In this document: positions 1 through 63,865 of the stretch, piece by piece | Position numbering within the stretch: position 1 is the stretch's first letter | Layout: every line of letters starts with the position of its first letter | NCBI GenBank assembly: GCA_023261545.1 | Contig: JAHFOS010000004.1 | Coordinates: 1 to 63,865, forward strand | Direction of reading: 5' to 3' | DNA length: 63,865 bases | From: a bacterium | GTDB taxonomy: Bacteria; Planctomycetota; JADGBV01 | The notes under the pieces: generated by a model | Told to the model about the DNA's origin: nothing | What the model saw: the letters and a program-made list of their open reading frames with translations, nothing else | Database searches by the model: none | Position numbers and translations under genes: made by a program

Positions 1-570
1 CTGATGCGCGGCGTGAACGACGATCCGCACGTCATGCTCGACCTCATCCACAAGCTCACCGCGTCCAAAATTCGCCCCTACTACATCTTCCACTGCGACC
101 AGGTGCGCGGGGCCGAATTTTTCCGCACCACCATCTCCAAGGGCCTCGAAATCATGGAGCACCTGCGCGGCCACACCTCGGGTCTGGCGGTGCCGACCTT
201 CGTCGTGGACGCCCCGGGCGGGGGCGGGAAAATTCCGGTGATGCCCAACTACCTGGTTTCCTTCAGCGAGGAACGCTGGGTGTTGCGCAACTTCGAAGGC
301 ATGCTCGTGGCCGTCGAGGAGCCGGCGCGGAGCTCGCGCCGTGCCGGCCGGCGCCGCGACCGCCGTCCCGTGGAAGGCGTGGCCAGTTTGCTCTCGGGCA
401 AACAGCCTTCGCTCATCCCCCAGAAGCTGGCGCGCTATGAGCGGCGCGGCCTCAAGCCAGGTGAGAACGGAAAAGGCGAGCTGCATAACGGCGGCAGTGG
501 CCAGGGAGACCATCGAAACGGCAACGGCCATAGCCGGCAGGGACAAAACGGCCATCCGGGGAGTTGTTGA
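1..570 (+). CDS. kamA: Lysine 2,3-aminomutase family radical-SAM/PLP enzyme. Only the C-terminal part is present (5' end outside the window). It carries an atypical ~80-aa Arg-rich then Gly/Asn/His/Gln-rich tail.
   Basis: Frame 1 is open from nt 1. The translation shows the conserved KamA C-terminal core RPYYIFHCDQ, LRGHTSGLAVPTFVVDAPGGGGKIPVMPNY and VLRNFEG. Both Asp residues known to bind the lysine epsilon-amino group in Clostridium LAM (in CD.. and VVDAPGGGGK) are retained. Confidence 0.85.
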   Translation: MMRGVNDDPHVMLDLIHKLTASKIRPYYIFHCDQVRGAEFFRTTISKGLEIMEHLRGHTSGLAVPTFVVDAPGGGGKIPVMPNYLVSFSEERWVLRNFEGMLVAVEEPARSSRRAGRRRDRRPVEGVASLLSGKQPSLIPQKLARYERRGLKPGENGKGELHNGGSGQGDHRNGNGHSRQGQNGHPGSC

Positions 571-578
571 GCACCGGC

Positions 579-1637
579 ATGAGGATCGGCATCGCTTACG
601 ATCTGAAACCCAAGGCCGCGCTCGCCGGTCTTCCCGACGACGCCTTCGAGGAGTACGATGGCGAAGAGACGGTGACCTTCCTCGCCGCCGCTTTGGGATC
701 GCTGGGCCATCAGGCCGTCCTCCTCGGCGGCGGCCGGGGTTTCCTTGAACGCCTCCAGGGCGAACCGGTGGATTTGGTCTGGAACCTCGCCGAGGGCTGC
801 GGAGGTCGTTGCCGCGAGGCGCACATCCCCGCCATCCTGGAATTCCTGGGCGTTCCCTACACCCACTCGGATCCCCTGACCCTGGCGGCGACTCTCGATA
901 AGGCGGTGGCCAAACGCCTCGTGTCCCAGGCAGGGGTGGCCACACCGCCCTTCACCGTAGCCCATACGCGCGGGGATATCTCCGCCGCCGCGCGCTTGCC
1001 GGGTCCGCTTTTCGTGAAACCCCTCGATGAAGGATCCTCCAAAGGCATTCGTGGCAATCCCATTTGCCGCAATCGCGGCGAACTTGAAGAGCGCGTAGGA
1101 TGGTTGCTGGCCATTTACGGCCGGCCCGTGCTGATAGAAAGTTTCGTCTCCGGACGCGAAATCACGGTGGGCGTTATCGGCAACCGGGTTTCCGACGGCG
1201 GACAAGGGCCGGCGCTGCTCGGGGTCATGGAGGTCCTGCCCCGGGGAGGGTGCGATCCGGACTTCGTTTACAGCCTGGAAGTGAAGCGCGATTTCGCGAA
1301 CCGCGTTTCCTACAAGGCCCCGCCCGATCTGCCGCATTCCCAGCTCTTGCGCGTTGAAGAGGCGGCTTTGGCGGCCTACGAGGCGCTGGAATGCCGCGAC
1401 GTGGCGCGCATAGACTTCCGGCTCGGCGAGGACGGCGTACCCTATTTCCTTGAGGCCAACCCGCTTCCGGGTCTCAACCCAAAAACCGGGGATCTGCCTA
1501 TTTTGGCTCGGCTCATGGGGATCGAACACGGCGAGCTCATCCGGCGCATCTTGGAGGCCGCCCTTGGGCGATTGGAACGAGCGTCCACACGTCTGGCCGC
1601 CGTTCCCGAAGCCGCCGTCGCAGCAGGTCGCATTTGA
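579..1637 (+). CDS. ATP-grasp ligase, D-alanine--D-alanine ligase (Ddl) family, paralog 1
   Basis: The ORF starts MRIGIAYDLKPK at ATG 579; the track ORF opens at TTG 564, overlapping the kamA stop. ATP-grasp motifs are PLFVKPLDEGSSKGI and RIDFRL...YFLEANPLPGL. Confidence 0.8.
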   Translation: MRIGIAYDLKPKAALAGLPDDAFEEYDGEETVTFLAAALGSLGHQAVLLGGGRGFLERLQGEPVDLVWNLAEGCGGRCREAHIPAILEFLGVPYTHSDPLTLAATLDKAVAKRLVSQAGVATPPFTVAHTRGDISAAARLPGPLFVKPLDEGSSKGIRGNPICRNRGELEERVGWLLAIYGRPVLIESFVSGREITVGVIGNRVSDGGQGPALLGVMEVLPRGGCDPDFVYSLEVKRDFANRVSYKAPPDLPHSQLLRVEEAALAAYEALECRDVARIDFRLGEDGVPYFLEANPLPGLNPKTGDLPILARLMGIEHGELIRRILEAALGRLERASTRLAAVPEAAVAAGRI

Positions 1638-1646
1638 GGTCGGCCC

Positions 1647-2672
1647 GTGGGCCGTGAACCTGCTCGCTGGTCCGGCCTGGATATCGCCATCCTCCATGAT
1701 GGCAAGGCCGCCATGCTCGGGCATGAGGGGGAAGAGGCTCATCTCGACGTGTTCGCCACCGTGGAAGGCGTCGAAAGGGCGCTGCTGCAACTGGGCCACC
1801 ACCCGCGGCGCGTCGGCTTGGAGAACGGCGCGCGCGGCGCCTTGAGACAGTTCATCGAGAAGCCACCCGATGTGGTCTTCCATTTCGCCGAAACCGCGGG
1901 TGGGGAAACCGCCGGCGAGGGCTGGGTCGCGGCCGCTCTCAACCTGCTGGGGCTTCCCCATACCTCCGCCAGTCCCGAGGCGCTATTGCTTTGCCGCGAC
2001 AAGTTCAAGGCCAAACTGGTGCTGCGCGAAGGCGGCGTGCCGGTTTCGGAACACGCCATCTCCAACGATGGCCTGCTTCCTTCCGCGCTGCCGCAGTCGC
2101 CCTGGATCGCCAAGCCCACGCTCGAGGACGGGAGCATCGGCATCGGAGCGGACGCCGTGACGTCCGAACGCGAGCGCCTGGCGACGCGCGTGCGCCTGCT
2201 CTACGACACGTTCCGCCAGCCGGTGATCATCGAGTCCTACATTGAAGGCCGCGAGTTCTATGCCGCGACCGTGCATGGGGAGCCGCTTCCCGTTTCCGAA
2301 GTGGATTTCAGCGGCTTTCCGGAAGACGCCCCGCGCATCGTCGGCTATGAGGCCAAGTGGCGGCCCGACTCCGCATATTATCGCCACACCAACACGGTAT
2401 GTCCGGCCCGGATTGCCCCTGAAATAGCCGAGCGCATCCAGGAAACGAGCCGCACCGCCATGGAGGCCCTCGGCGTGCAGGGTTATTGCCGCGTGGATTT
2501 CCGCATGGACGGCGCCGGACGGCTTTTCGTGCTGGAGGTCAACCCCAACCCTGATTTCGCGCCGGACGCTGGTTTGGCGCGCATGGCCGAGGCCGCCGGC
2601 TGGGGCTACACGGGACTGGTGGATCGCATCCTCGATCACGCCTTGCGGGCGCGCCGGACCACGGGAACGTGA
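1647..2672 (+). CDS. ATP-grasp ligase, Ddl family, paralog 2
   Basis: 341 aa with a GTG start 9 nt after the previous stop. Motifs: LDIAILHD, PWIAKPTLEDGSIGI, CRVDFRMD...LFVLEVNPNPD. Confidence 0.8.
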   Translation: MGREPARWSGLDIAILHDGKAAMLGHEGEEAHLDVFATVEGVERALLQLGHHPRRVGLENGARGALRQFIEKPPDVVFHFAETAGGETAGEGWVAAALNLLGLPHTSASPEALLLCRDKFKAKLVLREGGVPVSEHAISNDGLLPSALPQSPWIAKPTLEDGSIGIGADAVTSERERLATRVRLLYDTFRQPVIIESYIEGREFYAATVHGEPLPVSEVDFSGFPEDAPRIVGYEAKWRPDSAYYRHTNTVCPARIAPEIAERIQETSRTAMEALGVQGYCRVDFRMDGAGRLFVLEVNPNPDFAPDAGLARMAEAAGWGYTGLVDRILDHALRARRTTGT

Positions 2673-2801
2673 AAAAAAACACCTCCCTTGCCTTGCGCCC
2701 GCTCCGCAAAACGCTGCCGGAGTTTTGATTCCGTGCCTTCGGCCGCTGCATCGAACAGCGCCGCGAACTCGTCCAGCGGTTCCGGCGGCGTTTTAAGCTC
2801 C

Positions 2802-4094
2802 ATGAGTTCGAGCGGCGCACCTTTCTTCGCGCTGGATCCGCGCGCGCTGCCGCTGATGGTTTACGGGTTGATGGGTGACGGGGCAGCCCTCGCCGCGGCT
2901 GCGCGCGATCTGCCTATCTACGCCGGCCGTGATTTTCATGGCGGGAGCCTCGCGGAAATCCTCGCGCGCCAGCCCTTCATGGACAAGGCCGATTTACGCC
3001 GCCAATTTCCCGCGGGCTTCCTGCGTCCGGGCGAAAACCTCGCCTCCTTGCTCGCGAGCCGGCGCGCCGAAGTGGTGCGCACCTCGGGAACCAGTGGGGA
3101 TCGCCTCCAGGTATTGTGGGAGGCCGGTTGGTGGGAACGGCAGGAGCGCGCCGCCTTGCTCATGAATCCTCTTATGGCTCCGCATCTCGGCAACGGCTAT
3201 CGCGAGGCGGTGCTCACCACGCCGCTTTGCTCCGAGAGCGTCTGCAAAACAGGACCCACGACCATGGAGGAGCGCTGCGTCGATCACCTGCTGTTCCTCA
3301 ATACTCAGTACGACCCCACGCACTGGAAAACCGGCGAACTGGACCGCATGGCCGCGGAACTGGAGCGTTTCCAGCCCGCGGCTTTGGAAGCCGCTCCCAC
3401 CTACCTCGCCGCGCTGGCGCGCCATTTCGCCAGGACCGGCCGCCAGCCGCCGCCGCTGCGTTGGATCCTTCTGGCTTATGAATTCGTTTGTGGGCACGAC
3501 CGAACCGCCGTGCGCGAGGTTTTCGACAGCCCCATTTTCGAGTTTTACGGTCTCACCGAGGCCGGCGTTTTCTTCCTTGAATGTCCGCTGGGCCGCCTGC
3601 ATTTCTGCGGCTCGGAAAGCGTCGTCGAGGTGTTGCGTCCTGAGAATTGCGGGCTCAGGGAAGGCGTGGGCGAGGTGGTGGTAACCTCCTGGGGCAACCG
3701 CGCCGCGCCGCTGCTGCGCTACCGCACCGGCGATCTCGTGAGCGTGGATGGCGCCCCTTGCGGCTGTGGCATGCGCGGCGGTGTGCTGCGCCGTTTCGAG
3801 GGGCGCCTGCGCGATGTGCTCGCGTTTCCCTCCGGTTTTTTCACGCCCCGTGATATTGACGAGGCGCTGGCCCCTGTCTCGGGAATCATGCGCTACCGTT
3901 GCACTGAAGAAGTCGGTGGAGGGCTGCGCGTGGCTTTCGTGGCTGAGCCGCCAGCCGGAAACGGAAATCAGCTTGCGCAGGCTATTGAAAAATGTCTGGG
4001 CGATCGCTTGAAACTGGCCGTGCGCGCCGAGCCAGTGCCGTTCATCGCGCCGGAACCTTCGGGCAAATACCGCAGCGTGGTGCCGCGCGCATGA
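2802..4094 (+). CDS. Adenylate-forming enzyme of the phenylacetate-CoA ligase / coenzyme F390 synthetase (PaaK/CapK-like) family
   Basis: Motifs are the AMP-binding core TSGTSGDRLQV, YGLTEAG and RYRTGD. I chose ATG 2802, but the frame is open from TTG 2688, so the start is uncertain. Confidence 0.7.
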   Translation: MSSSGAPFFALDPRALPLMVYGLMGDGAALAAAARDLPIYAGRDFHGGSLAEILARQPFMDKADLRRQFPAGFLRPGENLASLLASRRAEVVRTSGTSGDRLQVLWEAGWWERQERAALLMNPLMAPHLGNGYREAVLTTPLCSESVCKTGPTTMEERCVDHLLFLNTQYDPTHWKTGELDRMAAELERFQPAALEAAPTYLAALARHFARTGRQPPPLRWILLAYEFVCGHDRTAVREVFDSPIFEFYGLTEAGVFFLECPLGRLHFCGSESVVEVLRPENCGLREGVGEVVVTSWGNRAAPLLRYRTGDLVSVDGAPCGCGMRGGVLRRFEGRLRDVLAFPSGFFTPRDIDEALAPVSGIMRYRCTEEVGGGLRVAFVAEPPAGNGNQLAQAIEKCLGDRLKLAVRAEPVPFIAPEPSGKYRSVVPRA

Positions 4095-4188
4095 GCCCGC
4101 TTTCCGCCACCGTTTTTTTACTCAGCGGGGGGGCGTGGTCGTGAACGTCCCCGTGCTCCCCAAGCGGCCTGGATCGGGAAAGCTCGCC

Positions 4189-5376
4189 ATGGACCCCGCC
4201 ATCCGCGCCGAATTTCCCATGCTCCGGCGCCTCGTCCACGACATGCCCATGGTGTATCTCGACAGCGCTTCCACGAGCCTGAAGCCGCGCAGCGTGCTGG
4301 AGGCCATCCGCTTTTATCACGAGGAAATCACCGCCAACGTCCACCGCTCCACGCATCCCCTGGGCGAGGCGGCGACGCTGCACTACGAGGGGGCGCGCGG
4401 GTGCGTGGCGCAATTCCTGGGAGGCCGCCCCGACGAATTGGTCTTCGTGCGCAACACCACTGAGGCCATCAACCTCGTGGCCATGGGCTTGGGACTCAAG
4501 GAGGAGGACGAAATCCTGATCACGCCCCTGGAGCATCATTCCAACCAGCTCCCCTGGCTGACAAGGGCGCGGGTTGTTTATCTGCCTTTGGATGCCGCCG
4601 GCTTGCCGGACGAGGAGCTTTTGGAGGGTCTCATCACGCCGCGCACGCGGCTTTTGGCCGTGAGCCTGCTCTCCAATATCACGGGTGCGCGTGGGCATAT
4701 GAAAACTTGGCGCGAAGTGGCCTCCCGGCATGGCATTCCATTGTTGCTCGACGCCTCTCAGGCTGCCGGGCATATGGGGATCGACGTGGCAACTCTCGGC
4801 TGCGATTTCCTGGCCTTTTCGGGACACAAGGTGTGCGGTCCCACCGGCATCGGTGCGCTCTGGGCCCGGCGCGAGCGCCTGGAGAAGATGGCCCCGACGC
4901 TCCTGGGCGGTGGCATGGTGCACACCAGCCGCCTCGACGGCTACAGCCTCAAGGAACCGCCCTGGTGCTTCGAGGCGGGAACCCCCAACGTGGAAGGGGC
5001 GTTGGGACTCGCCGCCGCCCTGGAATTTCTTTCCAGTCTTGGCATGGATGAAGTGGCAGAACACTCCCTGGCGCTGGGTCGCCGTCTAAAGGAGGGCCTG
5101 GCCCCCCTGGCCAGGCTTCGTTTGCTGGCCCCCGGCGCGGGAGATCGCTACGGCATCGCCAGTTTTACCGTGGACGTGCCAGGCCTGTCCGCCGAGGCTT
5201 TCGGACGCCTCATGGCCGACAGCTACGGCATCTTGCTCAGCGCCGGCCGCCACTGCACGCATCCCTACCACGACATGCTTGGCCTTGAAGCCACGGTGCG
5301 CGCTTCCACGCATGTTTACACAACTTCAGACGAAGTAGAGGTCTTCCTCGCGGCTACGCGACAGCTCGTGGGCTAG
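4189..5376 (+). CDS. Class V PLP-dependent enzyme, SufS/CsdA-type cysteine desulfurase
   Basis: Motifs: FPML...VYLDSASTS, the PLP-lysine motif FSGHKVCGPTGIG, and the loop SAGRHCTHP, which resembles the SufS RxGHHC persulfide cysteine. I chose ATG 4189 by analogy with SufS N-termini; the track ORF opens at GTG 4135. Confidence 0.8.
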   Translation: MDPAIRAEFPMLRRLVHDMPMVYLDSASTSLKPRSVLEAIRFYHEEITANVHRSTHPLGEAATLHYEGARGCVAQFLGGRPDELVFVRNTTEAINLVAMGLGLKEEDEILITPLEHHSNQLPWLTRARVVYLPLDAAGLPDEELLEGLITPRTRLLAVSLLSNITGARGHMKTWREVASRHGIPLLLDASQAAGHMGIDVATLGCDFLAFSGHKVCGPTGIGALWARRERLEKMAPTLLGGGMVHTSRLDGYSLKEPPWCFEAGTPNVEGALGLAAALEFLSSLGMDEVAEHSLALGRRLKEGLAPLARLRLLAPGAGDRYGIASFTVDVPGLSAEAFGRLMADSYGILLSAGRHCTHPYHDMLGLEATVRASTHVYTTSDEVEVFLAATRQLVG

Positions 5377-5453
5377 GTCCGTGCCCGAGCGCCCGCTCCA
5401 AAATTCTAGCAGCTTGCGCTCGCGTTGCTACCCCTACCCTGCCGCGTCCTCTG

Positions 5454-5539
<86 letters not shown>

Positions 5540-5575
5540 TTTGAAATCGCAAGGAATTCCCCGGAGTTTTCTGAG

Positions 5576-6364
5576 GTGATCGCGATCGTACTGCTGGGGA
5601 TTTTGCTTTCCCACGCCGTTCTCGCTGGCGATACGGCCGTCGAAAAAAACTCAACGCCGGCGCATCCCACCATCGGGATGAACCCCGCGCGCATGCTGGT
5701 GGACGAAAATGGCCGCCCCGTCCGCATTGGCGATTGGTTGGACGAGAAACCCCTCCTCGTCGCCCCGGTGTATTACGACTGCCCCTCGGTCTGCACCGTG
5801 ACGCTCAATAATCTGGTGCAGGCTCTGAACCGTATGGATCTCCAACCGGGGCGCGATTTTCGCGTCTTGACTTACAGTTTCGACCCAGAGGAAGGCCAAG
5901 AGTTGGCCCACCGCAAAGGGGAAGCTTACCGTGCGCTGTTGAGTCGGCTTCCTCCCGCCAGCGGGTGGGTCTTTTTCACCGGCAATGCCGGAGCCGTGAG
6001 CGGGCTTTCGGAGGATCTAGGTTTCGGCTATCAAAAGGAGGGAGAAGAGTTCGTCCACCCACCCATCGTCTATGTTTTAAATGCCAAAGGGCAATTGGTT
6101 CACTTGCGTGAAGGCACGGCGCTCGATGCGGCAGACCTGGATTTCGCCCTGATAGATGCTGGCGGCGGGAAGATCGGCGGCTTATGGGCACGGATCTCCA
6201 AGCTGGCTTATACGGTGGATCCTGCCACGGGTTGCTACGTTCTTTCTCCGCCCCGGCGCCTGCTGCTGGTTTGGCTTGCCTTTACGACCGCGCTGGTTGC
6301 GGGGAGGTGGACGCTCCTCCTGAGAAAGCGGCGCGGTATTGCACGCTCCCCAGCCCCCTCATAA
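5576..6364 (+). CDS. SCO1/SenC family copper chaperone (thioredoxin-like), membrane anchored
   Basis: N-terminal hydrophobic segment, then a CPSVC (CxxxC) copper-binding motif in the context PVYYDCPSVCTVTLNNL. A downstream His region (FVHPPIVYVL) is typical of SCO proteins. The gene lies directly upstream of the oxidase genes. Confidence 0.75.
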   Translation: MIAIVLLGILLSHAVLAGDTAVEKNSTPAHPTIGMNPARMLVDENGRPVRIGDWLDEKPLLVAPVYYDCPSVCTVTLNNLVQALNRMDLQPGRDFRVLTYSFDPEEGQELAHRKGEAYRALLSRLPPASGWVFFTGNAGAVSGLSEDLGFGYQKEGEEFVHPPIVYVLNAKGQLVHLREGTALDAADLDFALIDAGGGKIGGLWARISKLAYTVDPATGCYVLSPPRRLLLVWLAFTTALVAGRWTLLLRKRRGIARSPAPS

Positions 6365-6395
6365 TCGGGCCCGGGTCGTTTTTCAGGAGTTTTTC

Positions 6396-7109
6396 ATGAA
6401 GCGCATGCTTCCCGCCCTTATTGCAGCTTGTTGCCTCGCCTCCTTTGCTTACGGCGAGGGTTCCACCGTTTCCGGCACGGTCAAGTGGGAGGGCGATGTC
6501 CCCCCCATGAAGGACATCGATATGAGCGGTGATGCTGTGTGCCACGCGGCCCACAAGGAGCCCGTCAAAACCCAGACGCTGGTTCTAGGTGCGGACAAGG
6601 GCATGGCCAACGTCATCGTCATGGTAAAGAGCGGATTGCCCGCCGACAAGAAGTACGATGCTCCCAAAGAAGCCGTCACGGTGCACCAGCACGGTTGCAT
6701 GTACGAGCCGCACGTCTTCGTGCTCAGGGCCGGACAAGAAATCAAGTTCGCCAATGAGGATGGCATCATGCACAACGTGAACTCCACCTTCGCCAAGAAG
6801 AACCGCGGCTTCAATCTTTCCATGAACAAGGACATGAAGGAGTCGGAGGCCAAGAAATTCGCCAAGGCCGAGGCCCCTTTCGCCATCAAGTGCGATGTGC
6901 ACCCCTGGATGCTGGGTTGGTGCGCCGTGGTGGACCATCCCTTCTATGCCGTGACCAAGGAGGACGGTAAATTCTCCTTGGCGGGCCTGCCCCCCGGCGA
7001 GTACGAAATTGAGGCTTGGCACGAAAAGCTCGGATCGCAAACGCAAAAAGTGACCGTTGCCGAGGGAGCCGGCAAGGAATTGAACTTCTCCTTCACCAAA
7101 AAGAAATAG
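6396..7109 (+). CDS. Secreted blue-copper (type-1 cupredoxin) protein with a C-terminal CarboxypepD_reg-like beta-sandwich
   Basis: ATG 6396 is preceded by AGGAG (6385-6389). Signal peptide is MKRMLPALIAACCLASFAYG. Candidate Cu ligands are H in GIMHNVN and C/H/M in KCDVHPWM. The C-terminal GKFSLAGLPPGEYEIEAWHEKLG is typical of the regulatory-like beta-sandwich. Confidence 0.6.
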   Translation: MKRMLPALIAACCLASFAYGEGSTVSGTVKWEGDVPPMKDIDMSGDAVCHAAHKEPVKTQTLVLGADKGMANVIVMVKSGLPADKKYDAPKEAVTVHQHGCMYEPHVFVLRAGQEIKFANEDGIMHNVNSTFAKKNRGFNLSMNKDMKESEAKKFAKAEAPFAIKCDVHPWMLGWCAVVDHPFYAVTKEDGKFSLAGLPPGEYEIEAWHEKLGSQTQKVTVAEGAGKELNFSFTKKK

Positions 7110-7113
7110 GCTG

Positions 7114-8934
7114 ATGTCCCAAGCCGCCGCCCATGCCGCTCCGGGGGCTCACGCCCACGCGGAGACGCACCACGAAGAGCTGCCGTTCTGGCGCAAATAC
7201 ATCTTCTCCGTCGATCACAAGATGATCGGCCTCCAGTACGGTTTTTCGGCGCTCGCTTTTTTGCTTTTCGGTTTCACGCTGATGATGATCATGCGCTGGA
7301 GCATGGCCCATCCTGACCAGCCGGTACCGTTTGTCGGAAGGTTCCTCAGCGAAAACGGCGCACTGACGCCAGAGCTCTATAACGCTTTCGGCGCCATGCA
7401 CGGAACCATCATGGTGTTCATGGGAGTGGTGCCGCTGGCCGTCGGCGCCTTTGGCAACTTCGTGCTGCCGCTGCAAATCGGCACGGTGGATATGGCGTTC
7501 CCAAAAATTAACATGCTGAGTTACTGGAGTTTTTTTGTCGGTGGCGTCGTCATGATCTCGAGCTTCTTCGTCGAGGGTGGCGCGGCGAATTCAGGATGGA
7601 CGTCTTACCCGCCGCTGGCCGATCTTCCCGGTGCCGGACCGGGCCAGACCTACTGGCTGGTGGGCATGGTCTTCCTCATCACATCTTCGCTGTTGGGTTC
7701 TATCAACTTCATCGTCACCGTCATCCAGTTGCGCGCCGAGGGCCTTTCCTGGTTCCGCCTGCCCTTCTTCGTGTGGGCGCAGTTCGTGACTTCCTTCCTG
7801 CTGCTGCTGGCCTTTCCGCCATTGGAGGCCGCAGGCGTCATGCAGCTCATGGACCGCGTCGCGGGAACCAGTTTCTTCCTGCCCACCGGCATGGTGGTGG
7901 GGACGGCTCAATACACCAGCACGGCGGGAGTCCTCGAAGGCTACAATGCCTCCGGCGGCGGCAGTCCCCTGCTCTGGCAGCACCTTTTCTGGTTCCTCGC
8001 CCACCCCGAGGTGTATGTGCTGATCCTGCCCGCGTTCGGCATCCTCGCCGAGGTTATAACCTGCAATACGCGCAAGCCGCTGTTCGGCTACCGGTCCATG
8101 GTGTACTCCATCATCTTCCTGGGGTTCACGTCCTTCATCGTCTGGGCCCATCACATGTTCATGACCGGCATGGGCTCGACCATCAATGCCTTTTTCCAGA
8201 CGACGACCATGATCATCTCTATTCCCTCCGTCATCATCCTGGGCAGTTTGTTCATCTCGCTGTGGGGTGGATCCATCCGTTTCAACACGCCAATGCTGTT
8301 CGCGCTCGGATTTCTGCCCATGTTTGGCATCGGCGGGCTTACCGGATTGCCGCTGGGATTGAGCTATGCGGATATCCCGCTCCATGACACCTACTACGTC
8401 ATCGGGCACTTCCACTACGTGGTGGCTCCGGGCACCATCTTCGCGCTTTTCGCCGGCATCTATCACTGGTATCCGAAAATCTCCGGACGCCGCATGAACG
8501 AGTCGCTCGGCAAATTCCATTTCTGGGGCTCTTTCATCTGCATGAACGGCATCTTCTTTCCCATGCTGATCCAGGGGCTCATGGGCGTCAACCGCCGCCT
8601 TTACGACGGCGGCACCACCTATGCCGATCCCGCTTTCACAGCCGACAATGTTTATTCGCACGTGGCTCCGGTGCTGCACTTCAACAGCATGATGGCTTGG
8701 TCGGCCTGGACGATGGGCCTCATTCAGCTCGTGTTTATTTTCAATTTCTTCAAGAGCATGGTCTCGGGTGAAAAGGTGGACGACAATCCCTGGAAGGCGA
8801 CAACGCTGGATTGGGCCACGCCCACGCCCCCGCCGCACGGAAATTTCCTGACCCGACCGGTGGTGCATCGCGATGCCTACGAGTATAGCGTCCCCGGGCA
8901 CAAGACTGATTTCTACCCCCAGCACGAGGCTTGA
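7114..8934 (+). CDS. ctaD: Haem-copper (cytochrome c) oxidase subunit I, A-type
   Basis: 606 aa and multi-TM. Hallmark motifs are GNFVLPLQIG, WFLAHPEVYVLILPAFG and VWAHHMFMTG, plus HDTYYVIGHFHYV. Confidence 0.95.
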   Translation: MSQAAAHAAPGAHAHAETHHEELPFWRKYIFSVDHKMIGLQYGFSALAFLLFGFTLMMIMRWSMAHPDQPVPFVGRFLSENGALTPELYNAFGAMHGTIMVFMGVVPLAVGAFGNFVLPLQIGTVDMAFPKINMLSYWSFFVGGVVMISSFFVEGGAANSGWTSYPPLADLPGAGPGQTYWLVGMVFLITSSLLGSINFIVTVIQLRAEGLSWFRLPFFVWAQFVTSFLLLLAFPPLEAAGVMQLMDRVAGTSFFLPTGMVVGTAQYTSTAGVLEGYNASGGGSPLLWQHLFWFLAHPEVYVLILPAFGILAEVITCNTRKPLFGYRSMVYSIIFLGFTSFIVWAHHMFMTGMGSTINAFFQTTTMIISIPSVIILGSLFISLWGGSIRFNTPMLFALGFLPMFGIGGLTGLPLGLSYADIPLHDTYYVIGHFHYVVAPGTIFALFAGIYHWYPKISGRRMNESLGKFHFWGSFICMNGIFFPMLIQGLMGVNRRLYDGGTTYADPAFTADNVYSHVAPVLHFNSMMAWSAWTMGLIQLVFIFNFFKSMVSGEKVDDNPWKATTLDWATPTPPPHGNFLTRPVVHRDAYEYSVPGHKTDFYPQHEA

Positions 8935-8935
8935 A

Positions 8936-9538
8936 ATGTCGGTGGAGATACCCTACATCAGCACCCCCCGTCCCGACACCGGGCTCACCAACGCCAAACT
9001 CGGTATTTGGTTGTTCCTGGCCTCCGAGGTCATGCTCTTTGGTGGTCTTTTTTCCTCCTACATTATTCTGCGGCTCAATGCCGGCAGTCCTCAATGGAGG
9101 ACATGGACGAGCATCCTGAACGTGGAAATGGCCACCCTCAACACCTTCGTGCTCATCGCCTCCAGCATCACGGTGGTCATGGCCTGGGCCTCGCTGGTAC
9201 GCCATCAATTCTCCAAGTTCCGCCTCTACATGGTGCTGACGCTGCTTTGCGGCTGCGCCTTCCTGGTGGTCAAATACTTCGAATATACCCACAAGTTCCA
9301 TGAAAATCTTTTTCCAGCCACCAACCCCTTTCTGGCGGTGTATTTCACGCTCACGGGGCTGCATGGGGTGCACGTCGTGGGTGGCATGTTGACGCTCGCT
9401 TACCTGGCTTGGCCTGGCAGCGGCATGTGGCACAAGGATCCCACCCGCTTTACGGGCCGCGTGGAGTGCGCCGGGCTGTTCTGGCACCTGGTGGATCTCG
9501 TGTGGATCTTCCTCTTTCCCGTCCTTTACCTGATGTGA
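8936..9538 (+). CDS. ctaE: Cytochrome c oxidase subunit III
   Basis: ATG 8936 lies 1 nt after the ctaD stop. Motifs: LGIWLFLASEVMLFGGLFSSY, YFTLTGLHGVHVVGG and a C-terminal WHLVDLVWIFLFPVLYL. Confidence 0.9.
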   Translation: MSVEIPYISTPRPDTGLTNAKLGIWLFLASEVMLFGGLFSSYIILRLNAGSPQWRTWTSILNVEMATLNTFVLIASSITVVMAWASLVRHQFSKFRLYMVLTLLCGCAFLVVKYFEYTHKFHENLFPATNPFLAVYFTLTGLHGVHVVGGMLTLAYLAWPGSGMWHKDPTRFTGRVECAGLFWHLVDLVWIFLFPVLYLM

Positions 9539-9547
9539 GGCCGCGTC

Positions 9548-9865
9548 ATGTCTGAAGACCTCGAACACCTCAACCACCATATCCGGGCCTGCATTTTTGT
9601 TTTCATTTCGCTCTTCGTGCTCACGGTGGTCACCGTGGCTGTGTCAAAGCTCCATCTGCCGGTCGCCGCGGCCGTGACCATCGCGCTGTGCGTCGCTTGC
9701 GTCAAGGGAACCCTGGTGGCCACCTACTTCATGCATCTCATCTCGGAAAAGAAGATCATCTACTTCAGCCTGATCCTCACTTTCTTCTTTTTCCTAGTGC
9801 TCATGATCCTGCCCGTAGCCACCGAATCCGACTTCATCAGACACATGGTGTGGAACCGGCACTGA
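9548..9865 (+). CDS. Prokaryotic cytochrome oxidase subunit IV family (COX4_pro) small membrane protein
   Basis: 105 aa with three hydrophobic helices. The family-typical KGTLVATYFMHL motif is present. It is positioned directly after subunit III. Confidence 0.75.
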   Translation: MSEDLEHLNHHIRACIFVFISLFVLTVVTVAVSKLHLPVAAAVTIALCVACVKGTLVATYFMHLISEKKIIYFSLILTFFFFLVLMILPVATESDFIRHMVWNRH

Positions 9866-9866
9866 G

Positions 9867-10319
9867 GTGTCCCTCAAGGCCTTCCATATCGTTTTCATCA
9901 CCTTTTCTGTTTCGCTGGCGTTGGCCTACGCCGCCTGGGCCTTCCGCGAGGCCGACAGCCGCGGGGCGTGGTTGCGCTATGGCGGGGTGGTTTCTTTGGC
10001 CATTGCCGTGGGACTCGCCGTTTACGGTGTGCGATTCTTGAAAAAAATGCGCAACTTTGCGCTACTGGGTTTTTTTGCCGGGTTGCTGCTGCAGGGCCGG
10101 CTCGCGGCCTGCTCGGCCTGTTTCAGCGGCGGCGCCACCGGGTCCACGGGCGGCGGTCTTTCTGGCATCCAGGGCGCTGTCTTGAGTTTGTTGTCTGTCA
10201 CGCTCGCCATCCTCGTCGGCTTTGCCGCGTTTTTCATCTACCTCTGGAGGAGCGCGCGCCGGCATGCACACAAACCACCCGCCATTTCGATGGTCCTGCT
10301 GCGCGGCAAGGCAAGCTGA
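9867..10319 (+). CDS. Hypothetical integral membrane protein (about 4 TM, contains a CSAC pair)
   Basis: GTG start 1 nt after the previous stop. The translation has hydrophobic helices and GC-rich third codon positions. I recognise no family. Confidence 0.5.
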   Translation: MSLKAFHIVFITFSVSLALAYAAWAFREADSRGAWLRYGGVVSLAIAVGLAVYGVRFLKKMRNFALLGFFAGLLLQGRLAACSACFSGGATGSTGGGLSGIQGAVLSLLSVTLAILVGFAAFFIYLWRSARRHAHKPPAISMVLLRGKAS

Positions 10320-10405
10320 CGCGCTTCCGTTCGCGGTTTTGGCCGCGCGTTGAGCCTTGGTTGATCCACGTTGAAATCCACCGCGCCGGCCTATTCTGGA
10401 GGCTC

Positions 10406-11254
10406 ATGGCGGCGAACCTGTTGCGGAGATCTGCGGTGTTTGGGGCTTTGCTGCTGACCCATACGGCGATATTTTCCGCAGAATCCAGCCCCGCGGTCCT
10501 CGACAAAAGCGATATCGCTCTGCTGGCCAACCTTGAAGAACCCGCCCCTCCGAGTCCGCAGGAAATATTCGAAGCCGCGCGCCAGCGGGGTCTCAGCGCC
10601 GACGCGCGACCGCTCTTCGCGCTTTACGGCGAGCCCACCGCGCCGCTGGCCTATCTCGGCCGTTTGGAGGCTACTTTTTTCATCGGGAGACTCTTCGCTG
10701 TGGGCGGACTCGCTTATGAGAAGCTTTCGGGCGAGACCATCCTCAAAATGGCCGGAAAAGTTCACCAAGCGACACGGGAAATCGGCCTTCCGGCAACCAT
10801 TGAAGGGGAAATCCGGCGCGGTTACGAGGCTTTCTTGCGCGCGCCTCCTGAAAACCGCGCGGAGCTGCTGCAGTCTTTCACGGAGGCGCGCTCCAACCTG
10901 CTGTTATTGCTCAAGGAGGCGCGTGGGCTTGCCGCCGACGAGCGTGCGAGCGCGCGGGCCCTTGGGGTCAGCTTGGAAGCGGGTATCTGGAGCCAAAGCC
11001 TGGCGCTCTATTTCGAGAACTCCAGGGAGGAGCCGCAGCTCCGCGCCGTGCGCGAGATTCTGCTCGCCCCTGAAATCCTCGCCTATTTCCGAGCTGCTTT
11101 CGAGCGTGCGCGGGATTCCCACCCGCACAGCCCTTTCTTGAGCCAGTTGGCCGGACTGGTGCGTCTGGCGGCGGCTTACGCATCGCAACCGGAAAAATCT
11201 TCTGAAATGGCCTTGCGCGGCAGATTGGCCGAAATCCTGGGTTCCAGGGAATGA
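10406..11254 (+). CDS. Hypothetical secreted, predominantly helical protein
   Basis: ATG 10406 gives the signal-peptide-like N-terminus MAANLLRRSAVFGALLLTHTAIFSAES. The longer track ORF from 9968 overlaps the previous gene out of frame. Confidence 0.55.
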   Translation: MAANLLRRSAVFGALLLTHTAIFSAESSPAVLDKSDIALLANLEEPAPPSPQEIFEAARQRGLSADARPLFALYGEPTAPLAYLGRLEATFFIGRLFAVGGLAYEKLSGETILKMAGKVHQATREIGLPATIEGEIRRGYEAFLRAPPENRAELLQSFTEARSNLLLLLKEARGLAADERASARALGVSLEAGIWSQSLALYFENSREEPQLRAVREILLAPEILAYFRAAFERARDSHPHSPFLSQLAGLVRLAAAYASQPEKSSEMALRGRLAEILGSRE

Positions 11255-11676
11255 GCGTCCTCGCCCGCGCGGCCTTGCTATTGCTTTGCGTCTGTTCGAA
11301 AGCCTTCGCGACAGAGGAGGATGACGCTCGGGACGCGGCGCGCCGTATGATCGAAGCCCGGCGTGCCGAAGGTTTTCTCAATATCAGCGCCCAGCGTCGC
11401 GGGGTCCTCGACGAAAAAGGCAAAGATGCCTTTCCCGTTACCATGGTGGCGGGATCGGAGTACCTTGCCGCCGTGGCTGGCGATAAGGAGCTTTTGGAAT
11501 TAGAGTTGCTGCTCGTGGATTCCGATCGCAGCTACAAGATTTTGAGGCGTGATAAAGGCAGCGCCGTCAGCTTCACTTTCACCCCAAAGTCCACGGGCCG
11601 CCATATTTTTTTCTTGCGCGCCCTCAAGGGTAGCGGCGCCTTCCATTTCTACCTCGCCACGAAAAAGGAAGGATAG
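11251..11676 (+). CDS. Hypothetical small secreted protein
   Basis: ATGA start/stop overlap with the upstream gene. Signal peptide is MSVLARAALLLLCVCSKAFA. 141 aa with beta-rich-looking composition. Confidence 0.55.
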   Translation: MSVLARAALLLLCVCSKAFATEEDDARDAARRMIEARRAEGFLNISAQRRGVLDEKGKDAFPVTMVAGSEYLAAVAGDKELLELELLLVDSDRSYKILRRDKGSAVSFTFTPKSTGRHIFFLRALKGSGAFHFYLATKKEG

Positions 11677-11696
11677 TATTCTTGGCGGGCCCCAGG

Positions 11697-14600
11697 ATGA
11701 GGCCGCATCCAGACTCCGGCGCGGGGAAAAAGGCTGATGTCACGGACATTCCGCTCGCGCTCCTGATGCTGCGCGGGAACTCCCCCTGGCGCGATGATTT
11801 GCGCGTGGCGCGGGCACTGCTGCGGCAGGCGGGTTTGATGGAGTGGACCGAAGAGGAGTTCCTCGCGCGCGCGGAGGAGATCGCCGATAGCGCGCGCGTC
11901 GATCCCATCGCCCTCGCGGCCAGCGCGCTACACCGCTTGGAACAGCAAAAAGAGGAAGACCTCTTGCGACTCGGGTCAGTCCTCGGACTTTTTCTCATGG
12001 ATCTTCTGCCCCCTGAGCGGTCGCCTCTTTACTTGCTCAAAAATTGCGTAGAGGTCCTCTCTCGGCGAGCGCACGGCTGGCAGGAAGGATTAGGAAGCGC
12101 TCCACTGCGTGATTTCGCCGCATCTCTGGAAATGGATCGCACCGCGAGCGAGCATCTGCGCCAAGTGCGCGGATTGCCGGGGCTCAGGGAGGTTCCCTGG
12201 ACGCGGTTCCTGCGCGCGCGCGTCTACGCCTGCGCCGCGGAGGGCTTCGGCCCGTCTCCTGGGGAAGTCGAAACGGAAATCGACAGGCTCTTTCCCGGTA
12301 TTTCCGCGGACGAACGCGACCGGCTCCAGGCGGTGCTTTTGGAGGGCGTGGATCGTCCTTGGGTTCCTTTCCTCGTTCTCGAGGAACTGGGAGTGGGCTT
12401 CGGCGAAGCGGAGCGCCGGGAACTCCTGGGCGCGCTTTTGGATTTGTGCCGGCGACGCCCGCACTCCCAACGCTGGGCCTTCACCCGTGAAACGCTCCGG
12501 GCTTTCGGATTGACCACCGAAGAAGCGGGCGCGCTGGCATTTCACGCCGGTGCGCCCGAGAACCTCCTGCCCGCCTCCTTCAACGTGATCCACTTGGAGG
12601 AAGGGACGGAGATCGCGGTTCCTGCAGAACCCGAGGACCGTGGGCTGTCGCAGGCCAGACCGGAGATCGCGCTGCGGGTGCGGCGTTCCAGTTCGCAGCG
12701 GTTCGCCGTGGAAATTCCGGGGCGTGAGCCGCTGATGGTTGGAGATGGAGCCGAGCTTATCACCACCGGCTCGCGCCTGCTTTTTCGGCCTTCCGCCGGG
12801 TTGCTCTGCCGCCATGCTCTGGAAAATATTTTCCTCGCCGTGAAGGATCTCCGCGTCCAGGTGACGCGCCCCATCTTGCGCGGGGTCTCTTTCAGCGCCA
12901 CCTCGGGGCAGCTCATCGCCGTTTGCGGATCCTCGGGTTGTGGCAAAACCACCCTGCTCATGGCCCTCTCCGGTCGCACGCCCTCCGAGGGCGAAATTTT
13001 CTTCGGCCACCAGCGTGTGATCACGGCCGCGGAGCTTGCGGCACTCACAACCTTCATCCCCCAGGAGGACATCCTGCACCGCGAACTCACCGTTCGCGAA
13101 GCGGTGCATTGCGCAGGGCGCATCAAGCTTTCTTTGCGGCCCGGACCTCTCGAAGCCCGGGTGGACGAAGTGCTGCGCGAACTGGGTTTGGAAACCGCCA
13201 GCACCGTGCGTATCGGCGGGGAGGCGGAAAAAGGCGCGAGCGGCGGCCAGAGAAAACGCACCAGCATTGCGGTGAGCGTAGTGGGCGGCACCAAACCGCT
13301 GTTGTTGTGCGATGAGCCTATCTCCGAACTCGACCCCGCCAATGGCCTGGAAATCATGCGTTTACTGCGGACTATCGCACGCCGCGGGCATTTGGTTATC
13401 GCCGTGATCCATGACCTTTTTCCCGCCGTTTTCGAGCTTTTCGACCGCTTCCTGGTGCTGGACGGGGAGGGCAGACTCGCTTATTACGGTCCCCCGCGCG
13501 GAATGCTGGCCTTTTTCTCTGTGGGCGAAGCGCATCTGGTCTTCGAGCGCCTGTCTGCGGAGCAGCCTGGCGTCTGGGGCCAGCGCTTCGCCGCGGCCAA
13601 TGAAGGGCGCGAAAACGACAGGGAGATCCGCCGTCTGGCCGCCCTCACGGAACAGCAACGGCTAGACCTCCCAGATCCGTCGCCGCCCCGCCACCGCCAC
13701 GGTTTCCGGCAATTCAAAGCTCTTTTCGGCCGCGAGTTTCTCTGCCGGCGTCGCGATTACGGCCATCTATTCGCTTGTCTATTGCAACCGCTCGCTTTGG
13801 GCCTGGTGCTGCGCTGGAATTTTCCCGGCCCCACGCCAGCGGCGCTTTTCGCGCTGGTGGTTTCGGCCCTGTGGATCGGGGCGGTGGCGGGCGTGCGCGA
13901 AATCAACGGATCTTGGGCCCTTCTGTTGCGCGACATCCGCGAAGGTGCCAGCCCCGCCGTCGGTTTCGTTTCAAAGTTGGTTTCTTCCTTGCTGTTCACG
14001 CTCGTGCAACTCGTCGTGCTCTCCGCGCTTACCGTTTGGTCCACGCTCTACCACGGCCCGCCCTTCGCGTTTTCGGCGGCCATGTCCTTTTTTGTGCTCC
14101 TCGGCCTGGACATCTTCGGCCTGAGCCTGGGTTTCCTGCTCTCGGCCTGTTTGAGTCCGCTCGCCTCCCTCGCGGTGCTGCCGCTCGCGCTCATTCCGCT
14201 GCTGCTCATGGGGGGCCTGTTGCATCCCTATTGCGAAACCCAGGGGCTGAAACGCGCGCTCTATCGCTGGAACCCGGTGCGCGCGGGTTTTGAAGCCGAG
14301 CTGCTCTCCGCGGACCAGCTCCTGTTTCCAACAACCCGCAGAGCGGCCGCGCGTGGGGACGAGGATCAACGACGGCAACTCTGGGAAGTTTACTTGGATC
14401 GGCTCGCGAAATACGAGCGCAAACCGCGGGCGGCTCCGCGCACCCTGGAGGCGGACCCCGAGGTCCTCATGCGCGCCGCGCTGGCGGGGCGCCTCCCTAC
14501 GGAGGACGAACGCGCCCGGCCTTCTCCCCCCCCAGAGGTCGAAGAACCGGCGCTGCTCTTGCACCAGCCCGTGCTGTGGCGCGCGGGATTCCGGCTGTTG

Positions 14601-14858
14601 GAGGTGGATCGTCCACGCCCGGAAATGGATTTCTCCACTTGGACACGGCGCCCCTCCGTGCGTGCTCCAGCGCCCCTGGTCCAGCCCAGCGCCCAGGGTC
14701 TCGTCGGTCTCTACGATGAGGAGCCTGGCGGATCAGCCCGAGGGCTCGCGTCACCCCTGGCGCTGGTTTTGCTGCCAGTGCTGGCGGCGGTACTCCACTT
14801 CTTGTTCGCCTATATCGCTTTGCGGCTGCGGCTCAAAAAAACACGGGCTGCGCTTTGA
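11697..14858 (+). CDS. ABCG/ABC-2-type half transporter (NBD then TMD) with a ~370-aa N-terminal domain of unknown function and a ~250-aa C-terminal extension ending in a TM helix
   Basis: Motifs: Walker A CGSSGCGKTT, signature SGGQRKR, Walker B LLLCDEPISELD, and an H-loop region VIAVIHD. Hydrophobic ABC-2-like helices follow. An in-frame TTG at 11682 is an alternative start. Confidence 0.8.
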   Translation: MRPHPDSGAGKKADVTDIPLALLMLRGNSPWRDDLRVARALLRQAGLMEWTEEEFLARAEEIADSARVDPIALAASALHRLEQQKEEDLLRLGSVLGLFLMDLLPPERSPLYLLKNCVEVLSRRAHGWQEGLGSAPLRDFAASLEMDRTASEHLRQVRGLPGLREVPWTRFLRARVYACAAEGFGPSPGEVETEIDRLFPGISADERDRLQAVLLEGVDRPWVPFLVLEELGVGFGEAERRELLGALLDLCRRRPHSQRWAFTRETLRAFGLTTEEAGALAFHAGAPENLLPASFNVIHLEEGTEIAVPAEPEDRGLSQARPEIALRVRRSSSQRFAVEIPGREPLMVGDGAELITTGSRLLFRPSAGLLCRHALENIFLAVKDLRVQVTRPILRGVSFSATSGQLIAVCGSSGCGKTTLLMALSGRTPSEGEIFFGHQRVITAAELAALTTFIPQEDILHRELTVREAVHCAGRIKLSLRPGPLEARVDEVLRELGLETASTVRIGGEAEKGASGGQRKRTSIAVSVVGGTKPLLLCDEPISELDPANGLEIMRLLRTIARRGHLVIAVIHDLFPAVFELFDRFLVLDGEGRLAYYGPPRGMLAFFSVGEAHLVFERLSAEQPGVWGQRFAAANEGRENDREIRRLAALTEQQRLDLPDPSPPRHRHGFRQFKALFGREFLCRRRDYGHLFACLLQPLALGLVLRWNFPGPTPAALFALVVSALWIGAVAGVREINGSWALLLRDIREGASPAVGFVSKLVSSLLFTLVQLVVLSALTVWSTLYHGPPFAFSAAMSFFVLLGLDIFGLSLGFLLSACLSPLASLAVLPLALIPLLLMGGLLHPYCETQGLKRALYRWNPVRAGFEAELLSADQLLFPTTRRAAARGDEDQRRQLWEVYLDRLAKYERKPRAAPRTLEADPEVLMRAALAGRLPTEDERARPSPPPEVEEPALLLHQPVLWRAGFRLLEVDRPRPEMDFSTWTRRPSVRAPAPLVQPSAQGLVGLYDEEPGGSARGLASPLALVLLPVLAAVLHFLFAYIALRLRLKKTRAAL

Positions 14859-15043
14859 GTCGTTTTTATTGGCGCGTTTTTTCAGCCATGTCATCATCCC
14901 ATCGTGGGGAGTATGAGTGGAATACGAAAAATCGAGTTTCGACCGGCCTGGCAACAGGGTGGACCACGGGCCGTGAAACCCATCCGCTTGCTGCTAACCG
15001 TGATTTTCGAGTTCCTCCGCTTCTCCAATCCGGAGCGCCAGCC

Positions 15044-16486
15044 GTGAGGGCCTTATCCTGGCGCCTGCCTTGGCGGTGGTTCAGGAAGCCGCCGTTGGTT
15101 TTGGCGGCCCTTGTCAGTTGTTGCTTCGCGGCGCGGGCCGAGGTCACCGAGGACGTGATTCTGAGCGCTGGATTTCCTCCAGGCGCCTCGCAGCCCGGCA
15201 CGGGCCGAACAGGTGTTTTTCGGCGCGCCCGCGGCCCGTTCCAGAAAAAATTCAATCCCACGACTTCCGAAAACGCTCGCGAACACGCCAAAGTCGTTGT
15301 CAGTTCCTTGCCTCCTATGAACCTTGCCAAAGGCCTGGAACTCCTGGAGGGCTTGGATTTTGAAAAACTACCCACGGACATCTTGAGTTTCAACGATGCT
15401 AACTTTCGCGTCTGGCTCGAAAGGAACCTTGCTTCGGCCAGTGCCGCCGACGTGGATCGCCTTGCGTTGCTCCCCATCCAAGGTATGCCCCAGATTCCCC
15501 TCTACTTTTTCGCGCCGGTCGTGGTGGTGGAGCTTAAAAAAATGACCGTCAACAAGGCCGATCTGCTGCTCTGGGCCTTGGATCAGTTTGAGCTTGGAGA
15601 ACTCAAGGAGTTCCTCAAAGTGCTGGAGGGGTTTCCTTCCGAAGCATGGCGGCCCATCATCGCCGGGCGCGCCATGGTTCTCGCCAAGATGTATTCAACA
15701 TCCCTCCCCGCCTGCCTGGATTGCCCTGCGCTTGCCGAGTTTCTGGAAGCCCTAGTCCAGGGTGGGGCCGCAGTGGCAAACCCACTCGTCGCCGCTGCGT
15801 TAGCGGACAAACTCGATGTCATGGCGCCGCGGTTGCGTTTGGCGTGCATCACGTTCATCCTGCCAGCGCAGCCGCGCGTTGAAAAAACCTTGAAAGCGCT
15901 TCATGGTCTGCACGAAGACTCCGTATGGGCTCGTGAGGCGGCGCTCGTGGCGGTTGCGGCCGTGACTTGTCAATGGAGGGTGGAGTCGGAGTCGGATCAG
16001 AAACAACGCGGTTTTATGGTTTTGAACACGTCCGGAGGAGGTGAGCTGCGACCGTATTTTGAAATCGTGAAAAGCACCGCGAATTCTTTCAATCTTCCCC
16101 AAGCCCAAATTATAGTCATGAGGCTACCTCCGAACATTACGCTCTCCCCAGGGGGAAATACCGACCTTTGGCAGGCGATCCACGCCAAACGCCTTGAGTT
16201 ATACCGCCTTGAAAAAGACGCGACTTGGCGCCCGAAACTCCTGGCTGGCGCCACCCCCACCATGGAACGCGTCGAGCTGGAAACTGGCATCAGAAAATTG
16301 GTCGGCCCAGGACCCTTGCAAAATTGGCCTGCCGCCACGGTTCCTCTGCTGGACCTTGCCCGTCGCTATCGCAGCGATCCGGAGTTAGGGAATGAAACCC
16401 TGGTTCGCTTCCTGCGCGCAGTTGCGATTTTACCGGAAAACGGCACGGTGATCTTCGAGCAAGAAACCCCGACGAGTCGCTTTTGA
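15044..16486 (+). CDS. Hypothetical secreted protein
   Basis: The frame is open from TTG 14855. GTG 15044, preceded by GGAG 15032-15035, gives a signal-peptide-like start VRALSWRLPWRWFRKPPLVLAALVSCCFAARA. ATG 14888 is an alternative. I recognise no family. Confidence 0.5.
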   Translation: MRALSWRLPWRWFRKPPLVLAALVSCCFAARAEVTEDVILSAGFPPGASQPGTGRTGVFRRARGPFQKKFNPTTSENAREHAKVVVSSLPPMNLAKGLELLEGLDFEKLPTDILSFNDANFRVWLERNLASASAADVDRLALLPIQGMPQIPLYFFAPVVVVELKKMTVNKADLLLWALDQFELGELKEFLKVLEGFPSEAWRPIIAGRAMVLAKMYSTSLPACLDCPALAEFLEALVQGGAAVANPLVAAALADKLDVMAPRLRLACITFILPAQPRVEKTLKALHGLHEDSVWAREAALVAVAAVTCQWRVESESDQKQRGFMVLNTSGGGELRPYFEIVKSTANSFNLPQAQIIVMRLPPNITLSPGGNTDLWQAIHAKRLELYRLEKDATWRPKLLAGATPTMERVELETGIRKLVGPGPLQNWPAATVPLLDLARRYRSDPELGNETLVRFLRAVAILPENGTVIFEQETPTSRF

Positions 16487-16615
16487 ACTTCGGTTAGCGC
16501 TTCTCGATATAGGGGAACTCCCGAACTTCGAAAAACACACCTACAGAATCGAGCAAAACGTTGGGACGATGAAATCGCAAGGTGCAACCAGGCCTGATTC
16601 AAACAGATAGACAAG

Positions 16616-16689
<74 letters not shown>

Positions 16690-16883
16690 GAAACTTACGC
16701 AACGAATTATCTTTTAGGCGGTTACGAACAGTCAAGGGCTGTGTTTGAGGCCGCGAAAAGATCATTTTGGGGTACATTTTCTAAAGAACGGCCTGCAATT
16801 TTGAGAGCCCAAGGCCCAGATTCAGCAGAAGCTGGGAGTGGCGCCAGGGTTTCACGATATCAGAAGCCGCTGGACCTCGGTTT

Positions 16884-17438
16884 CTATCCTTTCGCAAACC
16901 CCAACTTTTTGAGTTTTGAGTTGACGGTATGCGCTATGGTTTCGCTATCCTTCAGCCCCACGAATGTGATCTCCGCTTTTTCACCGCCGAAAGGTCTGAC
17001 GGGCAAGCTGGCCGTGCCTGGGGTGAATATTTTCAGGGTCGAAATGCCGAGCAGTTGCTCGATGATATTCTGGCTGGTCTCGACGTCCGTCACTTTATGA
17101 AAATGCACGGAGCGTTCGACCCTCCGGAAGATACCTCCGTGGAAAACGCACCGCTGATCGGTCACGTAATAGATATGGGTGCTGCGAAGAGCGGCGCAGT
17201 ATATCATGCCGATGATAAGGATGATCGGCAAGATAACCAAAACGCTCACAACCCCAATGGCGGCGAGCTTGCCATCCGGTTTCGCGGCAAGTGCACCACC
17301 CAGGAAGATTGGAAACCAGAAGGAAAGAAACGTTAGGAAAATGGCGACGGGCAAGCACTTTGTAAAAAACCAAATGACCAGGATTCCCTTCTCGGGCCGA
17401 AGCTCGTGGATCAAAGCCTCATCTTCTTGAAGTTTCAT
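16884..17438 (-). CDS. Membrane protein with bacterial PH domain (bPH_2 / YdbS-like, DUF304)
   Basis: Two N-terminal TM helices, then YYVTDQRCVFHGGIFRRVERSVHFHKVTDVETSQNIIEQLLGISTLKIFT, typical of the bPH_2 fold. The gene is visibly lower in GC than its neighbours. Confidence 0.7.
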   Translation of the reverse strand: MKLQEDEALIHELRPEKGILVIWFFTKCLPVAIFLTFLSFWFPIFLGGALAAKPDGKLAAIGVVSVLVILPIILIIGMIYCAALRSTHIYYVTDQRCVFHGGIFRRVERSVHFHKVTDVETSQNIIEQLLGISTLKIFTPGTASLPVRPFGGEKAEITFVGLKDSETIAHTVNSKLKKLGFAKG

Positions 17439-17550
17439 GTGATATAGCCGGATGCGGCGATCCTCAGGGTCGGCAACCGCCTATTTTCACAATTTTTCTG
17501 GCCCAGGCATTAGCAACGCGCAGTAAAATTGCCCGCGCGCCGCCAGCTTC

Positions 17551-18102
17551 TTAACCCGCGACCAACATCCCGCTTCGCAATTCCCCAGCCATCTTGGAGT
17601 TCACCAGCACTTCCACGAGTTTGAGCGCGAATTCGAGAGCGGTGCCGGGGCCGCGGCTGGTGATGATGGGGCCGTCCACCACGACGCGATCCTTTTGTGG
17701 CAGGGCTGAGGTCAGCTTTTCCTCGAAGCCGGGGTAGCAGGTGACCTTCTTGCCGGCCAAGACCCCGCTCGCGCCCAGCGCCCAAGGCGCGGCGCAGATG
17801 GCGGCGGTGATTTTGCCGGCGGCGGCGTGGCGTTTCACCAGGGCCTTGATATCCTCGCTGCCGGCGAGGCGCTCGCTGCCCGGCATGCCGCCGGGGAGGA
17901 CCACGGCGTCGAAATTACGGCCTTTCACCTCGCCCAGGGTCGTGTCGGCGAGGACCTTCACGCCGTGAGCGCCGTGGGTCTCTTTTTTGGCGAGGCCAGC
18001 AACGGTGACCTCTAGGCCCGCGCGCCGCAGCACATCAATGATGGTCATGGCCTCGATTTCTTCGAAGCCGTCCGCCAGGGGAACCAGGATCTGCTTGGCC
18101 AT
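17551..18102 (-). CDS. DJ-1/PfpI (ThiJ/YajL) family protein
   Basis: Starts MAKQILVPLADGFEEIEAMTIIDVLRRAG. The nucleophile elbow AAICAAPWAL with the conserved Cys is present. Confidence 0.9.
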   Translation of the reverse strand: MAKQILVPLADGFEEIEAMTIIDVLRRAGLEVTVAGLAKKETHGAHGVKVLADTTLGEVKGRNFDAVVLPGGMPGSERLAGSEDIKALVKRHAAAGKITAAICAAPWALGASGVLAGKKVTCYPGFEEKLTSALPQKDRVVVDGPIITSRGPGTALEFALKLVEVLVNSKMAGELRSGMLVAG

Positions 18103-18122
18103 GTCGGATGCCCTCCAAAAAC

Positions 18123-19136
<1,014 letters not shown>

Positions 19137-19478
19137 GGTGGGGGAGAGAAAGGAGGTGCCGCCCTTATAGTCGCGTCCGGTATTTTCAAAGTCTGGGTCG
19201 CGGTGGTTGGAAAATTCAGGAAAAAGGAGAATTCACGGGGCAATGGGATTTTTAAATTCCATAAAAACCAATGATATTAAGTATTATCTAATTTTGTTCG
19301 GCCAAAAATGCAAGGCGCGCCGCCGCTGCGACACAGCGCTGCTGTAGCCTGAAAAAGCCTTCCCGACCTTACTATGGCTTCTGGACTTTGCTCTGGGTTT
19401 CCGAATCCTCAACTCGGAATTATCCACAGATTTCACAAATATGCACTGATTAAAGAGACCGGCCCTGACTGATTATTA

Positions 19479-19504
19479 TCTGTGTTATTCTGTGTTCTCT
19501 GTGG
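19479..19504 (+). repeat. Short tandem direct repeats TCTGTGTT-at-TCTGTGTT-ct-CTGTGG immediately upstream of the putA start. Possible operator or leader element.
   Basis: Read directly from the sequence 17-42 nt upstream of ATG 19521, inside an AT-rich divergent intergenic region. Confidence 0.3.
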
Positions 19505-19520
19505 ACAATTCCCCCGGAGC

Positions 19521-22490
19521 ATGATGGCCAATCCTGAGGAAGCCGCGTTCGAAGCGGAAATCCGCGCGCGCGGCGAGGAGTTGCTGCGGCTCATGCAGGG
19601 CCGCGAGCCCGGCATCTTCCACCCGGGATTCTGGCAACGGCACCTGCTGGAAAAGGCCATGGAGGACGCCTCCTTCCGCGCCGACCTGTTCCGCTTTATT
19701 GACGTGCTGCCGTGCCTCACGAGCCCGGCGCAAATTTCGGCGCACATCGCCGACTACCTGTTGCGCGAGGGCCGCATCTTGCCCCAGGTATTGCGCCTCG
19801 GGGTCAAGGCTGCCGCAGGCGGCGGGCTGGCGGCGGGCCTGGCGGCGCGGGCGCTGCGCGCCCAGGTGGAGACCATGGCCACGCGCTTCATCGCCGCGCG
19901 CGACGCTAGCGCCACGCTGGCGGCGTTGCAGAAGCTGCGCGCGGAGGGCGTGGCCTTCACCGTGGACCTGCTTGGCGAGACAACGCTGAGCGAGGCGGAG
20001 GCCGTGGTCGCCGAGCGCCGCTACCTCGAACTCATGGATCTCCTGGCCGGGGCGGCGGCGGATTGGCCGCCCAACCCGCTTTTGGATTCCGATCCCCAGG
20101 GTCCGCTGCCGCGAGCTGACATCTCCGTCAAGGTTTCGGCGCTGGTCCCGTTCCTTGATCCGGTGGATAGCGCGGGCGCTGTACGCCGACTCAAGGCGCG
20201 CGCGCTGCAACTGGCGGCGCGCGCCCGTGAAAGAGGGCTTTCCCTCACCCTGGACATGGAGAATTACGAACTCAAGGGCATCATCCTGGATCTCTTCGAG
20301 GAACTAGCGGGCCGTGGCGATTTCCGCGCCTGGCCGCACATCGGCCTGGCCCTCCAGGCTTATCTCGTGAGCGCGCCCGACGATCTGGAGCGGCTGCTTT
20401 CCCTCGCGCGCCGGCGCGGGGCGCCCCTCAACGTGCGCCTGGTGAAGGGGGCTTACTGGGACTATGAGGTGGTGCGCTCCAGGATGCACGGCTATCCCTG
20501 CCCGGTGCTGACCGACAAAGCCGCCACGGATTTGCAGTACGAGCGGCTCGCGTGCGTGCTGCTGGAAAACCGCGCGCACCTGCGCCCCGCCTTCGGTACC
20601 CACAACCTGCGCTCGCTGGCGCACGTGCTGGCGACGGCGGCAAAGCTCGGCGCGCCGGAGACGAGCTATGAATTCCAGATGCTCTACGGCATGGCCGAGC
20701 CTGAACGCGCCGCCTTGCGCTCCCTGGGCCGGCGCGTGCGCGTCTACACGCCGGTGGGGGAGCTGCTGCCCGGCATGGCGTACTTGGTGCGCCGCCTGCT
20801 GGAAAACACCTCCAACGTCGGTTTCCTGCGTCTGGCGCACCGCGAGCACCGCGGCGCCGACGAGCTGTTGCGCCGGCCTGTCCTCGCGCCGCCAGCGCCT
20901 GAAGCGGTGCAGGGATTGCTCGCGCCCTTCCGCAATTGCCCGCTCACGGATTTCGCGGAAGCCGGCGCGCGGCGCGATTTCTCCAAAGCCTTGGAACTTG
21001 CGCGCGCGCGCCTGCCCCAGGAGGTGGCGGCGGTGGTCTCGGGGATGGAGATCCGGCGCGGCGAGGTCGTGACGCGCCCCTGTCCGGACGAGGAGGGGCT
21101 GGCGGTGTCGCGCGTTCATTACGCGGATATCGAGTTGGCCGGCGAAGCCGTGGCGGCGGCGGCGCGGGCCCTGCCCGCCTGGCGCGGACGCACGCTCGCC
21201 GAAAGGGCCGGCTTGCTCGACCGCCTGGGCCACTTCCTGGAGCGCGACCGCTTTGAGCTCGCCGCCCTCATGGTCCACGAGGTGGCCAAGCCCTGGCGCG
21301 AGGCCGACGCCGACGTGGGCGAGGCCGTGGACTTCTGCCGCTACTACGCGCAGCGCGCCAGCGTCGAGCTCGGGGAACGCAAGCTCTCGAGCCCGCCCGG
21401 CGAGGACAACCGCATGCTGTACGAGGGCCGGGGCGTGTGCGCCGTCATCGCGCCCTGGAACTTCCCGCTCGCCATCCTCGCTGGCATGTCCGCGGCGGCG
21501 CTGGTGGCCGGCAATACCGTCGTGCTCAAGCCCGCCGAGCAGTCAAGCGCCGTGGCCGCCGCCTTCCACCGTCGCATCCTCGAAGCCGGTATTCCGTCCA
21601 GCGCCGCGCACTTCCTGCCCGGACGCGGCGAAATCGTGGGCGCGTATCTGGTGGAGCATCCGGAAGTGGCCACGGTGGCCTTCACGGGCAGCCTGGCCGT
21701 GGGGCTCGCCATTTTGGAGCGCAGCGCGCGGCCGACCGCGCAGCAGAAGCAGCTCAAGCGCGTTATCCTGGAACTTGGCGGAAAGAACGCCATCATCGTG
21801 GACGAGGACGCCGACCTCGACGAGACGGCCCTGGGTATTTTGCGCAGCGCCTTCGGTTACGCCGGGCAGAAATGTTCGGCCTGCTCGCGGCTCATCGTCC
21901 ACGAAGGCGTTTACGACACGCTGTTGCGCCGCCTGCTCCAGGCCATCGAAAGCTGGTGTCCCGCGCCAGCGCGGGAACCGGGTTGCCTGCTGCCGCCCGT
22001 CGTGGACGCCGACGCGCAGCGCCGGCTGCTGGGACTCATGGAGCATCCGCCAACGGGCGCGCGCCTGCTCTATAAGGGCCGCGAGCGGGCGGGTGGGTGT
22101 TTCGTGCCGCCGGCCGTCTTCGAAGTGCGTGATCCCGATCTTCCGCTGTTGCAGGAAGAACTCTTCGGCCCGGTGCTCGCGGTCCTTCCCGCCCGCAATT
22201 TCGCGGAGGCCCTGGACATCGCCGCCCGCAGCCGCTTCGCGCTCACCGGCGCCGTCTATTCGCGCCGGCCCGCGCACCTCGGACTCGCGCGCGCGCGCTT
22301 CCGCACTGGCAACCTCTACTTGAACCGCCCCTGCACCGGCGCCATGGTGGGCCGCCAGCCCTTCGGCGGGTTCAACATGAGCGGCGTCGGCTTCAAATCC
22401 GGTGGTCCCGATTACCTTTTGCAATTCGCCGAACCGCGCGTCATCGCCGAAAACACCCTGCGCCGCGGCTTCGCCCCGGACGTAGCATGA
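19521..22490 (+). CDS. putA: Bifunctional proline dehydrogenase / L-glutamate-gamma-semialdehyde (P5C) dehydrogenase
   Basis: ~990 aa. The N-terminal half looks like PRODH (TIM-barrel-like, LVKGAYWDYE, FGTHNL). The C-terminal ALDH half has VAFTGS, ILELGGKNAIIV and GQKCSACSRL. I see no obvious N-terminal RHH DNA-binding domain. Confidence 0.9.
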   Translation: MMANPEEAAFEAEIRARGEELLRLMQGREPGIFHPGFWQRHLLEKAMEDASFRADLFRFIDVLPCLTSPAQISAHIADYLLREGRILPQVLRLGVKAAAGGGLAAGLAARALRAQVETMATRFIAARDASATLAALQKLRAEGVAFTVDLLGETTLSEAEAVVAERRYLELMDLLAGAAADWPPNPLLDSDPQGPLPRADISVKVSALVPFLDPVDSAGAVRRLKARALQLAARARERGLSLTLDMENYELKGIILDLFEELAGRGDFRAWPHIGLALQAYLVSAPDDLERLLSLARRRGAPLNVRLVKGAYWDYEVVRSRMHGYPCPVLTDKAATDLQYERLACVLLENRAHLRPAFGTHNLRSLAHVLATAAKLGAPETSYEFQMLYGMAEPERAALRSLGRRVRVYTPVGELLPGMAYLVRRLLENTSNVGFLRLAHREHRGADELLRRPVLAPPAPEAVQGLLAPFRNCPLTDFAEAGARRDFSKALELARARLPQEVAAVVSGMEIRRGEVVTRPCPDEEGLAVSRVHYADIELAGEAVAAAARALPAWRGRTLAERAGLLDRLGHFLERDRFELAALMVHEVAKPWREADADVGEAVDFCRYYAQRASVELGERKLSSPPGEDNRMLYEGRGVCAVIAPWNFPLAILAGMSAAALVAGNTVVLKPAEQSSAVAAAFHRRILEAGIPSSAAHFLPGRGEIVGAYLVEHPEVATVAFTGSLAVGLAILERSARPTAQQKQLKRVILELGGKNAIIVDEDADLDETALGILRSAFGYAGQKCSACSRLIVHEGVYDTLLRRLLQAIESWCPAPAREPGCLLPPVVDADAQRRLLGLMEHPPTGARLLYKGRERAGGCFVPPAVFEVRDPDLPLLQEELFGPVLAVLPARNFAEALDIAARSRFALTGAVYSRRPAHLGLARARFRTGNLYLNRPCTGAMVGRQPFGGFNMSGVGFKSGGPDYLLQFAEPRVIAENTLRRGFAPDVA

Positions 22491-25400
22491 AACGGCGGAC
22501 GCCTCCCCCTGTCCGCGTGCTCACCGCCGCCGCGCTTTTCGACGGCCACGATGCCGCCATCAACGTCATTCGCCGCGTGTTGCAGGGCTGTGGCGCCGAG
22601 GTCATCCACCTCGGCCACAACCGCTCAGTGGAGGAAATCGCCCGTGCCGCCGTGGAAGAGGATGTCGCCGCCGTGGCCATTTCGAGCTACCAGGGTGGGC
22701 ACATGGAGTTCTTCCGCTACCTTGTGGCGACGCTGCGCGGGCTCGGGGCGGGGGATATCAAGGTCTTCGGCGGCGGCGGGGGCGTGATTGTGCCCACCGA
22801 AGCGCGGCGCTTGGAGCGGCTCGGGGTGACGCGCATCTACACGCCCGAGGACGGCACGCGCCTGGGCCTCAAGGGTATCGTGGAACACATGCTGGGAATC
22901 TGCCGCCAGGCGCAACGGCGCCTGCCGCAAAGGCTGCCGGAAAACCTGGGCATCGGAAACCGGCTCGCGCTGGGCCGTCTGGTGAGCGTCCTCGAAGCGG
23001 GGCCGGCCCCCCTGCGCGCGCGCTTGCGAAAATCCCTGGCTCAGCGCCTCAAGGAAAAGCGACCAGCGCCCGTGGTGGCCTTCACCGGGCCCGGAGGCGC
23101 GGGCAAGAGCTCGCTGGTGGACGAGCTGCTGTTGCGCCTGTTGCAGCTATTTCCCGAGCTGCGCGTCGGCGTCGTCAGCGTGGACCCGACCCTGCCCGGC
23201 GTCGGCGGGGCGCTGCTGGGGGACCGCATCCGCCTGAACACGGCGGGAAACGACCGCGTCTTCGTGCGCTCCCTGGCCACGCGCCAGCGCCACGTTTCGC
23301 TGAGCATCGCCACGCGCGACGCTCTCGACCTGCTGCGCGCCGCTGCTTTCGACCTCGTTCTCTTAGAGACCGCCGGCATCGGCCAGGCGGATGCCCGCGC
23401 TCGCGACCTCGCCGACCTCGCCGTTTACGTGATGACGCCGGAGTTCGGGGCGCCGAGCCAGCTCGAAAAAATCGCCATGCTCGGCTGCGCCGACCTCATC
23501 GCCCTCAACAAGTTCGACCGGCCCGGAGCCTTGGACGCGCTGCGCGAGGTGCGCCGGGCGGTGCAGCGCGCGCGCGGGCGTTTCGCCGATAAGGCCGAGG
23601 ACATGCCGGTGTACGGCACCTGCGCCCAGCGCTGCGCCGATCCCGGCGTGAATTCCTTCTGCAACGCGCTCCTGGCGCGCGTGCGCGAGGTCGCGCCGCA
23701 TCCCGAAAACTTCGCGGCCGCGTTGCTCACCGAGGGCGCGCCGGATACCGATCCGCTCATCCCTCCGCTGCGCCGGCACCACCTCGCCGAGGTCGCCGCC
23801 GCCGTGCGCGGTCATAAGCAGCGGGCGCGGGCCGAGGCGGAGATCGCGCGGCGCGCTGGCGGGCTGTACGCTGCGCTCGTGGCCGCCGGGGACACACCGC
23901 CCGAGCTTCCAGAGTTTTATGGAACCGCTGCGCTGGCGGGTGGCGCTGTTCCAGGCCTCCTTGAACTCCGGCGTGCCTACAACAAGGCGTTGGAAGAACT
24001 CGGTGCAGAGGGCGCGCGGCTCATCGTCGCCCACGCGGAGCTCGCCACCGCCTATGCGGGACCGCAAAACACCTACACCGTGCGCGGGCGCGAAATCAAG
24101 GTTGAAAACCAGGCGCACACGCTTTCCGGCCTTGCCATTGCGCGCGTGGCCGTGCCTGCTCTCGCCGACTGGGGCGCGCGCATCCTCTATCAGCGGCTGG
24201 AGAACGCGCCCGGCCGTTTTCCCTACACCGCCGGGGTGTATGAGTACAAACGCGAGGAAGAGGAGCCGACGCGCATGTTCGCCGGTGAGGGCGGGCCCGA
24301 GCGCACCAATGCGCGCTTCCACTTCATCTGTCGCGGCGGGAAGACCGCGCGCCTGTCCACCGCCTTCGACTCGGTGACGCTCTACGGACACGACCCGGAT
24401 ATCCGGCCGGACATCTACGGGAAAATCGGCAACTCCGGCGTTTCGGTGTGCAGCCTGGATGACATGAAGCGCCTGTATTCCGGTTTCGACCTGGCCGCTC
24501 CCCAGACTTCGGTTTCCATGACCATCAACGGTCCGGCGCCCATGCTGCTGGCCTGGTTCCTGACGACGGCGGTGGATGCCGCGGTGGAACGGCGCATCAA
24601 AGTCGCGGGCCGCCTCGCGCATACGCGCCAGCGCGTGGCGGCCTGGTTCCGTGCGCGCGCGGCCGTTCCCCCGCGCTACCGCGGCCCGCTTCCCGAGGGC
24701 CATGACGGATCGGGCCTGCTGTTCCTCGGCGTGCCCGCGCGGATCATCGTCGAGCCCCAGCTCTACAACGAGGTGCGCCGCGAGGTGCTCTCCAGCGTGC
24801 GCGGCACGGTGCAGGCCGATATCCTCAAGGAAGACCAGGCGCAGAACACCTGTATCTTCTCCACCGAGTTCGCGCTGCGCCTCATGGGCGACGTGCAGCA
24901 GTGGTTCCTGGACCACGGCGTGCGCAACTTCTACAGCGTGAGCATCAGCGGCTACCACATCGCCGAAGCCGGAGCCAACCCCGTGAGCCAGCTCGCCTTC
25001 ACCCTGGCCAACGCCTTCACCTACGCCGAGGTTTACCGCCAGCGCGGCATGGACTTCAACCGCTTCGCCCCCAACTTCTCCTTCTTTTTTTCCAACGGCA
25101 CGGATGCCGAGTACGCCGTGCTGGCGCGCGTGGCGCGGCGCATCTGGGCGCTGGCCGCGCGCGCTCTCTACGGTGCCGACGAGCGCAGCGCCAAGCTCAA
25201 GTGCCACATCCAGACCTCGGGCCGCTCGCTGCACTCCCAGGAGATGCAGTTCAACGACACCCGCACCACGCTCCAGGCGCTCTACGCCATCGCCGACAAC
25301 TGCAACTCGCTGCACACCAACGCCTACGACGAGGCGGTGACCACCCCCACCGAGGAGTCGGTGCGCCGCGCCATCGCCATCCAACTCATCGTGCTGCGCG

Positions 25401-25900
25401 AGCTCGGGCTCACGCAGAACCAGAATCCCCTCCAGGGCAGCCATTTCATCGAACAGCTCACGGACCTGGTGGAGGAAGCGGTGCTGCGCGAGTTCGAGGC
25501 CCTGGACGCGCGCGGGGGCGCGCTCGGCGCCATGGAGACGCATTACCAGCGCAGCCGCATTCAGGAGGAGTCGCTGGCCTACGAGCAGAAGAAGATGAAC
25601 GGGGAACTGCCCATCGTGGGCGTCAATACTTTCCTCCCGGTCGGCGGAACCGGCGTCCCGCGCCACGTCGAACTCCGGCGCTCCTCCGCCGCGGAGAAAC
25701 GCGCGCAAATCGCCGAAGTGCGGCGCTTGCGCCAACTCTTCGCCCCCGAGCGCGCGGCGGCCCTGGCCCAGCTCACGCGCGCCGCGCGGGCGGGCGGAAA
25801 CGTGTTCGCCGAACTCATGGACGCCTGCCCTTACGGCACCCTCGGCGACCTCGCCGCCGCGCTGCACGGCGCCGGCGGCAGTTACCGGAGGAACATGTGA
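22487..25900 (+). CDS. icmF: Fused isobutyryl-CoA mutase: B12-binding domain, MeaB-like G-protein and mutase substrate-binding domain
   Basis: The N-terminus has the B12 motif FDGHDAAINV...GHNRS. The middle has the P-loop GPGGAGKSS and NKFD. The C-terminal ~600 aa is a methylmalonyl-CoA-mutase-like barrel. The ATGA overlaps the putA stop. Confidence 0.9.
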   Translation: MKRRTPPPVRVLTAAALFDGHDAAINVIRRVLQGCGAEVIHLGHNRSVEEIARAAVEEDVAAVAISSYQGGHMEFFRYLVATLRGLGAGDIKVFGGGGGVIVPTEARRLERLGVTRIYTPEDGTRLGLKGIVEHMLGICRQAQRRLPQRLPENLGIGNRLALGRLVSVLEAGPAPLRARLRKSLAQRLKEKRPAPVVAFTGPGGAGKSSLVDELLLRLLQLFPELRVGVVSVDPTLPGVGGALLGDRIRLNTAGNDRVFVRSLATRQRHVSLSIATRDALDLLRAAAFDLVLLETAGIGQADARARDLADLAVYVMTPEFGAPSQLEKIAMLGCADLIALNKFDRPGALDALREVRRAVQRARGRFADKAEDMPVYGTCAQRCADPGVNSFCNALLARVREVAPHPENFAAALLTEGAPDTDPLIPPLRRHHLAEVAAAVRGHKQRARAEAEIARRAGGLYAALVAAGDTPPELPEFYGTAALAGGAVPGLLELRRAYNKALEELGAEGARLIVAHAELATAYAGPQNTYTVRGREIKVENQAHTLSGLAIARVAVPALADWGARILYQRLENAPGRFPYTAGVYEYKREEEEPTRMFAGEGGPERTNARFHFICRGGKTARLSTAFDSVTLYGHDPDIRPDIYGKIGNSGVSVCSLDDMKRLYSGFDLAAPQTSVSMTINGPAPMLLAWFLTTAVDAAVERRIKVAGRLAHTRQRVAAWFRARAAVPPRYRGPLPEGHDGSGLLFLGVPARIIVEPQLYNEVRREVLSSVRGTVQADILKEDQAQNTCIFSTEFALRLMGDVQQWFLDHGVRNFYSVSISGYHIAEAGANPVSQLAFTLANAFTYAEVYRQRGMDFNRFAPNFSFFFSNGTDAEYAVLARVARRIWALAARALYGADERSAKLKCHIQTSGRSLHSQEMQFNDTRTTLQALYAIADNCNSLHTNAYDEAVTTPTEESVRRAIAIQLIVLRELGLTQNQNPLQGSHFIEQLTDLVEEAVLREFEALDARGGALGAMETHYQRSRIQEESLAYEQKKMNGELPIVGVNTFLPVGGTGVPRHVELRRSSAAEKRAQIAEVRRLRQLFAPERAAALAQLTRAARAGGNVFAELMDACPYGTLGDLAAALHGAGGSYRRNM

Positions 25901-25960
25901 GCGCGGGGAGGCGTATCGCTGCGAAGCGCGCTTTGCGGAGCCGCGCGCGCGCGACCCTGT

Positions 25961-26665
25961 TCAGGAAGTCGCCGACCCACGCGCGCGCAGGTTGTATTTG
26001 AGGATAGCAAAAATGGCGTGCAGCCCGTCGCGCCAGCCGATCTTCTTGCCCTGTTCGTAGGTGCGGCCGCAATAGGAGATGCCGACCTCGTAAATGACGC
26101 AGCCCCGGCGCGCCACCTTGGCGGTGATTTCGGGCTCGAAACCGAAGCGATCCTCCTCGATGGCGATGGACTGGATGATCTCGCGGCGAAAGAGCTTGTA
26201 GCAGGTTTCCATGTCAGTGAGGTTCAGGTTGGTGAACATATTGGAGAGCAGCGTGAGCAGGCGGTTGCCCACGGCGTGCCAGAAGTACACGACGCGATGA
26301 GGCCGGTCGCTCACGAACCTGGAGCCGTAAACCACGTCGGCGCCGTAGCGCAGCACCGGCTCCATGAGGCGGGGATATTCCTCGGGATTGTATTCGAGGT
26401 CCGCGTCCTGGATGATGATGAGGTCGCCCGTGGCGGCCTGGATGCCGCTGCGCAGCGCGGCCCCTTTGCCGCGGTTGCGCTCGTGATAGACGACCTTGTC
26501 TATTTGCGGTTCCAGGCGGCGCAGGATCTCGCGCGTGCCGTCGCTGGAAGCATCGTCCACCACGATGATCTCCTTGTCTGGAACGGGAGCGCCCCGGACG
26601 CGCGCGAGGAGCTCCTCAAGGGTGTCCCTTTCATTGTAGCAGGGGATGACGATGGAGAGCTTCAA
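25961..26665 (-). CDS. Glycosyltransferase family 2 (polyprenyl-phosphate sugar synthase-like)
   Basis: Motifs: [22 protein letters not shown] and the DxD motif IIQDADLEY. Confidence 0.85.
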
Positions 26666-26795
26666 GGTAAGCGTTCAGCCCCTTTAGTGCCACGACAGAG
26701 CGCCGACGGCCCGGCCCGTTCATGCTTCGATGCTTCGACAGGCTCAGCACAGCACGAACGGGCCTGGCTGCGACGCTGCGATGCGAAGGCGCGGA

Positions 26796-27929
26796 TCACG
26801 ACGTGAGCATGCGCAGCAGCACCGCCAGCGCCTTTTCGAGCTGGTCCTCTTCCACGTACTCGCTGGCGGTGTGCGCGCGGCGGATGGAGCCCGGTCCGAA
26901 AACCGCGGCGGGAATGGAGAGTTTTTCATAGAAGGGGGCGTGGGTGGCGTAAGGCGCGCTGGAAATGCTGGGCTTGAGGCCGCAGGCGCTCTGGGCGCGG
27001 TGGATGAGCGCGCAGGCTCCGGCGGCACTCTTGGTTTCAAACCCTCCCGAATCGAGGTAGGGGTCCTCCACCTCGACGTGGGCGAGGCCGGCGAGCGCGC
27101 GGCGGATCTCCCGCACCACGGCCTCAGGGGTTTCTCCCGGCAACAGCCGGCGGTCTATTTCCAGCCAGGCGGCGGCGGGAACGGTATTGGGCGTCTGCCC
27201 CCCGCCGGCCATGCCCACGCTCAAGGTGGCGTGGCCGAGCACGGGATGCGGTGGGCGGCGCTGCAGCTCGTCGTGCAGTTTTTTGAGCAGGAGGATGGCC
27301 TCGGCCAGCAGATAGATGGCGTTGCGCCCCGCCTCGGGAGTGGAAGCATGGCAGCTCTCCCCGCGCGCGCGCACGAAACAGCGCAACACCCCCTTGTGGG
27401 CGGCGAGGATTTCAAGCTCCGTGGGTTCTCCCACCACGGCGCCATCAGCCTTGAGGCCGCGGCGCGCGAGCTCACGCACGCCACCGAAGGAGAACTCCTC
27501 GTCCGCGCAGGCGGCGAGGATCACGTTGCGCGTGGGTTTGTTTCCCCGGCGCAGGATGTCTTCGAGCGCGCAAAGGAAAATGGCCAGCGAGGCCTTGGTA
27601 TCGCAGGCGCCGCGCCCGTAGACGCGCCCTTCGCTGCGGGTGGGTTCGAAGGGTGGGATCTCCATGTTCTCATGAGAGACGGTGTCGAGGTGCGCGTCGA
27701 GCAGCAGCGTTTCGCGCGCGCCCGCGTCCAGGCGGGCCAGCACGCTGGTGCGCCCGGGACGGTGCTCGAAGATTTCCGTGTCGAGTCCGAGGCTCCGGGC
27801 TCTTTGCGCCACGAATTCAGCGATGGGCTTCTCGAAGTAAGGCGCGCCTTGCACCTCCCGGCCCATGGGGTTCACGCTGGGGATGGCGATGAGGTCGCTC
27901 AAAAGTCGGATGAGGTTCTTGGGCGGCAT
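26796..27929 (-). CDS. M20 family metallohydrolase (ArgE/DapE-like deacylase)
   Basis: Motifs: LLLDAHLDTV, GRGACDTKAS, and the EEF..GG metal-ligand region. Confidence 0.85.
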   Translation of the reverse strand: MPPKNLIRLLSDLIAIPSVNPMGREVQGAPYFEKPIAEFVAQRARSLGLDTEIFEHRPGRTSVLARLDAGARETLLLDAHLDTVSHENMEIPPFEPTRSEGRVYGRGACDTKASLAIFLCALEDILRRGNKPTRNVILAACADEEFSFGGVRELARRGLKADGAVVGEPTELEILAAHKGVLRCFVRARGESCHASTPEAGRNAIYLLAEAILLLKKLHDELQRRPPHPVLGHATLSVGMAGGGQTPNTVPAAAWLEIDRRLLPGETPEAVVREIRRALAGLAHVEVEDPYLDSGGFETKSAAGACALIHRAQSACGLKPSISSAPYATHAPFYEKLSIPAAVFGPGSIRRAHTASEYVEEDQLEKALAVLLRMLTS

Positions 27930-28011
27930 GACGCCTTGATTTTAAACCCCGGGGCTGAGTTTCCACGCGGCCCGGGCCGAAGCAGTCGCCAGCGCGATAA
28001 AGTTTCGACCT

Positions 28012-28782
28012 CTAAGCTAGCGTTACGCCCAGCGCCTCTTCGATACCGAGGATGCTTTCGAGAGCGTGATCGGGCCGCGCCACTCCCGGCGTCGGCGGCC
28101 AGCCGTGATGCACCCAGATATTGCGGATCCCCGCCCGTTGGGCGCCGAGGATATCAACTTCCAGGGTATCGCCGACGTGCAGGGCCTGAAATGGCTTGCA
28201 ACCCGCGCGCTCGCAGGCGAGCGCGAAAAGGCGCGGATCCGGCTTCTCGAAGCCCGCCTCACCGGCGATGAGCACGTGGTCCACGATCTGGCGCAACCCG
28301 GTCTTGGAGATTTTCGGCGCCTGCGAATACGTGGAGCCATTGGTGAGCAACACCAGGATATAGCGCTGCTTCAGCCGCTCCAGCAGTTCCGGCACACCGG
28401 AGTAGAAGTCATAGGCCGCCACCCGCGCCGCGAGGAACCTGCGCTCCAGGTTCAGCAGCTCCTTGAGGCTCAAGTCCAGTCGCGGCGCCAGATCCGCGAG
28501 CATGCGGCCGAAGAGACGCGCGCGGCGCTCGCTGCCATCGGGCTTCACGGCGAAAGCCGTTCGCCAGCCGGGCTCGATGCGGCGGTCGTAGATGGCGTCC
28601 AGATAACGGCGCGCCACCGGGCCGGACGCGGGCTCCGCCAGGCCCGCGGACACCAGCGACGCGGCCAGGCCCGCCACCGCCGCGTTGTCCGCGCGCTGCG
28701 CGTCGCACAGCGTTCCGTCCATGTCGAGGAACAAGGCGCGCAGGCCTTGCAGAAATTCGGCGGTAAAACCGGGCGCGCTCAT
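28012..28782 (-). CDS. HAD-superfamily hydrolase
   Basis: Motif I is FLDMDGTL, followed by LTNGS and HVGDTLEVDILGAQRAG (motifs III/IV). Confidence 0.8.
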   Translation of the reverse strand: MSAPGFTAEFLQGLRALFLDMDGTLCDAQRADNAAVAGLAASLVSAGLAEPASGPVARRYLDAIYDRRIEPGWRTAFAVKPDGSERRARLFGRMLADLAPRLDLSLKELLNLERRFLAARVAAYDFYSGVPELLERLKQRYILVLLTNGSTYSQAPKISKTGLRQIVDHVLIAGEAGFEKPDPRLFALACERAGCKPFQALHVGDTLEVDILGAQRAGIRNIWVHHGWPPTPGVARPDHALESILGIEEALGVTLA

Positions 28783-28837
28783 GGCCGGCGCTTCCGGCCG
28801 CCTTGGGAAGCGGAACTATTCAATCTCAAAAAGAAAC

Positions 28838-29674
28838 TCATGGAGGAAGCCGCCGTTCCAGGGCCGCGACGCGTTTTTCCAGTTCCTCGAGCCGCTCGCC
28901 CTGTTGCGCCTGCGCGGCGCTGCCCTGCGTGTGCTTGGCGAGCCGCTCGCTGATGACGTCGTCAATGATCAGGGTCTTCTCCAAGAAGAGCTTGAGCAGG
29001 GTGCTCAGGTAGCGCCGCCCCATCTGCCGCAGCCGCAGGTTCGACATGCCCCAGGTGCGACCGTGCCAGTTGATGGGTATTTTGGCAATCGTGTATTTGC
29101 GTATATGCGCGCTCAGGGACATTTCGATGGTGATGTTGAAATGGCTGGCGGTGTAGGGCCCGCACTCGCGAATCACCTCGGTGCGGTAGGCCTTGAAGGC
29201 GTTGGTCATATCGTTGTGGTCGGTCCAGAACAGGACCTGGATCAGCTTGTTCACCAGGCGGTTGACGAACAGCTTGAGCTTCGGGTAGTTGCTGACGGTG
29301 GACTGGGGGCTGAAGCGGGTGCCGAAGACGCAGTCGTAACCCTCCTGGATCTTGCGGTAATACTGGACGAGGTCGCGGGGATCGTCCGAGAAATCAGCCA
29401 TGAAAATCACCACCACCTCCCCCTGGACTTCCGTGAGCCCGGAGCGGATGGCGCGGCCAAACCCCCCGGGCGGGCGGCGGTTGACCAGGCGCACACCGGG
29501 ATCACCGCGCATGCAGGCTTCGATGACGCGCTGCGTGCCGTCGCGGCTGTTGTCGTTGACGACGATGAGCTCGTAGGGAATAGCCTCCTCACGCAGGACA
29601 CGCGCCACCTCCGCGAGGGTTTTGCCGATGTTCTCTTCCTCGTTGTAAGCCGGGATGACCACCGATAGCAACAT
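28838..29674 (-). CDS. Glycosyltransferase family 2 (polyprenyl-phosphate sugar synthase / ArnC-like) with a C-terminal helical tail
   Basis: Motifs: MLLSVVIPAYNEEENI, VVNDNSRDGT, FMADFSDDP. Confidence 0.85.
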   Translation of the reverse strand: MLLSVVIPAYNEEENIGKTLAEVARVLREEAIPYELIVVNDNSRDGTQRVIEACMRGDPGVRLVNRRPPGGFGRAIRSGLTEVQGEVVVIFMADFSDDPRDLVQYYRKIQEGYDCVFGTRFSPQSTVSNYPKLKLFVNRLVNKLIQVLFWTDHNDMTNAFKAYRTEVIRECGPYTASHFNITIEMSLSAHIRKYTIAKIPINWHGRTWGMSNLRLRQMGRRYLSTLLKLFLEKTLIIDDVISERLAKHTQGSAAQAQQGERLEELEKRVAALERRLPP

Positions 29675-29749
29675 GACGCGATCTTATGGCTCGACGCGAA
29701 AGTTAAACGGACCTGGGTGTTCGGCAAGGCCGTCAACGCTGGAGCGGGT

Positions 29750-30598
29750 TCATCCTCCAGCACCGGGTTTTTTGCGCTTCTCGATGTACACTTGGGGACA
29801 AGGGCCCTGCTCGCGCACCCGCTGCCGGTAGCGCAGTGGAGTGAAAGCGTGATGGCGCCGGAAAAGCTTCTCGAAATGCCCGAGGTGATGGAAACCCGCG
29901 CGTTCGGCCACCTCGGTGACGGGAAGGTCGCTGCCGGCTAAAAGTTCGCGCGCCAGCTTGAGCTTGAGCTGGTGCTGGAAATTCAGGTAGGTCAGTCCGG
30001 TGAAAAGCTTGAACTCGCTCGCGAACAGGCTGCGTCCCATGGCGCAGCGGCGCGCGGCCTCCTCCAGGGTGAGCGCTTCTGCGCCGTGGCGCTGTTCCTC
30101 GCACAGCGCCGCAATGCGCGCGGCGTGCCGCGAAGATGGAGCCAGCGGCAGGGCCAGGCTGCGCTGGAAGTTTATGAGCAGCTCGCCGAGCAGCAGCCCG
30201 GCCCGTTCTTTCCCGTAGGGCTGGGGCGCTTGCAGCTCCTCCTCCAGGCGCGCGCCCAGTTCGAGGTTCTGGCGCGCGAGGATGCTGTCATCGCCGGAGG
30301 AGTGGCAACGTCGCCGGAGCAGGCCCTGCACCAGTTCGTGCATGCCGGCGGGTCCTTCGGACAGGAAATGCCCGGAGCCGAAGCAGACGTAAAACAACTC
30401 GGCCGGCGCGTCCTCACGGCCCGCCACTTCGTGCGGTGATCCTTCCGGCAACAGGAAAAGCCGGCCGCGCACGAAGGCGTGGGCCTCCCCCGCGAGCCAT
30501 TGCACACCCGAATCGCCGCGACAGACCACGAGCTCGTGCATCTCGTGGGCGTGGCTCCCGTTGTGGCGGGCGATGCGGGCGCTGCCTCCCCAGATCAT
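29750..30598 (-). CDS. AraC family transcriptional regulator (cupin-like N-terminus plus HTH_18)
   Basis: The C-terminus has the dual HTH: LTLEEAARRCAMGRSLFASEFK...LPVTEVAERAGFHHLGHFEKLFRRHHAFTP. ATG 30598 gives a typical 282-aa protein. The 674-aa track ORF continues antisense through the neighbouring PhyH gene. Confidence 0.8.
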   Translation of the reverse strand: MIWGGSARIARHNGSHAHEMHELVVCRGDSGVQWLAGEAHAFVRGRLFLLPEGSPHEVAGREDAPAELFYVCFGSGHFLSEGPAGMHELVQGLLRRRCHSSGDDSILARQNLELGARLEEELQAPQPYGKERAGLLLGELLINFQRSLALPLAPSSRHAARIAALCEEQRHGAEALTLEEAARRCAMGRSLFASEFKLFTGLTYLNFQHQLKLKLARELLAGSDLPVTEVAERAGFHHLGHFEKLFRRHHAFTPLRYRQRVREQGPCPQVYIEKRKKPGAGG

Positions 30599-30733
30599 GG
30601 CGGTAGCATGGAGATCATGGCGCTGGCAAGGGGGTTGTGGACGAATGCGTGAAAAACGCGGATGAAGGAGGGAGATATTATTCCCTGGCCGCCTATCCTT
30701 TCCACTGGCAACTGGTTTTTGGAGGATTTCACC

Positions 30734-31654
30734 ATGCTGTGCCAGGATCAAATCAACAGCTTCCACGGCGACGGCTTCCTCGTGCTGCGCGGGATGTTCC
30801 AGGGGAAGGAGCTGCAAGCCCTGCGGCAGGCCGCCGACCAGGTGCTGCTCGATGGCGTGGCGGCGCGCGGACCCCACCACATCTACCACGACACCCCGGA
30901 AGGCCGGCGCATCTATTACCGCAGCGAGCACATGTGGAGCAGGGCCGATATTTTCCAGGCGGCCACCGTGAATCCGGCCCTGCTCGAAGCCATCGGCCAG
31001 TGCACCGGACACCCTTTCCTGCCCATCAACGACTCCTTCGTGTGCAAGCTGCCCTACGGCAACGTCCCCATCAACTGGCACCAGGACCCCTTCAAACCCG
31101 TCACTCAGGACGTCACTTCCGAAATTCCGAACTTCGACGTGGACATCTACCTCGACCGTTCCACCGTTGAAAACGGCTGCGTGTGGGGCATCCCCGGCCG
31201 GCATCTCATTGGCCAGCTCGATCTCTCCGCTCTCAGCCAGGAGGATTTCTTCCACCACCCCGACGCCGTGCCCATGGAGATGGAACCCGGGGACGTGCTC
31301 TTCCACTGCATCTCCGCCCTTCACGGCTCGGCCGGCAACCGCACCAGCGATTTGCGGCGCATCTTCTACGTCCACTACATGGCGCGCGAGGTCCTTGAAC
31401 ACAACTATCCTTTCTGGGTATCCGGCGGGAAAAGCTACGACGCGATGCGGGTCTCCGTACAGCGCATGCTGGAGCTTCGCCGCCGCCTGGGTTTTCATGG
31501 CCTGGAGGAAGGCCGCATGCAGCTCGACACCAGGGGTTTCGTCTTCACGGGCGCGCCGTCCACGCCGGAGCGGCATTGGCGGGATCTCGCGAGCCGGCTT
31601 TCCCATGAGGAGGTCGCGCGTTTGCGCGATCTGAGGCCCGCGGTCTTGGCCTGA
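30734..31654 (+). CDS. Phytanoyl-CoA dioxygenase (PhyH) family Fe(II)/2-oxoglutarate oxygenase
   Basis: ATG 30734 is preceded by GGAGGA. Motifs: FHGDGFLVLRG, the facial-triad WHQD, and a distal His in ALHGSAGN. Confidence 0.85.
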   Translation: MLCQDQINSFHGDGFLVLRGMFQGKELQALRQAADQVLLDGVAARGPHHIYHDTPEGRRIYYRSEHMWSRADIFQAATVNPALLEAIGQCTGHPFLPINDSFVCKLPYGNVPINWHQDPFKPVTQDVTSEIPNFDVDIYLDRSTVENGCVWGIPGRHLIGQLDLSALSQEDFFHHPDAVPMEMEPGDVLFHCISALHGSAGNRTSDLRRIFYVHYMAREVLEHNYPFWVSGGKSYDAMRVSVQRMLELRRRLGFHGLEEGRMQLDTRGFVFTGAPSTPERHWRDLASRLSHEEVARLRDLRPAVLA

Positions 31655-31802
31655 CGGCGGCGCGTCCGAGGGCGGGCGCGTTAAAGTCGGCATCCTTTTT
31701 GCTTTTTCCTGGGCTTGTCCCGGTCCGTGCCAGGCTAGGATCGCACGCGTATCCTTGTTCTCAGTTTCGTCCACCCCGCGGCGGCATTATCAGGAGCACA
31801 GC

Positions 31803-32114
31803 ATGTCGGATAACGTGAAAGGCTACAGCCGGGAGGACGAATACTTCCACCGCAAGGACCAGGAGCTTTTGGCAAAGCTCAGGGAAAAGGCTGAGGCGCA
31901 GAAAGCGCAACTCGAAGCCAAAAACGAGAAGAAAGACTACTGGATGCGCTGCCCGAAATGCGGGTCGGTGCTGAAGGAAGAGACCTACGGGGAAATCGTG
32001 GCCGTGGACCGCTGCCCGTCCAAGGCGTGCGGGGGGATCTTCTTCGATGGCGGTGAGCTGGAGATCCTGCTCAAGGCGAAGCAATCCCTGCTGGGACGCA
32101 TCTTCGGCCATTAG
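31803..32114 (+). CDS. TFIIB-type zinc-ribbon (zf-TFIIB) domain protein
   Basis: The pattern CPKCGSVL...CPSKACGGIFFDGGELE is typical of the family. ATG 31803 is preceded by CAGGAG. Confidence 0.7.
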   Translation: MSDNVKGYSREDEYFHRKDQELLAKLREKAEAQKAQLEAKNEKKDYWMRCPKCGSVLKEETYGEIVAVDRCPSKACGGIFFDGGELEILLKAKQSLLGRIFGH

Positions 32115-32127
32115 AATCCCGGCGCCC

Positions 32128-33081
32128 ATGCCGCCGGCAGCAACCGTGGACGAGGGCGAAACTTTCACCCCGCCGGCCTCCGAGCCGCGCAGCATCGCCA
32201 TCCTCACGGGGGCGGATCTGCGCCACCGGCGCTTCGCCTTGCTGGTGCAACGCGAGTTCCCCAAGCTCGCCAAGGCGTGGTTCGAATGTCCGGCCTTCAG
32301 CTTGAACCCAATCCGAGGGCTGGGGCGCCGTGACGGAGGGGGCTTCGAGCTGCTGCAACGGGCGCGCAAGCGGCTCCTGGCCGGACGATCCAGCGGCACC
32401 TTGCCCGCGGGCGTTGCCCCGCTGACCGATGCCCGGGGGAGCCTGCGCACCCTCTACTACCTGCGCAAACGGCGCGCGGGGCAACTGGCCAGCGAGAAGC
32501 GGCTTTTCAGCGACGAAGTTGCGGAGCTCATGGCGACGCGCCAGCTCGACCCCGAACCCGTGAGCGACCCCAACGGGCCGGAGTTCCTGGCCCAGCTCAA
32601 GGCGCTGAACCCCTACTTCCTGCTCGTGCTGGGCGGACCGCTGCTCAGGAGCGAAGTCTTGGCCTGCGCGCGCGGGCTGGCCTTGAACCAACACGCGGGC
32701 TGGTCCCCGGATTACAAGGGCAGCCACACCATCGAGTGGGCGCTCTACCACCGCGATCTGGATGCCGTGGGCGCCACGGTGCATCTCATGAGCGCCGGGG
32801 CCGACGCCGGGCCCATCTTGCGGCGCGCGCGCGCGGCGCTTTTGCCGGAGGACACGCTGGAAGATTGTTTCAGCCGCGTAGTCGCGCTCGGCAGCGATCT
32901 CATGGTCGAGGTGCTGCGTGAGGTGATCGCGGGCCACACGCTGCCCGTGCTCAAGCAGGATCCCGCCGCGGGACGCACCTACCGCGGCCACGAACTCGAC
33001 GGCAAGGTGCTGGCGCGTCTTTATCGCGATTTCGCCTCGGGGTGGCTGGCCGAAGAACTCGTACGCCGGCGCCGGATATGA
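32128..33081 (+). CDS. Formyltransferase-family protein (Fmt/ArnA-N-terminal-like)
   Basis: Motifs LNQHAGWSPDYKGSHTIEWAL and TVHLMSAGADAGPIL resemble the formyltransferase catalytic core (N.H...P.Y.G, D.G.I). Confidence 0.7.
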   Translation: MPPAATVDEGETFTPPASEPRSIAILTGADLRHRRFALLVQREFPKLAKAWFECPAFSLNPIRGLGRRDGGGFELLQRARKRLLAGRSSGTLPAGVAPLTDARGSLRTLYYLRKRRAGQLASEKRLFSDEVAELMATRQLDPEPVSDPNGPEFLAQLKALNPYFLLVLGGPLLRSEVLACARGLALNQHAGWSPDYKGSHTIEWALYHRDLDAVGATVHLMSAGADAGPILRRARAALLPEDTLEDCFSRVVALGSDLMVEVLREVIAGHTLPVLKQDPAAGRTYRGHELDGKVLARLYRDFASGWLAEELVRRRRI

Positions 33082-33989
33082 TGCCGCCGGTCTGGACCGT
33101 CCTCTCCTATGGCCACATTTCTCACGAGGAACCGGCGCATCTCGCCGCCATCGCGGGGGCTGTGTGCCCCCCGGACCGGCTGCGGGAGCACCTTGAAGCG
33201 CTGCACCAGGCCGGCCGTTTCGTGGGGCTGGAAGAAGGCTGGGCGGCCGTGTCGTCCGGGCCGCTTCGCAAGCCGCTGTTCACCCTGTTCTTCGAGGGTC
33301 CCTACGCTGGGATCGCCGCGGCGGCACAACTTTTGGATGCACTCCCTATCAAGGCGGCCTTCGCTTTCCCGGCACCCTCCACGGCGGGCGAGCCCGCCTG
33401 GCCCTACCAGCTCTCTTTTCTCTCCACCTGTGACGGCTTGCGGCTGTTGCGCGGGCGCTTGAAGAGCCTGGGCTATGAACCGGGCCGTCCGCTGCTGGAC
33501 TTCATGTATGACAACCTTTCCCCCTCTTTGCTGGAGATCCTGTCCGCCGTTTACCGCCGCTCGGTGGGAAAAAACGCTTGTGACGAAGTTGCGCGTCTTT
33601 TTGCAAAACCTTCAGCGCTGCGGGAGCTCGCCGCCCGCGGCTGGACGCCGGTCCTCCAGGGTTCCGATTTGTTGCCCGCCGGTGAGCATCCGGGGAAAGG
33701 CGAACTCGAACGCCATTTCGCGACGGACGCGGCGCTTTTCCGCGAAACCTTTGGAACCCCGGCCCGCTTTCGTGCGTTGCATCCTTTTCACCGGCCCCAG
33801 AAGCTCGCCGCAAGGTTGGCCGAGCTCAAGGCCAGCGCAAATCCTGAACAGCCGCTCTTGTTACCGCTGGCGCGAACAATGGCCCCGTCAAAAGCCAAAG
33901 CGGGCTGCCTTCCCTATGTCCGCATCCCCGTCGTCCCCGCCGCGCGGCTTATGGAATTTCTGGACGGCCTGCCCGAGGACACGGCCTGA
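33078..33989 (+). CDS. Hypothetical protein. Weak resemblance to the polysaccharide deacetylase (NodB/ArnD-like) fold, with a degenerate catalytic motif.
   Basis: ATGA overlap with the upstream stop. The N-terminal VLSYGHI...LREHLEALHQAGRFVGLEE resembles deacetylase N-termini. The usual TFDDG is replaced by LFFEGPY. Confidence 0.45.
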   Translation: MMPPVWTVLSYGHISHEEPAHLAAIAGAVCPPDRLREHLEALHQAGRFVGLEEGWAAVSSGPLRKPLFTLFFEGPYAGIAAAAQLLDALPIKAAFAFPAPSTAGEPAWPYQLSFLSTCDGLRLLRGRLKSLGYEPGRPLLDFMYDNLSPSLLEILSAVYRRSVGKNACDEVARLFAKPSALRELAARGWTPVLQGSDLLPAGEHPGKGELERHFATDAALFRETFGTPARFRALHPFHRPQKLAARLAELKASANPEQPLLLPLARTMAPSKAKAGCLPYVRIPVVPAARLMEFLDGLPEDTA

Positions 33990-34060
33990 AATCCGTGGCG
34001 GGTCCGGGATGCTCCCCGCCGCGTCTGAAGTCCCGCGAGCGGGAGCGCCGCACTTGAGAT

Positions 34061-34942
34061 CTACTGGCCGCCGGCCTTGCTCGGAGCGTAGCCCTCAGGG
34101 CATTTGAAACCCGGATTGAAAGGGGATTTGGCGACGTTGAGCTTGAAGCCCTTGCGCTGGCCGAGCGCCTCGTTGTAGTACTTGAGGAACTGGAGATCGG
34201 AGAAGTAGCTGGGCGGCAGCGCCGCCGGGGATTCCCATGCAAAATCCTTGAGCCGGAAGGGACTTTTCACATGGATATCGCATTTCTGGAGGCACCAGGC
34301 GAAATTGAGGGGGATTGGGTGTCCCTTGCCGAAAACGCAGTTGCGGAACTCGAAATTTCCCAGCAAGGTCCCGGGAGCGAGCCCGTCGTCCATCTCGAAT
34401 TCCTGGACGGCCATCAGGCTGTCGCGGAAACTCATCTTGAAGCCGGGCTGCAGGGCCATCAGGATCACGGAGTCCGGCTCGAAGACGCAACCGCGCGCCT
34501 CCAGGGCGCCGAGCTTTGGCATGAAAATCGGACGGCGCAGGTTCACGGCTTCAACCACAACACGAGCATTCTTTCCGAGGATTTTGAGGCGCAGGGCCTC
34601 CGCGACGATTATCGGCAGCTTGCCGAAATCGCGCGCATCCTTCTTGGGAACAGGCTCCCCTATGAGCAGCGTTCCGTGGATCTCGATGCCGCCGCCGCCC
34701 TGGTCCGGCGCGACCGCGAAGTTCCCTGCGTTAATAATTTTTAGCGTGCATCCTTCCGGCAGGATGTAGCTGCCCTTGAGGGTCACCCGCCGCTTGGAGA
34801 GGTCGAGGACCCGCAGTTTTTCCTCCTGGGTTCCCGTCAGCACGACATCGCCGTCCTCCGTCCAGCCGGGGAGAAAACAAAACGCCGCCAGCAACGCGGT
34901 GGCGACGGCGAGGCGCCGGAGCAAAAAAAACAGGGGATCCAT
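34061..34942 (-). CDS. Hypothetical secreted protein
   Basis: ATG 34942 gives the signal peptide MDPLFFLLRRLAVATALLAAFCFLPG. I recognise no family. Confidence 0.55.
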   Translation of the reverse strand: MDPLFFLLRRLAVATALLAAFCFLPGWTEDGDVVLTGTQEEKLRVLDLSKRRVTLKGSYILPEGCTLKIINAGNFAVAPDQGGGGIEIHGTLLIGEPVPKKDARDFGKLPIIVAEALRLKILGKNARVVVEAVNLRRPIFMPKLGALEARGCVFEPDSVILMALQPGFKMSFRDSLMAVQEFEMDDGLAPGTLLGNFEFRNCVFGKGHPIPLNFAWCLQKCDIHVKSPFRLKDFAWESPAALPPSYFSDLQFLKYYNEALGQRKGFKLNVAKSPFNPGFKCPEGYAPSKAGGQ

Positions 34943-35001
34943 GGACCGCGGGAAAGTGCGGTTTCTGGATCCTGTCCAAGACATCTCGGGTCGCGTCAAT
35001 T

Positions 35002-36822
35002 TCAGACCTCCGGATTCACTTTTGCCAGGAGACGGTGCGCGGCCTCGTAGTGCACGCCCATGCGCGACCAGTCGAAGGAGTCGGCGAGCGCCTCAGTGGC
35101 ATTGCGCTGCTTGATGCGCTCGCGCCGTTCCTGCGTAAGGAAAGCGAACATCGCCTCCGCGAGTTCGTCCGCCGAGCGCTGGAAGTCCGTCTGGCGCCGG
35201 TGGATGACGCGGACGCCGGGCTGCCCCCCCTCGGGCAGGTTCTTGAGCACGTAGCTGCCGAAGCCGGCGAGGTCGCTGGTGAACGCCGGCACGCCACGGG
35301 CGATGCACTCCACGGGGGTGTAGCCCCAGGGCTCATACAAGCTGGGGAAGACGCCGAGGTGGCAGCCGCGCACGAACTGGTCGTAATCCATGCCGAAAAG
35401 CGGGCTCACGGAGCTGATGAAATCGGGATGGTAGATGACCTTCACCGGGTTGTCCACCTGGTTGTGGAGACCCGAGACGCGCAGGAAGTTCAGCACCTCG
35501 TCGTGGCCCTCGTGCTCCACGTGATGCGTGACGATGCCCGGCAGGCGCTCGGTGCGCCAAGCGTGGATGAACTGGCGCAGGCGCAGTTTCCAGAAATCAT
35601 CCACGAGGCTTTCCCAACCCGAGGGCAAGTGGCCCGCGGTGACGGCCATGAAGAGGTTCTGGCCGAGGTTGGTTTTTATCTCTTCCACGGTCTGCAGCAT
35701 GCCGTCCATGAGCGCGCGGCGCGCCAGGGCGTCGGACAACAGTCCGCGGTTGGGCCGGCGCGTGATGAGGAAGAAAACCACGGTGCGATCCACGCGTTCC
35801 GTCTTCATGCGCCAGTTCAGGCGCGCCAGGGCCTCCAGCACCAGGTCAAAGCCCTTGTTGCGATACTCGTAACGCCCTGACGTGAAAAAATACAAGGTCT
35901 TGTCGAGGTCGAAGGTGTAGCTGGGGAAGAAATGCCCCAGCACGAACTGGTTGATGCGCTCCTTGTAGGTGCGGTGCAGGTTCTGGAACTCGTGCAGGGC
36001 CACGAAACGCTCGATGTTGAGGCCGTTGGGCAGCAGCAGGTCGGGCTCGCGGCCCAGGAGGTAGCGGCTCTCGGGGACGGTGACCTCGCTCACGGTGCTC
36101 AGCAAGTGGGCGCCGTGGGCGGCCGCGCGCTCCAAACGCACCTCGCACTCGATGTCGTAGCGCCGCGCCTCGTCCAGCCAGTGGAGCCGCGGCAGGTGCT
36201 CGTGATAGTCGGCATCGTTGGTGGCGATGTAGCGGCCGAGGAGCGTGGCGTGGGTGGTGAAGAGGATGCGCGCCGCGACGTGTTTGCGGCGCAGCTCGGG
36301 GATGGCGCTCGCGGCCATCCACTCGTGGAAGTGCGCGAGCACGGGCCGGGCCGGAAACAGGCGCGTGTACTCCTTCAGGAAAAGCTCCACCAGGTGACCG
36401 AAGGCCAGCACCTGGTTCACGATGGGGCGGTCGGGCAAAGCGATGTCGTGGAACTTCCAGTAGAAGTAGCGGTACTCCCCGAGGCCCGGCGCGGCGCTGG
36501 CGAGATCGAAGAGGATCACCCGCGGCCGTCCCTTGCACAGCCAGCGGCCGCTCAGGGCCGCGATGCCGCTTTCGCGCAGCAAGCCCACCACCTGGCCGAG
36601 CTCATCGGCGAACTCCTCGGGAGCGAACTCGGCGGGCGACAGCTTGGCGTCGTAAGGCCCGAGCAGGCAGAAACGCTCGCCCCAGCGCTCCACCATCCAG
36701 GCCGCCTTGCTGCGCAGCACGGTGTAGATGCCGCCAAGCTGCTGGCAGACCTCCCAGCCCACTTCGAAGAGCATCTCCGGGGCGGGGTGGGCGGCCAGGG
36801 TCTTGGGAGCGGAGCGCGGCAT
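35002..36822 (-). CDS. Glycogen synthase of the GT3 (eukaryote/Bacteroidota-type) family
   Basis: 606 aa. The N-terminal LFEVGWEVCQQLGGIYTVLRSKA and the C-terminal CHLGVFPSLYEPWGYTPVECIARGVPAFTSDLAGFG are characteristic of GT3 glycogen synthases, not GlgA (GT5). Confidence 0.85.
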   Translation of the reverse strand: MPRSAPKTLAAHPAPEMLFEVGWEVCQQLGGIYTVLRSKAAWMVERWGERFCLLGPYDAKLSPAEFAPEEFADELGQVVGLLRESGIAALSGRWLCKGRPRVILFDLASAAPGLGEYRYFYWKFHDIALPDRPIVNQVLAFGHLVELFLKEYTRLFPARPVLAHFHEWMAASAIPELRRKHVAARILFTTHATLLGRYIATNDADYHEHLPRLHWLDEARRYDIECEVRLERAAAHGAHLLSTVSEVTVPESRYLLGREPDLLLPNGLNIERFVALHEFQNLHRTYKERINQFVLGHFFPSYTFDLDKTLYFFTSGRYEYRNKGFDLVLEALARLNWRMKTERVDRTVVFFLITRRPNRGLLSDALARRALMDGMLQTVEEIKTNLGQNLFMAVTAGHLPSGWESLVDDFWKLRLRQFIHAWRTERLPGIVTHHVEHEGHDEVLNFLRVSGLHNQVDNPVKVIYHPDFISSVSPLFGMDYDQFVRGCHLGVFPSLYEPWGYTPVECIARGVPAFTSDLAGFGSYVLKNLPEGGQPGVRVIHRRQTDFQRSADELAEAMFAFLTQERRERIKQRNATEALADSFDWSRMGVHYEAAHRLLAKVNPEV

Positions 36823-37133
36823 GGGGGCGGAAACGACGGCGGAACTGGCGGGGAGTGTAGGAAGGCGCGATGCCCTTCAAAAGCCGCTGGACATCGCCCG
36901 CCCCATGCGCAAGATGGCCATCCTCCGCAAGCGCTTGAAATGGCCGAAAAGCACGTTGTAAAAGGCGAGTCAACCGACCCGGTTTCTTGAAGGACAAGCG
37001 CTGCGCTGGATACTGTTCCGCGGCCCGATGATCCCGTGCAATTCTTGAGGCAGCGACGTCGCAACCCCAGCGGGGTTGGGGCCATTTCTTCAAGACCCGC
37101 GCGGGCGGGCGCCGGGGAGGCCGCGCGGCGGGC

Positions 37134-38267
37134 ATGACCGAGGCGAAAAATGGCGGTGCCGCCGCCGCGCGGCGCGTGTTGGTGAGCAAGTTCAACATGA
37201 TCGGAGACGTGCTCATCTCCACGGCGCTGCTGGAAAACCTGAAGCTGGCCTGGCCGGATTGCCGCATCACTTACGCCACCTACGACTTCAGCGCGCCGGC
37301 GCTGGCGGGCTGCCCGCACGTGAGCCGCGTGATCACCTGCTCCAAGGATCGCCGCCAGATCATCCCTTACCTGGCTCGCACCGTCGGTTTCTTCCTGTGG
37401 TTCGTTTTCCACCGCCATGACGTTTACATCTGCCTGCGCGATAACAATCGTGGGCGTTTCCTGGGGCTGCTCACGGGCGCGCGCGTCCGGGTCAGCATCC
37501 ACCCTAAGCGCCGCTGGGTGAACCGCTGGGCCTACACGCACCGCGAGCCCCACGAGGCCCTGCACGCCGTGGAGAAGGATCTGCACGCCTTGAAGGCGCT
37601 GGGCCTGCCCGCGCCCGTGCGCCGCTTCCGCATGCATTTCACGCCCCGCCAGTTGGAGGAGGTGCGCGCCTGGCTGCCGGTCCGGCCTTTCGTCCAGCTC
37701 CACCCCTGCGCGCGCTGGCCCTATAAGGAGATTCCCCCCGCTGAGGCTGCCCGCCTCGGCGAACTCATCCATGGCTGGGGCTATGAGCTGGTGCTGACCG
37801 GGCCCGGCCACGGGCGCGAGGCGCAAGTGATCCGGGATGTGGCGGAGCGGCTCGGTTGTCCGGCCACGGTCCTGGCGGGGCGGCTCGATCTGCCGCGGTT
37901 GGCCGCGCTCTCCAGCCTGGCCGCGCTATACGTCGGCTGCGACACCGCCGCCATGCACGTCGCCGCGGGAGCGGGAACCCCGGTGGTGGCTTGGTTCGGC
38001 CCCTCGCTGCCGGCGGAGTGGGGTCCCTGGGATGCCGACGTGCCGCGCTGCCCTTACCGCAACGGCGCGGGCCTGCAGCGCATGGGGCGCCACACCATCG
38101 TGCAGCTCCAGGGCGACTGCATTCCCTGTGACCGGCGCGGCTGCGGCGATCTCGGACTCGAAAGCCGCTGCCTCCAGGAAATGGCCGCGGAACGCATCTT
38201 TGCCGAGGTGCGCCAGCGCCTTCCGCGCCTGGAGCGCGCCTTGCCGGCTGCGGCGGCGGGAGGCTAG
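37134..38267 (+). CDS. Glycosyltransferase family 9 (LPS heptosyltransferase-like)
   Basis: Motifs: RVLVSKFNMIGDVLISTALLENLK, LYVGCDTAAMHVAAGAGTPVV. Confidence 0.85.
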   Translation: MTEAKNGGAAAARRVLVSKFNMIGDVLISTALLENLKLAWPDCRITYATYDFSAPALAGCPHVSRVITCSKDRRQIIPYLARTVGFFLWFVFHRHDVYICLRDNNRGRFLGLLTGARVRVSIHPKRRWVNRWAYTHREPHEALHAVEKDLHALKALGLPAPVRRFRMHFTPRQLEEVRAWLPVRPFVQLHPCARWPYKEIPPAEAARLGELIHGWGYELVLTGPGHGREAQVIRDVAERLGCPATVLAGRLDLPRLAALSSLAALYVGCDTAAMHVAAGAGTPVVAWFGPSLPAEWGPWDADVPRCPYRNGAGLQRMGRHTIVQLQGDCIPCDRRGCGDLGLESRCLQEMAAERIFAEVRQRLPRLERALPAAAAGG

Positions 38268-38269
38268 GC

Positions 38270-39049
38270 GTGGAGCGGCTTCCCCTGAGCCTGTGCCTCA
38301 TAGCGCGCAACGAGGAGCGCAACCTGGAGCGCTGCCTACAAAGCGCGCAGGCGTGGGTGAGCGAAATCGTGGTGGTGATCAACGATTGCACCGATGGCAC
38401 CGCCGCCGTTGCGCGCCGGTTTGGCGCCCGCGTTTACGAGGAGCCGTGGCGTGGGCATCGCGACCAGAAGAACTCGGCCCTGGAGAAGGCCACTCAGCCC
38501 TGGGTGTTGTGCCTGGACGCGGACGAGGAGGTTTCGCCCGATCTGGGCCGCGCTATTCGCCGCTTCGTGCAAATGGACGACGCGCGTTTCGCTGGCGCGC
38601 GTTTTCCCCGCAAGGTGTGGGTGATGGGGCGCTGGATCACCCATGGCGACTGGTATCCGGATTGGAGCCTGCGCCTCCTGCGCCGCGGGAAAGGGCGCTG
38701 GGGCGGTAGCCGCGAGCACGACAAGCTGGAGGTCCAGGGCCCCTGCGCCAAGCTCAAGGGCGACCTACACCACTACACCTTCGCGTCCATGAACCAGCAT
38801 CTTTCCAAGGTGAGTTATTTCGGCGATATCTTCCTGGCGCGCCAGCTCGACGGCGGAAAGCGCTGGTGCGCCCCGCTGGTGGTCTTGCGCAGCGCCTGGC
38901 GGTTCTTCAGGGCTTATGTGCTGCGGGCCGGGTTCCTGGACGGCTACCCCGGTTTCTACATCGCCGCCTTCACGGCTTTTTCCACTTTTTTCCGCCATTC
39001 GCGCCTCTACGAGCACCAGCACGGCGCAGCGCGGCCCGAGGAGCCTTGA
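38270..39049 (+). CDS. Glycosyltransferase family 2 (LPS-core WaaE/KdtX-like)
   Basis: GTG start 2 nt after the previous stop. Motifs: LSLCLIARNEERNLERCL, VINDCTDGT, CLDADEEV. Confidence 0.85.
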   Translation: MERLPLSLCLIARNEERNLERCLQSAQAWVSEIVVVINDCTDGTAAVARRFGARVYEEPWRGHRDQKNSALEKATQPWVLCLDADEEVSPDLGRAIRRFVQMDDARFAGARFPRKVWVMGRWITHGDWYPDWSLRLLRRGKGRWGGSREHDKLEVQGPCAKLKGDLHHYTFASMNQHLSKVSYFGDIFLARQLDGGKRWCAPLVVLRSAWRFFRAYVLRAGFLDGYPGFYIAAFTAFSTFFRHSRLYEHQHGAARPEEP

Positions 39050-39858
39050 GCCGCGCCGGGGCGCCACCGCGCATCAGTCTGGTGGTCAGTACCTACAACC
39101 AGACCGAAGCGCTGGACGGAGTGCTGGACCGGGTGCTGCGCTTGTCCGTGCCGCCCGCGGAGATCCTGGTGGCGGACGACGGCTCGGGTCCCGCGACGGC
39201 GTCGCTCCTGAAGGCTTGGCGACCGCGCGCGCCGCTGCGCCTCGAACATTTGTGGCAGGAAGATCATGGTTTTCGCAAAACGCGCATCCTCAACCGCGCT
39301 CTGGCGGCGGCCACGGGGGACTACGTTGTCTTCCTCGACGGCGACTGCCTGCCCGCCCCGCGCTTCATCGAGGACCATGGCCGGTTGGCCGAACCGGGGT
39401 GCTTCGTTCAAGGCCGGCGCGCCTTCGTCAAGGAGCAGCATGTCGGCGCGCTGCTGGCGGGCCGCACCACGTTGCGCAAGCTCATGCTGGGCGGGGGGGT
39501 GCAAGGTCTGGCCAAGGCCTTGCGCTTCCCCGCGCCCTGGGTGCGCCGCAACCGCAGCCAGCGCGGGCTCATCGGCTGCAACCTCGGGGTGTGGCGCGCG
39601 GACCTCGTGCGCGTCAATGGCTTTGACGAGGAGTTCGTAGGCTGGGGCGGGGAAGACTCCGATCTGGGGACCCGGCTCTACCACCTCGGACTCATGCGAA
39701 AAATGGTTTACGGGCGCGCCCTGGTGTATCACTTGAACCACCCGCGCCGCTCCGCGGGCTACGCGCCGGGGAACCTCGAGCGTTTGCGGCGAACTCAGGA
39801 AAGCGGCCGCGTGCGCTGCGAGCGCGGGCTGGACCTGCATTTGCCGGAATCCCCGTGA
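39046..39858 (+). CDS. Glycosyltransferase family 2 (galactosyltransferase-like, Glyco_transf_7C-type C-terminus)
   Basis: A TTG start overlapping the upstream TGA is the first plausible start. Motifs: ISLVVSTYNQTEAL, VADDGS, FLDGDCLP, FVGWGGEDSDLGTRL. Confidence 0.75.
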   Translation: MSRAGAPPRISLVVSTYNQTEALDGVLDRVLRLSVPPAEILVADDGSGPATASLLKAWRPRAPLRLEHLWQEDHGFRKTRILNRALAAATGDYVVFLDGDCLPAPRFIEDHGRLAEPGCFVQGRRAFVKEQHVGALLAGRTTLRKLMLGGGVQGLAKALRFPAPWVRRNRSQRGLIGCNLGVWRADLVRVNGFDEEFVGWGGEDSDLGTRLYHLGLMRKMVYGRALVYHLNHPRRSAGYAPGNLERLRRTQESGRVRCERGLDLHLPESP

Positions 39859-40925
39859 GCGCCGATCTGGGCGCGCCCGCTCCTTTTTTTCCGCTATTAT
39901 CGGGGGCGCGCAAACTCCTGGTGCTGGACCTCGGCTTCCTGGGCGACCTGGTGCACCTCATCCCCGCGCTGTGGTGCATCCGCCGCGCCTTGCCGCAAGC
40001 GGAGCTGCACGTCTGCGGCGCCCGGCACGCCTGCGGTCTTTTCGAGCTGACGCCCTGGGTGCAGCGCGTCTGGGACTATCCTCGCTTCCCAAGATCGGAG
40101 CCCTGGTACCGCGACCTCAAGCGCGTGCTGGCGCTGCGCCGCGCGCGTTTCGACGCGGTCATCAACCTCAACGGCTCGCAGCGATCCTCCCTGCTCACGG
40201 GTCTCAGCGGGGCGCCCCTGCGCCTGGGGCGCTTGCAGCCGCGCCGGCCCCTCGCCTGGCAGCGCTTGTTCACCCACGCCTATCACGAAGAGTTCGGCAC
40301 CCGGCCGCTTTACGAGCAGCGGCTGCGCGTGCTGGAGCAGGCGGGCTTCCCGCGCGCGGCGAGCGGGCCGGAGCTCGTCCTGCCAGCGGCGGCAACGGCC
40401 TGGCTGCGGCGCGAGGGCTTGGAAGGCCACGGCGTTATTCATGTGAGTCCCTGCGCGAGCGAGGACTCCAAGGAACTGCCCTTGGAAACTCTCGCCTCAG
40501 TCTTGGACCTCCTCGCCAGCCGCCAGCCGCCGATGCCGCTGGTGCTCACCTGTTCGAGCAGCGCGCGCGAGCGCGAGCGCCTGCAGCGGCTGATCTCCCG
40601 GCTCGCGCGCCCGCCGCTGCGCGTCTATGCCGGAGGATTATCGCTGGCCGAACTCGCGGCGCTGCTGCGCGCCTCGCGGTTGCACCTCGGAGCCGACTCC
40701 GGGGTGCTGCACCTCGCGGCGTTGCTGGGCATCCCCACCCTGAGTTGGTTCCGCCGCTACCCCGGCGCGGTGGAGTGGCTGCCCCAGGGACCGGAACATA
40801 CCCACGTGGAGGGCGAGGCATCACCGCGCGGGCTCGCCGGCCTTGACCCCGCGGAGCTTGAGAAAAAGTTTCTGGCGGCACTGGCGCGGGGATCGGTGCA
40901 TCTGAAAACAGCAACGGAAGGCTGA
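39855..40925 (+). CDS. Glycosyltransferase family 9 (heptosyltransferase-like)
   Basis: GTGA overlap with the upstream stop. Motifs: LLVLDLGFLGDLVHLIPALWCIRR, HLGADSGVLHLAALLGIPT. Confidence 0.85.
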   Translation: MSADLGAPAPFFPLLSGARKLLVLDLGFLGDLVHLIPALWCIRRALPQAELHVCGARHACGLFELTPWVQRVWDYPRFPRSEPWYRDLKRVLALRRARFDAVINLNGSQRSSLLTGLSGAPLRLGRLQPRRPLAWQRLFTHAYHEEFGTRPLYEQRLRVLEQAGFPRAASGPELVLPAAATAWLRREGLEGHGVIHVSPCASEDSKELPLETLASVLDLLASRQPPMPLVLTCSSSARERERLQRLISRLARPPLRVYAGGLSLAELAALLRASRLHLGADSGVLHLAALLGIPTLSWFRRYPGAVEWLPQGPEHTHVEGEASPRGLAGLDPAELEKKFLAALARGSVHLKTATEG

Positions 40926-40942
40926 AACGCCGCGCGGCCAGC

Positions 40943-40972
40943 ATTGTCTTTTAGAGCCCGGAATTGTCTTTT
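40943..40972 (+). repeat. Two copies of ATTGTCTTTT spaced exactly 20 bp start-to-start, upstream of the SDR gene. Possible regulator binding site.
   Basis: Read directly: ATTGTCTTTT at 40943-40952 and 40963-40972. Confidence 0.3.
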
Positions 40973-41059
40973 CGTGCGCGCAGGCGCCAGGTTGCGTCCT
41001 ACCTTGGCGCGTGGCGCTCGTCACCCCGACGTTAAGATGCAGCGGCGAAAGGAAATAAT

Positions 41060-41812
41060 ATGGAAAAGCGCTTCGAAAAACAGACGGCGGTGATCACGGG
41101 GGGAGCGGACGGGCTCGGCAAGAGCATCGCGCTCCAGCTCGCGCGCGAGGGCGCGCGCGTGTTCCTCTTCGACATGAATCGCGGCACCCTGGACAAGGCC
41201 TGCGCGGATTTCGCCCACGCGGGACTCAAGGCCGAAGGTGTGGAGGTGGATATCTCCGATGAGGGTTCGGTGCGCCGCGGTTTTGACAAGGTGGCCGTGG
41301 GGGGCAGCCTCGAAGTGGTGGTGAACTCGGCCGGCATTGTGGGACCGAACGGCAAAAAAATCGTGGACGTCCCCGTGGAAGGCTTCGACAAAGTGGTTGC
41401 CGTGAACCTGCGCGGGTCCTTCCTCGTCGCCCAGAACGCGCTGCGGCTGATGGCGCCCAAAAATTACGGTCGCATCCTGCTCATCGCCTCCATCGCCGGC
41501 AAGGAGGGCAATGCCGGCATGTGCTCCTACTCCGCCAGCAAGGCGGGCGTCATCGGTCTGGTCAAGGCCATCGGCAAGGAGTACGCCGAGACGGGCATCA
41601 CCATCAATGCTCTCGCCCCGGCCGTTATACGCACGGCCCTGGTGGACGGCATGGACCCGGCGCAGGTGAAGTACATGACCGACAAGATCCCCATGAAGCG
41701 CTGCGGCACCTTGGAGGAAGTAGCGGCCCTGTCTTGTTTCATCGTCTCGCGCGAGGCGAGCTTTTCCACCGCTTTCACCTTCGATATCTCCGGCGGCCGC
41801 GCGGTTTACTGA
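41060..41812 (+). CDS. Short-chain dehydrogenase/reductase (FabG-like SDR)
   Basis: Cofactor motif TGGADGLGKS, NSAG, and the catalytic YSASKAG (YxxxK). Confidence 0.9.
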   Translation: MEKRFEKQTAVITGGADGLGKSIALQLAREGARVFLFDMNRGTLDKACADFAHAGLKAEGVEVDISDEGSVRRGFDKVAVGGSLEVVVNSAGIVGPNGKKIVDVPVEGFDKVVAVNLRGSFLVAQNALRLMAPKNYGRILLIASIAGKEGNAGMCSYSASKAGVIGLVKAIGKEYAETGITINALAPAVIRTALVDGMDPAQVKYMTDKIPMKRCGTLEEVAALSCFIVSREASFSTAFTFDISGGRAVY

Positions 41813-41876
41813 GGGCTGAGTCCAGGGTTGGGATCCGGGGCCGCTGGTGCGCCCCGTCCCGGCGGGTGCGCGAAAA

Positions 41877-42785
41877 TCAGGCGGCGCTGATTTTCGCCGA
41901 ATTGCGCAGACGGGTCAACGAGGAGGCCGCGCTCCAGGCGATAGCAAAAATAGCCAGCACGCCGGCGGCACCGGCAAGACTGGTGGCGAGCGCCGCGTTT
42001 TTGACGCCTGGGAACAGGTAGTCCGGAGCCAGCCCCGCGAAATGAGGGGCGGTTGACTTGTAAAAGGCGTAGGGCCGAGCTACCCATTCCAGGCCGTCCG
42101 GCAGGCGGCTGGAAAACGGAGCGATCAAGAGGCCGATAAGCAACGCGGAGAGGCCCACCAGCGCGGGCCTTAAGTTTTTCTCGCGCAGAGTTTCGTCGCG
42201 CCGATTCCAGACCCAATACACCACGACCGTCAACACCGCTTCGCCCAAACCGATCAGCGCGTGAACGCCAAGCATGGCCGGCAGCACTTGGGCCCATGTC
42301 ACGGTTCCAGCCATCGCCAGTTCAGCGCTGCAAGCCGCGGCGCCGATCAGCACGCAGCACCACGCGATACCGGCCAGATCCAGCAGCCTTCTGGCGGTGC
42401 ATCGTTCCCAGAGCAAGCCCCCCACGCCGGCGCCCAGGATGGCCATGTTCAGGAGGTTCGCCCCTAGCACGGACAGCCCGCCATCCGCAAAAATCAGACA
42501 CTGCACGGTGACCACGAGCGACATGGCCAGTACGCCCAACGGAGTCCCGAGCAGGGCCGAGGCCAGGACGCCACCCAAAAGATGCCCGGAAGTACCGCCG
42601 CTGATGGGAAAGTTCACCAGTTGGCCGGCGAAAATCAGAGCTGAAACCGCGCCGCACTTCGCGGCGGAGGGCAGGGGCTGACGAACTCGCAGGGCGGCAA
42701 CGGCCGCCGTGGCTACTCCCACGGCGCTGAGCATGGCCGTGACGGGGCAAACGGCGCCGTGGAGCATTTCATCCGGTAGGTGCAT
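41877..42785 (-). CDS. CbiM/NikM-type ECF-transporter metal-capture (S) component fused to a C-terminal PDGLE domain
   Basis: ATG 42785 gives the family-typical N-terminus MHLPDEML; in CbiM/NikM, Met1-His2 bind the metal. Motifs include NFPISGGTSGHLLGG, with LPDGLEWV near the C-terminus. The 512-aa track ORF extends upstream into the NrfD gene in another frame. Confidence 0.8.
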   Translation of the reverse strand: MHLPDEMLHGAVCPVTAMLSAVGVATAAVAALRVRQPLPSAAKCGAVSALIFAGQLVNFPISGGTSGHLLGGVLASALLGTPLGVLAMSLVVTVQCLIFADGGLSVLGANLLNMAILGAGVGGLLWERCTARRLLDLAGIAWCCVLIGAAACSAELAMAGTVTWAQVLPAMLGVHALIGLGEAVLTVVVYWVWNRRDETLREKNLRPALVGLSALLIGLLIAPFSSRLPDGLEWVARPYAFYKSTAPHFAGLAPDYLFPGVKNAALATSLAGAAGVLAIFAIAWSAASSLTRLRNSAKISAA

Positions 42786-42856
42786 GGAAAAAATCCTGAA
42801 TAAAGGCCAGAACGCGGAGAGATTCTGAGCGCATGGCGACAAGGGCAAGTACGCGC

Positions 42857-44392
42857 TCACTTCATCGGCCCTGGAACGATCTCGTAAATAGCCGCCGCTG
42901 AGAAACTCAGCATGATCCCGACGATGAAGATAACGGGGCTGAACGGTACCACCGGATCCAGAAAGGGCTGGGTGCCGTAGCGCGCCGAAAAAACGAGTCC
43001 GCCAACGGTCAACGCCAAACCCAACAACAGGGTCATCGCAAATATGCTTAGGCGCAGCGCGTGCCGGCGGTGGGATTCCACGGGTTCGACGGCTTGGGAA
43101 GCCGGTGTTTTCCGATCCAGCGGGATGATGGGAAATATTTTGACGAAGACTAGGAACATGAGCACACCGAACGCCGTCAGTGCTGCCGTAACGGAGATTT
43201 CCGTCACGCTGATGCGATAGGTTCCTTCGGGGTAAGGAAGCAGCAGACCATGAGTTTGGGAAGGAACGACGATGAGCAGGCGTTTGAGCAAGGCCGCTAC
43301 CTGAACCGTTGCTCCACAGAACATGCTCAAGGCGATGGACTGGAAACCTGTGATGCCCATGACGAGCAGGATGAACATGGGAACGACCAGGGTGATCACG
43401 ACGGTCCAGAACCATCCCGCGTAATGTCCCGACACGATTTCATGAGCCACGTGGGTTTCCAGGGTGGACGAGGCGTAGTTGGCGGTCAGTTCTTCCACCA
43501 CCATGAAATAGAGGTAAACCAGGATAAGGACCCACAGCATGTTGCCGAGCCAGCGGATGGCTTCCGGGCGGATCTGATTTTCCAAGTGCAGGACTTTCCG
43601 GATGAGGCCGGCCACCACGATGAGGGCTCCGATGCCGGAAACCCCCGCCATGACGACGAACCCCGGCGCCTGCAACGCGCTGAACCAACCGGGCCGACCG
43701 CCTTGGATGCCGAAAATGAATCCCAGCGTGGAGTGCGCCGTCACCAGGACCGGCAGGATGAAAATGGACAACCAGAAGCTGGTGCGCTGATGCCGCTCCG
43801 ACTCATCCCGTGTGCCCGTGTAGCCCGCGGCCCAGAGGCGATAGAACCATTTCAAGGAACCGCGTGCGTGATCGCGCATCCAGCCGGCGTCGGAACGACC
43901 CGCCAGGAAAAAGAACACCAGGCTTGAAAAGAAGTAGCCCGCAACCACCAGCGTGAACGTCCCGAAAAAAGGCGAATGGGGGCGGGCGACGCGGGGTAAG
44001 CTGAAAAGGCCATGGAAGGGCCGCCCAAGATCGGCGAGGACGACGAGCGCTCCGAGCGGCAGCGTCACGAGGGTCAGGAGTTCAGCGATGCGTGTCAACG
44101 GTCGCAGATCGGCGATAGCGAGCAACCGCACGAGGGCCGCGACCGCGATACCGGCGAAGCTGACGCCGATGAAGTAGACATCGAAGGCGATATAAAGGCC
44201 CCAAGCGGCACCGCCCTGGCCGATCGTGCGCATCCCGGTAACGATCAAACCGTGCAGGATCTGCTGTAGGAACCCATAGATCCCCCATGAAAGGACGGCC
44301 AGAAGGATGATCCCCGCGATCCAGAAACCTGGACCGCATTTCCCCACGCCTTGGGGCAAGGGAGACGCCGGCTCGCTGGTTGCGTCAGTCAT
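42857..44392 (-). CDS. NrfD/PsrC-family quinone-interacting integral membrane subunit, large (ActC/QrcD-like, 511 aa)
   Basis: At least 10 hydrophobic helices by eye. Its length is far above PsrC/NrfD (~300 aa) and close to ACIII ActC/ActF. It lies directly downstream of the FeS subunit (15-nt gap). Confidence 0.85.
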   Translation of the reverse strand: MTDATSEPASPLPQGVGKCGPGFWIAGIILLAVLSWGIYGFLQQILHGLIVTGMRTIGQGGAAWGLYIAFDVYFIGVSFAGIAVAALVRLLAIADLRPLTRIAELLTLVTLPLGALVVLADLGRPFHGLFSLPRVARPHSPFFGTFTLVVAGYFFSSLVFFFLAGRSDAGWMRDHARGSLKWFYRLWAAGYTGTRDESERHQRTSFWLSIFILPVLVTAHSTLGFIFGIQGGRPGWFSALQAPGFVVMAGVSGIGALIVVAGLIRKVLHLENQIRPEAIRWLGNMLWVLILVYLYFMVVEELTANYASSTLETHVAHEIVSGHYAGWFWTVVITLVVPMFILLVMGITGFQSIALSMFCGATVQVAALLKRLLIVVPSQTHGLLLPYPEGTYRISVTEISVTAALTAFGVLMFLVFVKIFPIIPLDRKTPASQAVEPVESHRRHALRLSIFAMTLLLGLALTVGGLVFSARYGTQPFLDPVVPFSPVIFIVGIMLSFSAAAIYEIVPGPMK

Positions 44393-44407
44393 AACGCTCC
44401 CCCTTTT

Positions 44408-45262
44408 TCATCCTTCGTCAATGATCTGGTTGCGGCTCAGGTAATAGACGCTGGGCTCGGTCCCCAGGTGGCTCAGCAGGGTGAAGGCCCTGGAGCTTTT
44501 GGATAGTTTCGCGGCGAGGCTTTGCGGATCGTTCAGATCGCCGAAGACGATCGCCTTGGGCGGGCAGGATTGGGCGCAGGCCGGCAGGTAGCGGATATCC
44601 TCGTCTCCGGGGGGTTGGCCCGTCACTTTCGCTTTTTCGTTCATGGAGCGGATACGGTGATAACAAAACGTGCACTTTTCCACGACCCCCTTGGGACGGG
44701 TGGCGACGTCCGGGTTTAGGTAATTCTTGTAACTGTCCGGCCATTGCGGAGGGGCCCAGTTGAAGGAGCGCCTGGAATAAGGGCAGGCGGTCATGCAATA
44801 ACGGCAACCGATGCAGCGGTCCCATATCTGAACGGTGAGGCCCTCCTCGTTTTTGTAGGTGGCGCCCACGGGGCAGACCTTGACGCAGGGAGCGTTGCCA
44901 CAGTGCATACAGGGCATAGGCAGCATGTCCGCGCGCCTGTGGACGGTGCTGTCGCCCGGGCCGGGCAACAGGGACATCCATTCGATCTCGGTGCCTTGAT
45001 GGGTTTCGTCGTTTCCGGTCATGGGAACATTGTTTTCCACTTTGCACGCCACGGAGCAGGCGCCGCATCCCGTACACAAGTCGAGGTCAATCACCATTCC
45101 CCAGTGCCGCGGCCTTTTTATCGCGGCGAGCGCGGGTGGAACGGGGGCTGTCACGGCGGGAAAGGCTTTCGCGGCATAACCCAGAACCGTCCCCACCGCG
45201 AGAGCCAGGGCCTTGGCGAAACGCTTTCGAGTCCAGAGGGAATTTTCCACGCCGGAGGTCAT
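44408..45262 (-). CDS. 4x[4Fe-4S] ferredoxin-type subunit (PsrB/HybA/ActB2/QrcC-like) with an N-terminal Tat-like/anchor segment
   Basis: Cys clusters: CTGCGACSVAC, CMHCGNAPCVKVCP, CIGCRYCMTACP, CTFC...CAQSCP. The N-terminus is WTRKRFAKALALAV. ATGA overlap with the upstream stop. Confidence 0.9.
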   Translation of the reverse strand: MTSGVENSLWTRKRFAKALALAVGTVLGYAAKAFPAVTAPVPPALAAIKRPRHWGMVIDLDLCTGCGACSVACKVENNVPMTGNDETHQGTEIEWMSLLPGPGDSTVHRRADMLPMPCMHCGNAPCVKVCPVGATYKNEEGLTVQIWDRCIGCRYCMTACPYSRRSFNWAPPQWPDSYKNYLNPDVATRPKGVVEKCTFCYHRIRSMNEKAKVTGQPPGDEDIRYLPACAQSCPPKAIVFGDLNDPQSLAAKLSKSSRAFTLLSHLGTEPSVYYLSRNQIIDEG

Positions 45263-47661
45263 GACGCTATCCCGTTGATCCGGACCCGGGTTTCCATGAT
45301 CGGCAAGATCCCCGTGGCGCGGGAGTCTGGTGCCACCAGATCCAAGACGTTTCCGCCCCATCCTTTGGCGAACCTCCCGTAGGCCGTGTGTCCGCCACCC
45401 TGGGCCACGACGATTTCACCCGGAGAAATTTTTTCGCTGAGGATCAGGAAAACACGGATCTTCCCGTGCGGGCTCTCCAGTTCCACGGGCCGTGGACCGG
45501 CGACGCCTTGGTTCAGATCCGCAGCGGGATGGATCCAGGCCAGGGTTTCCCAGCGGGGCAGACCGGGTTCCCAGGCCATATCTTGCAACAGGGGAAGGTT
45601 GGCCCCGCTGCCCTCGGCATAGGTATTCCTGCGATAGGGATGTAGGAGCAGGGGAAACTTATCGGTGGCGCCCTGAGCACTTTCGGCCTCGTGTCTTGGC
45701 AGACACCATGCGTCGGGGGAAGCGGCGAACCCCCACCCGTCGAGCACGGCTCGCGGACTCAGGTTCCGCGTCTTCCCACGCAGATCCAGCAGTTCCTTGA
45801 GCCGCAGGGAGTAGAATTCGAACTTCCCGCTGGGAGTGTGGAACCGCGGGGATTCCCCGGCAGCAGGCGCGTCGCTCCAATGACCGGTGGCGAACAGTTT
45901 CTTCAAGAACTTTTTTCCGCTTTTTTCCTGTATCGAACCCTTTCCGGATTCGTGCAATCCCAGCGCGCATTCGCTCAAAGCGCTCTTGAAGTCCTGCCAG
46001 GGAAAATTTTTGGCGATCTCTCCGCCCCACTGGCGCGCCAGTTGGATGATGACGTCGCCCGTTGCCCGCGTATCGTACAAGGGCTCCACGACCGGTTGGC
46101 GGATACCGAATACGGGGAAACCCAGGCTGGGGGATGGCGCGGAGTCCTCCCAGCGCTCGAGATAAGTGTGGTCTGGAAGCACGAGGTCCGCCGCGAACGT
46201 GGCGGTTTCATCCGCGAAGGGGCTGAAACTCACGATGAAAGGCACCTTTTGCAGGGCCTCGCGCCAGGTGGCGGGATGGGCCCGCGAATACAAGGGGTTG
46301 CTGTAATAAAGCAACAGGGTGTCGAGTGCGTCCTGCTTCCTTTCAAGCAGCAGGCCGGGGAGGCGATCCAGTTCATTCTTGAAGAAATAATCCACGCTAT
46401 TCCCGCCGAGTGCAACCGGGTTTTGCAATTTCTCCCTGGCGATTCCGTCCAACTGGATCTCCGGCCAGGAATGGACGGGCGCGGGCACCTGTCGCAGGAT
46501 CCCTCCCGGCCTGCCCATGGACCCCAGGAGCGCGTTGAGCGCGTGGACGGCAAGTGCCGTCGGCAGGCCGTTTGAGCTGAATTGCTCCTGGGTGTTCATC
46601 AGGACGATGGCGGGCCGCCGCTGCGCGATCTCCTTGGCGATGCGCCACAGCAGCGGCGCTTCGATCCCGCAGAGTTCGCTCACGAATCCCGGCGTGTAGT
46701 GTTTCAGGATATCCGCGAACCCCGCGTGCGCGACGCCAAGTTCGTCCTTCCAGGCGTTAAATCCAAAGCCGTATTTCTCGACGAATTCCACGTCGTGCCA
46801 ACGTTGATCCACGATGATGCCGGCCAGACCCAGCGCGAAGGCCCCGTAGGTTCCAGGGCTGATCATGATGCTTTCGTCGGAGTGGGACATGGAATGGGGA
46901 AAAGACGACGCCACGTGGACGATCTTGGCGCGGTGCTGCTGGACGGTCGAGGTCCTTGAGAAGTGCGCCATTTGGCAAGACGTGTTGAAGACCTCGGTTC
47001 CCAGGCTCAGGATATACTGGGTGCGAGGCCAATCGTAGGCGGGAAGCTCCGTGGCTCCTTGCATATAGTACACGGCGTTCGCCAAAGCGCCGTTCCGAGA
47101 CGCAAATCCGTCGAAGAAATAGGGGCTGCCGTACACCTGGGCAAAACGCCGCAACAATTCCCGCATCAGACCCCGCTCCCTCCCGCAAAGGATAGCCAAC
47201 TGGTCGGAACGCCCTTCCTCCCTCAGAGCGGCGAGGCGACGGCTCAAAAGTTCCATGGCGGAGTCCCAGCTCACGGGCTCCAATCTACCGGTGAACCTCG
47301 GGCCCTTGCGCAACAACGGCTGCTGAAAGCGGTCGGGATCGTAGAGCGCCTGAAGGCCGGCGAGTCCCCGCGGGCCGATCCCCCCGCGATTGACCGGGCA
47401 CGAGGGATCCCCTTCGATCTTGACAGCTCTGCCCTCCACGACGCGCACGCGGATCCCACAGCCGGCGGAGCATTGGGCGCAGGCGCTGGAAACGATCCGC
47501 TCCTGTCCCCTGACCCATCCTTGCGCCCCAGGGACATCAGGTTTGGGAATGGCAAAGGGATCGCCCGCGTCCCCACAACCGGACAGCCACGTTCCCGCCG
47601 CGGTCAAGCCGCATCCCTTCAAAAAGGTTTTGCGGGAAATGATGCGGTTCGCTGTCGTCAT
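45259..47661 (-). CDS. Molybdopterin-oxidoreductase-family large subunit (PsrA/ActB1/QrcB-like) with an RK-type Tat signal and lipobox-like LSGC
   Basis: The N-terminus is MTTANRIISRKTFLKGCGLTAAGTWLSGCG, followed by CAQCSAGCGIRV (CxxCxxxC). The remaining ~750 aa are of molybdopterin oxidoreductase architecture. ATG 47661 forms an ATGA overlap with the pentahaem gene stop; ATG 47670 and TTG 47679 are alternative starts. Confidence 0.85.
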   Translation of the reverse strand: MTTANRIISRKTFLKGCGLTAAGTWLSGCGDAGDPFAIPKPDVPGAQGWVRGQERIVSSACAQCSAGCGIRVRVVEGRAVKIEGDPSCPVNRGGIGPRGLAGLQALYDPDRFQQPLLRKGPRFTGRLEPVSWDSAMELLSRRLAALREEGRSDQLAILCGRERGLMRELLRRFAQVYGSPYFFDGFASRNGALANAVYYMQGATELPAYDWPRTQYILSLGTEVFNTSCQMAHFSRTSTVQQHRAKIVHVASSFPHSMSHSDESIMISPGTYGAFALGLAGIIVDQRWHDVEFVEKYGFGFNAWKDELGVAHAGFADILKHYTPGFVSELCGIEAPLLWRIAKEIAQRRPAIVLMNTQEQFSSNGLPTALAVHALNALLGSMGRPGGILRQVPAPVHSWPEIQLDGIAREKLQNPVALGGNSVDYFFKNELDRLPGLLLERKQDALDTLLLYYSNPLYSRAHPATWREALQKVPFIVSFSPFADETATFAADLVLPDHTYLERWEDSAPSPSLGFPVFGIRQPVVEPLYDTRATGDVIIQLARQWGGEIAKNFPWQDFKSALSECALGLHESGKGSIQEKSGKKFLKKLFATGHWSDAPAAGESPRFHTPSGKFEFYSLRLKELLDLRGKTRNLSPRAVLDGWGFAASPDAWCLPRHEAESAQGATDKFPLLLHPYRRNTYAEGSGANLPLLQDMAWEPGLPRWETLAWIHPAADLNQGVAGPRPVELESPHGKIRVFLILSEKISPGEIVVAQGGGHTAYGRFAKGWGGNVLDLVAPDSRATGILPIMETRVRINGIAS

Positions 47662-48236
47662 TTGTGACATGTCAGACAATCGTTTTTGGCGTGTCTCGCT
47701 TCATGACAGGCCATGCAGCGGGACATGGTCAATGCTTTGATATCGGAATTCATGGCCGCCTGTTTCTCCTTGCGCATGTCGCGGTGACAATCCCAACAGT
47801 CCATTTTTCCGTCCACCACGTGAGCCCGATGGGAGAAGTACACGTGGCCCGGAAGACGATTCACGGTGATCCACGGGATTTCCATGCCTTTTTTCGCGTA
47901 CTCCCGCACGGCGGCTTCGTCGGGATGCTGACCCTGCGGTTCCGAATGGCAGTCGCGACAATCCTTGAGCTTGGGAAGCGTGGCGTAAGGGCCCGCGGTC
48001 GCGAAACGATGGCAATCCGCGCACTCCATCTTTTCGGCTCTGATGTGGGCCTCGTGATCAAAAGCCAGAGGCTGTCGCACGGCTTCGGAAGGAGCGGTTT
48101 TCAGATGGAAAACCTTCGCGAGGATTCCCCCGTTCGACGGGTTTTCACCAGCAAGACCTTGGTAAACCAGTCCCATTCCCAGAAGCGACAGGCCGGCTGG
48201 CAGCAGCCAGTTAATCAAATATTTACGCATGCCCAC
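47658..48236 (-). CDS. Membrane-anchored pentahaem c-type cytochrome (ACIII ActA-like / NrfB-c3 family)
   Basis: An N-terminal TM/signal anchor is followed by five CXXCH motifs: CADCH, CRDCH, CWDCH, CMACH, CLTCH. The segment PGHVYFSHRAHV is also present. Confidence 0.85.
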   Translation of the reverse strand: MGMRKYLINWLLPAGLSLLGMGLVYQGLAGENPSNGGILAKVFHLKTAPSEAVRQPLAFDHEAHIRAEKMECADCHRFATAGPYATLPKLKDCRDCHSEPQGQHPDEAAVREYAKKGMEIPWITVNRLPGHVYFSHRAHVVDGKMDCWDCHRDMRKEKQAAMNSDIKALTMSRCMACHEARHAKNDCLTCHK

Positions 48237-48321
48237 CCCTCTCGATTCCGCGGTGCATCGCCAGCTGTTCCCAAGGCAGGAGCACTTCGCACCCGCCGGT
48301 TTCGAGCTTGCTGGTGATGCC

Positions 48322-48729
48322 CTAGGGAGCCTTCCCGACCGGCGGATCTTCCCGGCGCTGTGCCAACCATTCGCTCAAGGCTTCGAGTTCCTCCGAGCTT
48401 CCGGCAAAAAGTTTTCTGTGCTTCTTTTTTCCCATTTTGCTCTCCTTGGCTATTTTTTTAGTAAGGAACTTCTGGATCCATGTCGCGTCGTGATCGCGAC
48501 CCACGCCGGAGAGGTCGGGAGGCTCCACCTTGTCGTTTTCCTCTTCCTCAGCCTCATCCCCTTCCTTCTCTTGCACCGCTTCCTCTTTCTTTCCCAGACC
48601 CAAGGCCTTGATGGTGTGGCATTGCTGGCACTTGGAAGCCTCGAAGATCCTGCGGCCCGTCTCCTCTCCGCCGCTAGGCAGAGCAAAGACGGCCATGCCA
48701 CCGGCGATGGCGATGAGGTGCATTTTCAT
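48322..48729 (-). CDS. Secreted monohaem class-I cytochrome c with an acidic insertion
   Basis: Signal peptide MKMHLIAIAGGMAVFALP, a single CQQCH, and an acidic stretch EKEGDEAEEEEND. PPDLSGVG is typical of class I cytochromes. Confidence 0.8.
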   Translation of the reverse strand: MKMHLIAIAGGMAVFALPSGGEETGRRIFEASKCQQCHTIKALGLGKKEEAVQEKEGDEAEEEENDKVEPPDLSGVGRDHDATWIQKFLTKKIAKESKMGKKKHRKLFAGSSEELEALSEWLAQRREDPPVGKAP

Positions 48730-48739
48730 GGCGGCCTTT

Positions 48740-49969
48740 TCAGAACATGACGCGGATGTTGAACTGGTAGTCGTACTTGGATGAGTCGTCGAGGTTAAAG
48801 GTGAGGTGCAGGCTGGGCCGCACGTTCTCCCTGGGGAAGAAGGTCAGCGAAGGCGTGAGCTTCTCCGTCTCGATGCTCGTGTCGTCCGAGTTCACGATGT
48901 CGTACTGCAGGGCCGGGTAGATCTTGGGCAGGCCATCCTTGTCGGTGACCATATAGGCCGTGACGAGGGAGATGCCGTCGAAGTCGTTCGCCGTTGGCGT
49001 GGCGCCCAGTTTCCAGTTGTCGTCCTTCCCCTGGGCGTAGCCGGCCTGGAGGTCAAAGGCGCCGCGGCGCAAGTTGAACTCCACGCTGTTGCGCTGGAAG
49101 TCGTTGTAGGTGGGAAAGGTGGCGATATCCTTGGTGTCCGTGCCCTGGTAGTGCCAGATCGAGACGTTGGAGCCCACCCATTTGGAGCCGCGCGCCTCGG
49201 TGACCTCAAAGCGCAGGCCGCCCCAGTAATGCAGTTCATCGTTGGGATCCGCGGGGGTGCTGCCCGGTCCCGCCCCCAGCCACCAGACCACGGGTCCCTG
49301 GTAGCCGTAATACTGGATTCCCGGCCGCGCCGAGCTCAGATCCACGCTGTCCTCGCCCTTGCCGTTGGCCGATTTCACGGCGTAAACCTCGGCTTTGACG
49401 GGGGGAAGGATGCGCAGGCGGTTGGAATAGCCCCCGTAGTCGCGCGGGCTGATGTTGCCAACATGGAAGTTGACGGCGCTGGAACCCCCGAGGTTGTGGA
49501 AGCCGAGGTGATACCAGTTGAAAAGGGACTTGCCGCTCTCCTGCTCCATCTCGATGAAGATCGAGATGTTTTTGGCGATGGACCCCGCGAAGAAGAGTTG
49601 CAGCCAGTCGGGATTGCCCATGGTGAGCTGGTCGGTTTTCTTCCCCTTCACCGTCAGGCTGTCGCCCTTCAGTCGCAGCGGTGTCACGCTCAGGCGCACG
49701 CCGAAAAAGTCGTCCACGCTGCTGAGGAAGGTCTTGGCATTGATGGCCTTCTTCTTGAGCGTATCGCCGTCGGGCTTCTCGTTGTCCGGGTCCTGGTAGC
49801 CGTTCCTGAGAAAACGCTCGCCATAATAGTTGAGGCGCGGAAAGGCGCTGTGGCAGGTATAGCACGAGGTCTTGTACTTGCGCGCCCACGCCGAGGTGGC
49901 GAAGACGGCGGAGGGAGAGTACGCGAGCGCCGCGAAAAGGGCTATCCGGAAGATGATTTTGCCGTTCAT
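48740..49969 (-). CDS. Candidate fused outer-membrane porin-cytochrome (Cyc2 / Cyt572-like): signal peptide, single N-terminal CXXCH, beta-barrel body
   Basis: Signal peptide is MNGKIIFRIALFAALAYSPSAVFA. The only two Cys residues in the 409-aa protein form CYTCH (nt 49850-49864). The rest is Y/G/N/D/S-rich with an alternating beta-strand pattern and ends ...NIRVMF; a C-terminal Phe is an OMP hallmark. Confidence that this is a CDS is high. The Cyc2-like assignment is inferred from architecture, not from an alignment. Confidence 0.65.
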   Translation of the reverse strand: MNGKIIFRIALFAALAYSPSAVFATSAWARKYKTSCYTCHSAFPRLNYYGERFLRNGYQDPDNEKPDGDTLKKKAINAKTFLSSVDDFFGVRLSVTPLRLKGDSLTVKGKKTDQLTMGNPDWLQLFFAGSIAKNISIFIEMEQESGKSLFNWYHLGFHNLGGSSAVNFHVGNISPRDYGGYSNRLRILPPVKAEVYAVKSANGKGEDSVDLSSARPGIQYYGYQGPVVWWLGAGPGSTPADPNDELHYWGGLRFEVTEARGSKWVGSNVSIWHYQGTDTKDIATFPTYNDFQRNSVEFNLRRGAFDLQAGYAQGKDDNWKLGATPTANDFDGISLVTAYMVTDKDGLPKIYPALQYDIVNSDDTSIETEKLTPSLTFFPRENVRPSLHLTFNLDDSSKYDYQFNIRVMF

Positions 49970-50151
49970 AGAATCACCAAATTGTTGTCAGTTGGAACCA
50001 CCGGGAGCAAAAGCAATGCTCGTGCCAAAAAACGGCGGACGCGCTTAGCCTCCGCTAGACCTCATTTTTTTCGGGTCGTTGCCCCCGTGAAATCGTATTG
50101 ATTTGTCAGGGTCCAAGGCTGGGTGTAAAGAAATTTGCGCAGCATCCGCGC

Positions 50152-50178
50152 CCAAAAACAGCGCGGGCTCCGGCGCGT
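50152..50178 (-). terminator. Possible intrinsic terminator downstream of korB (imperfect GC hairpin followed by a T-run on the minus strand)
   Basis: The plus strand reads AAAAAC-AGCGCGGGCTCCGGCGCG. On the minus strand the GC-rich imperfect hairpin is followed by TGTTTTTGG. The stem contains a bulge. Confidence 0.4.
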
Positions 50179-50194
50179 GCGGTTTGTTTTTTTG

Positions 50195-51775
50195 TCAGCC
50201 ATCCCGGATCTCCCGCGCCGTCGCCTTTTCGTAGATGAACAAGAGCAGCCCCTTGATCGAGATGAGCCGGATGTTTCCGCGTCCGTCGCGTACCAGCAAG
50301 TGGCGGTAGCCTCCCGAGGCCAGGGTATGGAAGGCGAAGGCCACGCTGGAATGGGAGGGCAGCACCTCGGGGGCGGAAGTCATGATGGCGCGCACGCGGG
50401 TGGCGGGCGCGCGCGCGAGCAGGGGCAAGGCCTTCAGGAAAATGTCGCGCTCGGTAAGGATGCCGACGGTTCGCCCCTGCTCCACCACCGGCAGTGATCC
50501 GATGCCGCGCGCGCGCAAGACCGCGAGGGCGGATCGGACCTCGTCCTCAGGGGATACCGTGGCCGGGTGCTCGGAGGAACCGTAGCGATCGAGGATGTTC
50601 TCCAGCGACTCGGAAAAAGCGGCGGAATAGGGGTCGTTGGCGGGCAGGTTTTCGGCGCGCACCTGCTCGGCCATGACGCTTTGCTCTTCGGCGACGGGCG
50701 CTTCGGCCTCCCGCGGCTCGACGAGCCGCGGCTCCGCGGCCTCGCGCACCACCCAACTGCCTTGCGCCAGCAGCGCGCGCAACTCCTCCCGTACCTCGGG
50801 GGCAAAGGCCGGGCCGTGATGTGCCGTTGCCTGGGCCTTTTCCGCCAGCCGCAGTTCGAAAGGCGTGCCGCGATCCCAGCGCCTGAAAACTCCCACGGGC
50901 ACCGGCAGTCCGGGCTGTCCCATTTGGGCGAGCATGTTGGCGTAGGCCGGCTCCGCGCGGGTGGCGTCGTGCACCAGGATTTGGCTGGAATCCACCCCGT
51001 CCCGGCCCAAGCGCACGGCCTCGAGTTTGAAGCCCCGCAGGACGATGCCGCGATCGCGATCCTTGCCAAACAGCAGCGGCTCTCCGTGCTCAAGCATCAG
51101 CAGGCGCTCCTCGCGGTGTTCCCGATCCGTGATTTCCTCGTAGCAGCCGTCATTGAAGGTCACGCAGTTCTGGAGGACCTCGACGAAGGCTGAGCCGCGG
51201 TGATCGGCGGCGGCCTTGAGCACCTGGATCATCTGGCGCGGACTGTTGTCAACCGTGCGCGCGACGAAAGTGCACTCGGCGGCGATGGCGATGCACAGCG
51301 GATTCACCGGGGATTCCAGCGATCCGCCGGGCGAGGTCTTGCTCACCTGGCCCAGCGGCGAGGTGGGGCTGTACTGACCCTTGGTGAGGCCGTAGATGCG
51401 GTTGTTGAACAGGATGATCTTGAGCCCCACGTTGCGGCGCAGCGCGTGCAAAAGGTGATTGCCGCCGATGCTGAGTCCGTCGCCATCCCCGGTGATGACC
51501 CAGACGGAGAGCTCGGGATTGGCCACCTTGACCCCTGTGGCCACCGTCGGCGCGCGCCCGTGGATGGTGTGAAATCCGTAAGTGTTGATGTAATAGGGCA
51601 GGCGGCTCGAACAGCCAATGCCGCTCACCACCGCAAAGCGTTCGCGTGGCAGCCCGGTTTCGGCGAAGACTTTTTGCAGCGAGTTGAGCACGGCGTAATC
51701 TCCGCAGCCCGGGCACCAGCGCACCTCATTGGTGGTGACGAAGTCCCGCTGCGTGAGGTTCGGAAAATGGCTCAT
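50195..51775 (-). CDS. korB: 2-oxoacid:ferredoxin oxidoreductase beta (TPP-binding) subunit with a fused C-terminal CBS-domain pair
   Basis: The N-terminal ~300 aa have WCPGCGDYAVL, GIGCSSR and ITGDGDGLSIGGNH (TPP motif). Residues ~400-520 have two CBS-like repeats (SLPVVEQGRTVGILTERDI and HLLVRDGRGNIRLISIKGLL). ATGA overlap with the korA stop. Confidence 0.9.
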   Translation of the reverse strand: MSHFPNLTQRDFVTTNEVRWCPGCGDYAVLNSLQKVFAETGLPRERFAVVSGIGCSSRLPYYINTYGFHTIHGRAPTVATGVKVANPELSVWVITGDGDGLSIGGNHLLHALRRNVGLKIILFNNRIYGLTKGQYSPTSPLGQVSKTSPGGSLESPVNPLCIAIAAECTFVARTVDNSPRQMIQVLKAAADHRGSAFVEVLQNCVTFNDGCYEEITDREHREERLLMLEHGEPLLFGKDRDRGIVLRGFKLEAVRLGRDGVDSSQILVHDATRAEPAYANMLAQMGQPGLPVPVGVFRRWDRGTPFELRLAEKAQATAHHGPAFAPEVREELRALLAQGSWVVREAAEPRLVEPREAEAPVAEEQSVMAEQVRAENLPANDPYSAAFSESLENILDRYGSSEHPATVSPEDEVRSALAVLRARGIGSLPVVEQGRTVGILTERDIFLKALPLLARAPATRVRAIMTSAPEVLPSHSSVAFAFHTLASGGYRHLLVRDGRGNIRLISIKGLLLFIYEKATAREIRDG

Positions 51776-53622
51776 GCCGTGCGCCTCCCCCGCGAAAGCT
51801 CACGCACGCGCTCGCAAATCTCAACGACGGTGAAAGGCTGACCGCGCACCTTGCTGAGCGGCACCACCTTGCGCAGCAGCCGGTCCTGCAACAGCAGGGC
51901 AAGCTGGCCCAGATTGAGTTCGGGGACCAGGACCGTAGGAAATCGCTCCAGCAACGCCGGCAGGTCCGCGGGCAGAGGCGCGAGCTGGCGCAGGTGCGCC
52001 AAGGCCACGGGCCGGCCTTCGGCGCAAAGCTTTTCTACCGCCGCGGCGATGGCGCCGTAAGTGCTGCCCCAACCGACGATGATGAGGTCCGCCTCCTTAT
52101 CCCCTTCAATGGCGAGCGGAGGCAGGCGCTGCGCGATATTGCGGATCTTGCGCGCCCGCAACTTCACCATGAGCTCGTGGTTGCCGGGATCGTAGCTCAC
52201 CCAGCCTTGTTCGTTCTTTTCGAGACCGCCGATGCGGTGTTCATGCCCCGGCTCTCCTGGCGGGGCCAAGTGTCGCGCCAGGCTCTGGAGATCGCGGCGG
52301 TAGGGCTGGTAGTCCCCATCAGGGACCACGGGCGCGTCACCGCGCTGTGCCAGCAATTCATCAGGATCTGGGATGCGCCAGATCTCGCTGCTGCTCGCCA
52401 AATACCCGTCGCTCAGCACCAGCACCGGCGTGCTCAGGCGCAGCGCCAGCCCGCAGGCCTCGAACACGACGGCGAAGCAGTCCGCCGGGGAGCGCGCGGC
52501 CAGCACGGGCAGCGGCGACTCGCCATGACGGCCAAACAGGGCCATGAGCAGATCGGATTGCTCGGTTTTGGTGGGCAGTCCCGTGCTCGGGCCCGCCCGC
52601 TGCACGTCCACCACCACCAGGGGTAGTTCCGCCATGACCGCCAAACCCAGGAACTCGGCCATCAGGCACAATCCCGGCCCGCTGGTGACGCTGATGCCCA
52701 GAGAACCGGCCCAACTGGCTCCCAGCGCGATCCCGGCGGCGGCCATTTCATCCTCGGCTTGAACCGTTTTCACCGCGGGCGACCCGTTCCTGGCCAGGAG
52801 CTCCAATATTGAGGAGGCCGGCGTGATGGGATACCCTCCGAGCACGATGGATTTGCCATAGATGCGCGCGGCGGCCTGGAATCCCAAGGCGGCGGCCTCA
52901 TTGCCGTTGATCTTGCGGTAATGGCCGGGCCGCGGAGCGGAGCGGGCCACGTTCCGTCGGGGCAGCTTTACGCCGGCCTCGCCGCCGGCACACAAGGCAG
53001 TGCTGTTGGCCAGCGCCACAGCCTCGTCGTTGCGCCACTTGGCCTCGATGCGCCGCAAAACCGGTTCCCGTGGCAGGTCCACCGTGGCCAGGAGCACGCC
53101 TAGGGCGTAGAAATTACGACAGCGCTTTTTTTCGGTCGCACCGAGCGCGCTGTCCGCCAGCGCCAGTAAAGTGCCGGTGGTGATTTGCAGATCCGCGACC
53201 CGGAAGCGCAGACGCAGGTCCGGATCCACCAGAGGATTTTGGGCGTATCCCGCCTTGCGCAGGGAGGACTCGTTGAAGGTGTCGGCATCGGCCATCAGCG
53301 TTCCGCCAGAAGCGAGCTCGCAAAGATGCACGCGCAATGCGGCCGGGTTCATGACCAGGAGGACGTCAGGCCGGTCGCCCGGGGTGAGGGTTCGCCCCGC
53401 TCCGAACTGCAATTGGTATGCGGAAACCCCGGGCAGCGTTCCCTGTGGGGCGCGGATCTCGGCGGGAAAATCAACGAAAGTGCACAGGGCATGGCCGGCC
53501 AGGGCGCAACTCTCTGAAAAGAGTTCTCCCATCATCTGCATGCCATCCCCCGAGTCGCCAGCCAGGCGCACCACCAGCGCGCGCAGCGGCTCGACCTCGC
53601 CATCCGCCCCGTTGCCGTTCAT
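51772..53622 (-). CDS. korA: 2-oxoacid:ferredoxin oxidoreductase alpha subunit (fused gamma+alpha domains)
   Basis: 616 aa. The N-terminal gamma-like domain has LAGDSGDGMQMMG...DFPAEIRAP. The alpha domain has GYPITPASSILE and EDEMAAAGIALGASWAG. Confidence 0.9.
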   Translation of the reverse strand: MNGNGADGEVEPLRALVVRLAGDSGDGMQMMGELFSESCALAGHALCTFVDFPAEIRAPQGTLPGVSAYQLQFGAGRTLTPGDRPDVLLVMNPAALRVHLCELASGGTLMADADTFNESSLRKAGYAQNPLVDPDLRLRFRVADLQITTGTLLALADSALGATEKKRCRNFYALGVLLATVDLPREPVLRRIEAKWRNDEAVALANSTALCAGGEAGVKLPRRNVARSAPRPGHYRKINGNEAAALGFQAAARIYGKSIVLGGYPITPASSILELLARNGSPAVKTVQAEDEMAAAGIALGASWAGSLGISVTSGPGLCLMAEFLGLAVMAELPLVVVDVQRAGPSTGLPTKTEQSDLLMALFGRHGESPLPVLAARSPADCFAVVFEACGLALRLSTPVLVLSDGYLASSSEIWRIPDPDELLAQRGDAPVVPDGDYQPYRRDLQSLARHLAPPGEPGHEHRIGGLEKNEQGWVSYDPGNHELMVKLRARKIRNIAQRLPPLAIEGDKEADLIIVGWGSTYGAIAAAVEKLCAEGRPVALAHLRQLAPLPADLPALLERFPTVLVPELNLGQLALLLQDRLLRKVVPLSKVRGQPFTVVEICERVRELSRGRRTA

Positions 53623-54129
53623 TCACGCTCCTTCCGACCGCCTGGAGACCGCGCGTTTCTCTGGCGGCAGATTCATGAGCGCCGCGGGGAAATGCTCCGC
53701 TAGAAAAAAGGTGATGGATTTCACGGACAGAAGGCCGTGGACGGCGCGATCATCACCCAGGACCGGCAGATAGGTGAGCTGACGGCTCACGAACAGGCGC
53801 AGGGCCTCGGAAAGGGGAGCCTCGGCCTGAATGCTCGGAGCCTCCTCGTCCATCACCTCGCCGACGCTGAGGCGGGACGCGGTCTCATCGCTATCCACGC
53901 TGGCGAGGATGGCCCGTTCGGTGAGCAGCCCCTCCATGCGGCGATCCGCGCCCACCACGACGGCGCAGCCCTTGCTCAAATAACGCATGCGCTTAAGGCA
54001 TAAGAAAAGATTCTCTCTGGGTTCGGAGGTGAGGGGATGACGGATGCACAGGTAGCCGACGCGTTCCGACCACAGATCCCAGGGCTTGGAGGAAGCTTCC
54101 GGAGAGACGGAGGGCGCGGAAATATTCAT
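53623..54129 (-). CDS. Stand-alone CBS-domain-pair protein
   Basis: Two CBS-like repeats: AVVVGADRRMEGLLTERAIL, and YLPVLGDDRAVHGLLSVKSI. Its stop abuts the korA start (TGAATG). ATG 54129 was chosen; the track ORF opens at 54249. Confidence 0.7.
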   Translation of the reverse strand: MNISAPSVSPEASSKPWDLWSERVGYLCIRHPLTSEPRENLFLCLKRMRYLSKGCAVVVGADRRMEGLLTERAILASVDSDETASRLSVGEVMDEEAPSIQAEAPLSEALRLFVSRQLTYLPVLGDDRAVHGLLSVKSITFFLAEHFPAALMNLPPEKRAVSRRSEGA

Positions 54130-54458
54130 GGCGGGGCGGTGGATGAACCGCGATCGAAGAGTGAAAAAAATACCAGCAAATAGCGGGCTATGACACGAAG
54201 TCCCAAGAGGCGCGGCCTGAGCCAGGTCCTTAAAAAGCGGATTCGGCACAAGGGGATGCCAAATAGTGGGAGTTCACAGAGATGAATTCTTGAGCGTAAG
54301 AACCGCGACAATCCTTCGTCAATTTTTTTGTCTTAAGTTCCTAGTTTCCAGCTCTGCCTAGAGCAGATCCCCAACTAAATCAATGCCTTGCGAGCGAAGC
54401 TCCTCAGCGCGGTGATTGCTCCCGACAGATTGGGCCCTAGTCCAAAAGGAGGCCTGCC

Positions 54459-54776
54459 ATGGAAGCTATGATTATTGACACCGTAGTTCCTTTGCTCTTT
54501 GCCCTCGGCGTCGTCGCCGTGCTGGTGTTGACCTCGTTCCTGCTGTCCGCTCCGAAGGTGCGCACCCTGAGAAAAGAGGCTTTTTGTCCGACCCGCAAGC
54601 GCTTCTTTAGAGTGGTCTTTGCCCTGGACCCCATCCGCAATAAACCGCATTGCGTGGACGTCGTTGCGTGTTCGGCTTTCGCACGTGGTCAAGCCATCCG
54701 CTGCAGCAGGTCGTGTGTAAAAAACGCGAATCACGCGCAGGAGGAACCGGCAGACAAGCATCCGGTTGCGGCCTAG
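54459..54776 (+). CDS. Hypothetical small membrane protein: one TM helix plus a Cys-rich basic tail
   Basis: A strong AAAGGAGG lies 8 nt upstream of ATG 54459. The TM segment is VVPLLFALGVVAVLVLTSFLL. The C-terminal part has 6 Cys. I recognise no family. Confidence 0.4.
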   Translation: MEAMIIDTVVPLLFALGVVAVLVLTSFLLSAPKVRTLRKEAFCPTRKRFFRVVFALDPIRNKPHCVDVVACSAFARGQAIRCSRSCVKNANHAQEEPADKHPVAA

Positions 54777-54879
54777 GGAGACGCGCCGGGCGGAACCTCG
54801 CTACTGCGATACCGTGAAAGCTGCGTAAGGCGCAGCGGGCGGGTCAGTCCTCGGGGAGGAACGCACGGCAGGACGGCTC

Positions 54880-55071
54880 TTACGAGAGGATGATTTGGTG
54901 GTGTTCTTCGAGGAAGGCGCGCAAATTATGCAGGAAATGGAGGTTGTCGTAGCGTATCTTGATGTAACCGCTGCGGGCCTTGAGGACAACAGCGTTCTCG
55001 ACGGCGCTGACGGGCTCAAGCGCCAGCTTGGTCACCAGCGCCTTGTTCTCTTCAATCTGTTTTTGAGACAT
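54880..55071 (-). CDS. Hypothetical 63-aa protein
   Basis: The translation has a balanced, protein-like composition (MSQKQIEENKALVTKLALEP...). The two overlapping alternative ORFs are Ser/Pro/Arg- or Gly/Val-rich junk. No clear RBS. Confidence 0.4.
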   Translation of the reverse strand: MSQKQIEENKALVTKLALEPVSAVENAVVLKARSGYIKIRYDNLHFLHNLRAFLEEHHQIILS

Positions 55072-55180
55072 GGTTCGTGGCCTTGAAATCGCGTTGGGGG
55101 GTCTGCTTTGGTTGCAGCAAACGTCATGCCGTGTAAGCCCAACCTTAAATTCCGTGGCTTTTACTACAGGTTTTGGGCTC

Positions 55181-55216
55181 CCCCCAAAAACTCAAGCTCC
55201 CGCGGGGGAGCTTGAG
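55181..55216 (-). terminator. Intrinsic terminator of the porin operon
   Basis: A perfect 11-bp stem CTCAAGCTCCC / GGGAGCTTGAG (55191-55216) with a 4-nt loop. On the minus strand it is followed by TTTTTGGGGGG. It lies ~100 nt downstream of the porin stop at 55315. Confidence 0.75.
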
Positions 55217-55314
55217 TTGACAACTGACAGCGGAATTGACCGGGGAGGTGCCAAGCTCCGGAACGCATGCCGTCTGCACCGTACAGGGAACTTCCCGGCA
55301 TTGCTTCGGAGCCC

Positions 55315-56814
55315 CTAAAACATGAACTGGAACAGCATGCGAAGCTCGACCACGGTTTTTCGCGCGGTGCTGTTGCCGGGGGTGGCCAACAGGGAGTTTT
55401 GCGTCGTCGAAGTCGGGTCGGGAAAGGCATAGCCACCCACCGGCTGACTGCCGAGGGGGGTCGCGTTGCCCATCTTGTCATACCAAATGGGGCAGTTCAG
55501 ATAGATGGGCAGGTCGGTGACCAGCTTCAGGTTGTGCTCCTTGAAGTGGTAGGTGAAGGAGGGCGTAATCTCGTGAATGGAGTCTCCCAACTGGTTGTTG
55601 ACGACCTGTTTGACGGGAGTCCCGGCGGTAGCGCCCGTGCCCGTGGCGGAGTTCGAGAGGAAACCGGACTTCGAGTCCATGTTGAGCAGCGCGTAGCGCA
55701 AGCCCAGCTCGAAGGGCTGGAATTGATAATCGCCCTGGACGCGAAAATTGGAGAGCTGGACGCTTCCGAAGCGGTTGCGGTAGCGCCCCCAATTCACTTC
55801 GACCTCGCCTTCCAACGCCCGGCCCGGCGCGAGGAAGCGGCGCACCACGGCGTCGCCGCCGACAAACCAGAGGCTGCCGCGCTGCATGGTTTTCGTACCC
55901 GCGATGGTGCCGAGCCCCGGTCCACCGCCTTGGTTGATGTAAGGGTTGAAACCCGTGTCAATCAGCAGGTTCTTGTCAATGGTGCGCGATTGCAGGACGG
56001 AAGAGTGGCCGATGAGCGTATCCTTCATGTAGAGCGCGTTGAAATAGGCGGCCTTGGTCGTCCTTTTGAGGTTCAGGTCCGTCTGCACGACGTGGTAGAT
56101 GTCCTCGTCCACGCCATCGTTGTAGCCGAAGCGACCCACGATTTCCGGCACGCCGAGGCGCTCCGGCAGGTAGCGCTGCGGGATATCGCGGCCACCGGCT
56201 GAGAAAACGCCGATGGTGCCGTGCCAAAGGCCTCCGGTATCGAGCAGCGCCAAGCCGTAGTCGCGGGTCTGGTAGGAACCGAGGTTGGCAATGGATCGAT
56301 CTCCAAAATTCATGAAACCGCGGTCCGTGAGGCCCTCGCGGCTGTAGGGCACGCGAAACTGTCCGATTTTAAACCAGGCGTTGTTTCCGACCGGAACATC
56401 CGCCACGAAGTCGAGCAGCGTCAGGCCCGTGTTCGACCCTTGAGTGTCCTCGCCGCCGAAGGCAAGCTGGGTATCGTACTTCACGGTGTCGTAGTTGCCT
56501 TTGAAGCCGAGACGCGATTGCTTCATGAACAGGTAAAGGCGGTTATCATCGCGGGTGGGGTCGTCAACGCTCTCGATGACGCCGATCATCTGGCCCCGGC
56601 CGTACACCTCCAGCGAGGCGTTCTCGTTTTTCACGACCTCGATGCTGAAGCCGTGCGCGTGAAGCCCCAACAGGACCGCCACGATGGTCAGAGCCGCTTT
56701 CGCTGCCCTCCCGCGAATCCCGGCGGCGGGCGCGGGAGCACAGGTTGGCGGCGTCAGCCTGGCCGCAACGGGCGCGGCCGGATGGAGGCTTTTTTCAGAC
56801 GAAGTGCGGGTCAT
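55315..56814 (-). CDS. Outer-membrane beta-barrel porin (OprO/OprP-like)
   Basis: An N-terminal hydrophobic signal region (ALTIVAVLLGLHAHG) is followed by a Y/G/N/D-rich alternating pattern. The C-terminus is ...LRMLFQFMF, with a terminal Phe. Confidence 0.75.
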   Translation of the reverse strand: MTRTSSEKSLHPAAPVAARLTPPTCAPAPAAGIRGRAAKAALTIVAVLLGLHAHGFSIEVVKNENASLEVYGRGQMIGVIESVDDPTRDDNRLYLFMKQSRLGFKGNYDTVKYDTQLAFGGEDTQGSNTGLTLLDFVADVPVGNNAWFKIGQFRVPYSREGLTDRGFMNFGDRSIANLGSYQTRDYGLALLDTGGLWHGTIGVFSAGGRDIPQRYLPERLGVPEIVGRFGYNDGVDEDIYHVVQTDLNLKRTTKAAYFNALYMKDTLIGHSSVLQSRTIDKNLLIDTGFNPYINQGGGPGLGTIAGTKTMQRGSLWFVGGDAVVRRFLAPGRALEGEVEVNWGRYRNRFGSVQLSNFRVQGDYQFQPFELGLRYALLNMDSKSGFLSNSATGTGATAGTPVKQVVNNQLGDSIHEITPSFTYHFKEHNLKLVTDLPIYLNCPIWYDKMGNATPLGSQPVGGYAFPDPTSTTQNSLLATPGNSTARKTVVELRMLFQFMF

Positions 56815-57464
56815 GGCGAAGGTTCCTTTCGGGTGGAATTGAGTTGAACGGGTGGCTCCAGGGTGTGGAAGAATACGTCGAAGTGCACCTGAATTTCATT
56901 TTTCGTCTTGAGCGCCCCCAGCATCATGACAGGCGGTTTGATGCCGTAATCGCTCATGCGCAGCACCTGGGTGCCGCTGAAGCGGGCCTCCTCCTGGGAG
57001 ACGCTGACTTTTGCGTTGACGAGTTCTTCCCGCTCCACACCATTGATGGCCATGGGGCCGCGCAGTTGCAGCTCGCCGCCGCTGGTGCTGAGCGGCAGGG
57101 CCTCCGCCACCTTGAAGCTGATGAGCGGAAAGGTTTCAGCCCCGAGGTGCCGGCGCATGTTGCGATCCAGTTTCGCGTCTCCCGAGCGCAGCTCCCCGGC
57201 TGGCACGGTGCATTCCAGCGCGGTGATCACCGGGCCTGTTTGCGGGTCGCGCAGTTGCAGCCAGCCCTGGAGTCCGGAGGCGGTGCTGCTGAAGACGTGC
57301 AGGGTGGAATCCCCCTGGATCCACAGCGAGCCGCGGCTGGGATCCAACTCCATGCGCCGCTCCGCCTGCGGTTCGGCCCTGGCGGCGAGCAGCACCATGG
57401 CGAGGACTGCGGCGACACGCAGCGCGCGACTCCAGGTATGGCGAGACTTATTTGTGATCCTCAT
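56811..57464 (-). CDS. YceI-like periplasmic (polyisoprenoid-binding) protein
   Basis: ATG 57464 gives the signal peptide MRITNKSRHTWSRALRVAAVLAMVLLAARA. YceI-like segments are GDSTLHVFSSTASGLQGWL and the C-terminal SDYGIKPP...IQVHFDVFF. Confidence 0.7.
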   Translation of the reverse strand: MRITNKSRHTWSRALRVAAVLAMVLLAARAEPQAERRMELDPSRGSLWIQGDSTLHVFSSTASGLQGWLQLRDPQTGPVITALECTVPAGELRSGDAKLDRNMRRHLGAETFPLISFKVAEALPLSTSGGELQLRGPMAINGVEREELVNAKVSVSQEEARFSGTQVLRMSDYGIKPPVMMLGALKTKNEIQVHFDVFFHTLEPPVQLNSTRKEPSP

Positions 57465-57480
57465 GATCCTGCCGCGACCT

Positions 57481-58062
57481 TTAAGGCTGGCCGGTCCCTG
57501 ATTCGTGTGCCGCGGCGGGCTCGGCGTCCGCTTCCGCGCCTTCAATGCGTCGCGCTAATTGCTCCAGCATGGCGCGCAGCTTTTTCTCGCTGGACTTGCG
57601 CATCATTTGCGCGGGCAGGCGGAAGCGCGGCTGGGCCTCAAGATGGTAATGCAGCGCGGTGGTGTTGGTGGAACCTTCCACCTGCCAGTACCCGCGATAG
57701 ATCTTGAAGTCTTTTTTCAATTCGTCCTCGAAATCCATCCGTTCCGGAAACCGCTCCTGAACGCGCAGCAAAACGCTCAGTTCGCGTTTGAAGAAAAACA
57801 GCTCTCCGGTCAACTGCTGACGCAACAGGACGTTGCCGCCGGCGCGCTCCACCAGCTCACTGTGCTTGACGAAACTCAGTCCCTCGCCGAGGCGGTCGTA
57901 GTCCGCAAGGACGCGCCAGGTCGCCTGGGCATCCGCCCGCAAGGATAGGGAGGCCTCCGTCACCAGCAGACCGTTGCGCAGCTTGGTCTGGATCTGCAGA
58001 TCATCGCCAGTTGCCGTTAAAAGCATCAGAAACAGCGGAAATATTTTTCTAAACGAAAGCAT
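57481..58062 (-). CDS. SRPBCC (START/polyketide-cyclase-like) lipid-binding superfamily protein, secreted
   Basis: ATG 58062 gives the signal peptide MLSFRKIFPLFLMLLTA. The segment ATWRVLADYDRLGEGLSFVKHSELV is typical of SRPBCC N-terminal strands. Confidence 0.65.
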   Translation of the reverse strand: MLSFRKIFPLFLMLLTATGDDLQIQTKLRNGLLVTEASLSLRADAQATWRVLADYDRLGEGLSFVKHSELVERAGGNVLLRQQLTGELFFFKRELSVLLRVQERFPERMDFEDELKKDFKIYRGYWQVEGSTNTTALHYHLEAQPRFRLPAQMMRKSSEKKLRAMLEQLARRIEGAEADAEPAAAHESGTGQP

Positions 58063-58105
58063 TTTGACACCCGAAGTGCCTGAAAGCAACCGCTGTGCCA
58101 AATAC

Positions 58106-58136
58106 GCATTAATCTTAAATAATTGAATATTAATGC
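58106..58136. promoter_or_regulatory. Perfect 8-bp inverted repeat GCATTAAT-N15-ATTAATGC in an AT-rich region upstream of the SRPBCC-YceI-porin operon. Candidate operator.
   Basis: Read directly from the sequence, 44-74 nt upstream of the SRPBCC start (58062) in an otherwise GC-rich genome. Confidence 0.35.
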
Positions 58137-58225
58137 ATAACAAAAAACAGTAGTAAAGTTAGTTGTCTGAATTAGGTTTTTTACAATCTGTTGAAAATTA
58201 GTTTACAGTTCGATAGTCTGGGCGC

Positions 58226-59107
58226 TCACATGCCTTCGGATTCAAGCCGGCGATAGGCGCTGGGCGTATGGCCGAAGAATTTCTTGAATTGCAAGTGAAA
58301 GTGGTGAACCTGGCGGAAACCCGTTTCAAAGGCGACGCGCTTGACGCTGAAAGAACTGGTACGCAGCAGCTCAGCCGCCCGATCCAGGCGCTGGCCGGCA
58401 AGGACGTCTTTGGGCGAACGCCCGAGGTATCGCTGGAAAATGCGGCGCAATTGCGTGGGTGTGATGCCGCACTCGCGGGCCAGCCCTTCCACGCTGAGGT
58501 CCTCGGCGAAGCGGGACTGGATGGTCCGCAGGCAATAGGCCAGGCGCGCGTCCGGAGGAGCCTCGGCTTTGGCCAGTCTCAAGCCGGTGCGAAGCAGGTC
58601 CAGAAATAGCCAGCGCAACAGGCCGATGCCGGCGAGACTGCCCGCCGGGGCATCGCTGTTGATGAGGCCCGTGAGATCGCGCAAACGGGCCATCCAGGCG
58701 CCGGGTTCCGGCAACCGGGCGAAAGGCGAGGAAAAGCCGCGGAACAGGCAGCGGTGCAGCCGATCGCGGAAAAAGCCATGCAGGGCGAAAACCTCGATGC
58801 TGGAGCAGCCCTGCGCGTAACAGGCCGACAGCAGTTCCCCCTGCTCCGCCAGCAAGATTTCCCCAGGCCCAAGCACGGCGCTTTCCCCCCCCACTTCCGC
58901 CGCAATGCGTCCCGCCATCAGGATGAAAAGAAAGTCATCCGGCTTCGTCTCCGCTTTCATGCCCCATTCCGGCCCCGTGATCCAGAAATGGCATGAAATC
59001 AGGGAGAGTTCATAGTCGCGCAGCAGGGACAAGGCCTGGGGGATCAAGGCCGCGGGCCAGTGCCCCGTCAGATCCATCCTGCGGGTAGGTTCGGATTCCG
59101 CACTCAA
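58226..59107 (-). CDS. AraC family transcriptional regulator
   Basis: The C-terminal dual HTH is LSVEGLARECGITPTQLRRIFQ...FSVKRVAFETGFRQVHHFHLQFKKFFGHTPSAY. Confidence 0.85.
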   Translation of the reverse strand: MSAESEPTRRMDLTGHWPAALIPQALSLLRDYELSLISCHFWITGPEWGMKAETKPDDFLFILMAGRIAAEVGGESAVLGPGEILLAEQGELLSACYAQGCSSIEVFALHGFFRDRLHRCLFRGFSSPFARLPEPGAWMARLRDLTGLINSDAPAGSLAGIGLLRWLFLDLLRTGLRLAKAEAPPDARLAYCLRTIQSRFAEDLSVEGLARECGITPTQLRRIFQRYLGRSPKDVLAGQRLDRAAELLRTSSFSVKRVAFETGFRQVHHFHLQFKKFFGHTPSAYRRLESEGM

Positions 59108-59185
59108 GGTTCGAATTCTGTACTTTTTTTGCGGGTCTTAGCGGATAAATTATAGGCATAGGTTCGTTTCATGAAGGAGTCAACC

Positions 59186-59992
59186 ATGTCATCCAATGCC
59201 GTTCTCACCGCCCCGACGAAATCCCTGAGCCCCGAGCAGCTCGCGCAGTACCGCGAGCAGGGGTTCCTCATCGTGCGCGGCCTGCTGGGCCCCGAGGAGG
59301 TGGATCGCGTCCAGCGCCTCAAGCAGCGCATCGAAGGCGAAGTGGCGGGGGCGGATGGGGATTTCCAACGCGATGGCGCGGACTACAACTTCGAGCGCGT
59401 GGACCTGAACCTGGAGAACGTGAACTCCACGGGCCAGATCCGCCATGGCGTGCTGCGCAAGATCCAGGATATCCACGGCTCGGAAAGCGAATTCCGCGCC
59501 GCCTGCGTGACGGAAAATGTCCTCGACATCGTTGAGGATATCATCGGCCCGGAAATCTACTACCATTCGAGCAAGCTGATGTTCAAGCCCGCGCGCGGCG
59601 GGCGCCAAAAGCCGTGGCACCAGGACTTCGCCTACTGGAGCGAACAGAACCCCAACCAGGTCACCGTGTGGTACGCCATCGATCCCGCAACCCGCGAAAA
59701 CGGTTGCGTCAAAACTTCGGTGGGCTCCCACAAGCGCGGCCTGCGGCCGCACTTCGGTAAAGAGCTCCAGTTGGATCCGACCCTCATTCCCGCAGAAAGC
59801 ATCGTGTACGCGGAGATGCAACCCGGCGATGTGCTTTTCTTCGACGTGCTGACCCTGCACGGTTCGGATCCCAATTTTTCTGAACACCCCCGCCTGTCCT
59901 GCATCGTGGATTTCCAGTGCGAGCCCACGCCGTTGCGGAAAGACGCCCCCGACTGGCTGCGGCAACCGCTGCGCAGCGCGGGCGGGGTCTGA
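59186..59992 (+). CDS. Phytanoyl-CoA dioxygenase (PhyH) family Fe(II)/2-oxoglutarate oxygenase
   Basis: ATG 59186 is preceded by AAGGAG at 6-nt spacing; an in-frame ATG at 59171 is an alternative. Motifs: YREQGFLIVRGLL, the facial triad WHQD, and a distal His in TLHGSDPN. Confidence 0.85.
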   Translation: MSSNAVLTAPTKSLSPEQLAQYREQGFLIVRGLLGPEEVDRVQRLKQRIEGEVAGADGDFQRDGADYNFERVDLNLENVNSTGQIRHGVLRKIQDIHGSESEFRAACVTENVLDIVEDIIGPEIYYHSSKLMFKPARGGRQKPWHQDFAYWSEQNPNQVTVWYAIDPATRENGCVKTSVGSHKRGLRPHFGKELQLDPTLIPAESIVYAEMQPGDVLFFDVLTLHGSDPNFSEHPRLSCIVDFQCEPTPLRKDAPDWLRQPLRSAGGV

Positions 59993-60018
59993 GAAGTCCG
60001 GAGACAAGAGCGTTGTAG

Positions 60019-60037
60019 CCGGCCTCTGTGAGGCCGG
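60019..60037. terminator. GC hairpin between convergent genes; possible bidirectional terminator
   Basis: CCGGCCTC-TGT-GAGGCCGG is a perfect 8-bp stem. There is no strong T-run, so confidence is low. Confidence 0.35.
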
Positions 60038-60308
60038 ATTGATGGGTGGCGGGCTCAGAACCGGCTACAGTTTTTCACTTTTGCATGTTGGACCGGCTGG
60101 ACCTTTCGGCCTGAGCAGTTACCCGCGATGTTCTTTTCCACCAGCAAGTTGGTCGAGACGTAGAACCAAAGTTCCGGTGGTCGCGCTTCGCCAGTGGGCG
60201 CCTCTGCCATTGCAGGGATCGCCAAGCCCAGGAACACAAGAAAAAATCGCGGCTTGGCGGAAAACCCTCAGCTTCATACCACCGGAGCGCCGGCCGGCGA
60301 TGTGCCGC

Positions 60309-61559
60309 TCAAAGCGCCTTGCCAAAAAGATCGGCAATGCGCACCGGTTGGCCCCTGGCGATGGAGTGGTTGGCCGCGATGCCCGTGAGGATGGACATGG
60401 CGCCCGCGTGCGAGCTGGCCATGTGGCCGAGGGGGTCGGGTTGCGCGCCGGCAAACAGCATCTTGTGCAGGCGCACGTCGCCCCCGCTGTGGGCTTCGTG
60501 GCTCACGGCGATGGACACGGTTTCCACCGGCCGATTCCAGCGAACGACGCGGATATCCTGGTGATCCTTGCGCACATACGGGCCGCTGTGCCACTCCTCA
60601 GCCTCGATGCGACCCTCGCTGCCGTTGAGGGCCATGCGCCAGCCCTCGTAAGCGCAGTGGGCATTCAGCGAATAAGCGAGCTGCGTGCCGCCGGAGTAGC
60701 GCGCGGTGAGCGTCATGGTGTCCTCGATGTCAATGTCGTCCGCGAAAACGCAGCGGTCGCGGAGGTAGCCGTCGTGGTGCTCCACCTTGGCGTAGAGCTC
60801 CTTGTTGTCCAGCAGCGTGCCCACCACGGTGGGGGTGTTGATGTCGAAGTAGAATTCGCAGGTCTTGGTGTGGGCGCAGGTGCGGCAGTTTTCGCCGCGT
60901 TCCGCGCGCGTCGGCCCGTAGAATTGGCGCGACCCGAAGGCGAAGACCTCGACCGGATCCTGGGCCAGGAACCAATTGACGATGTCGAAATGGTGTGTGC
61001 TCTTGTGGACCAGCAGCCCCCCGGAATTCTTCTTTTGCCGGTGCCAGCGACGGAAGTAGTCCGCGCCGTGCGAGCGGTCGAGCTGATAATTGAAGTCCAC
61101 CGAGATCACGCGGCCAATGGCCCCGGCGGCGAGCAGCTCCTTGACGCGGGTGACGTAGGGCGCGAAGCGGTAGTTGAAGGTGACGGTCACCTTGCGGCCC
61201 GTGCGCTTTTCGACTTCGAGGACCTGGCGGCACTGCACCTCGTTGATGGTCATGGGTTTCTCGGAAATAACATCGCAGCCGCGCTCCAAGGCCTTCACGA
61301 TGAACTCGTGGTGCAGCGCGTCCACGGTGCAGACGATGACCGTGTCCGGTTTCACGGCTTTCATCATGGCGTCGAAATCCCGGAAAGCGGGAATGGCCGT
61401 GCCGAGGATGCGGTTCAGGTACTCCATGCGGCCCGGGTTGATGTCGCAGATGCCGGCCAGCTCCGCGCTATCCTTGAAGTTCTGGACCAACGGCGCCGCG
61501 AACATGCCCAGCCCGCGGCCCCCGCACCCCACCAACGCGTAGCGTTTCCTGCCGGTCAT
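60309..61559 (-). CDS. Gfo/Idh/MocA family NAD(P)-dependent oxidoreductase
   Basis: The N-terminal Rossmann motif is RYALVGCGGRGLGMF. 416 aa with typical family length and organisation (EKPM motif: ISEKPMTIN). Confidence 0.9.
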   Translation of the reverse strand: MTGRKRYALVGCGGRGLGMFAAPLVQNFKDSAELAGICDINPGRMEYLNRILGTAIPAFRDFDAMMKAVKPDTVIVCTVDALHHEFIVKALERGCDVISEKPMTINEVQCRQVLEVEKRTGRKVTVTFNYRFAPYVTRVKELLAAGAIGRVISVDFNYQLDRSHGADYFRRWHRQKKNSGGLLVHKSTHHFDIVNWFLAQDPVEVFAFGSRQFYGPTRAERGENCRTCAHTKTCEFYFDINTPTVVGTLLDNKELYAKVEHHDGYLRDRCVFADDIDIEDTMTLTARYSGGTQLAYSLNAHCAYEGWRMALNGSEGRIEAEEWHSGPYVRKDHQDIRVVRWNRPVETVSIAVSHEAHSGGDVRLHKMLFAGAQPDPLGHMASSHAGAMSILTGIAANHSIARGQPVRIADLFGKAL

Positions 61560-61925
61560 GTTCTTATCCCCCTGCTGGCCGCCTTGATCCTACTTTGGAC
61601 GATGGGGTGTAAACAAGCGCGCCGCTTGGCCGCTAGACGCGGAGTCGCCCGCCGAATTTCCAGCCGTTGCCGTTCCTGAGGATAACGTAGCTGGAGCCGG
61701 GCTCGATGCGCGGGTCGGCGAGCCACTGCTCCACGGTGGCGCGCGGAATGAACACTGACCCGGCCACCCTCGCATCGGCTTGTCAAGCGCACTATCCTCG
61801 TGGCCGCAGTGGGCGTGGACCTGCGCATGCGCGGCAGATCGTGAGCCTTTCCAAGAGGCTGCCTCCCTTGTGTTCGGCGCCGATGCGCCTATCCTGGGCT
61901 GCAAGCGTCAAGGCCTACCCCTACG

Positions 61926-63134
61926 TTGCCAATTAGCACAACCTTCGATCAATTCATCCGCGCCAGCGTGGCCCGCAGGGAGGAACTCGACGCCTTCCTC
62001 TCCCCCGACCAGCCCACCTGGGCGAAGTTCGATCCCGAACTCGGCTACGTCTTGGGCCATTCCATGCCCCGGGACGGGCTGGATGGCTGCCTCACCATCT
62101 CCAATGCCGGCGCGGATGGAGCGCGCCGATCTGTCGTTTACGCAGATCGACCCTGCCGTATCCATACCTTCGGGGACAGTTTCACGCTCTGCCACCAGGT
62201 GAGCGACCACGAGACTTGGCAGGAGGTCCTTGCCGCGCACTTCGGCGAACCCGTCCGCAACTACGGCATGGGGGGATACGGCGCCTATCAGGCGTACCGG
62301 CGGCTGCGCAAAGTCGAGAGCCTGGGGCCGGGAGCGGAGTACCTCATCCTCTACATCTGGGGTGGCGAAGATCATTACCGCAGCGCGCTGCGTTGCCGCA
62401 GCGCGCTGACGCACGTCTGGCGCGGACGCATGGGCACCCAGATGTTCCACGGGAATTTCTGGCCCAACCTGGAGATGGATCTGGGCTCCGGCACCCTCGT
62501 CGAGCGCGACAACCCGTTGGCGACGCCGGAAGCGCTCTACCACATGACCGACCCGGAGTTCATGGTGGAGGCCCTCAGGGACGACCTGATGATGCAACTG
62601 AGCGCTTACCTGAAGGGGCACATCCGGGAGGTGGACTTGAAACTCCTGGGCCAGTTGGCGGAGATCCTGCGGCTCCCCCGCGCGCCTGGCGCCGAGGACG
62701 AGAGAGCCTGGGTGAGCGCCCTGCGCGACGCTTACGCTTTTGCGACCAGCCGCGAGGTCATCGATATGGCCCTGGAATTCGCGGCGCGCCACCAGCGCAA
62801 ACTGCTCATCGCGCTTTTCTGTCCCCACATCACGCGCCAGCTCATCACCGCGGGCCGGCGCGACGACCAGCCCGTGGTGGATCACCTGCGCGCGCGCGGG
62901 GCCCGCGTCTTCGACATGAACCTCGCGCACGCCGAAGATTTCAAAAATTTCAACCTCGACGTGGACGCGTATCTGCGCCGCTTCCTCCTGGGACATTACC
63001 ATCCCGCGGGCAATCACTTCTTCGCCTTCGCCATCCGCAAGACCCTGGTGGACTGGCTCGAACCCAAGCCGCCGACCTACCGCGGCGGGGACGAGCGGCT
63101 CATTGATTTCCGCGGCTATCTCGAACAAGCCTGA
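61926..63134 (+). CDS. SGNH/GDSL-like hydrolase family protein (tentative)
   Basis: Block I-like IHTFGDSFT and block II-like NYGMGGYG. The TTG start at 61926 is uncertain. The plus-strand translation is protein-like, whereas the fully overlapping minus-strand ORF has antisense-type composition. Confidence 0.55.
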   Translation: MPISTTFDQFIRASVARREELDAFLSPDQPTWAKFDPELGYVLGHSMPRDGLDGCLTISNAGADGARRSVVYADRPCRIHTFGDSFTLCHQVSDHETWQEVLAAHFGEPVRNYGMGGYGAYQAYRRLRKVESLGPGAEYLILYIWGGEDHYRSALRCRSALTHVWRGRMGTQMFHGNFWPNLEMDLGSGTLVERDNPLATPEALYHMTDPEFMVEALRDDLMMQLSAYLKGHIREVDLKLLGQLAEILRLPRAPGAEDERAWVSALRDAYAFATSREVIDMALEFAARHQRKLLIALFCPHITRQLITAGRRDDQPVVDHLRARGARVFDMNLAHAEDFKNFNLDVDAYLRRFLLGHYHPAGNHFFAFAIRKTLVDWLEPKPPTYRGGDERLIDFRGYLEQA

Positions 63135-63213
63135 TCAACCCTCTGTCGCGACGAGCGGGAAGAGCCCGCTTGCGCGCAAGACTCGGCCTCCGCCCAGAAC
63201 CGCTGACGAGAGT

Positions 63214-63865
63214 TCAGTCGCGGCGGGAGTCATAGACCACCTCGCCGCGCACCAGAGTCATGCGCACCGCGAGGCGGGGATGCGTTTCCAGGATGACGAT
63301 GTCCGCGTCCTTGCCGGGTTCCAGGGTTCCCTTCCGCCCTGCGACACCGGCGATGGCGGCGGGGATGAGGCTGGCGCGGCGCAAAGCCGCCTCGAGATCA
63401 AGGTCCACGGTCTCGACAGCGTTGCGCACCAGGTCAATCATGCGCGCCGTGGAGCTGGCGAAGCCGGTGTTGTCCAGGTTGCGCGCCACGCCGTTTTCCA
63501 CGATGGCTTGGGTGCCGCGCCTGGAGCCGAAGGTGTAGACCCCGTCCGGCATTCCCGCCCCGCGCATGGCGTCCGTGACGAAGCACACCGCAGCCTCGGC
63601 CTTGGCCTTGAAGGCGAGGCGCAGCAGATCCTTGGGAACGTGGTGGAGATCGGCGATGAGTTCGGTGGCCAGCCGGTCGTCCAGCAAGGCCGCCTCGAGC
63701 ATGCCGGGGACGCGGAAGGGCCCCCGTTTGACGATGGTGGACATCACTGAGTAGAGATGCGTGATCATGCCCATGCCACGGTCCACCGCCGCCAGGGTTT
63801 CATCGAGAGTGGCGTTGCTGTGTCCTCCCGAGGCGATGATGTCCTCGCGGCGCAAGTCGGAGATG
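63214..63865 (-). CDS. nagA: N-acetylglucosamine-6-phosphate deacetylase (amidohydrolase). Only the C-terminal ~217 aa are present; the 5' end lies beyond the window.
   Basis: Motifs: GGHSNATLDE, ITHLYSVM, ELIADLHHV, FVTDAMRGAGMPDGVY, LAGS-like FASSTARM, and GKDADIVIL. The frame is open to the window edge. Confidence 0.8.
   Translation of the reverse strand, partial: ISDLRREDIIASGGHSNATLDETLAAVDRGMGMITHLYSVMSTIVKRGPFRVPGMLEAALLDDRLATELIADLHHVPKDLLRLAFKAKAEAAVCFVTDAMRGAGMPDGVYTFGSRRGTQAIVENGVARNLDNTGFASSTARMIDLVRNAVETVDLDLEAALRRASLIPAAIAGVAGRKGTLEPGKDADIVILETHPRLAVRMTLVRGEVVYDSRRD

Follow-up and report, generated by a model that had tools for sequence, protein, structure and literature searches.

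Related systems

Fused cytochrome-porins of the Cyc2/Cyt572 type are represented by Acidithiobacillus ferrooxidans Cyc2, Leptospirillum Cyt572 and Mariprofundus ferrooxydans Cyc2PV-1, and the three biochemically studied members of the Cyc2 family are all outer-membrane redox proteins (Keffer 2021, PMC8406198). A Cyc2-Cyc1-ACIII/bc1 pathway with three tiers (the fused protein, a monohaem cytochrome in the periplasm and an NrfD-type complex in the inner membrane) has been proposed from genome-wide co-occurrence and expression (PMC5566968). Porin-cytochrome complexes (MtrCAB, PioAB/MtoAB-MtoD-CymA, Geobacter Pcc) likewise combine an outer-membrane barrel with one cytochrome in the periplasm and another, linked to quinol, in the inner membrane. 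Among quinone-linked complexes, the closest described systems are QrcABCD, the menaquinone reductase of sulfate reducers, and ACIII (ActABCDEF). The Qrc/Act group is characterized by a cofactor-less Mo-like subunit, a penta- or hexahaem cytochrome and an NrfD subunit with at least 10 helices (Duarte 2018, PMC6303296).

In the window analysed here (63,865 nt of contig JAHFOS010000004.1), one operon appears to hold the link long proposed for iron-oxidising bacteria, namely an outer-membrane haem pore, a periplasmic cytochrome and a quinone-linked complex. The tiers are those of the proposed Cyc2 pathway, but here they share one operon, and the inner-membrane module is Qrc-like instead of a six-subunit ACIII. 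Unlike the porin-cytochrome complexes, in which a 26-strand barrel sheathes a decahaem cytochrome, the predicted barrel has 16 strands and one covalently fused haem, and it has no sequence relationship to them. The mtoD and cymA genes are analogous to the g2-type and NapC/NirT-like genes found near homologues of this protein.

Organization of the gene cluster

A direct check of start codons and junctions finds the seven minus-strand ORFs (g1-g7; 409, 135, 190, 800, 284, 511 and 302 aa) where the sequence-only reading had placed them, with the same junctions. Two independent assemblies that contain this sequence gave identical calls. The g1-g2 junction is 10 nt. The g2-g3 gap measures 85 nt with GTG 48236 as the g3 start and 91 nt with ATG 48230, and is the longest within the cluster. 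Both the g3 stop with the g4 start (ATG 47661) and the g4 stop with the g5 start (ATG 45262) form ATGA overlaps, and 15 nt and 71 nt precede g6 (from 44392) and g7 (from 42785), respectively.

The korAB genes are directly upstream, and a 225-nt leader (49970..50194, minus strand) separates korB from g1. Terminator-like GC hairpins with T runs are found 3' of korB (50178-50137), and another terminator-like hairpin overlaps the g7 stop (41882..41899, minus strand); these are consensus matches only. Consensus matching found no terminator-like hairpin in the g2-g3 or g6-g7 gap. Judging from the sequence, the transcription unit likely starts in the 225-nt leader. The g2-g3 gap could hold a promoter.

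A fused cytochrome-porin and its proposed periplasmic partner

Like the Cyc2/Cyt572 proteins, g1 (48740..49969, minus strand) has a signal peptide (ending ..AVFA) and one CXXCH motif (CYTCH at C36), which lies about 12 residues from the mature N terminus. Three residues separate the first Cys of this motif from a preceding [A]-x-x-x-[aromatic]-[A/S]-R-K-Y block, and a P-x-L follows the His. Also shared are a predicted 16-strand barrel resembling OprP, a length of about 400 aa, and a gene for a small cytochrome c immediately downstream. The haem region of g1 reads TSAWARKY-KTS-CYTCH-SAF-PRL and its C terminus ..RVMF, and C36, C39, H40, P44 and R45 are invariant among g1 and its homologues. In the AlphaFold2 model (pLDDT 88.4, pTM 0.83), 16 strands are predicted over residues 89-408, C-terminal to the CXXCH segment, and the model matches 16-strand porins including OprP in Foldseek (TMq 0.58). 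No Pfam or NCBIfam hit was obtained for g1. Profile alignment against proteins with the canonical Cyc2 motif was full-length (hhalign probability 100%, E 2e-58, 378 columns). The predicted barrel, preceded by a haem segment at the N terminus, and the profile homology bear out the earlier description of a porin-cytochrome of Cyc2-like type.

By the published motif, g1 falls outside strict Cyc2 membership, and only likeness had been claimed: where that motif is P-x-F-A-R-[Q/K]-[T/Y], g1 has S-A-W-A-R-K-Y and its subfamily S-x-W-[A/S]-R-K-Y. The strict motif was present in none of 117 haem-bearing subfamily members. Keffer et al. dropped sequences without the motif from their tree (PMC8406198), so this subfamily is probably absent from it. 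Motif, model and profile comparison together support a placement of g1 in a divergent subfamily of the Cyc2 superfamily. Ignavibacteria, Aminicenantes, Nitrospinota and Eisenbacteria are among the lineages in which the subfamily is found. Unlike those of Cyc2/Cyt572, its hosts are not known iron oxidisers; they are mainly organotrophs and anaerobes, not lithoautotrophs living on iron.

The product of g2 (48322..48729, minus strand) was previously read as a secreted monohaem cytochrome c with CQQCH, and its match to PF00034 (Cytochrom_C, 30 bits) agrees with a class I cytochrome. A g2 homologue is directly downstream of the g1 homologue in 43 loci (tblastn), and the ORF after the g1 homologue encodes a monohaem protein in 38 of 77 non-redundant loci. 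We propose that g2, a conserved partner of g1, is the periplasmic carrier. Cytochromes with at least three haems are found within 6 kb of g1 homologues in one third of the loci, mostly in the same operon. These partners vary by lineage and include NapC/NirT/NrfH-like membrane cytochromes, Rieske/cytochrome b with multihaem and NapC/NirT proteins, and trihaem c7. In Ignavibacteria and Bacteroidota, g1 homologues are paired with octahaem cytochromes whose T9SS sorting domain implies a cell-surface location, a type of partner that sets the subfamily apart from Cyc2/Cyt572, as does the Qrc-like module here. Inner-membrane partners of the bc, NapC/NirT and ACIII-like types are quinol-oxidising in most organisms. 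No g3 or g4 homologue adjoins a g1 homologue in 125 loci, which agrees with the earlier remark that a joint porin-cytochrome and quinone module is unusual. The sole other g1-g2 locus with a Qrc-like module (L103) has it as a distant neighbour.

The Qrc/ACIII-type quinone module

The g3 product (47658..48236, minus strand) is of the ActA/QrcA type, with five CXXCH motifs and one N-terminal hydrophobic segment as its predicted membrane anchor. It scores 114 bits against NCBIfam QrcA, under the cut-off of 180, and its best PDB matches are the ACIII ActA chains 8k9e_A, 6f0k_A and 6lod_A. In g5 (44408..45262, minus strand), ferredoxin-type Cys motifs indicate four FeS clusters, as in QrcC and the C-terminal part of ActB; the QrcC score is 284 bits (cut-off 400), and the best PDB matches are ActB C-terminal domains, 6f0k_B (4e-60) followed by 8k9e_B, 6btm_B and 6lod_B. 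The g6 product (42857..44392, minus strand) is an NrfD-type quinone-interacting membrane subunit (PF03916), in which hydropathy predicts about 12 helices, an ActC/QrcD-like core with a two-helix C-terminal extension. Its PDB matches are the ActC chains 6lod_C, 6btm_C, 8k9e_C and 6f0k_C.

In g4 (45259..47661, minus strand), an RK Tat-like motif and an LSGC lipobox precede domains of the Mo-bisPGD family. NCBIfam scores are 256 bits for QrcB, 252 for PhsA and 242 for ArrA, all under the cut-offs (440 for QrcB). The sequence-only reading had named a Mo subunit with intact ligands as evidence against its proposal. The ligands are not intact, as the Cys-ligand column holds Arg and the FS0 motif CPRG reads GPRG. 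Across an alignment of 25 family members, the window protein and 24 homologues, Gly replaces the canonical CP[RK]G cysteine of FS0 in all but one (23 of the homologues), and the Cys-ligand column varies (R, G, H, A, S and others). P0232 alone retains both the Cys ligand and the fourth FS0 cysteine, and the other 24 proteins lack both. The remaining three FS0 cysteines are invariant. From these columns g4 is probably a QrcB/ActB-like scaffold without cofactor, and the loss of both features makes an ordinary Psr/Phs/Arr reductase unlikely.

The module had been described as ACIII/Qrc-type, and this holds: g3, g5 and g6 are closest to ACIII among solved structures, and g3-g5 have QrcA, QrcB and QrcC as their top NCBIfam models, with PhsA and ArrA nearly equal for g4. 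The g3-g6 products match the Qrc/Act group as defined above, and fall outside strict Qrc membership by the NCBIfam cut-offs and strict ACIII membership by the subunit set. As in QrcABCD, four separate genes encode, in the same order, the membrane-anchored multihaem cytochrome, the Tat-type ligand-less Mo-family protein, the four-cluster FeS protein and an NrfD subunit with more than eight helices. Unlike QrcABCD, the module has scores under all three equivalog cut-offs, five haems in place of six, three retained FS0 cysteines and about 12 predicted helices, and it adjoins a Cyc2-like protein and not hydrogenase or formate dehydrogenase/TpIc3 systems. A pentahaem ActA-like subunit, a cofactor-less Mo-like part and an NrfD protein of the ten-helix group are shared with ACIII, and g2 could act as ActE or a soluble acceptor. 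The Mo-like and FeS parts, however, are fused in ActB and separate here, and the module has a single NrfD subunit and lacks ActD, ActE and ActF.

A further difference from QrcABCD is that close g4 homologues with organism names are mostly labelled Planctomycetota. The window proteins looked up were singletons, and only the g4 homologues, at about 50% identity, point to this phylum. Among relatives that probably belong to Planctomycetota, the four-gene module has multihaem cytochromes and genes for cytochrome c maturation as neighbours; in one case a multihaem cytochrome resembling DmsE/GSU2203 and a protein whose C terminus is of the OMP type lie next to it.

Proposed electron transfer across the envelope

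The operon is likely to form an envelope-spanning electron conduit between the quinone pool and redox-active species outside, in whichever direction. Its parts have recognizable architectures and are tightly linked, and each half is associated with electron-transfer partners elsewhere. This modularity runs two ways, g1-g2 occurring with other quinol-linked partners and the Qrc-like module with multihaem and porin-like genes, which supports such a conduit. For its direction, outward flow as in ACIII is slightly favoured, and only tentatively so. Quinol would be oxidised at a periplasm-facing site of g6, and electrons would travel via the four clusters of the FeS subunit g5, held by the lipid-anchored scaffold g4, and then along the five haems of g3. 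They would then hop to g2 and on to the single haem at the N terminus of the g1 barrel, which could reduce a pore-accessible soluble oxidant, e.g., Fe(III) in chelated form, Mn(III) or a shuttle of the quinone type. The physical contacts, haem potentials, substrate and flow direction in this scheme are those that we infer. We know of no Cyc2 that works outward. Several points count against outward flow: every characterised Cyc2 oxidises Fe(II), the small Cyc2 pore admits dissolved ions only according to Keffer et al. (PMC8406198), and Qrc is a quinone reductase (PMC6303296). Furthermore, Cyc2 PV-1 has a potential of +208 mV (PMC8406198), and since both this protein and class I monohaem cytochromes are high-potential, the choice of acceptors would be narrower.

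Inward flow, following the canonical Cyc2 model, is somewhat unlikely. Here g1 would oxidise dissolved Fe(II) and possibly Mn(II), g2 would carry the electrons, and the Qrc/ACIII-like module would drive uphill, pmf-powered quinone reduction as Qrc reduces menaquinone, with a possible branch from g2 to an aa3-type oxidase. A small cytochrome c following g1 resembles the cyc2-cyc1 order known from the rus operon of Acidithiobacillus. At 5.6-9.5 kb the window carries a gene cluster for an aa3-type oxidase (SCO1, a cupredoxin-like protein, COX1 and COX3), making an Fe(II)-to-oxygen route conceivable, and korAB lies just upstream of the operon. The uniform Fe(II) oxidation by characterised Cyc2 proteins (PMC8406198), quinone reduction by Qrc, and Cyc2 to Cyc1 to ACIII/bc1 as the standing hypothesis for Zetaproteobacteria and Gallionellaceae (PMC5566968) all favour this direction. 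However, uphill quinone reduction is chiefly of use to autotrophs, and the window shows no sign of autotrophy. The scatter of the g1 subfamily over organotrophic or anaerobic lineages, its pairing with T9SS-exported octahaem cytochromes, which resembles metal reducers, and the presence in the operon of a quinone module and not an oxidase also argue against it.

It is improbable that two independent units lie side by side, g1-g2 as a self-contained outer-membrane/periplasm redox pair and g3-g6(-g7) as a general periplasmic cytochrome:quinone oxidoreductase, with no dedicated wire. The general absence of the Qrc-like module from other g1-g2 loci, the absence of a g1 homologue at the module in the three related loci examined, the length of the g2-g3 gap and the GC3 values (0.88 for g1, 0.63-0.69 for g2-g3 and 0.75 for g4-g7) are consistent with separate units. 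Against this, the genes share a strand with no terminator-like site in the g2-g3 gap, a pentahaem ActA/QrcA-type subunit is expected to partner a soluble cytochrome c, and elsewhere too a membrane quinol-linked cytochrome module directly follows the g1-g2 pair. Very unlikely is a catalytic molybdoenzyme g4-g6 (reducing its substrate in the manner of Psr/Phs/Arr, or oxidising a compound of sulfur, arsenic or selenium) fed or drained by the cytochromes: ArrA 6cz7 (E 8.5e-62) and PsrA (1e-36) are the best solved relatives of g4, PhsA and ArrA rival QrcB in score, three FS0 cysteines are invariant, P0232 keeps both canonical features and arsenite oxidase, a Mo enzyme without protein ligand and with a three-Cys cluster, offers a precedent, but the altered ligand and FS0 columns, scores far under every equivalog cut-off, partners typical of the cofactor-less Qrc/Act group and a negligible similarity to arsenite oxidase (20 bits) weigh against it.

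Composition and the downstream end

A lower GC content at the locus had been taken as a hint of lateral acquisition. The lower content is only weakly borne out: operon genes range from GC 0.56 to 0.65 around a window mean of 0.635, and values equally low are seen in cox1/cox3 (0.57-0.59) and at 15-18 kb (0.556). The signal is not distinctive, and the hint was not sustained. Domain matches confirm g7 (41877..42785, minus strand) as CbiM fused to a PDGLE/CbiN-like domain, a Co/Ni uptake S-component. Its inclusion as a component of the conduit was not supported, as no counterpart was found next to the Qrc-like module of relatives. Although g7 shares the orientation of the other genes and ends the unit, it is probably outside the electron path. 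The next gene (SDR/FabG-like, 41060-41812) is convergent.

Organization of the operon

The seven minus-strand genes at 41877-49969 are best classed as the combination, in one operon, of a Planctomycetota-type Qrc-like quinone module with a divergent porin-cytochrome of Cyc2 type and the cytochrome c that accompanies it; the comparisons below show what these parts are and that they are linked. The sequence-only reading, which had seen here a Cyc2-like porin-cytochrome and an ACIII/Qrc-type module forming a candidate extracellular electron conduit, was correct in substance, and the feature is real. The ORFs were recovered with the coordinates and junctions first described, and their start codons were checked on the sequence. 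From 5' to 3', the porin-cytochrome gene g1 (48740-49969, 409 aa) lies 10 nt from g2, encoding a monohaem cytochrome c (48322-48729, 135 aa). The pentahaem cytochrome gene g3 (47658-48230 or 47658-48236, 190 or 192 aa) is separated from g2 by 85 nt when read from GTG 48236, or by 91 nt when read from ATG 48230. ATGA overlaps join the Mo-family gene g4 (45259-47661, 800 aa) both to g3 and to the FeS gene g5 (44408-45262, 284 aa), which is followed after 15 nt by the NrfD-type g6 (42857-44392, 511 aa) and, after a further 71 nt, by the last gene, the CbiM-PDGLE gene g7 (41877-42785, 302 aa). Two further assemblies of this DNA gave identical gene calls for all seven.

The boundaries were examined by pattern matching. 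A 225-nt leader carrying terminator-like hairpins lies between the upstream korAB and g1, and the stop of g7 is overlapped by a terminator-like hairpin, beyond which the neighbouring gene is convergent. No terminator-like site was found in the g2-g3 and g6-g7 gaps by the same means, the transcript itself being predicted. Of the seven genes first grouped together, g7 was not upheld as a functional part: it is not conserved with the module in the three relatives' loci examined, an Rfam scan detected neither a riboswitch nor any further Rfam element, and g7 is treated here as a passenger. Minus-strand genes immediately upstream (50195-53622) encode a two-subunit 2-oxoacid:acceptor oxidoreductase, whose beta subunit (526 aa) has a C-terminal extension weakly similar to the CBS-containing region of IMP dehydrogenase.

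A probable divergent member of the Cyc2 superfamily

The g1 product has no match in Pfam or NCBIfam. It begins with the signal peptide MNGKIIFRIALFAALAYSPSAVFA, followed by CYTCH at C36, the sole CXXCH in the protein. A homologue search returned 171 proteins, all unnamed and with identity of 51% or less, from Eisenbacteria, Nitrospinota, Nitrospirota, Aminicenantes, Marinimicrobia, Bacteroidota/Ignavibacteria, Lentisphaerae, Elusimicrobia and Deltaproteobacteria. Across 30 aligned homologues, C36, C39, H40, P44 and R45 never vary and L46 hardly does; the consensus reads A-T-S-Q-W-[S/A]-R-K-Y-x3-C-x-T-C-H-x2-F-P-R-L-N-x-Y-G, with a C-terminal R-T-M-F. The barrel with an N-terminal haem segment that had been proposed was also predicted by AlphaFold2 with the homologue alignment as input (pLDDT 88.4, pTM 0.83), the model having 16 long strands over residues 89-408 and a short helical haem segment before them. 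Searched with Foldseek against the PDB, this model matched 16-strand general and phosphate porins (OmpU, PorB, OmpF; E 1e-12 to 1e-9), the top query TM-score being that of OprP (2o4v, 0.58). OprP is also the template reported for Cyc2 by Keffer et al. (PMC8406198).

Cyc2 proteins have been defined by a signal peptide, one CXXCH, an upstream A-x-P-x-F-A-R-[Q/K]-[T/Y], a downstream P-x-L, and at least 365 residues including a porin (Keffer et al. 2021; PMC8406198). The signal peptide, the single CXXCH, the P-x-L (CYTCH-SAF-PRL), the length (409 aa) and a predicted 16-strand OprP-like barrel are all present in g1, but the upstream motif is absent: the sequence reads A-T-S-A-W-A-R-K-Y, with Ser replacing Pro and Trp replacing Phe. 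This departure is characteristic of the subfamily, in which none of 117 haem-bearing members has the strict motif and 84 of them carry S-x-W-[A/S]-R-K-Y, whereas the strict motif occurs in 41 of 122 haem-bearing distant representatives. Peptide sequence of the Cyc2 of PV-1 shows similar features. Three residues separate the upstream block from the Cys in QTGAACLSCH and in QTGAACLSCHFQTFPALNAFGR, the same spacing as in g1, and QTGAACLSCHFQTFPALNAFGR also shares with g1 the continuation F-P-x-L-N-x-[F/Y]-G. The Pro after CXXCH is at +4 in g1, against +5 in the PV-1 peptide, and relatives show either spacing.

When 1.84 billion representatives were searched with a HMMER profile of the g1 family, 3,574 proteins were found at E 1e-3 or better, and the farther full-length matches bear the canonical Cyc2 block, e.g., AIPAFARKY-xxx-CxxCH-xxx-PxL. 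Proteins with the strict motif were matched by the profile of g1 homologues at E 1e-23 to 1e-50. When this profile was compared by hhalign with 23 distant representatives having a canonical or near-canonical motif, which serve as a stand-in for biochemically characterised Cyc2, the probability was 100% (E 2e-58) over 378 columns, a span that takes in both the barrel and the haem segment. A 60-aa stretch of the PV-1 Cyc2, rebuilt from MS peptides (Keffer Table S1) and used as a homologue-search query, gave no candidate. From these sequence comparisons we conclude that g1 probably represents a divergent branch inside the Cyc2 superfamily that fails the published motif filter, and the subfamily that does so is sizeable. 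Cyc2 homologues are already known in non-iron-oxidisers among the Ignavibacteriaceae, Bacteroidetes, Verrucomicrobia and Planctomycetota (PMC6344600; PMC10732223; PMC9040806); the multi-omics paper on Melioribacter roseus contains nothing on a g1 homologue.

A Qrc-like quinone module

The best NCBIfam models for g3, g4 and g5 are QrcA (113.9, cut-off 180), QrcB (256.1, cut-off 440) and QrcC (284, cut-off 400), so that none of the three equivalog cut-offs is reached. For g4, the PhsA (252, cut-off 694) and ArrA (242, cut-off 1600) models score nearly as high as QrcB, and TtrA scores 49 (cut-off 1750). Among PDB structures, the best relatives of g3, g5 and g6 belong to ACIII, namely ActA (E 6e-19 to 5e-13 for g3), the C-terminal part of ActB, and ActC (E 7e-15 to 4e-12 for g6), and the nearest relatives of g4 are ArrA (E 8.5e-62) and PsrA. 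The g4 N-terminus carries an RK Tat-like motif and then an LSGC lipobox, and g6 has about 12 predicted helices.

The intact ligands of a would-be Psr/Phs/Ttr reductase were not found in g4: in the ArrA and PsrA alignments it has Arg in the column of the Mo-ligand Cys and GPRG instead of CPRG, the latter at the fourth FS0 cysteine. Both canonical residues are lost in 24 of 25 aligned sequences (g4 and 24 homologues), with the first three FS0 cysteines kept in every sequence. An alternative Cys, eight residues upstream, is present in g4 and is unconserved in the family. An ordinary sulfur or arsenic reductase (Psr/Phs/Ttr/Arr) is therefore unlikely, given these columns and the unreached PhsA, ArrA and TtrA cut-offs. 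One homologue, P0232 from a Deltaproteobacteria MAG, is alone among the 24 in having the canonical Mo-ligand Cys and a C-P-K-G FS0 cysteine, and the family may thus hold both catalytic and degenerate members.

The gene order cytochrome, Mo-like, FeS and NrfD-like, each as a separate gene, is that of Qrc and is common to g3-g6 and the three related loci examined, though QrcA is a hexahaem protein and g3 has five CXXCH. The pentahaem ActA and the NrfD-type ActC of ACIII have counterparts in g3 and g6. However, ActB is one fused Mo-like and FeS polypeptide whereas g4 and g5 are separate ORFs; ActD and the second NrfD subunit ActF have no counterpart in the operon; and ActE is a lipid-anchored monohaem protein, whereas g2 is monohaem but has no lipobox. 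Because a fused ActB, ActD, ActE and ActF are all missing, g3-g6 is not an ACIII. In the description by Duarte et al., the Qrc/Act group combines a cofactor-less Mo-bisPGD-like subunit and a penta- or hexahaem cytochrome with an NrfD of at least ten helices (PMC6303296; PMC8076601). This is the profile of g3-g6, with g4 predicted to be cofactor-less.

The nearest g4 homologues share about 50% identity with it, and of those with an organism name, most bear a Planctomycetota label. At the three g4-homologue loci examined, the four-gene module is retained and adjoins other multihaem cytochromes and ResB/CcsA. At one of these, on a 6.5-Mb contig (L052:639-12815), a 578-aa protein with no family match, whose C-terminus (..LRLGVTWRF) is of OMP type, precedes QrcA-like, C554-like, c7-like and 700-aa DmsE/GSU2203-like multihaem cytochromes, after which the Mo, FeS and NrfD genes follow. 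Here a porin-cytochrome complex may be connected to the same type of inner-membrane module as in the window.

Partners of g1 homologues

Loci of g1 homologues were surveyed in 45 species genomes and 80 metagenome contigs, giving 99 non-redundant loci. A monohaem cytochrome lies directly downstream of the g1 homologue in 38 of 77 loci, and in 32 of 99 loci cytochromes of three or more haems are encoded no more than 6 kb away. Partner types vary by lineage and include NapC/NirT/NrfH-like membrane cytochromes and trihaem c7, and in Nitrospinota an 11-haem NrfH-DmsE-like protein. In Ignavibacteria and Bacteroidota, an octahaem cytochrome gene adjoins the pair of Cyc2-like and cytochrome c genes. 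Seven of eight such octahaem partners score above the curated cut-off of the C-terminal T9SS type A sorting-domain model (L018:3632-5170, L023:7473-8972, L026:11953-13491, L030:11975-13519, L032:2174-3895 on the minus strand, L033:7706-9553 and L039:7841-9520), which predicts that they should sit on the cell surface. A histidine kinase/response regulator pair is often found upstream at these loci.

On a 7-Mb contig (ERZ28763718; L047:9440-14926), the gene for a g1 homologue (46% identity) comes after that for a monohaem cytochrome c and directly before those for a Rieske protein, cytochrome b, a multihaem cytochrome of 431 aa and a NapC/NirT-like protein. To judge from this gene order, a bc-type complex holds the place of the Qrc-like module. 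The sole other locus with a Mo-family/FeS/NrfD module near a Cyc2-like and cytochrome c pair is L103:179-9647, where the module lies ~5 kb upstream of the pair, with a sigma-54-type response regulator and a histidine kinase on the opposite strand between them. The g1 subfamily is modular: the quinol-linked partner module differs by phylum, and surface-exported octahaem cytochromes are found in Ignavibacteria and Bacteroidota.

A candidate trans-envelope path and the direction of electron flow

The scheme linking Cyc2, Cyc1 and ACIII or bc1 is a standing hypothesis resting on co-occurrence (PMC5566968). The route from Cyc2 to the quinone pool has so far been deduced from the genome-wide co-occurrence of cyc2, cyc1 and ACIII or bc1 in iron oxidisers, and the open-access literature yielded no description of a cyc2-type gene sharing an operon with a Qrc/ACIII-type module. 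All three tiers occur in the window in one compact six-gene cassette, which lends guilt-by-association support to a link between Cyc2-type and NrfD-type proteins, and provides a defined construct in which this long-inferred link can be expressed and tested. No homologue of g3 or g4 was found beside a g1 homologue at any of the surveyed loci, and a Cyc2-like gene is absent from all three g4-homologue loci examined; each half of the operon thus occurs elsewhere with a different partner of the same functional tier. We regard this as the strongest argument for a trans-envelope electron path.

The contacts among the parts, their potentials, the substrate and the direction of flow are what we infer here. 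A conduit running outward, from quinol to the outside, is slightly favoured as a tentative reading. The inner-membrane partner types of the g1 subfamily (bc-type, NapC/NirT and ACIII-like complexes) normally oxidise quinol, its hosts are mostly organotrophs or anaerobes, and the surface octahaem partners resemble the equipment of metal reducers. More speculatively, the S-x-W-[A/S]-R-K-Y branch could be a general outward-running outer-membrane gate, through which electrons would pass from quinol by interchangeable modules and a monohaem carrier to soluble oxidants or to the T9SS octahaem proteins. The interchangeable inner-membrane module would be Qrc-like in the window, and NapC/NirT-like, Rieske/cytochrome b or NrfH-fused multihaem elsewhere. 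Such a branch, so far unrecognised in this reading, would span Ignavibacteria, Bacteroidota, Aminicenantes, Nitrospinota, Eisenbacteria, Marinimicrobia and the lineage of the window. If so, Cyc2-type proteins would not be iron oxidases alone, and a single-haem 16-strand porin would be able to pass electrons to cell-surface partners. If the subfamily exports electrons, surveys equating every Cyc2 match with iron-oxidation potential will need revising.

Inward flow, with oxidation of Fe(II) or Mn(II), appears somewhat less likely but has several points in its favor. All characterised Cyc2 proteins oxidise Fe(II), that of PV-1 having a potential of +208 mV (PMC8406198), and Qrc reduces quinone (PMC8076601; PMC6303296). 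SCO1, a cupredoxin-like protein, COX1 and COX3 are also encoded in the window.

It is improbable that the operon consists of independent neighbouring units. Arsenite oxidase holds its Mo with no protein ligand and has a three-Cys cluster, a precedent that leaves a small residual chance of g4 being a catalytic Mo enzyme, which the Arg in its ligand column and the Gly for its fourth FS0 cysteine make highly doubtful.

Composition and other genes of the window

The operon had also seemed less GC-rich than other parts of the window, hinting at lateral acquisition. The GC and GC3 of the operon lie inside the normal spread of the window, only g2 and g3 being somewhat low, and lateral acquisition is not adopted on the basis of composition. 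GC is 0.588 in cox1, and the GC3 of g1 (0.88) is typical of native window genes. The GC-richest part of the window (0.69-0.70) is 19482-25900 on the plus strand, encoding PutA (proline dehydrogenase/P5C dehydrogenase, 1002 aa) and then an IcmF-type fused B12 mutase-MeaB (1137 aa). In an exact look-up of seven window proteins in a collection of 15 billion proteins, six were singleton clusters at 90% identity and PutA was absent; the host organism has no close sequenced relative in that collection.

A haem-copper oxidase cluster is encoded at 5576-9538 on the plus strand, comprising SCO1/SenC (5576-6364), COX1 (7114-8934) and COX3 (8873-9538). No Pfam COX2 match was seen in this cluster. The expected place of subunit II is occupied by a secreted protein (6339-7109) with a type-1-copper-like H...C-x2-H-x2-M pattern and a CarboxypepD_reg-like C-terminus.

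Follow-up and report, generated by a model that had tools for sequence, protein, structure and literature searches.

The predicted cytochrome-porin gene and its product

The window, by which we mean the whole 63,865-nt stretch of DNA analysed, carries on its minus strand a 409-aa, ATG-started open reading frame (48740..49969) that is the first gene of an operon and encodes a putative Cyc2-type fused monohaem cytochrome-porin. The original prediction described a protein whose only two cysteines form an N-terminal CXXCH. The translation does contain just two cysteines, C36 and C39, and both lie within a CYTCH c-type haem-binding motif (residues 36–40, 49850..49864, minus strand), exactly where they had been placed. 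The first 24 residues (MNGKIIFRIALFAALAYSPSAVFA, 49898..49969, minus strand) form a predicted signal peptide, assigned by sequence inspection, alignment and an AlphaFold2 (AF2) model. Judged by eye, they show the basic n-region, hydrophobic core and VFA cleavage site of a Sec-type signal, in keeping with what had been proposed. In a 33-sequence alignment a conserved mature N-terminus comes after the nearly invariant Ala24, and the AF2 model has a helix at residues 2–17 and a low-confidence stretch at 18–25. Counted from the predicted cleavage site, Cys36 is mature residue 12. The haem motif is flanked by T-S-A-W-A-R-K-Y (residues 25–32, 49874..49897, minus strand), a variant of the Cyc2-specific (A)XPXFAR[Q/K][T/Y] motif, and by P-R-L (residues 44–46, 49832..49840, minus strand), a PXL motif four residues after the CXXCH.

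A chance origin of the CXXCH had been called unlikely, and the numbers bear this out. Given 7 His among the 385 mature residues, and two Cys and the His placed at random, the probability of forming the motif is ∼9e-5 over the whole mature protein and ∼4e-6 within its first 20 residues. Conservation, which the original prediction had named as a check, is nearly complete: of 140 family members whose N-terminus is intact, 139 have the CXXCH, and the remaining one (P0211) carries a deletion. In the 33-sequence alignment C36, C39, H40, P44 and R45 are invariant and L46 nearly so, and the rest of the protein has an average column identity of 42%. The family has no second invariant His, which counts somewhat against the Cyc2 reading, and its sole invariant Met, M408, is a candidate for the distal haem ligand. 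R92, E140, R184, R293, R301 and D357 are invariant as well.

The remainder of the protein is predicted to form a 16-strand beta-barrel (residues 89–408, 48746..49705, minus strand) followed by the C-terminal Phe409. The AF2 model is confident (pLDDT 89.5, pTM 0.84), and DSSP applied to it assigns 16 long strands, the first being E89-107 and the last E399-408. Both the composition (G 8.6%, S 8.1%, D 7.3%, N 5.9%, Y 5.4%) and the terminal aromatic residue (...NIRVMF) are as originally described, and 113 of 120 homologues likewise end in F, mostly as TMF. Foldseek matches the model to the 16-strand porins OmpU, PorB, OmpF and OprP with E-values of 1e-10 to 1e-12 and TM-scores of 0.5–0.6 normalised to the query; the match to OprP 2o4v has an E-value of 3e-10 and a TMq of 0.59. 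OprP is also the structural match and template given for Cyc2PV-1 (Keffer et al. 2021). The likeness to OprP/OprO and to the general porins is, however, one of fold: sequence identity is just 9–14%, and those porins have neither a haem motif nor an N-terminal cytochrome peptide. The protein also escapes assignment to a known non-haem porin family, as Pfam and NCBIfam models and a PDB sequence search all return no match, and every named homologue is annotated 'hypothetical'.

Relation to Cyc2

We compared the protein with the features by which Cyc2 is recognised (McAllister 2020; Keffer 2021; FeGenie). At 409 aa it exceeds the length threshold of ≥365–375 aa, and it has the signal peptide, the single N-terminal CXXCH, the 16-strand OprP-like barrel, the PXL motif and detectable homology; at the position of (A)XPXFAR[Q/K][T/Y] it has S-A-W-A-R-K-Y instead. 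The motif upstream of the CXXCH is defined as Cyc2-specific, and the PXL downstream of it is described for Cyc2 (Keffer et al. 2021). In the A-T-S-A-W-A-R-K-Y of our protein the residues A, A, R, K and Y match, Pro is replaced by Ser and Phe by Trp. The 3-residue gap between this motif and the CXXCH is the same as in real Cyc2 N-termini, e.g. P0189 (PFARKYKTSCYTCH), and the N-terminal peptide as a whole (AWARKYKTSCYTCHSAFPRLNYYGERFLRNGY) is a close match to authentic Cyc2 N-termini, among them PFARKYKTSCYTCHIAFPKLNAFGRAFKRNGY, and is spaced identically. Nearly the whole clade to which the protein belongs shares the substitutions, as S/A/T-x-W-[A/S]-R-K-Y, and intermediate motifs (ATAAFARKY, AIPAWSRKY) occur among the matches of the profile search described below. 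We regard the deviation from the Cyc2 consensus as conservative. A filter based on the published PXFAR motif would nevertheless reject the protein, because Ser replaces Pro and Trp replaces Phe.

Homology was assessed at the level of profiles. An exhaustive search with the family profile returned 3580 representatives at E ≤ 1e-3, and beyond the tight family these are full-length proteins with the canonical A-x-P-x-F-A-R-K-Y, at E-values of 1e-23 to 1e-50. A synthetic Cyc2-motif query gave short N-terminal fragments only, seemingly owing to the preference of the search for targets close to the query in length, and was used for motif comparison and for seeding a genome scan. As reference we assembled a cluster-1 Cyc2 set of 73 sequences from Gallionellaceae genomes; it includes Ca. 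Ferrigenium straubiae KS, which is listed as a cluster-1 Cyc2 (Keffer et al. 2021, Fig. S7). Reciprocal HMM searches between the family and this set matched all 117 and all 73 sequences, respectively. The two profiles aligned by hhalign with 98.3% probability in local mode (E 1.4e-14, 349 columns) and 99.4% in global mode (E 5e-21), the aligned span covering about 350–384 columns. Against this, the cluster-1 HMM built here scores our protein at 36 bits, over its first ∼150 residues only. In a neighbour-joining tree the clade forms a separate branch nested inside the canonical-motif sequences.

Taken at the level of sequence and predicted fold, the protein is clearly a divergent relative of Cyc2 with full-length homology. 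With Cyc2PV-1 of Mariprofundus ferrooxydans, the Gallionellaceae Cyc2, Acidithiobacillus ferrooxidans Cyc2 and Leptospirillum Cyt572 it shares the signal peptide, the single N-terminal CXXCH with a basic-aromatic motif three residues before it and the PXL four residues after it, a length of ∼400–480 aa, the 16-strand OprP-like barrel, the C-terminal aromatic residue and, as measured against the Gallionellaceae set, full-length profile-profile homology. The original assignment to a monohaem cytochrome-porin of the Cyc2/Cyt572 kind is supported: the outcomes it had named as refuting (loss of the CXXCH in homologues, no predicted barrel, a match to a non-haem porin family) were not observed, and profile searches and hhalign show the homology directly, with the reservation that the diagnostic PXFAR[Q/K][T/Y] is kept in part only.

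The clade is set apart in several ways. Its upstream motif is S/A-x-W-[A/S]-R-K-Y, whereas that of Cyc2 is P-x-F-A-R-[Q/K]-[T/Y], and in most cases a gene for a small, dedicated cytochrome c comes directly after its porin gene, which is rarely so at cluster-1 cyc2 loci, where a downstream CXXCH-containing ORF is found in 11 of 64 loci and, among those shown, mostly represents tandem cyc2 copies. The clade comprises ∼45 representatives at 50% identity scoring >300 bits, hosted by Nitrospirota, Nitrospinota, Marinimicrobia, Bacteroidota-like, Aminicenantes, Eisenbacteria, Elusimicrobia and Lentisphaerae MAGs. Neither Pfam nor NCBIfam has a model for it, and its members are annotated as hypothetical proteins.

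Operon and recurring gene context

The operon probably starts in the 225-nt intergenic region upstream of the porin gene (49970..50194, minus strand), because a terminator-like hairpin (50151-50137, minus strand) follows korB there. A scan for sigma-70 consensus promoters upstream of the operon found none, a result that says little for this host lineage. The best homologues of the PutA encoded in the window are at most 58% identical and spread over several phyla, pointing to no single lineage for the host. Downstream, 10 nt separate the porin gene from that of a 135-aa monohaem cytochrome c (48322..48729, minus strand; CQQCH, Pfam Cytochrom_C), 85 nt separate the latter from a gene for a membrane-anchored pentahaem cytochrome, and an overlap follows.

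The pentahaem cytochrome (192 aa, 47658..48236, minus strand) has five CXXCH and an N-terminal hydrophobic helix and is ActA/QrcA-like: NCBIfam QrcA matches at E 6e-33, below the family cutoff, and the best PDB matches are the ActA chains of alternative complex III (ACIII) 8k9e_A, 6f0k_A, 6lod_A and 6btm_A. Next comes an 806-aa, putatively TAT-exported, molybdopterin-oxidoreductase-like subunit of QrcB/ActB1 type (45259..47679, minus strand; Pfam Molybdopterin and Molybdop_Fe4S4), which an alternative gene call starts ∼18 nt downstream, giving 800 aa. Against the NCBIfam models QrcB, PhsA and ArrA it stays under the cutoff in each case. Its best PDB match is ArrA 6cz7, whose Mo-ligand Cys aligns to Arg, and the subunit probably has no Mo ligand. 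The third protein, a QrcC/ActB2-like iron-sulfur subunit (44408..45361, minus strand; 317 aa as the longest ORF, 284 aa in the alternative gene call), matches NCBIfam QrcC at E 1e-84, below the curated cutoff, and its best PDB matches are to the C-terminal FeS part of ACIII ActB (6f0k_B, E 4e-60). The last is a 511-aa NrfD-family integral membrane subunit (42857..44392, minus strand; Pfam NrfD), putatively quinone-interacting and ActC/QrcD-like, with weak matches to NCBIfam DsrP and HybB and best PDB matches to the ACIII ActC chains 6lod_C and 6btm_C.

We considered whether the 806-aa subunit might be an active arsenate, thiosulfate or polysulfide reductase, in which case the operon would encode a cytochrome-fed periplasmic reductase. 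We rejected such a catalytic Mo-pterin enzyme as the main explanation, since Arg stands opposite the Mo-ligand Cys of ArrA and the remaining subunits find their best matches in ACIII. The module resembles both ACIII (ActABCDEF) and Qrc (QrcABCD) in its pentahaem, Mo-pterin-like (lacking the Mo-ligand Cys), 4Fe-4S and NrfD-type subunits. It differs from ACIII in having two genes for the B subunit, as Qrc does, and in lacking ActD, ActE and ActF, and from Qrc in that the QrcA, QrcB and QrcC scores fall under the curated cutoffs. Given these below-cutoff scores and the lack of ActD/E/F, we treat it as a relative of Qrc and ACIII and not as a demonstrated member of either. ACIII figures in published Fe-oxidation pathway models, and in the Cyc2 literature, which was covered incompletely, we found no Cyc2-type gene sharing an operon with an ACIII/Qrc-type complex.

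The pairing of porin and small cytochrome c genes is not peculiar to the window. Orthologues of the small cytochrome c, sharing the pattern PPDLSxVG...KH.K.F.G, lie directly downstream of the porin gene in 19 of 36 non-redundant family loci from several phyla, a recurrence that marks the 135-aa protein as the putative dedicated partner of the cytochrome-porin. In other family loci the porin gene is followed by genes for NapC/NirT-like tetrahaem, octahaem or 13-haem cytochromes or for Rieske/cytochrome b proteins, and some of these quinone modules combine a NapC/NirT-like protein with a 63–78 aa membrane protein. Aminicenantes-type copies stand alone with no cytochrome neighbours, which counts against a role as electron conduit.

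In overall plan the operon recalls MtrAB/MtoAB/PioAB together with CymA, as each combines an outer-membrane barrel, c-type haem, a periplasmic carrier and a quinone-linked inner-membrane cytochrome. In MtrB-type systems, a decahaem cytochrome is threaded through a 26-strand barrel. That cytochrome is a separate protein, whereas our protein would carry its one haem on the same chain as a 16-strand barrel. Both the number of strands and the fusion of the haem exclude an MtrB-type porin. Consistently, Pfam, NCBIfam and inspection for CXXCH revealed no MtrA-like decahaem gene in the operon.

Proposed electron transfer and its likely direction

With good confidence, resting on homology, fold prediction and gene context, we assign the protein as a Cyc2-family trans-outer-membrane electron conduit. 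In such a scheme the cytochrome-porin would be exported by Sec to the outer membrane, where its N-terminal peptide (residues 25–60) would carry one covalent c-type haem with His40 as proximal ligand. Joined to the 16-strand barrel, this haem peptide would provide a one-step electron path across the outer membrane. The 135-aa cytochrome c would shuttle electrons through the periplasm between the porin haem and the inner-membrane-anchored pentahaem cytochrome, and the latter, as part of the four-subunit Qrc/ACIII-type complex, would connect them to the quinone pool.

If the protein is such a conduit, we lean towards inward flow, in which Fe(II) outside the cell would give up electrons at its surface, to be passed on to the quinone pool and/or to an aa3-type oxidase, a cluster for which is present elsewhere in the window. 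This direction seems likeliest because the three Cyc2 proteins tested biochemically oxidise Fe(II), one from each of three clusters and Cyc2PV-1 among them (Keffer et al. 2021). Counting against Fe(II) oxidation, none of the clade hosts is a known or classical iron oxidiser, and nothing within the window points to lithoautotrophy.

The same architecture and partners could also run outward, from quinol via the small cytochrome c and the porin haem and on to an acceptor outside the cell, for which Fe(III), Mn(IV), humic substances or a partner cell would be examples, with quinol being oxidised by the ACIII/Qrc-like complex or, in the sister loci, by the NapC/NirT-like proteins. We consider this possible though rather unlikely. 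ACIII is a quinol:cytochrome c oxidoreductase, and the pentahaem, FeS and NrfD subunits match it best. NapC/NirT-family proteins, of which CymA is an example, are usually quinol dehydrogenases, and tetrahaem members of this family are paired with the porin in sister loci, while other loci add octahaem or 13-haem cytochromes. An organotrophic host, as suggested by PutA, methylmalonyl-CoA mutase and glycogen synthase in the window, would also suit outward flow, as would the cyc2 homologues reported by the FeGenie authors in iron reducers such as Geobacter and Rhodoferax. However, all three biochemically tested Cyc2 are Fe(II) oxidases, and the layout of four subunits, with B divided in two, is the one found in Qrc, which reduces menaquinone with electrons from periplasmic cytochromes. 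A barrel carrying just one haem is not known to reduce a solid acceptor, and CymA itself has been placed in a proposed, published Fe(II)-oxidation pathway with the Sideroxydans mto cluster.

It is also conceivable, if improbable, that the protein acts chiefly as a porin for diffusion or a channel for uptake, whose haem is non-respiratory and might serve redox sensing, pore gating, peroxide detoxification or iron/haem acquisition, and that the neighbouring cytochromes are functionally unrelated. The barrel does resemble those of general and anion-selective porins, the solitary Aminicenantes-type loci would suit such a role, and the function assigned to the clade comes from sequence comparison. 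Yet a plain porin would hardly be expected to show strong, full-length homology to Cyc2, to have a small cytochrome c encoded 10 nt away and recurring in 19 of 36 loci, or to be followed repeatedly by multihaem or quinone-linked proteins. That the CXXCH arose by chance or lacks a function, the protein being an ordinary, haem-free one of the outer membrane, can be given hardly any credence, given a probability of ∼1e-4, the invariance of C36, C39 and H40 against 42% average column identity elsewhere, and flanking motifs that are those of Cyc2.

Returning to the cytochrome-porin as an electron conduit, we tentatively suggest, as a possibility on which we would not yet rely, that the clade, its small monohaem cytochrome c and an interchangeable quinone module together make up a distinct, self-contained, operon-encoded electron conduit of the cell envelope, in which the quinone module may be NapC/NirT-like, Rieske/cytochrome b or, as in the window, Qrc/ACIII-like. 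If this is true, lineages within the Nitrospinota, Nitrospirota, Marinimicrobia, Bacteroidota-like bacteria and Eisenbacteria would gain an unrecognised means of electron exchange with extracellular iron or redox-active solids, through a conduit that motif-filtered Cyc2 surveys would miss. Cyc2 is the main genetic marker from which microbial iron oxidation is inferred in genomes and metagenomes, and with this clade taken into account, phyla seldom counted as iron cyclers would become candidates for extracellular electron transfer. As the putative steps from the outer membrane to the quinone pool are all encoded in one operon of the window, the genes form a compact set for heterologous reconstitution, which could test which way Cyc2-type conduits carry electrons, a point on which the Cyc2 literature is undecided for distant homologues.

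The porin-cytochrome and its homologues

The gene at 48740..49969 on the minus strand is an ATG-started open reading frame for a 409-aa protein, with Sec signal peptide features in its N-terminus by inspection (MNGKIIFRIALFAALAYSPSAVFA) and a C-terminus that reads ...NIRVMF. Its sole two cysteines, Cys36 and Cys39, form a single CYTCH haem motif (nt 49864-49850, minus strand), and the probability that two randomly placed cysteines and a histidine would make a CXXCH by chance is ~9e-5 (7 His, mature chain of 385 residues). The original prediction had named the frame, the cysteine pair, the signal peptide and the C-terminus, and its description is accurate wherever it can be checked.

The window protein has no matching model in Pfam or NCBIfam, and a PDB sequence search gave no similar sequence. 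Searching 5.8 billion proteins returned 171 homologues at 37-51% identity, none with a Pfam domain; those with names are all called 'hypothetical' and come from MAGs labelled Nitrospirae, Nitrospinae, Marinimicrobia, Bacteroidetes, Aminicenantes, Eisenbacteria, Elusimicrobia, Lentisphaerae and Deltaproteobacteria. In a 33-sequence family alignment C36, C39, H40, P44 and R45 are invariant, and the N-terminal consensus is A-TSQWSRKY-xxx-CxTCH-TxF-PRL-NxYGERFMRNGYQxPD. Conservation of the CXXCH region, proposed originally as a check, holds in 139 of the 140 members with an intact N-terminus, and 113 of 120 end in Phe. The exception, the 400-aa homologue P0211, has lost the His of its haem motif together with PRL through an internal deletion (...CNVC-QRNGYQ...); it is a natural variant lacking haem or else reflects an assembly error.

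A confident AlphaFold2 model built on the same alignment (mean pLDDT 89.5, pTM 0.84) has a short helical N-terminal segment, in which helices 27-32 and 48-55 lie either side of the haem motif. The 16 long beta-strands after it span residues 89 to 408 and are as many as anticipated for a Cyc2. Foldseek against the PDB returned only 16-strand porins (OmpU, PorB, OmpF/OmpC, Omp32 and OprP, E 1e-10 to 1e-12), the top query-normalised TM-score among the matches listed being 0.59 for OprP 2O4V. OprP and OprO are also the structural matches given for Cyc2PV-1 (Keffer et al., PMC8406198).

Relation to Cyc2

Cyc2 is defined by a signal peptide, one CXXCH, an upstream AXPXFAR[Q/K][T/Y], a downstream PXL, a length of >=365 aa and a 16-strand porin (Keffer et al., PMC8406198). 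The window protein has every testable feature of this set bar the exact upstream motif. When real Cyc2 N-termini were retrieved with a synthetic Cyc2-motif query, one of them, PFARKYKTSCYTCHIAFPKLNAFGRAFKRNGY, proved nearly superimposable on that of the window protein, AWARKYKTSCYTCHSAFPRLNYYGERFLRNGY, with identical spacing. Two positions differ in the family, Pro being replaced by Ser/Ala/Thr and Phe by Trp, so that the published PXFAR[Q/K][T/Y] filter would reject it.

When the family profile was run as an HMM against 1.84 billion representatives in an exhaustive search, 3580 matched at E<=1e-3, of which 1085 reached E<=1e-10 and 80 reached E<=1e-30. About 45 representatives score >300 bits, and nearly all of these with an intact N-terminus carry the Trp-containing (W-type) or a closely related non-Pro motif. 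In the next tier (250-100 bits) the profile aligns over the full length of proteins that carry the canonical A-x-P-x-F-A-R-K-Y, and intermediate motifs such as ATAAFARKY and AIPAWSRKY also occur. For an accepted Cyc2 set we scanned 185,579 species genomes with FARQTG[MLQ]AC, which yielded at least 588 confirmed loci; the best 80, which were kept, include many Gallionella and Sideroxydans and also Ca. Ferrigenium straubiae KS, a cluster-1 Cyc2 in Fig. S7 of Keffer et al. (PMC8406198). A cluster-1 HMM built from 73 of the 80 matches 117/117 family members and the family HMM matches 73/73 cluster-1 sequences, in both cases mainly over the first ~150 residues; with the cluster-1 HMM the score of the window protein is 36 bits. 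Aligning family and cluster 1 with hhalign gave 98.3% probability locally (E 1.4e-14, 349 columns) and 99.4% globally (E 5e-21, 384 columns), a span indicating that the homology takes in the barrel too. A rough neighbour-joining tree groups the W-type clade as a single branch within the canonical-motif sequences, and cluster 1 falls outside.

Motifs, the 16-strand model and the profile and hhalign homology uphold the Cyc2-like monohaem cytochrome-porin architecture first proposed, and by sequence comparison the window protein is a Cyc2-superfamily member of a distinct clade. Cyc2 is already a well-described family, which the window protein would join, and homologues in unusual phyla, Aminicenantes included, have been reported with FeGenie. 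New here is a clade that has neither the diagnostic motif nor any database annotation.

Genomic setting

The porin-cytochrome gene opens a tightly packed operon on the minus strand, and a terminator-like hairpin follows korB, the gene upstream. Starting 10 nt downstream of it, the second gene encodes a 135-aa monohaem cytochrome c, and the third a 192-aa membrane-anchored pentahaem cytochrome whose best solved relatives are ActA subunits of ACIII, which like Qrc is a quinone:cytochrome c oxidoreductase complex. The fourth (45259-47679) encodes an 806-aa TAT-exported Mo-pterin-like protein closest to ArrA and PsrA, the fifth an FeS subunit with QrcC and the C-terminal domain of ActB as nearest relatives, and the sixth a 511-aa NrfD-type subunit closest to ActC. 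The best alignment of the Mo-pterin-like subunit is with arsenate reductase ArrA 6cz7 (E 8.5e-62), in which the Mo-coordinating Cys of 'HSSVC' falls opposite the Arg of 'GFASRNG'; this suggests a cofactor-less subunit of the QrcB/ActB1 type and not an active reductase. The module has the four-subunit architecture of Qrc and parts of it resemble ACIII subunits, but its NCBIfam Qrc scores are under the cutoff, and we therefore term it Qrc/ACIII-like, a relative and not an established member of either family. Just past the operon, inside ORF 41877-43415 (minus strand), is a gene for a CbiM-like cobalt transporter.

Sequence downstream of the porin gene is long enough to judge in 36 non-redundant loci of the family, and in 19 of these the very next gene is an orthologue of the small cytochrome. 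The genes that follow differ, being a NapC/NirT-like tetrahaem protein and a 63-78 aa membrane protein in some and an octahaem or 13-haem cytochrome in others. In one locus (L006) the small cytochrome is upstream of the porin gene, and after the latter come Rieske and cytochrome b genes, then genes for a multihaem cytochrome and a NapC/NirT-like protein; Aminicenantes-type copies are solitary. The 63-78 aa hydrophobic protein (L004 12282-12515; L006 14923-15159; L007 12302-12523; L009 12418-12609) always comes after the NapC/NirT-like gene, has no Pfam match and appears to be a conserved fourth member of this cassette. At L098 (8263-11260) the porin-cytochrome is accompanied by four genes whose products, going by their haem-motif counts, are another kind of monohaem cytochrome c, a tetrahaem protein of NapC/NirT-like type, a second tetrahaem protein (149 aa) and a pentahaem protein (457 aa). 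Cluster-1 cyc2 loci of Gallionellaceae are unlike those of the family, with a downstream CXXCH ORF in only 11/64, mostly tandem cyc2 paralogues among those listed. Such tandems are frequent (L012, L013, L018, L020, L021, L023), a second single-CXXCH ORF of ~430-480 aa lying within 140-650 nt.

Elsewhere the window carries an aa3-type haem-copper oxidase cluster (5576-9865, plus strand) with SCO1/SenC (5576-6364), COX1 (7114-8934), COX3 (8873-9538) and COX4 (9548-9865); in the expected place of subunit II, the sole match of ORF 6339-7109 is a CarboxypepD_reg-like domain. The 526-aa beta subunit of a 2-oxoacid:ferredoxin oxidoreductase (50195-51775, minus strand) has a C-terminal extension with a match (aa 386-502) to the CBS pair of IMP dehydrogenases, an unusual and regulatory-looking fusion, and a separate CBS-domain protein (53623-54249, minus strand) follows the alpha subunit. 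The best homologues of PutA (19482-22490, plus strand) among 5.8 billion sequences are <=58% identical and of mixed phyla (Tectimicrobiota, Planctomycetota, Sumerlaeia, Myxococcota), which points to a poorly sampled host lineage. PutA adjoins a 1137-aa IcmF-like fusion of B12-binding, MeaB-like GTPase and methylmalonyl-CoA mutase domains (22487-25900, plus strand). Pfam gave nothing at E<=1e-5 for six long ORFs (402-543 aa) with high third-codon-position GC: 435-1961 and 55315-56814 on the minus strand, and 2688-4094, 9968-11254, 14855-16486 and 61926-63134 on the plus strand.

Proposed electron path and its direction

The window protein is probably a Cyc2-type trans-outer-membrane electron conduit. 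Its haem within the porin would exchange electrons with the periplasmic monohaem cytochrome c, this with the pentahaem subunit, and the latter, through the Qrc/ACIII-like complex, with the quinone pool. Given such a conduit, analogy slightly favours inward flow, that is Fe(II) oxidation: this activity has been demonstrated for one Cyc2 of each of the three clusters, and published models have electrons leave Cyc2 for a periplasmic cytochrome, which hands them to an oxidase and, in reverse transport, to complex III or ACIII. Outward flow is the less probable direction, though one to be taken seriously, as cyc2 homologues are present in iron reducers, the window organism appears organotrophic, and ACIII and NapC/NirT proteins are usually quinol oxidisers. 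What is new for the family is a clade coupled in operons to a dedicated cytochrome c and quinone-level modules and, within the part of the literature covered, a putative chain from outer membrane to quinone pool that is complete in one operon of the window.
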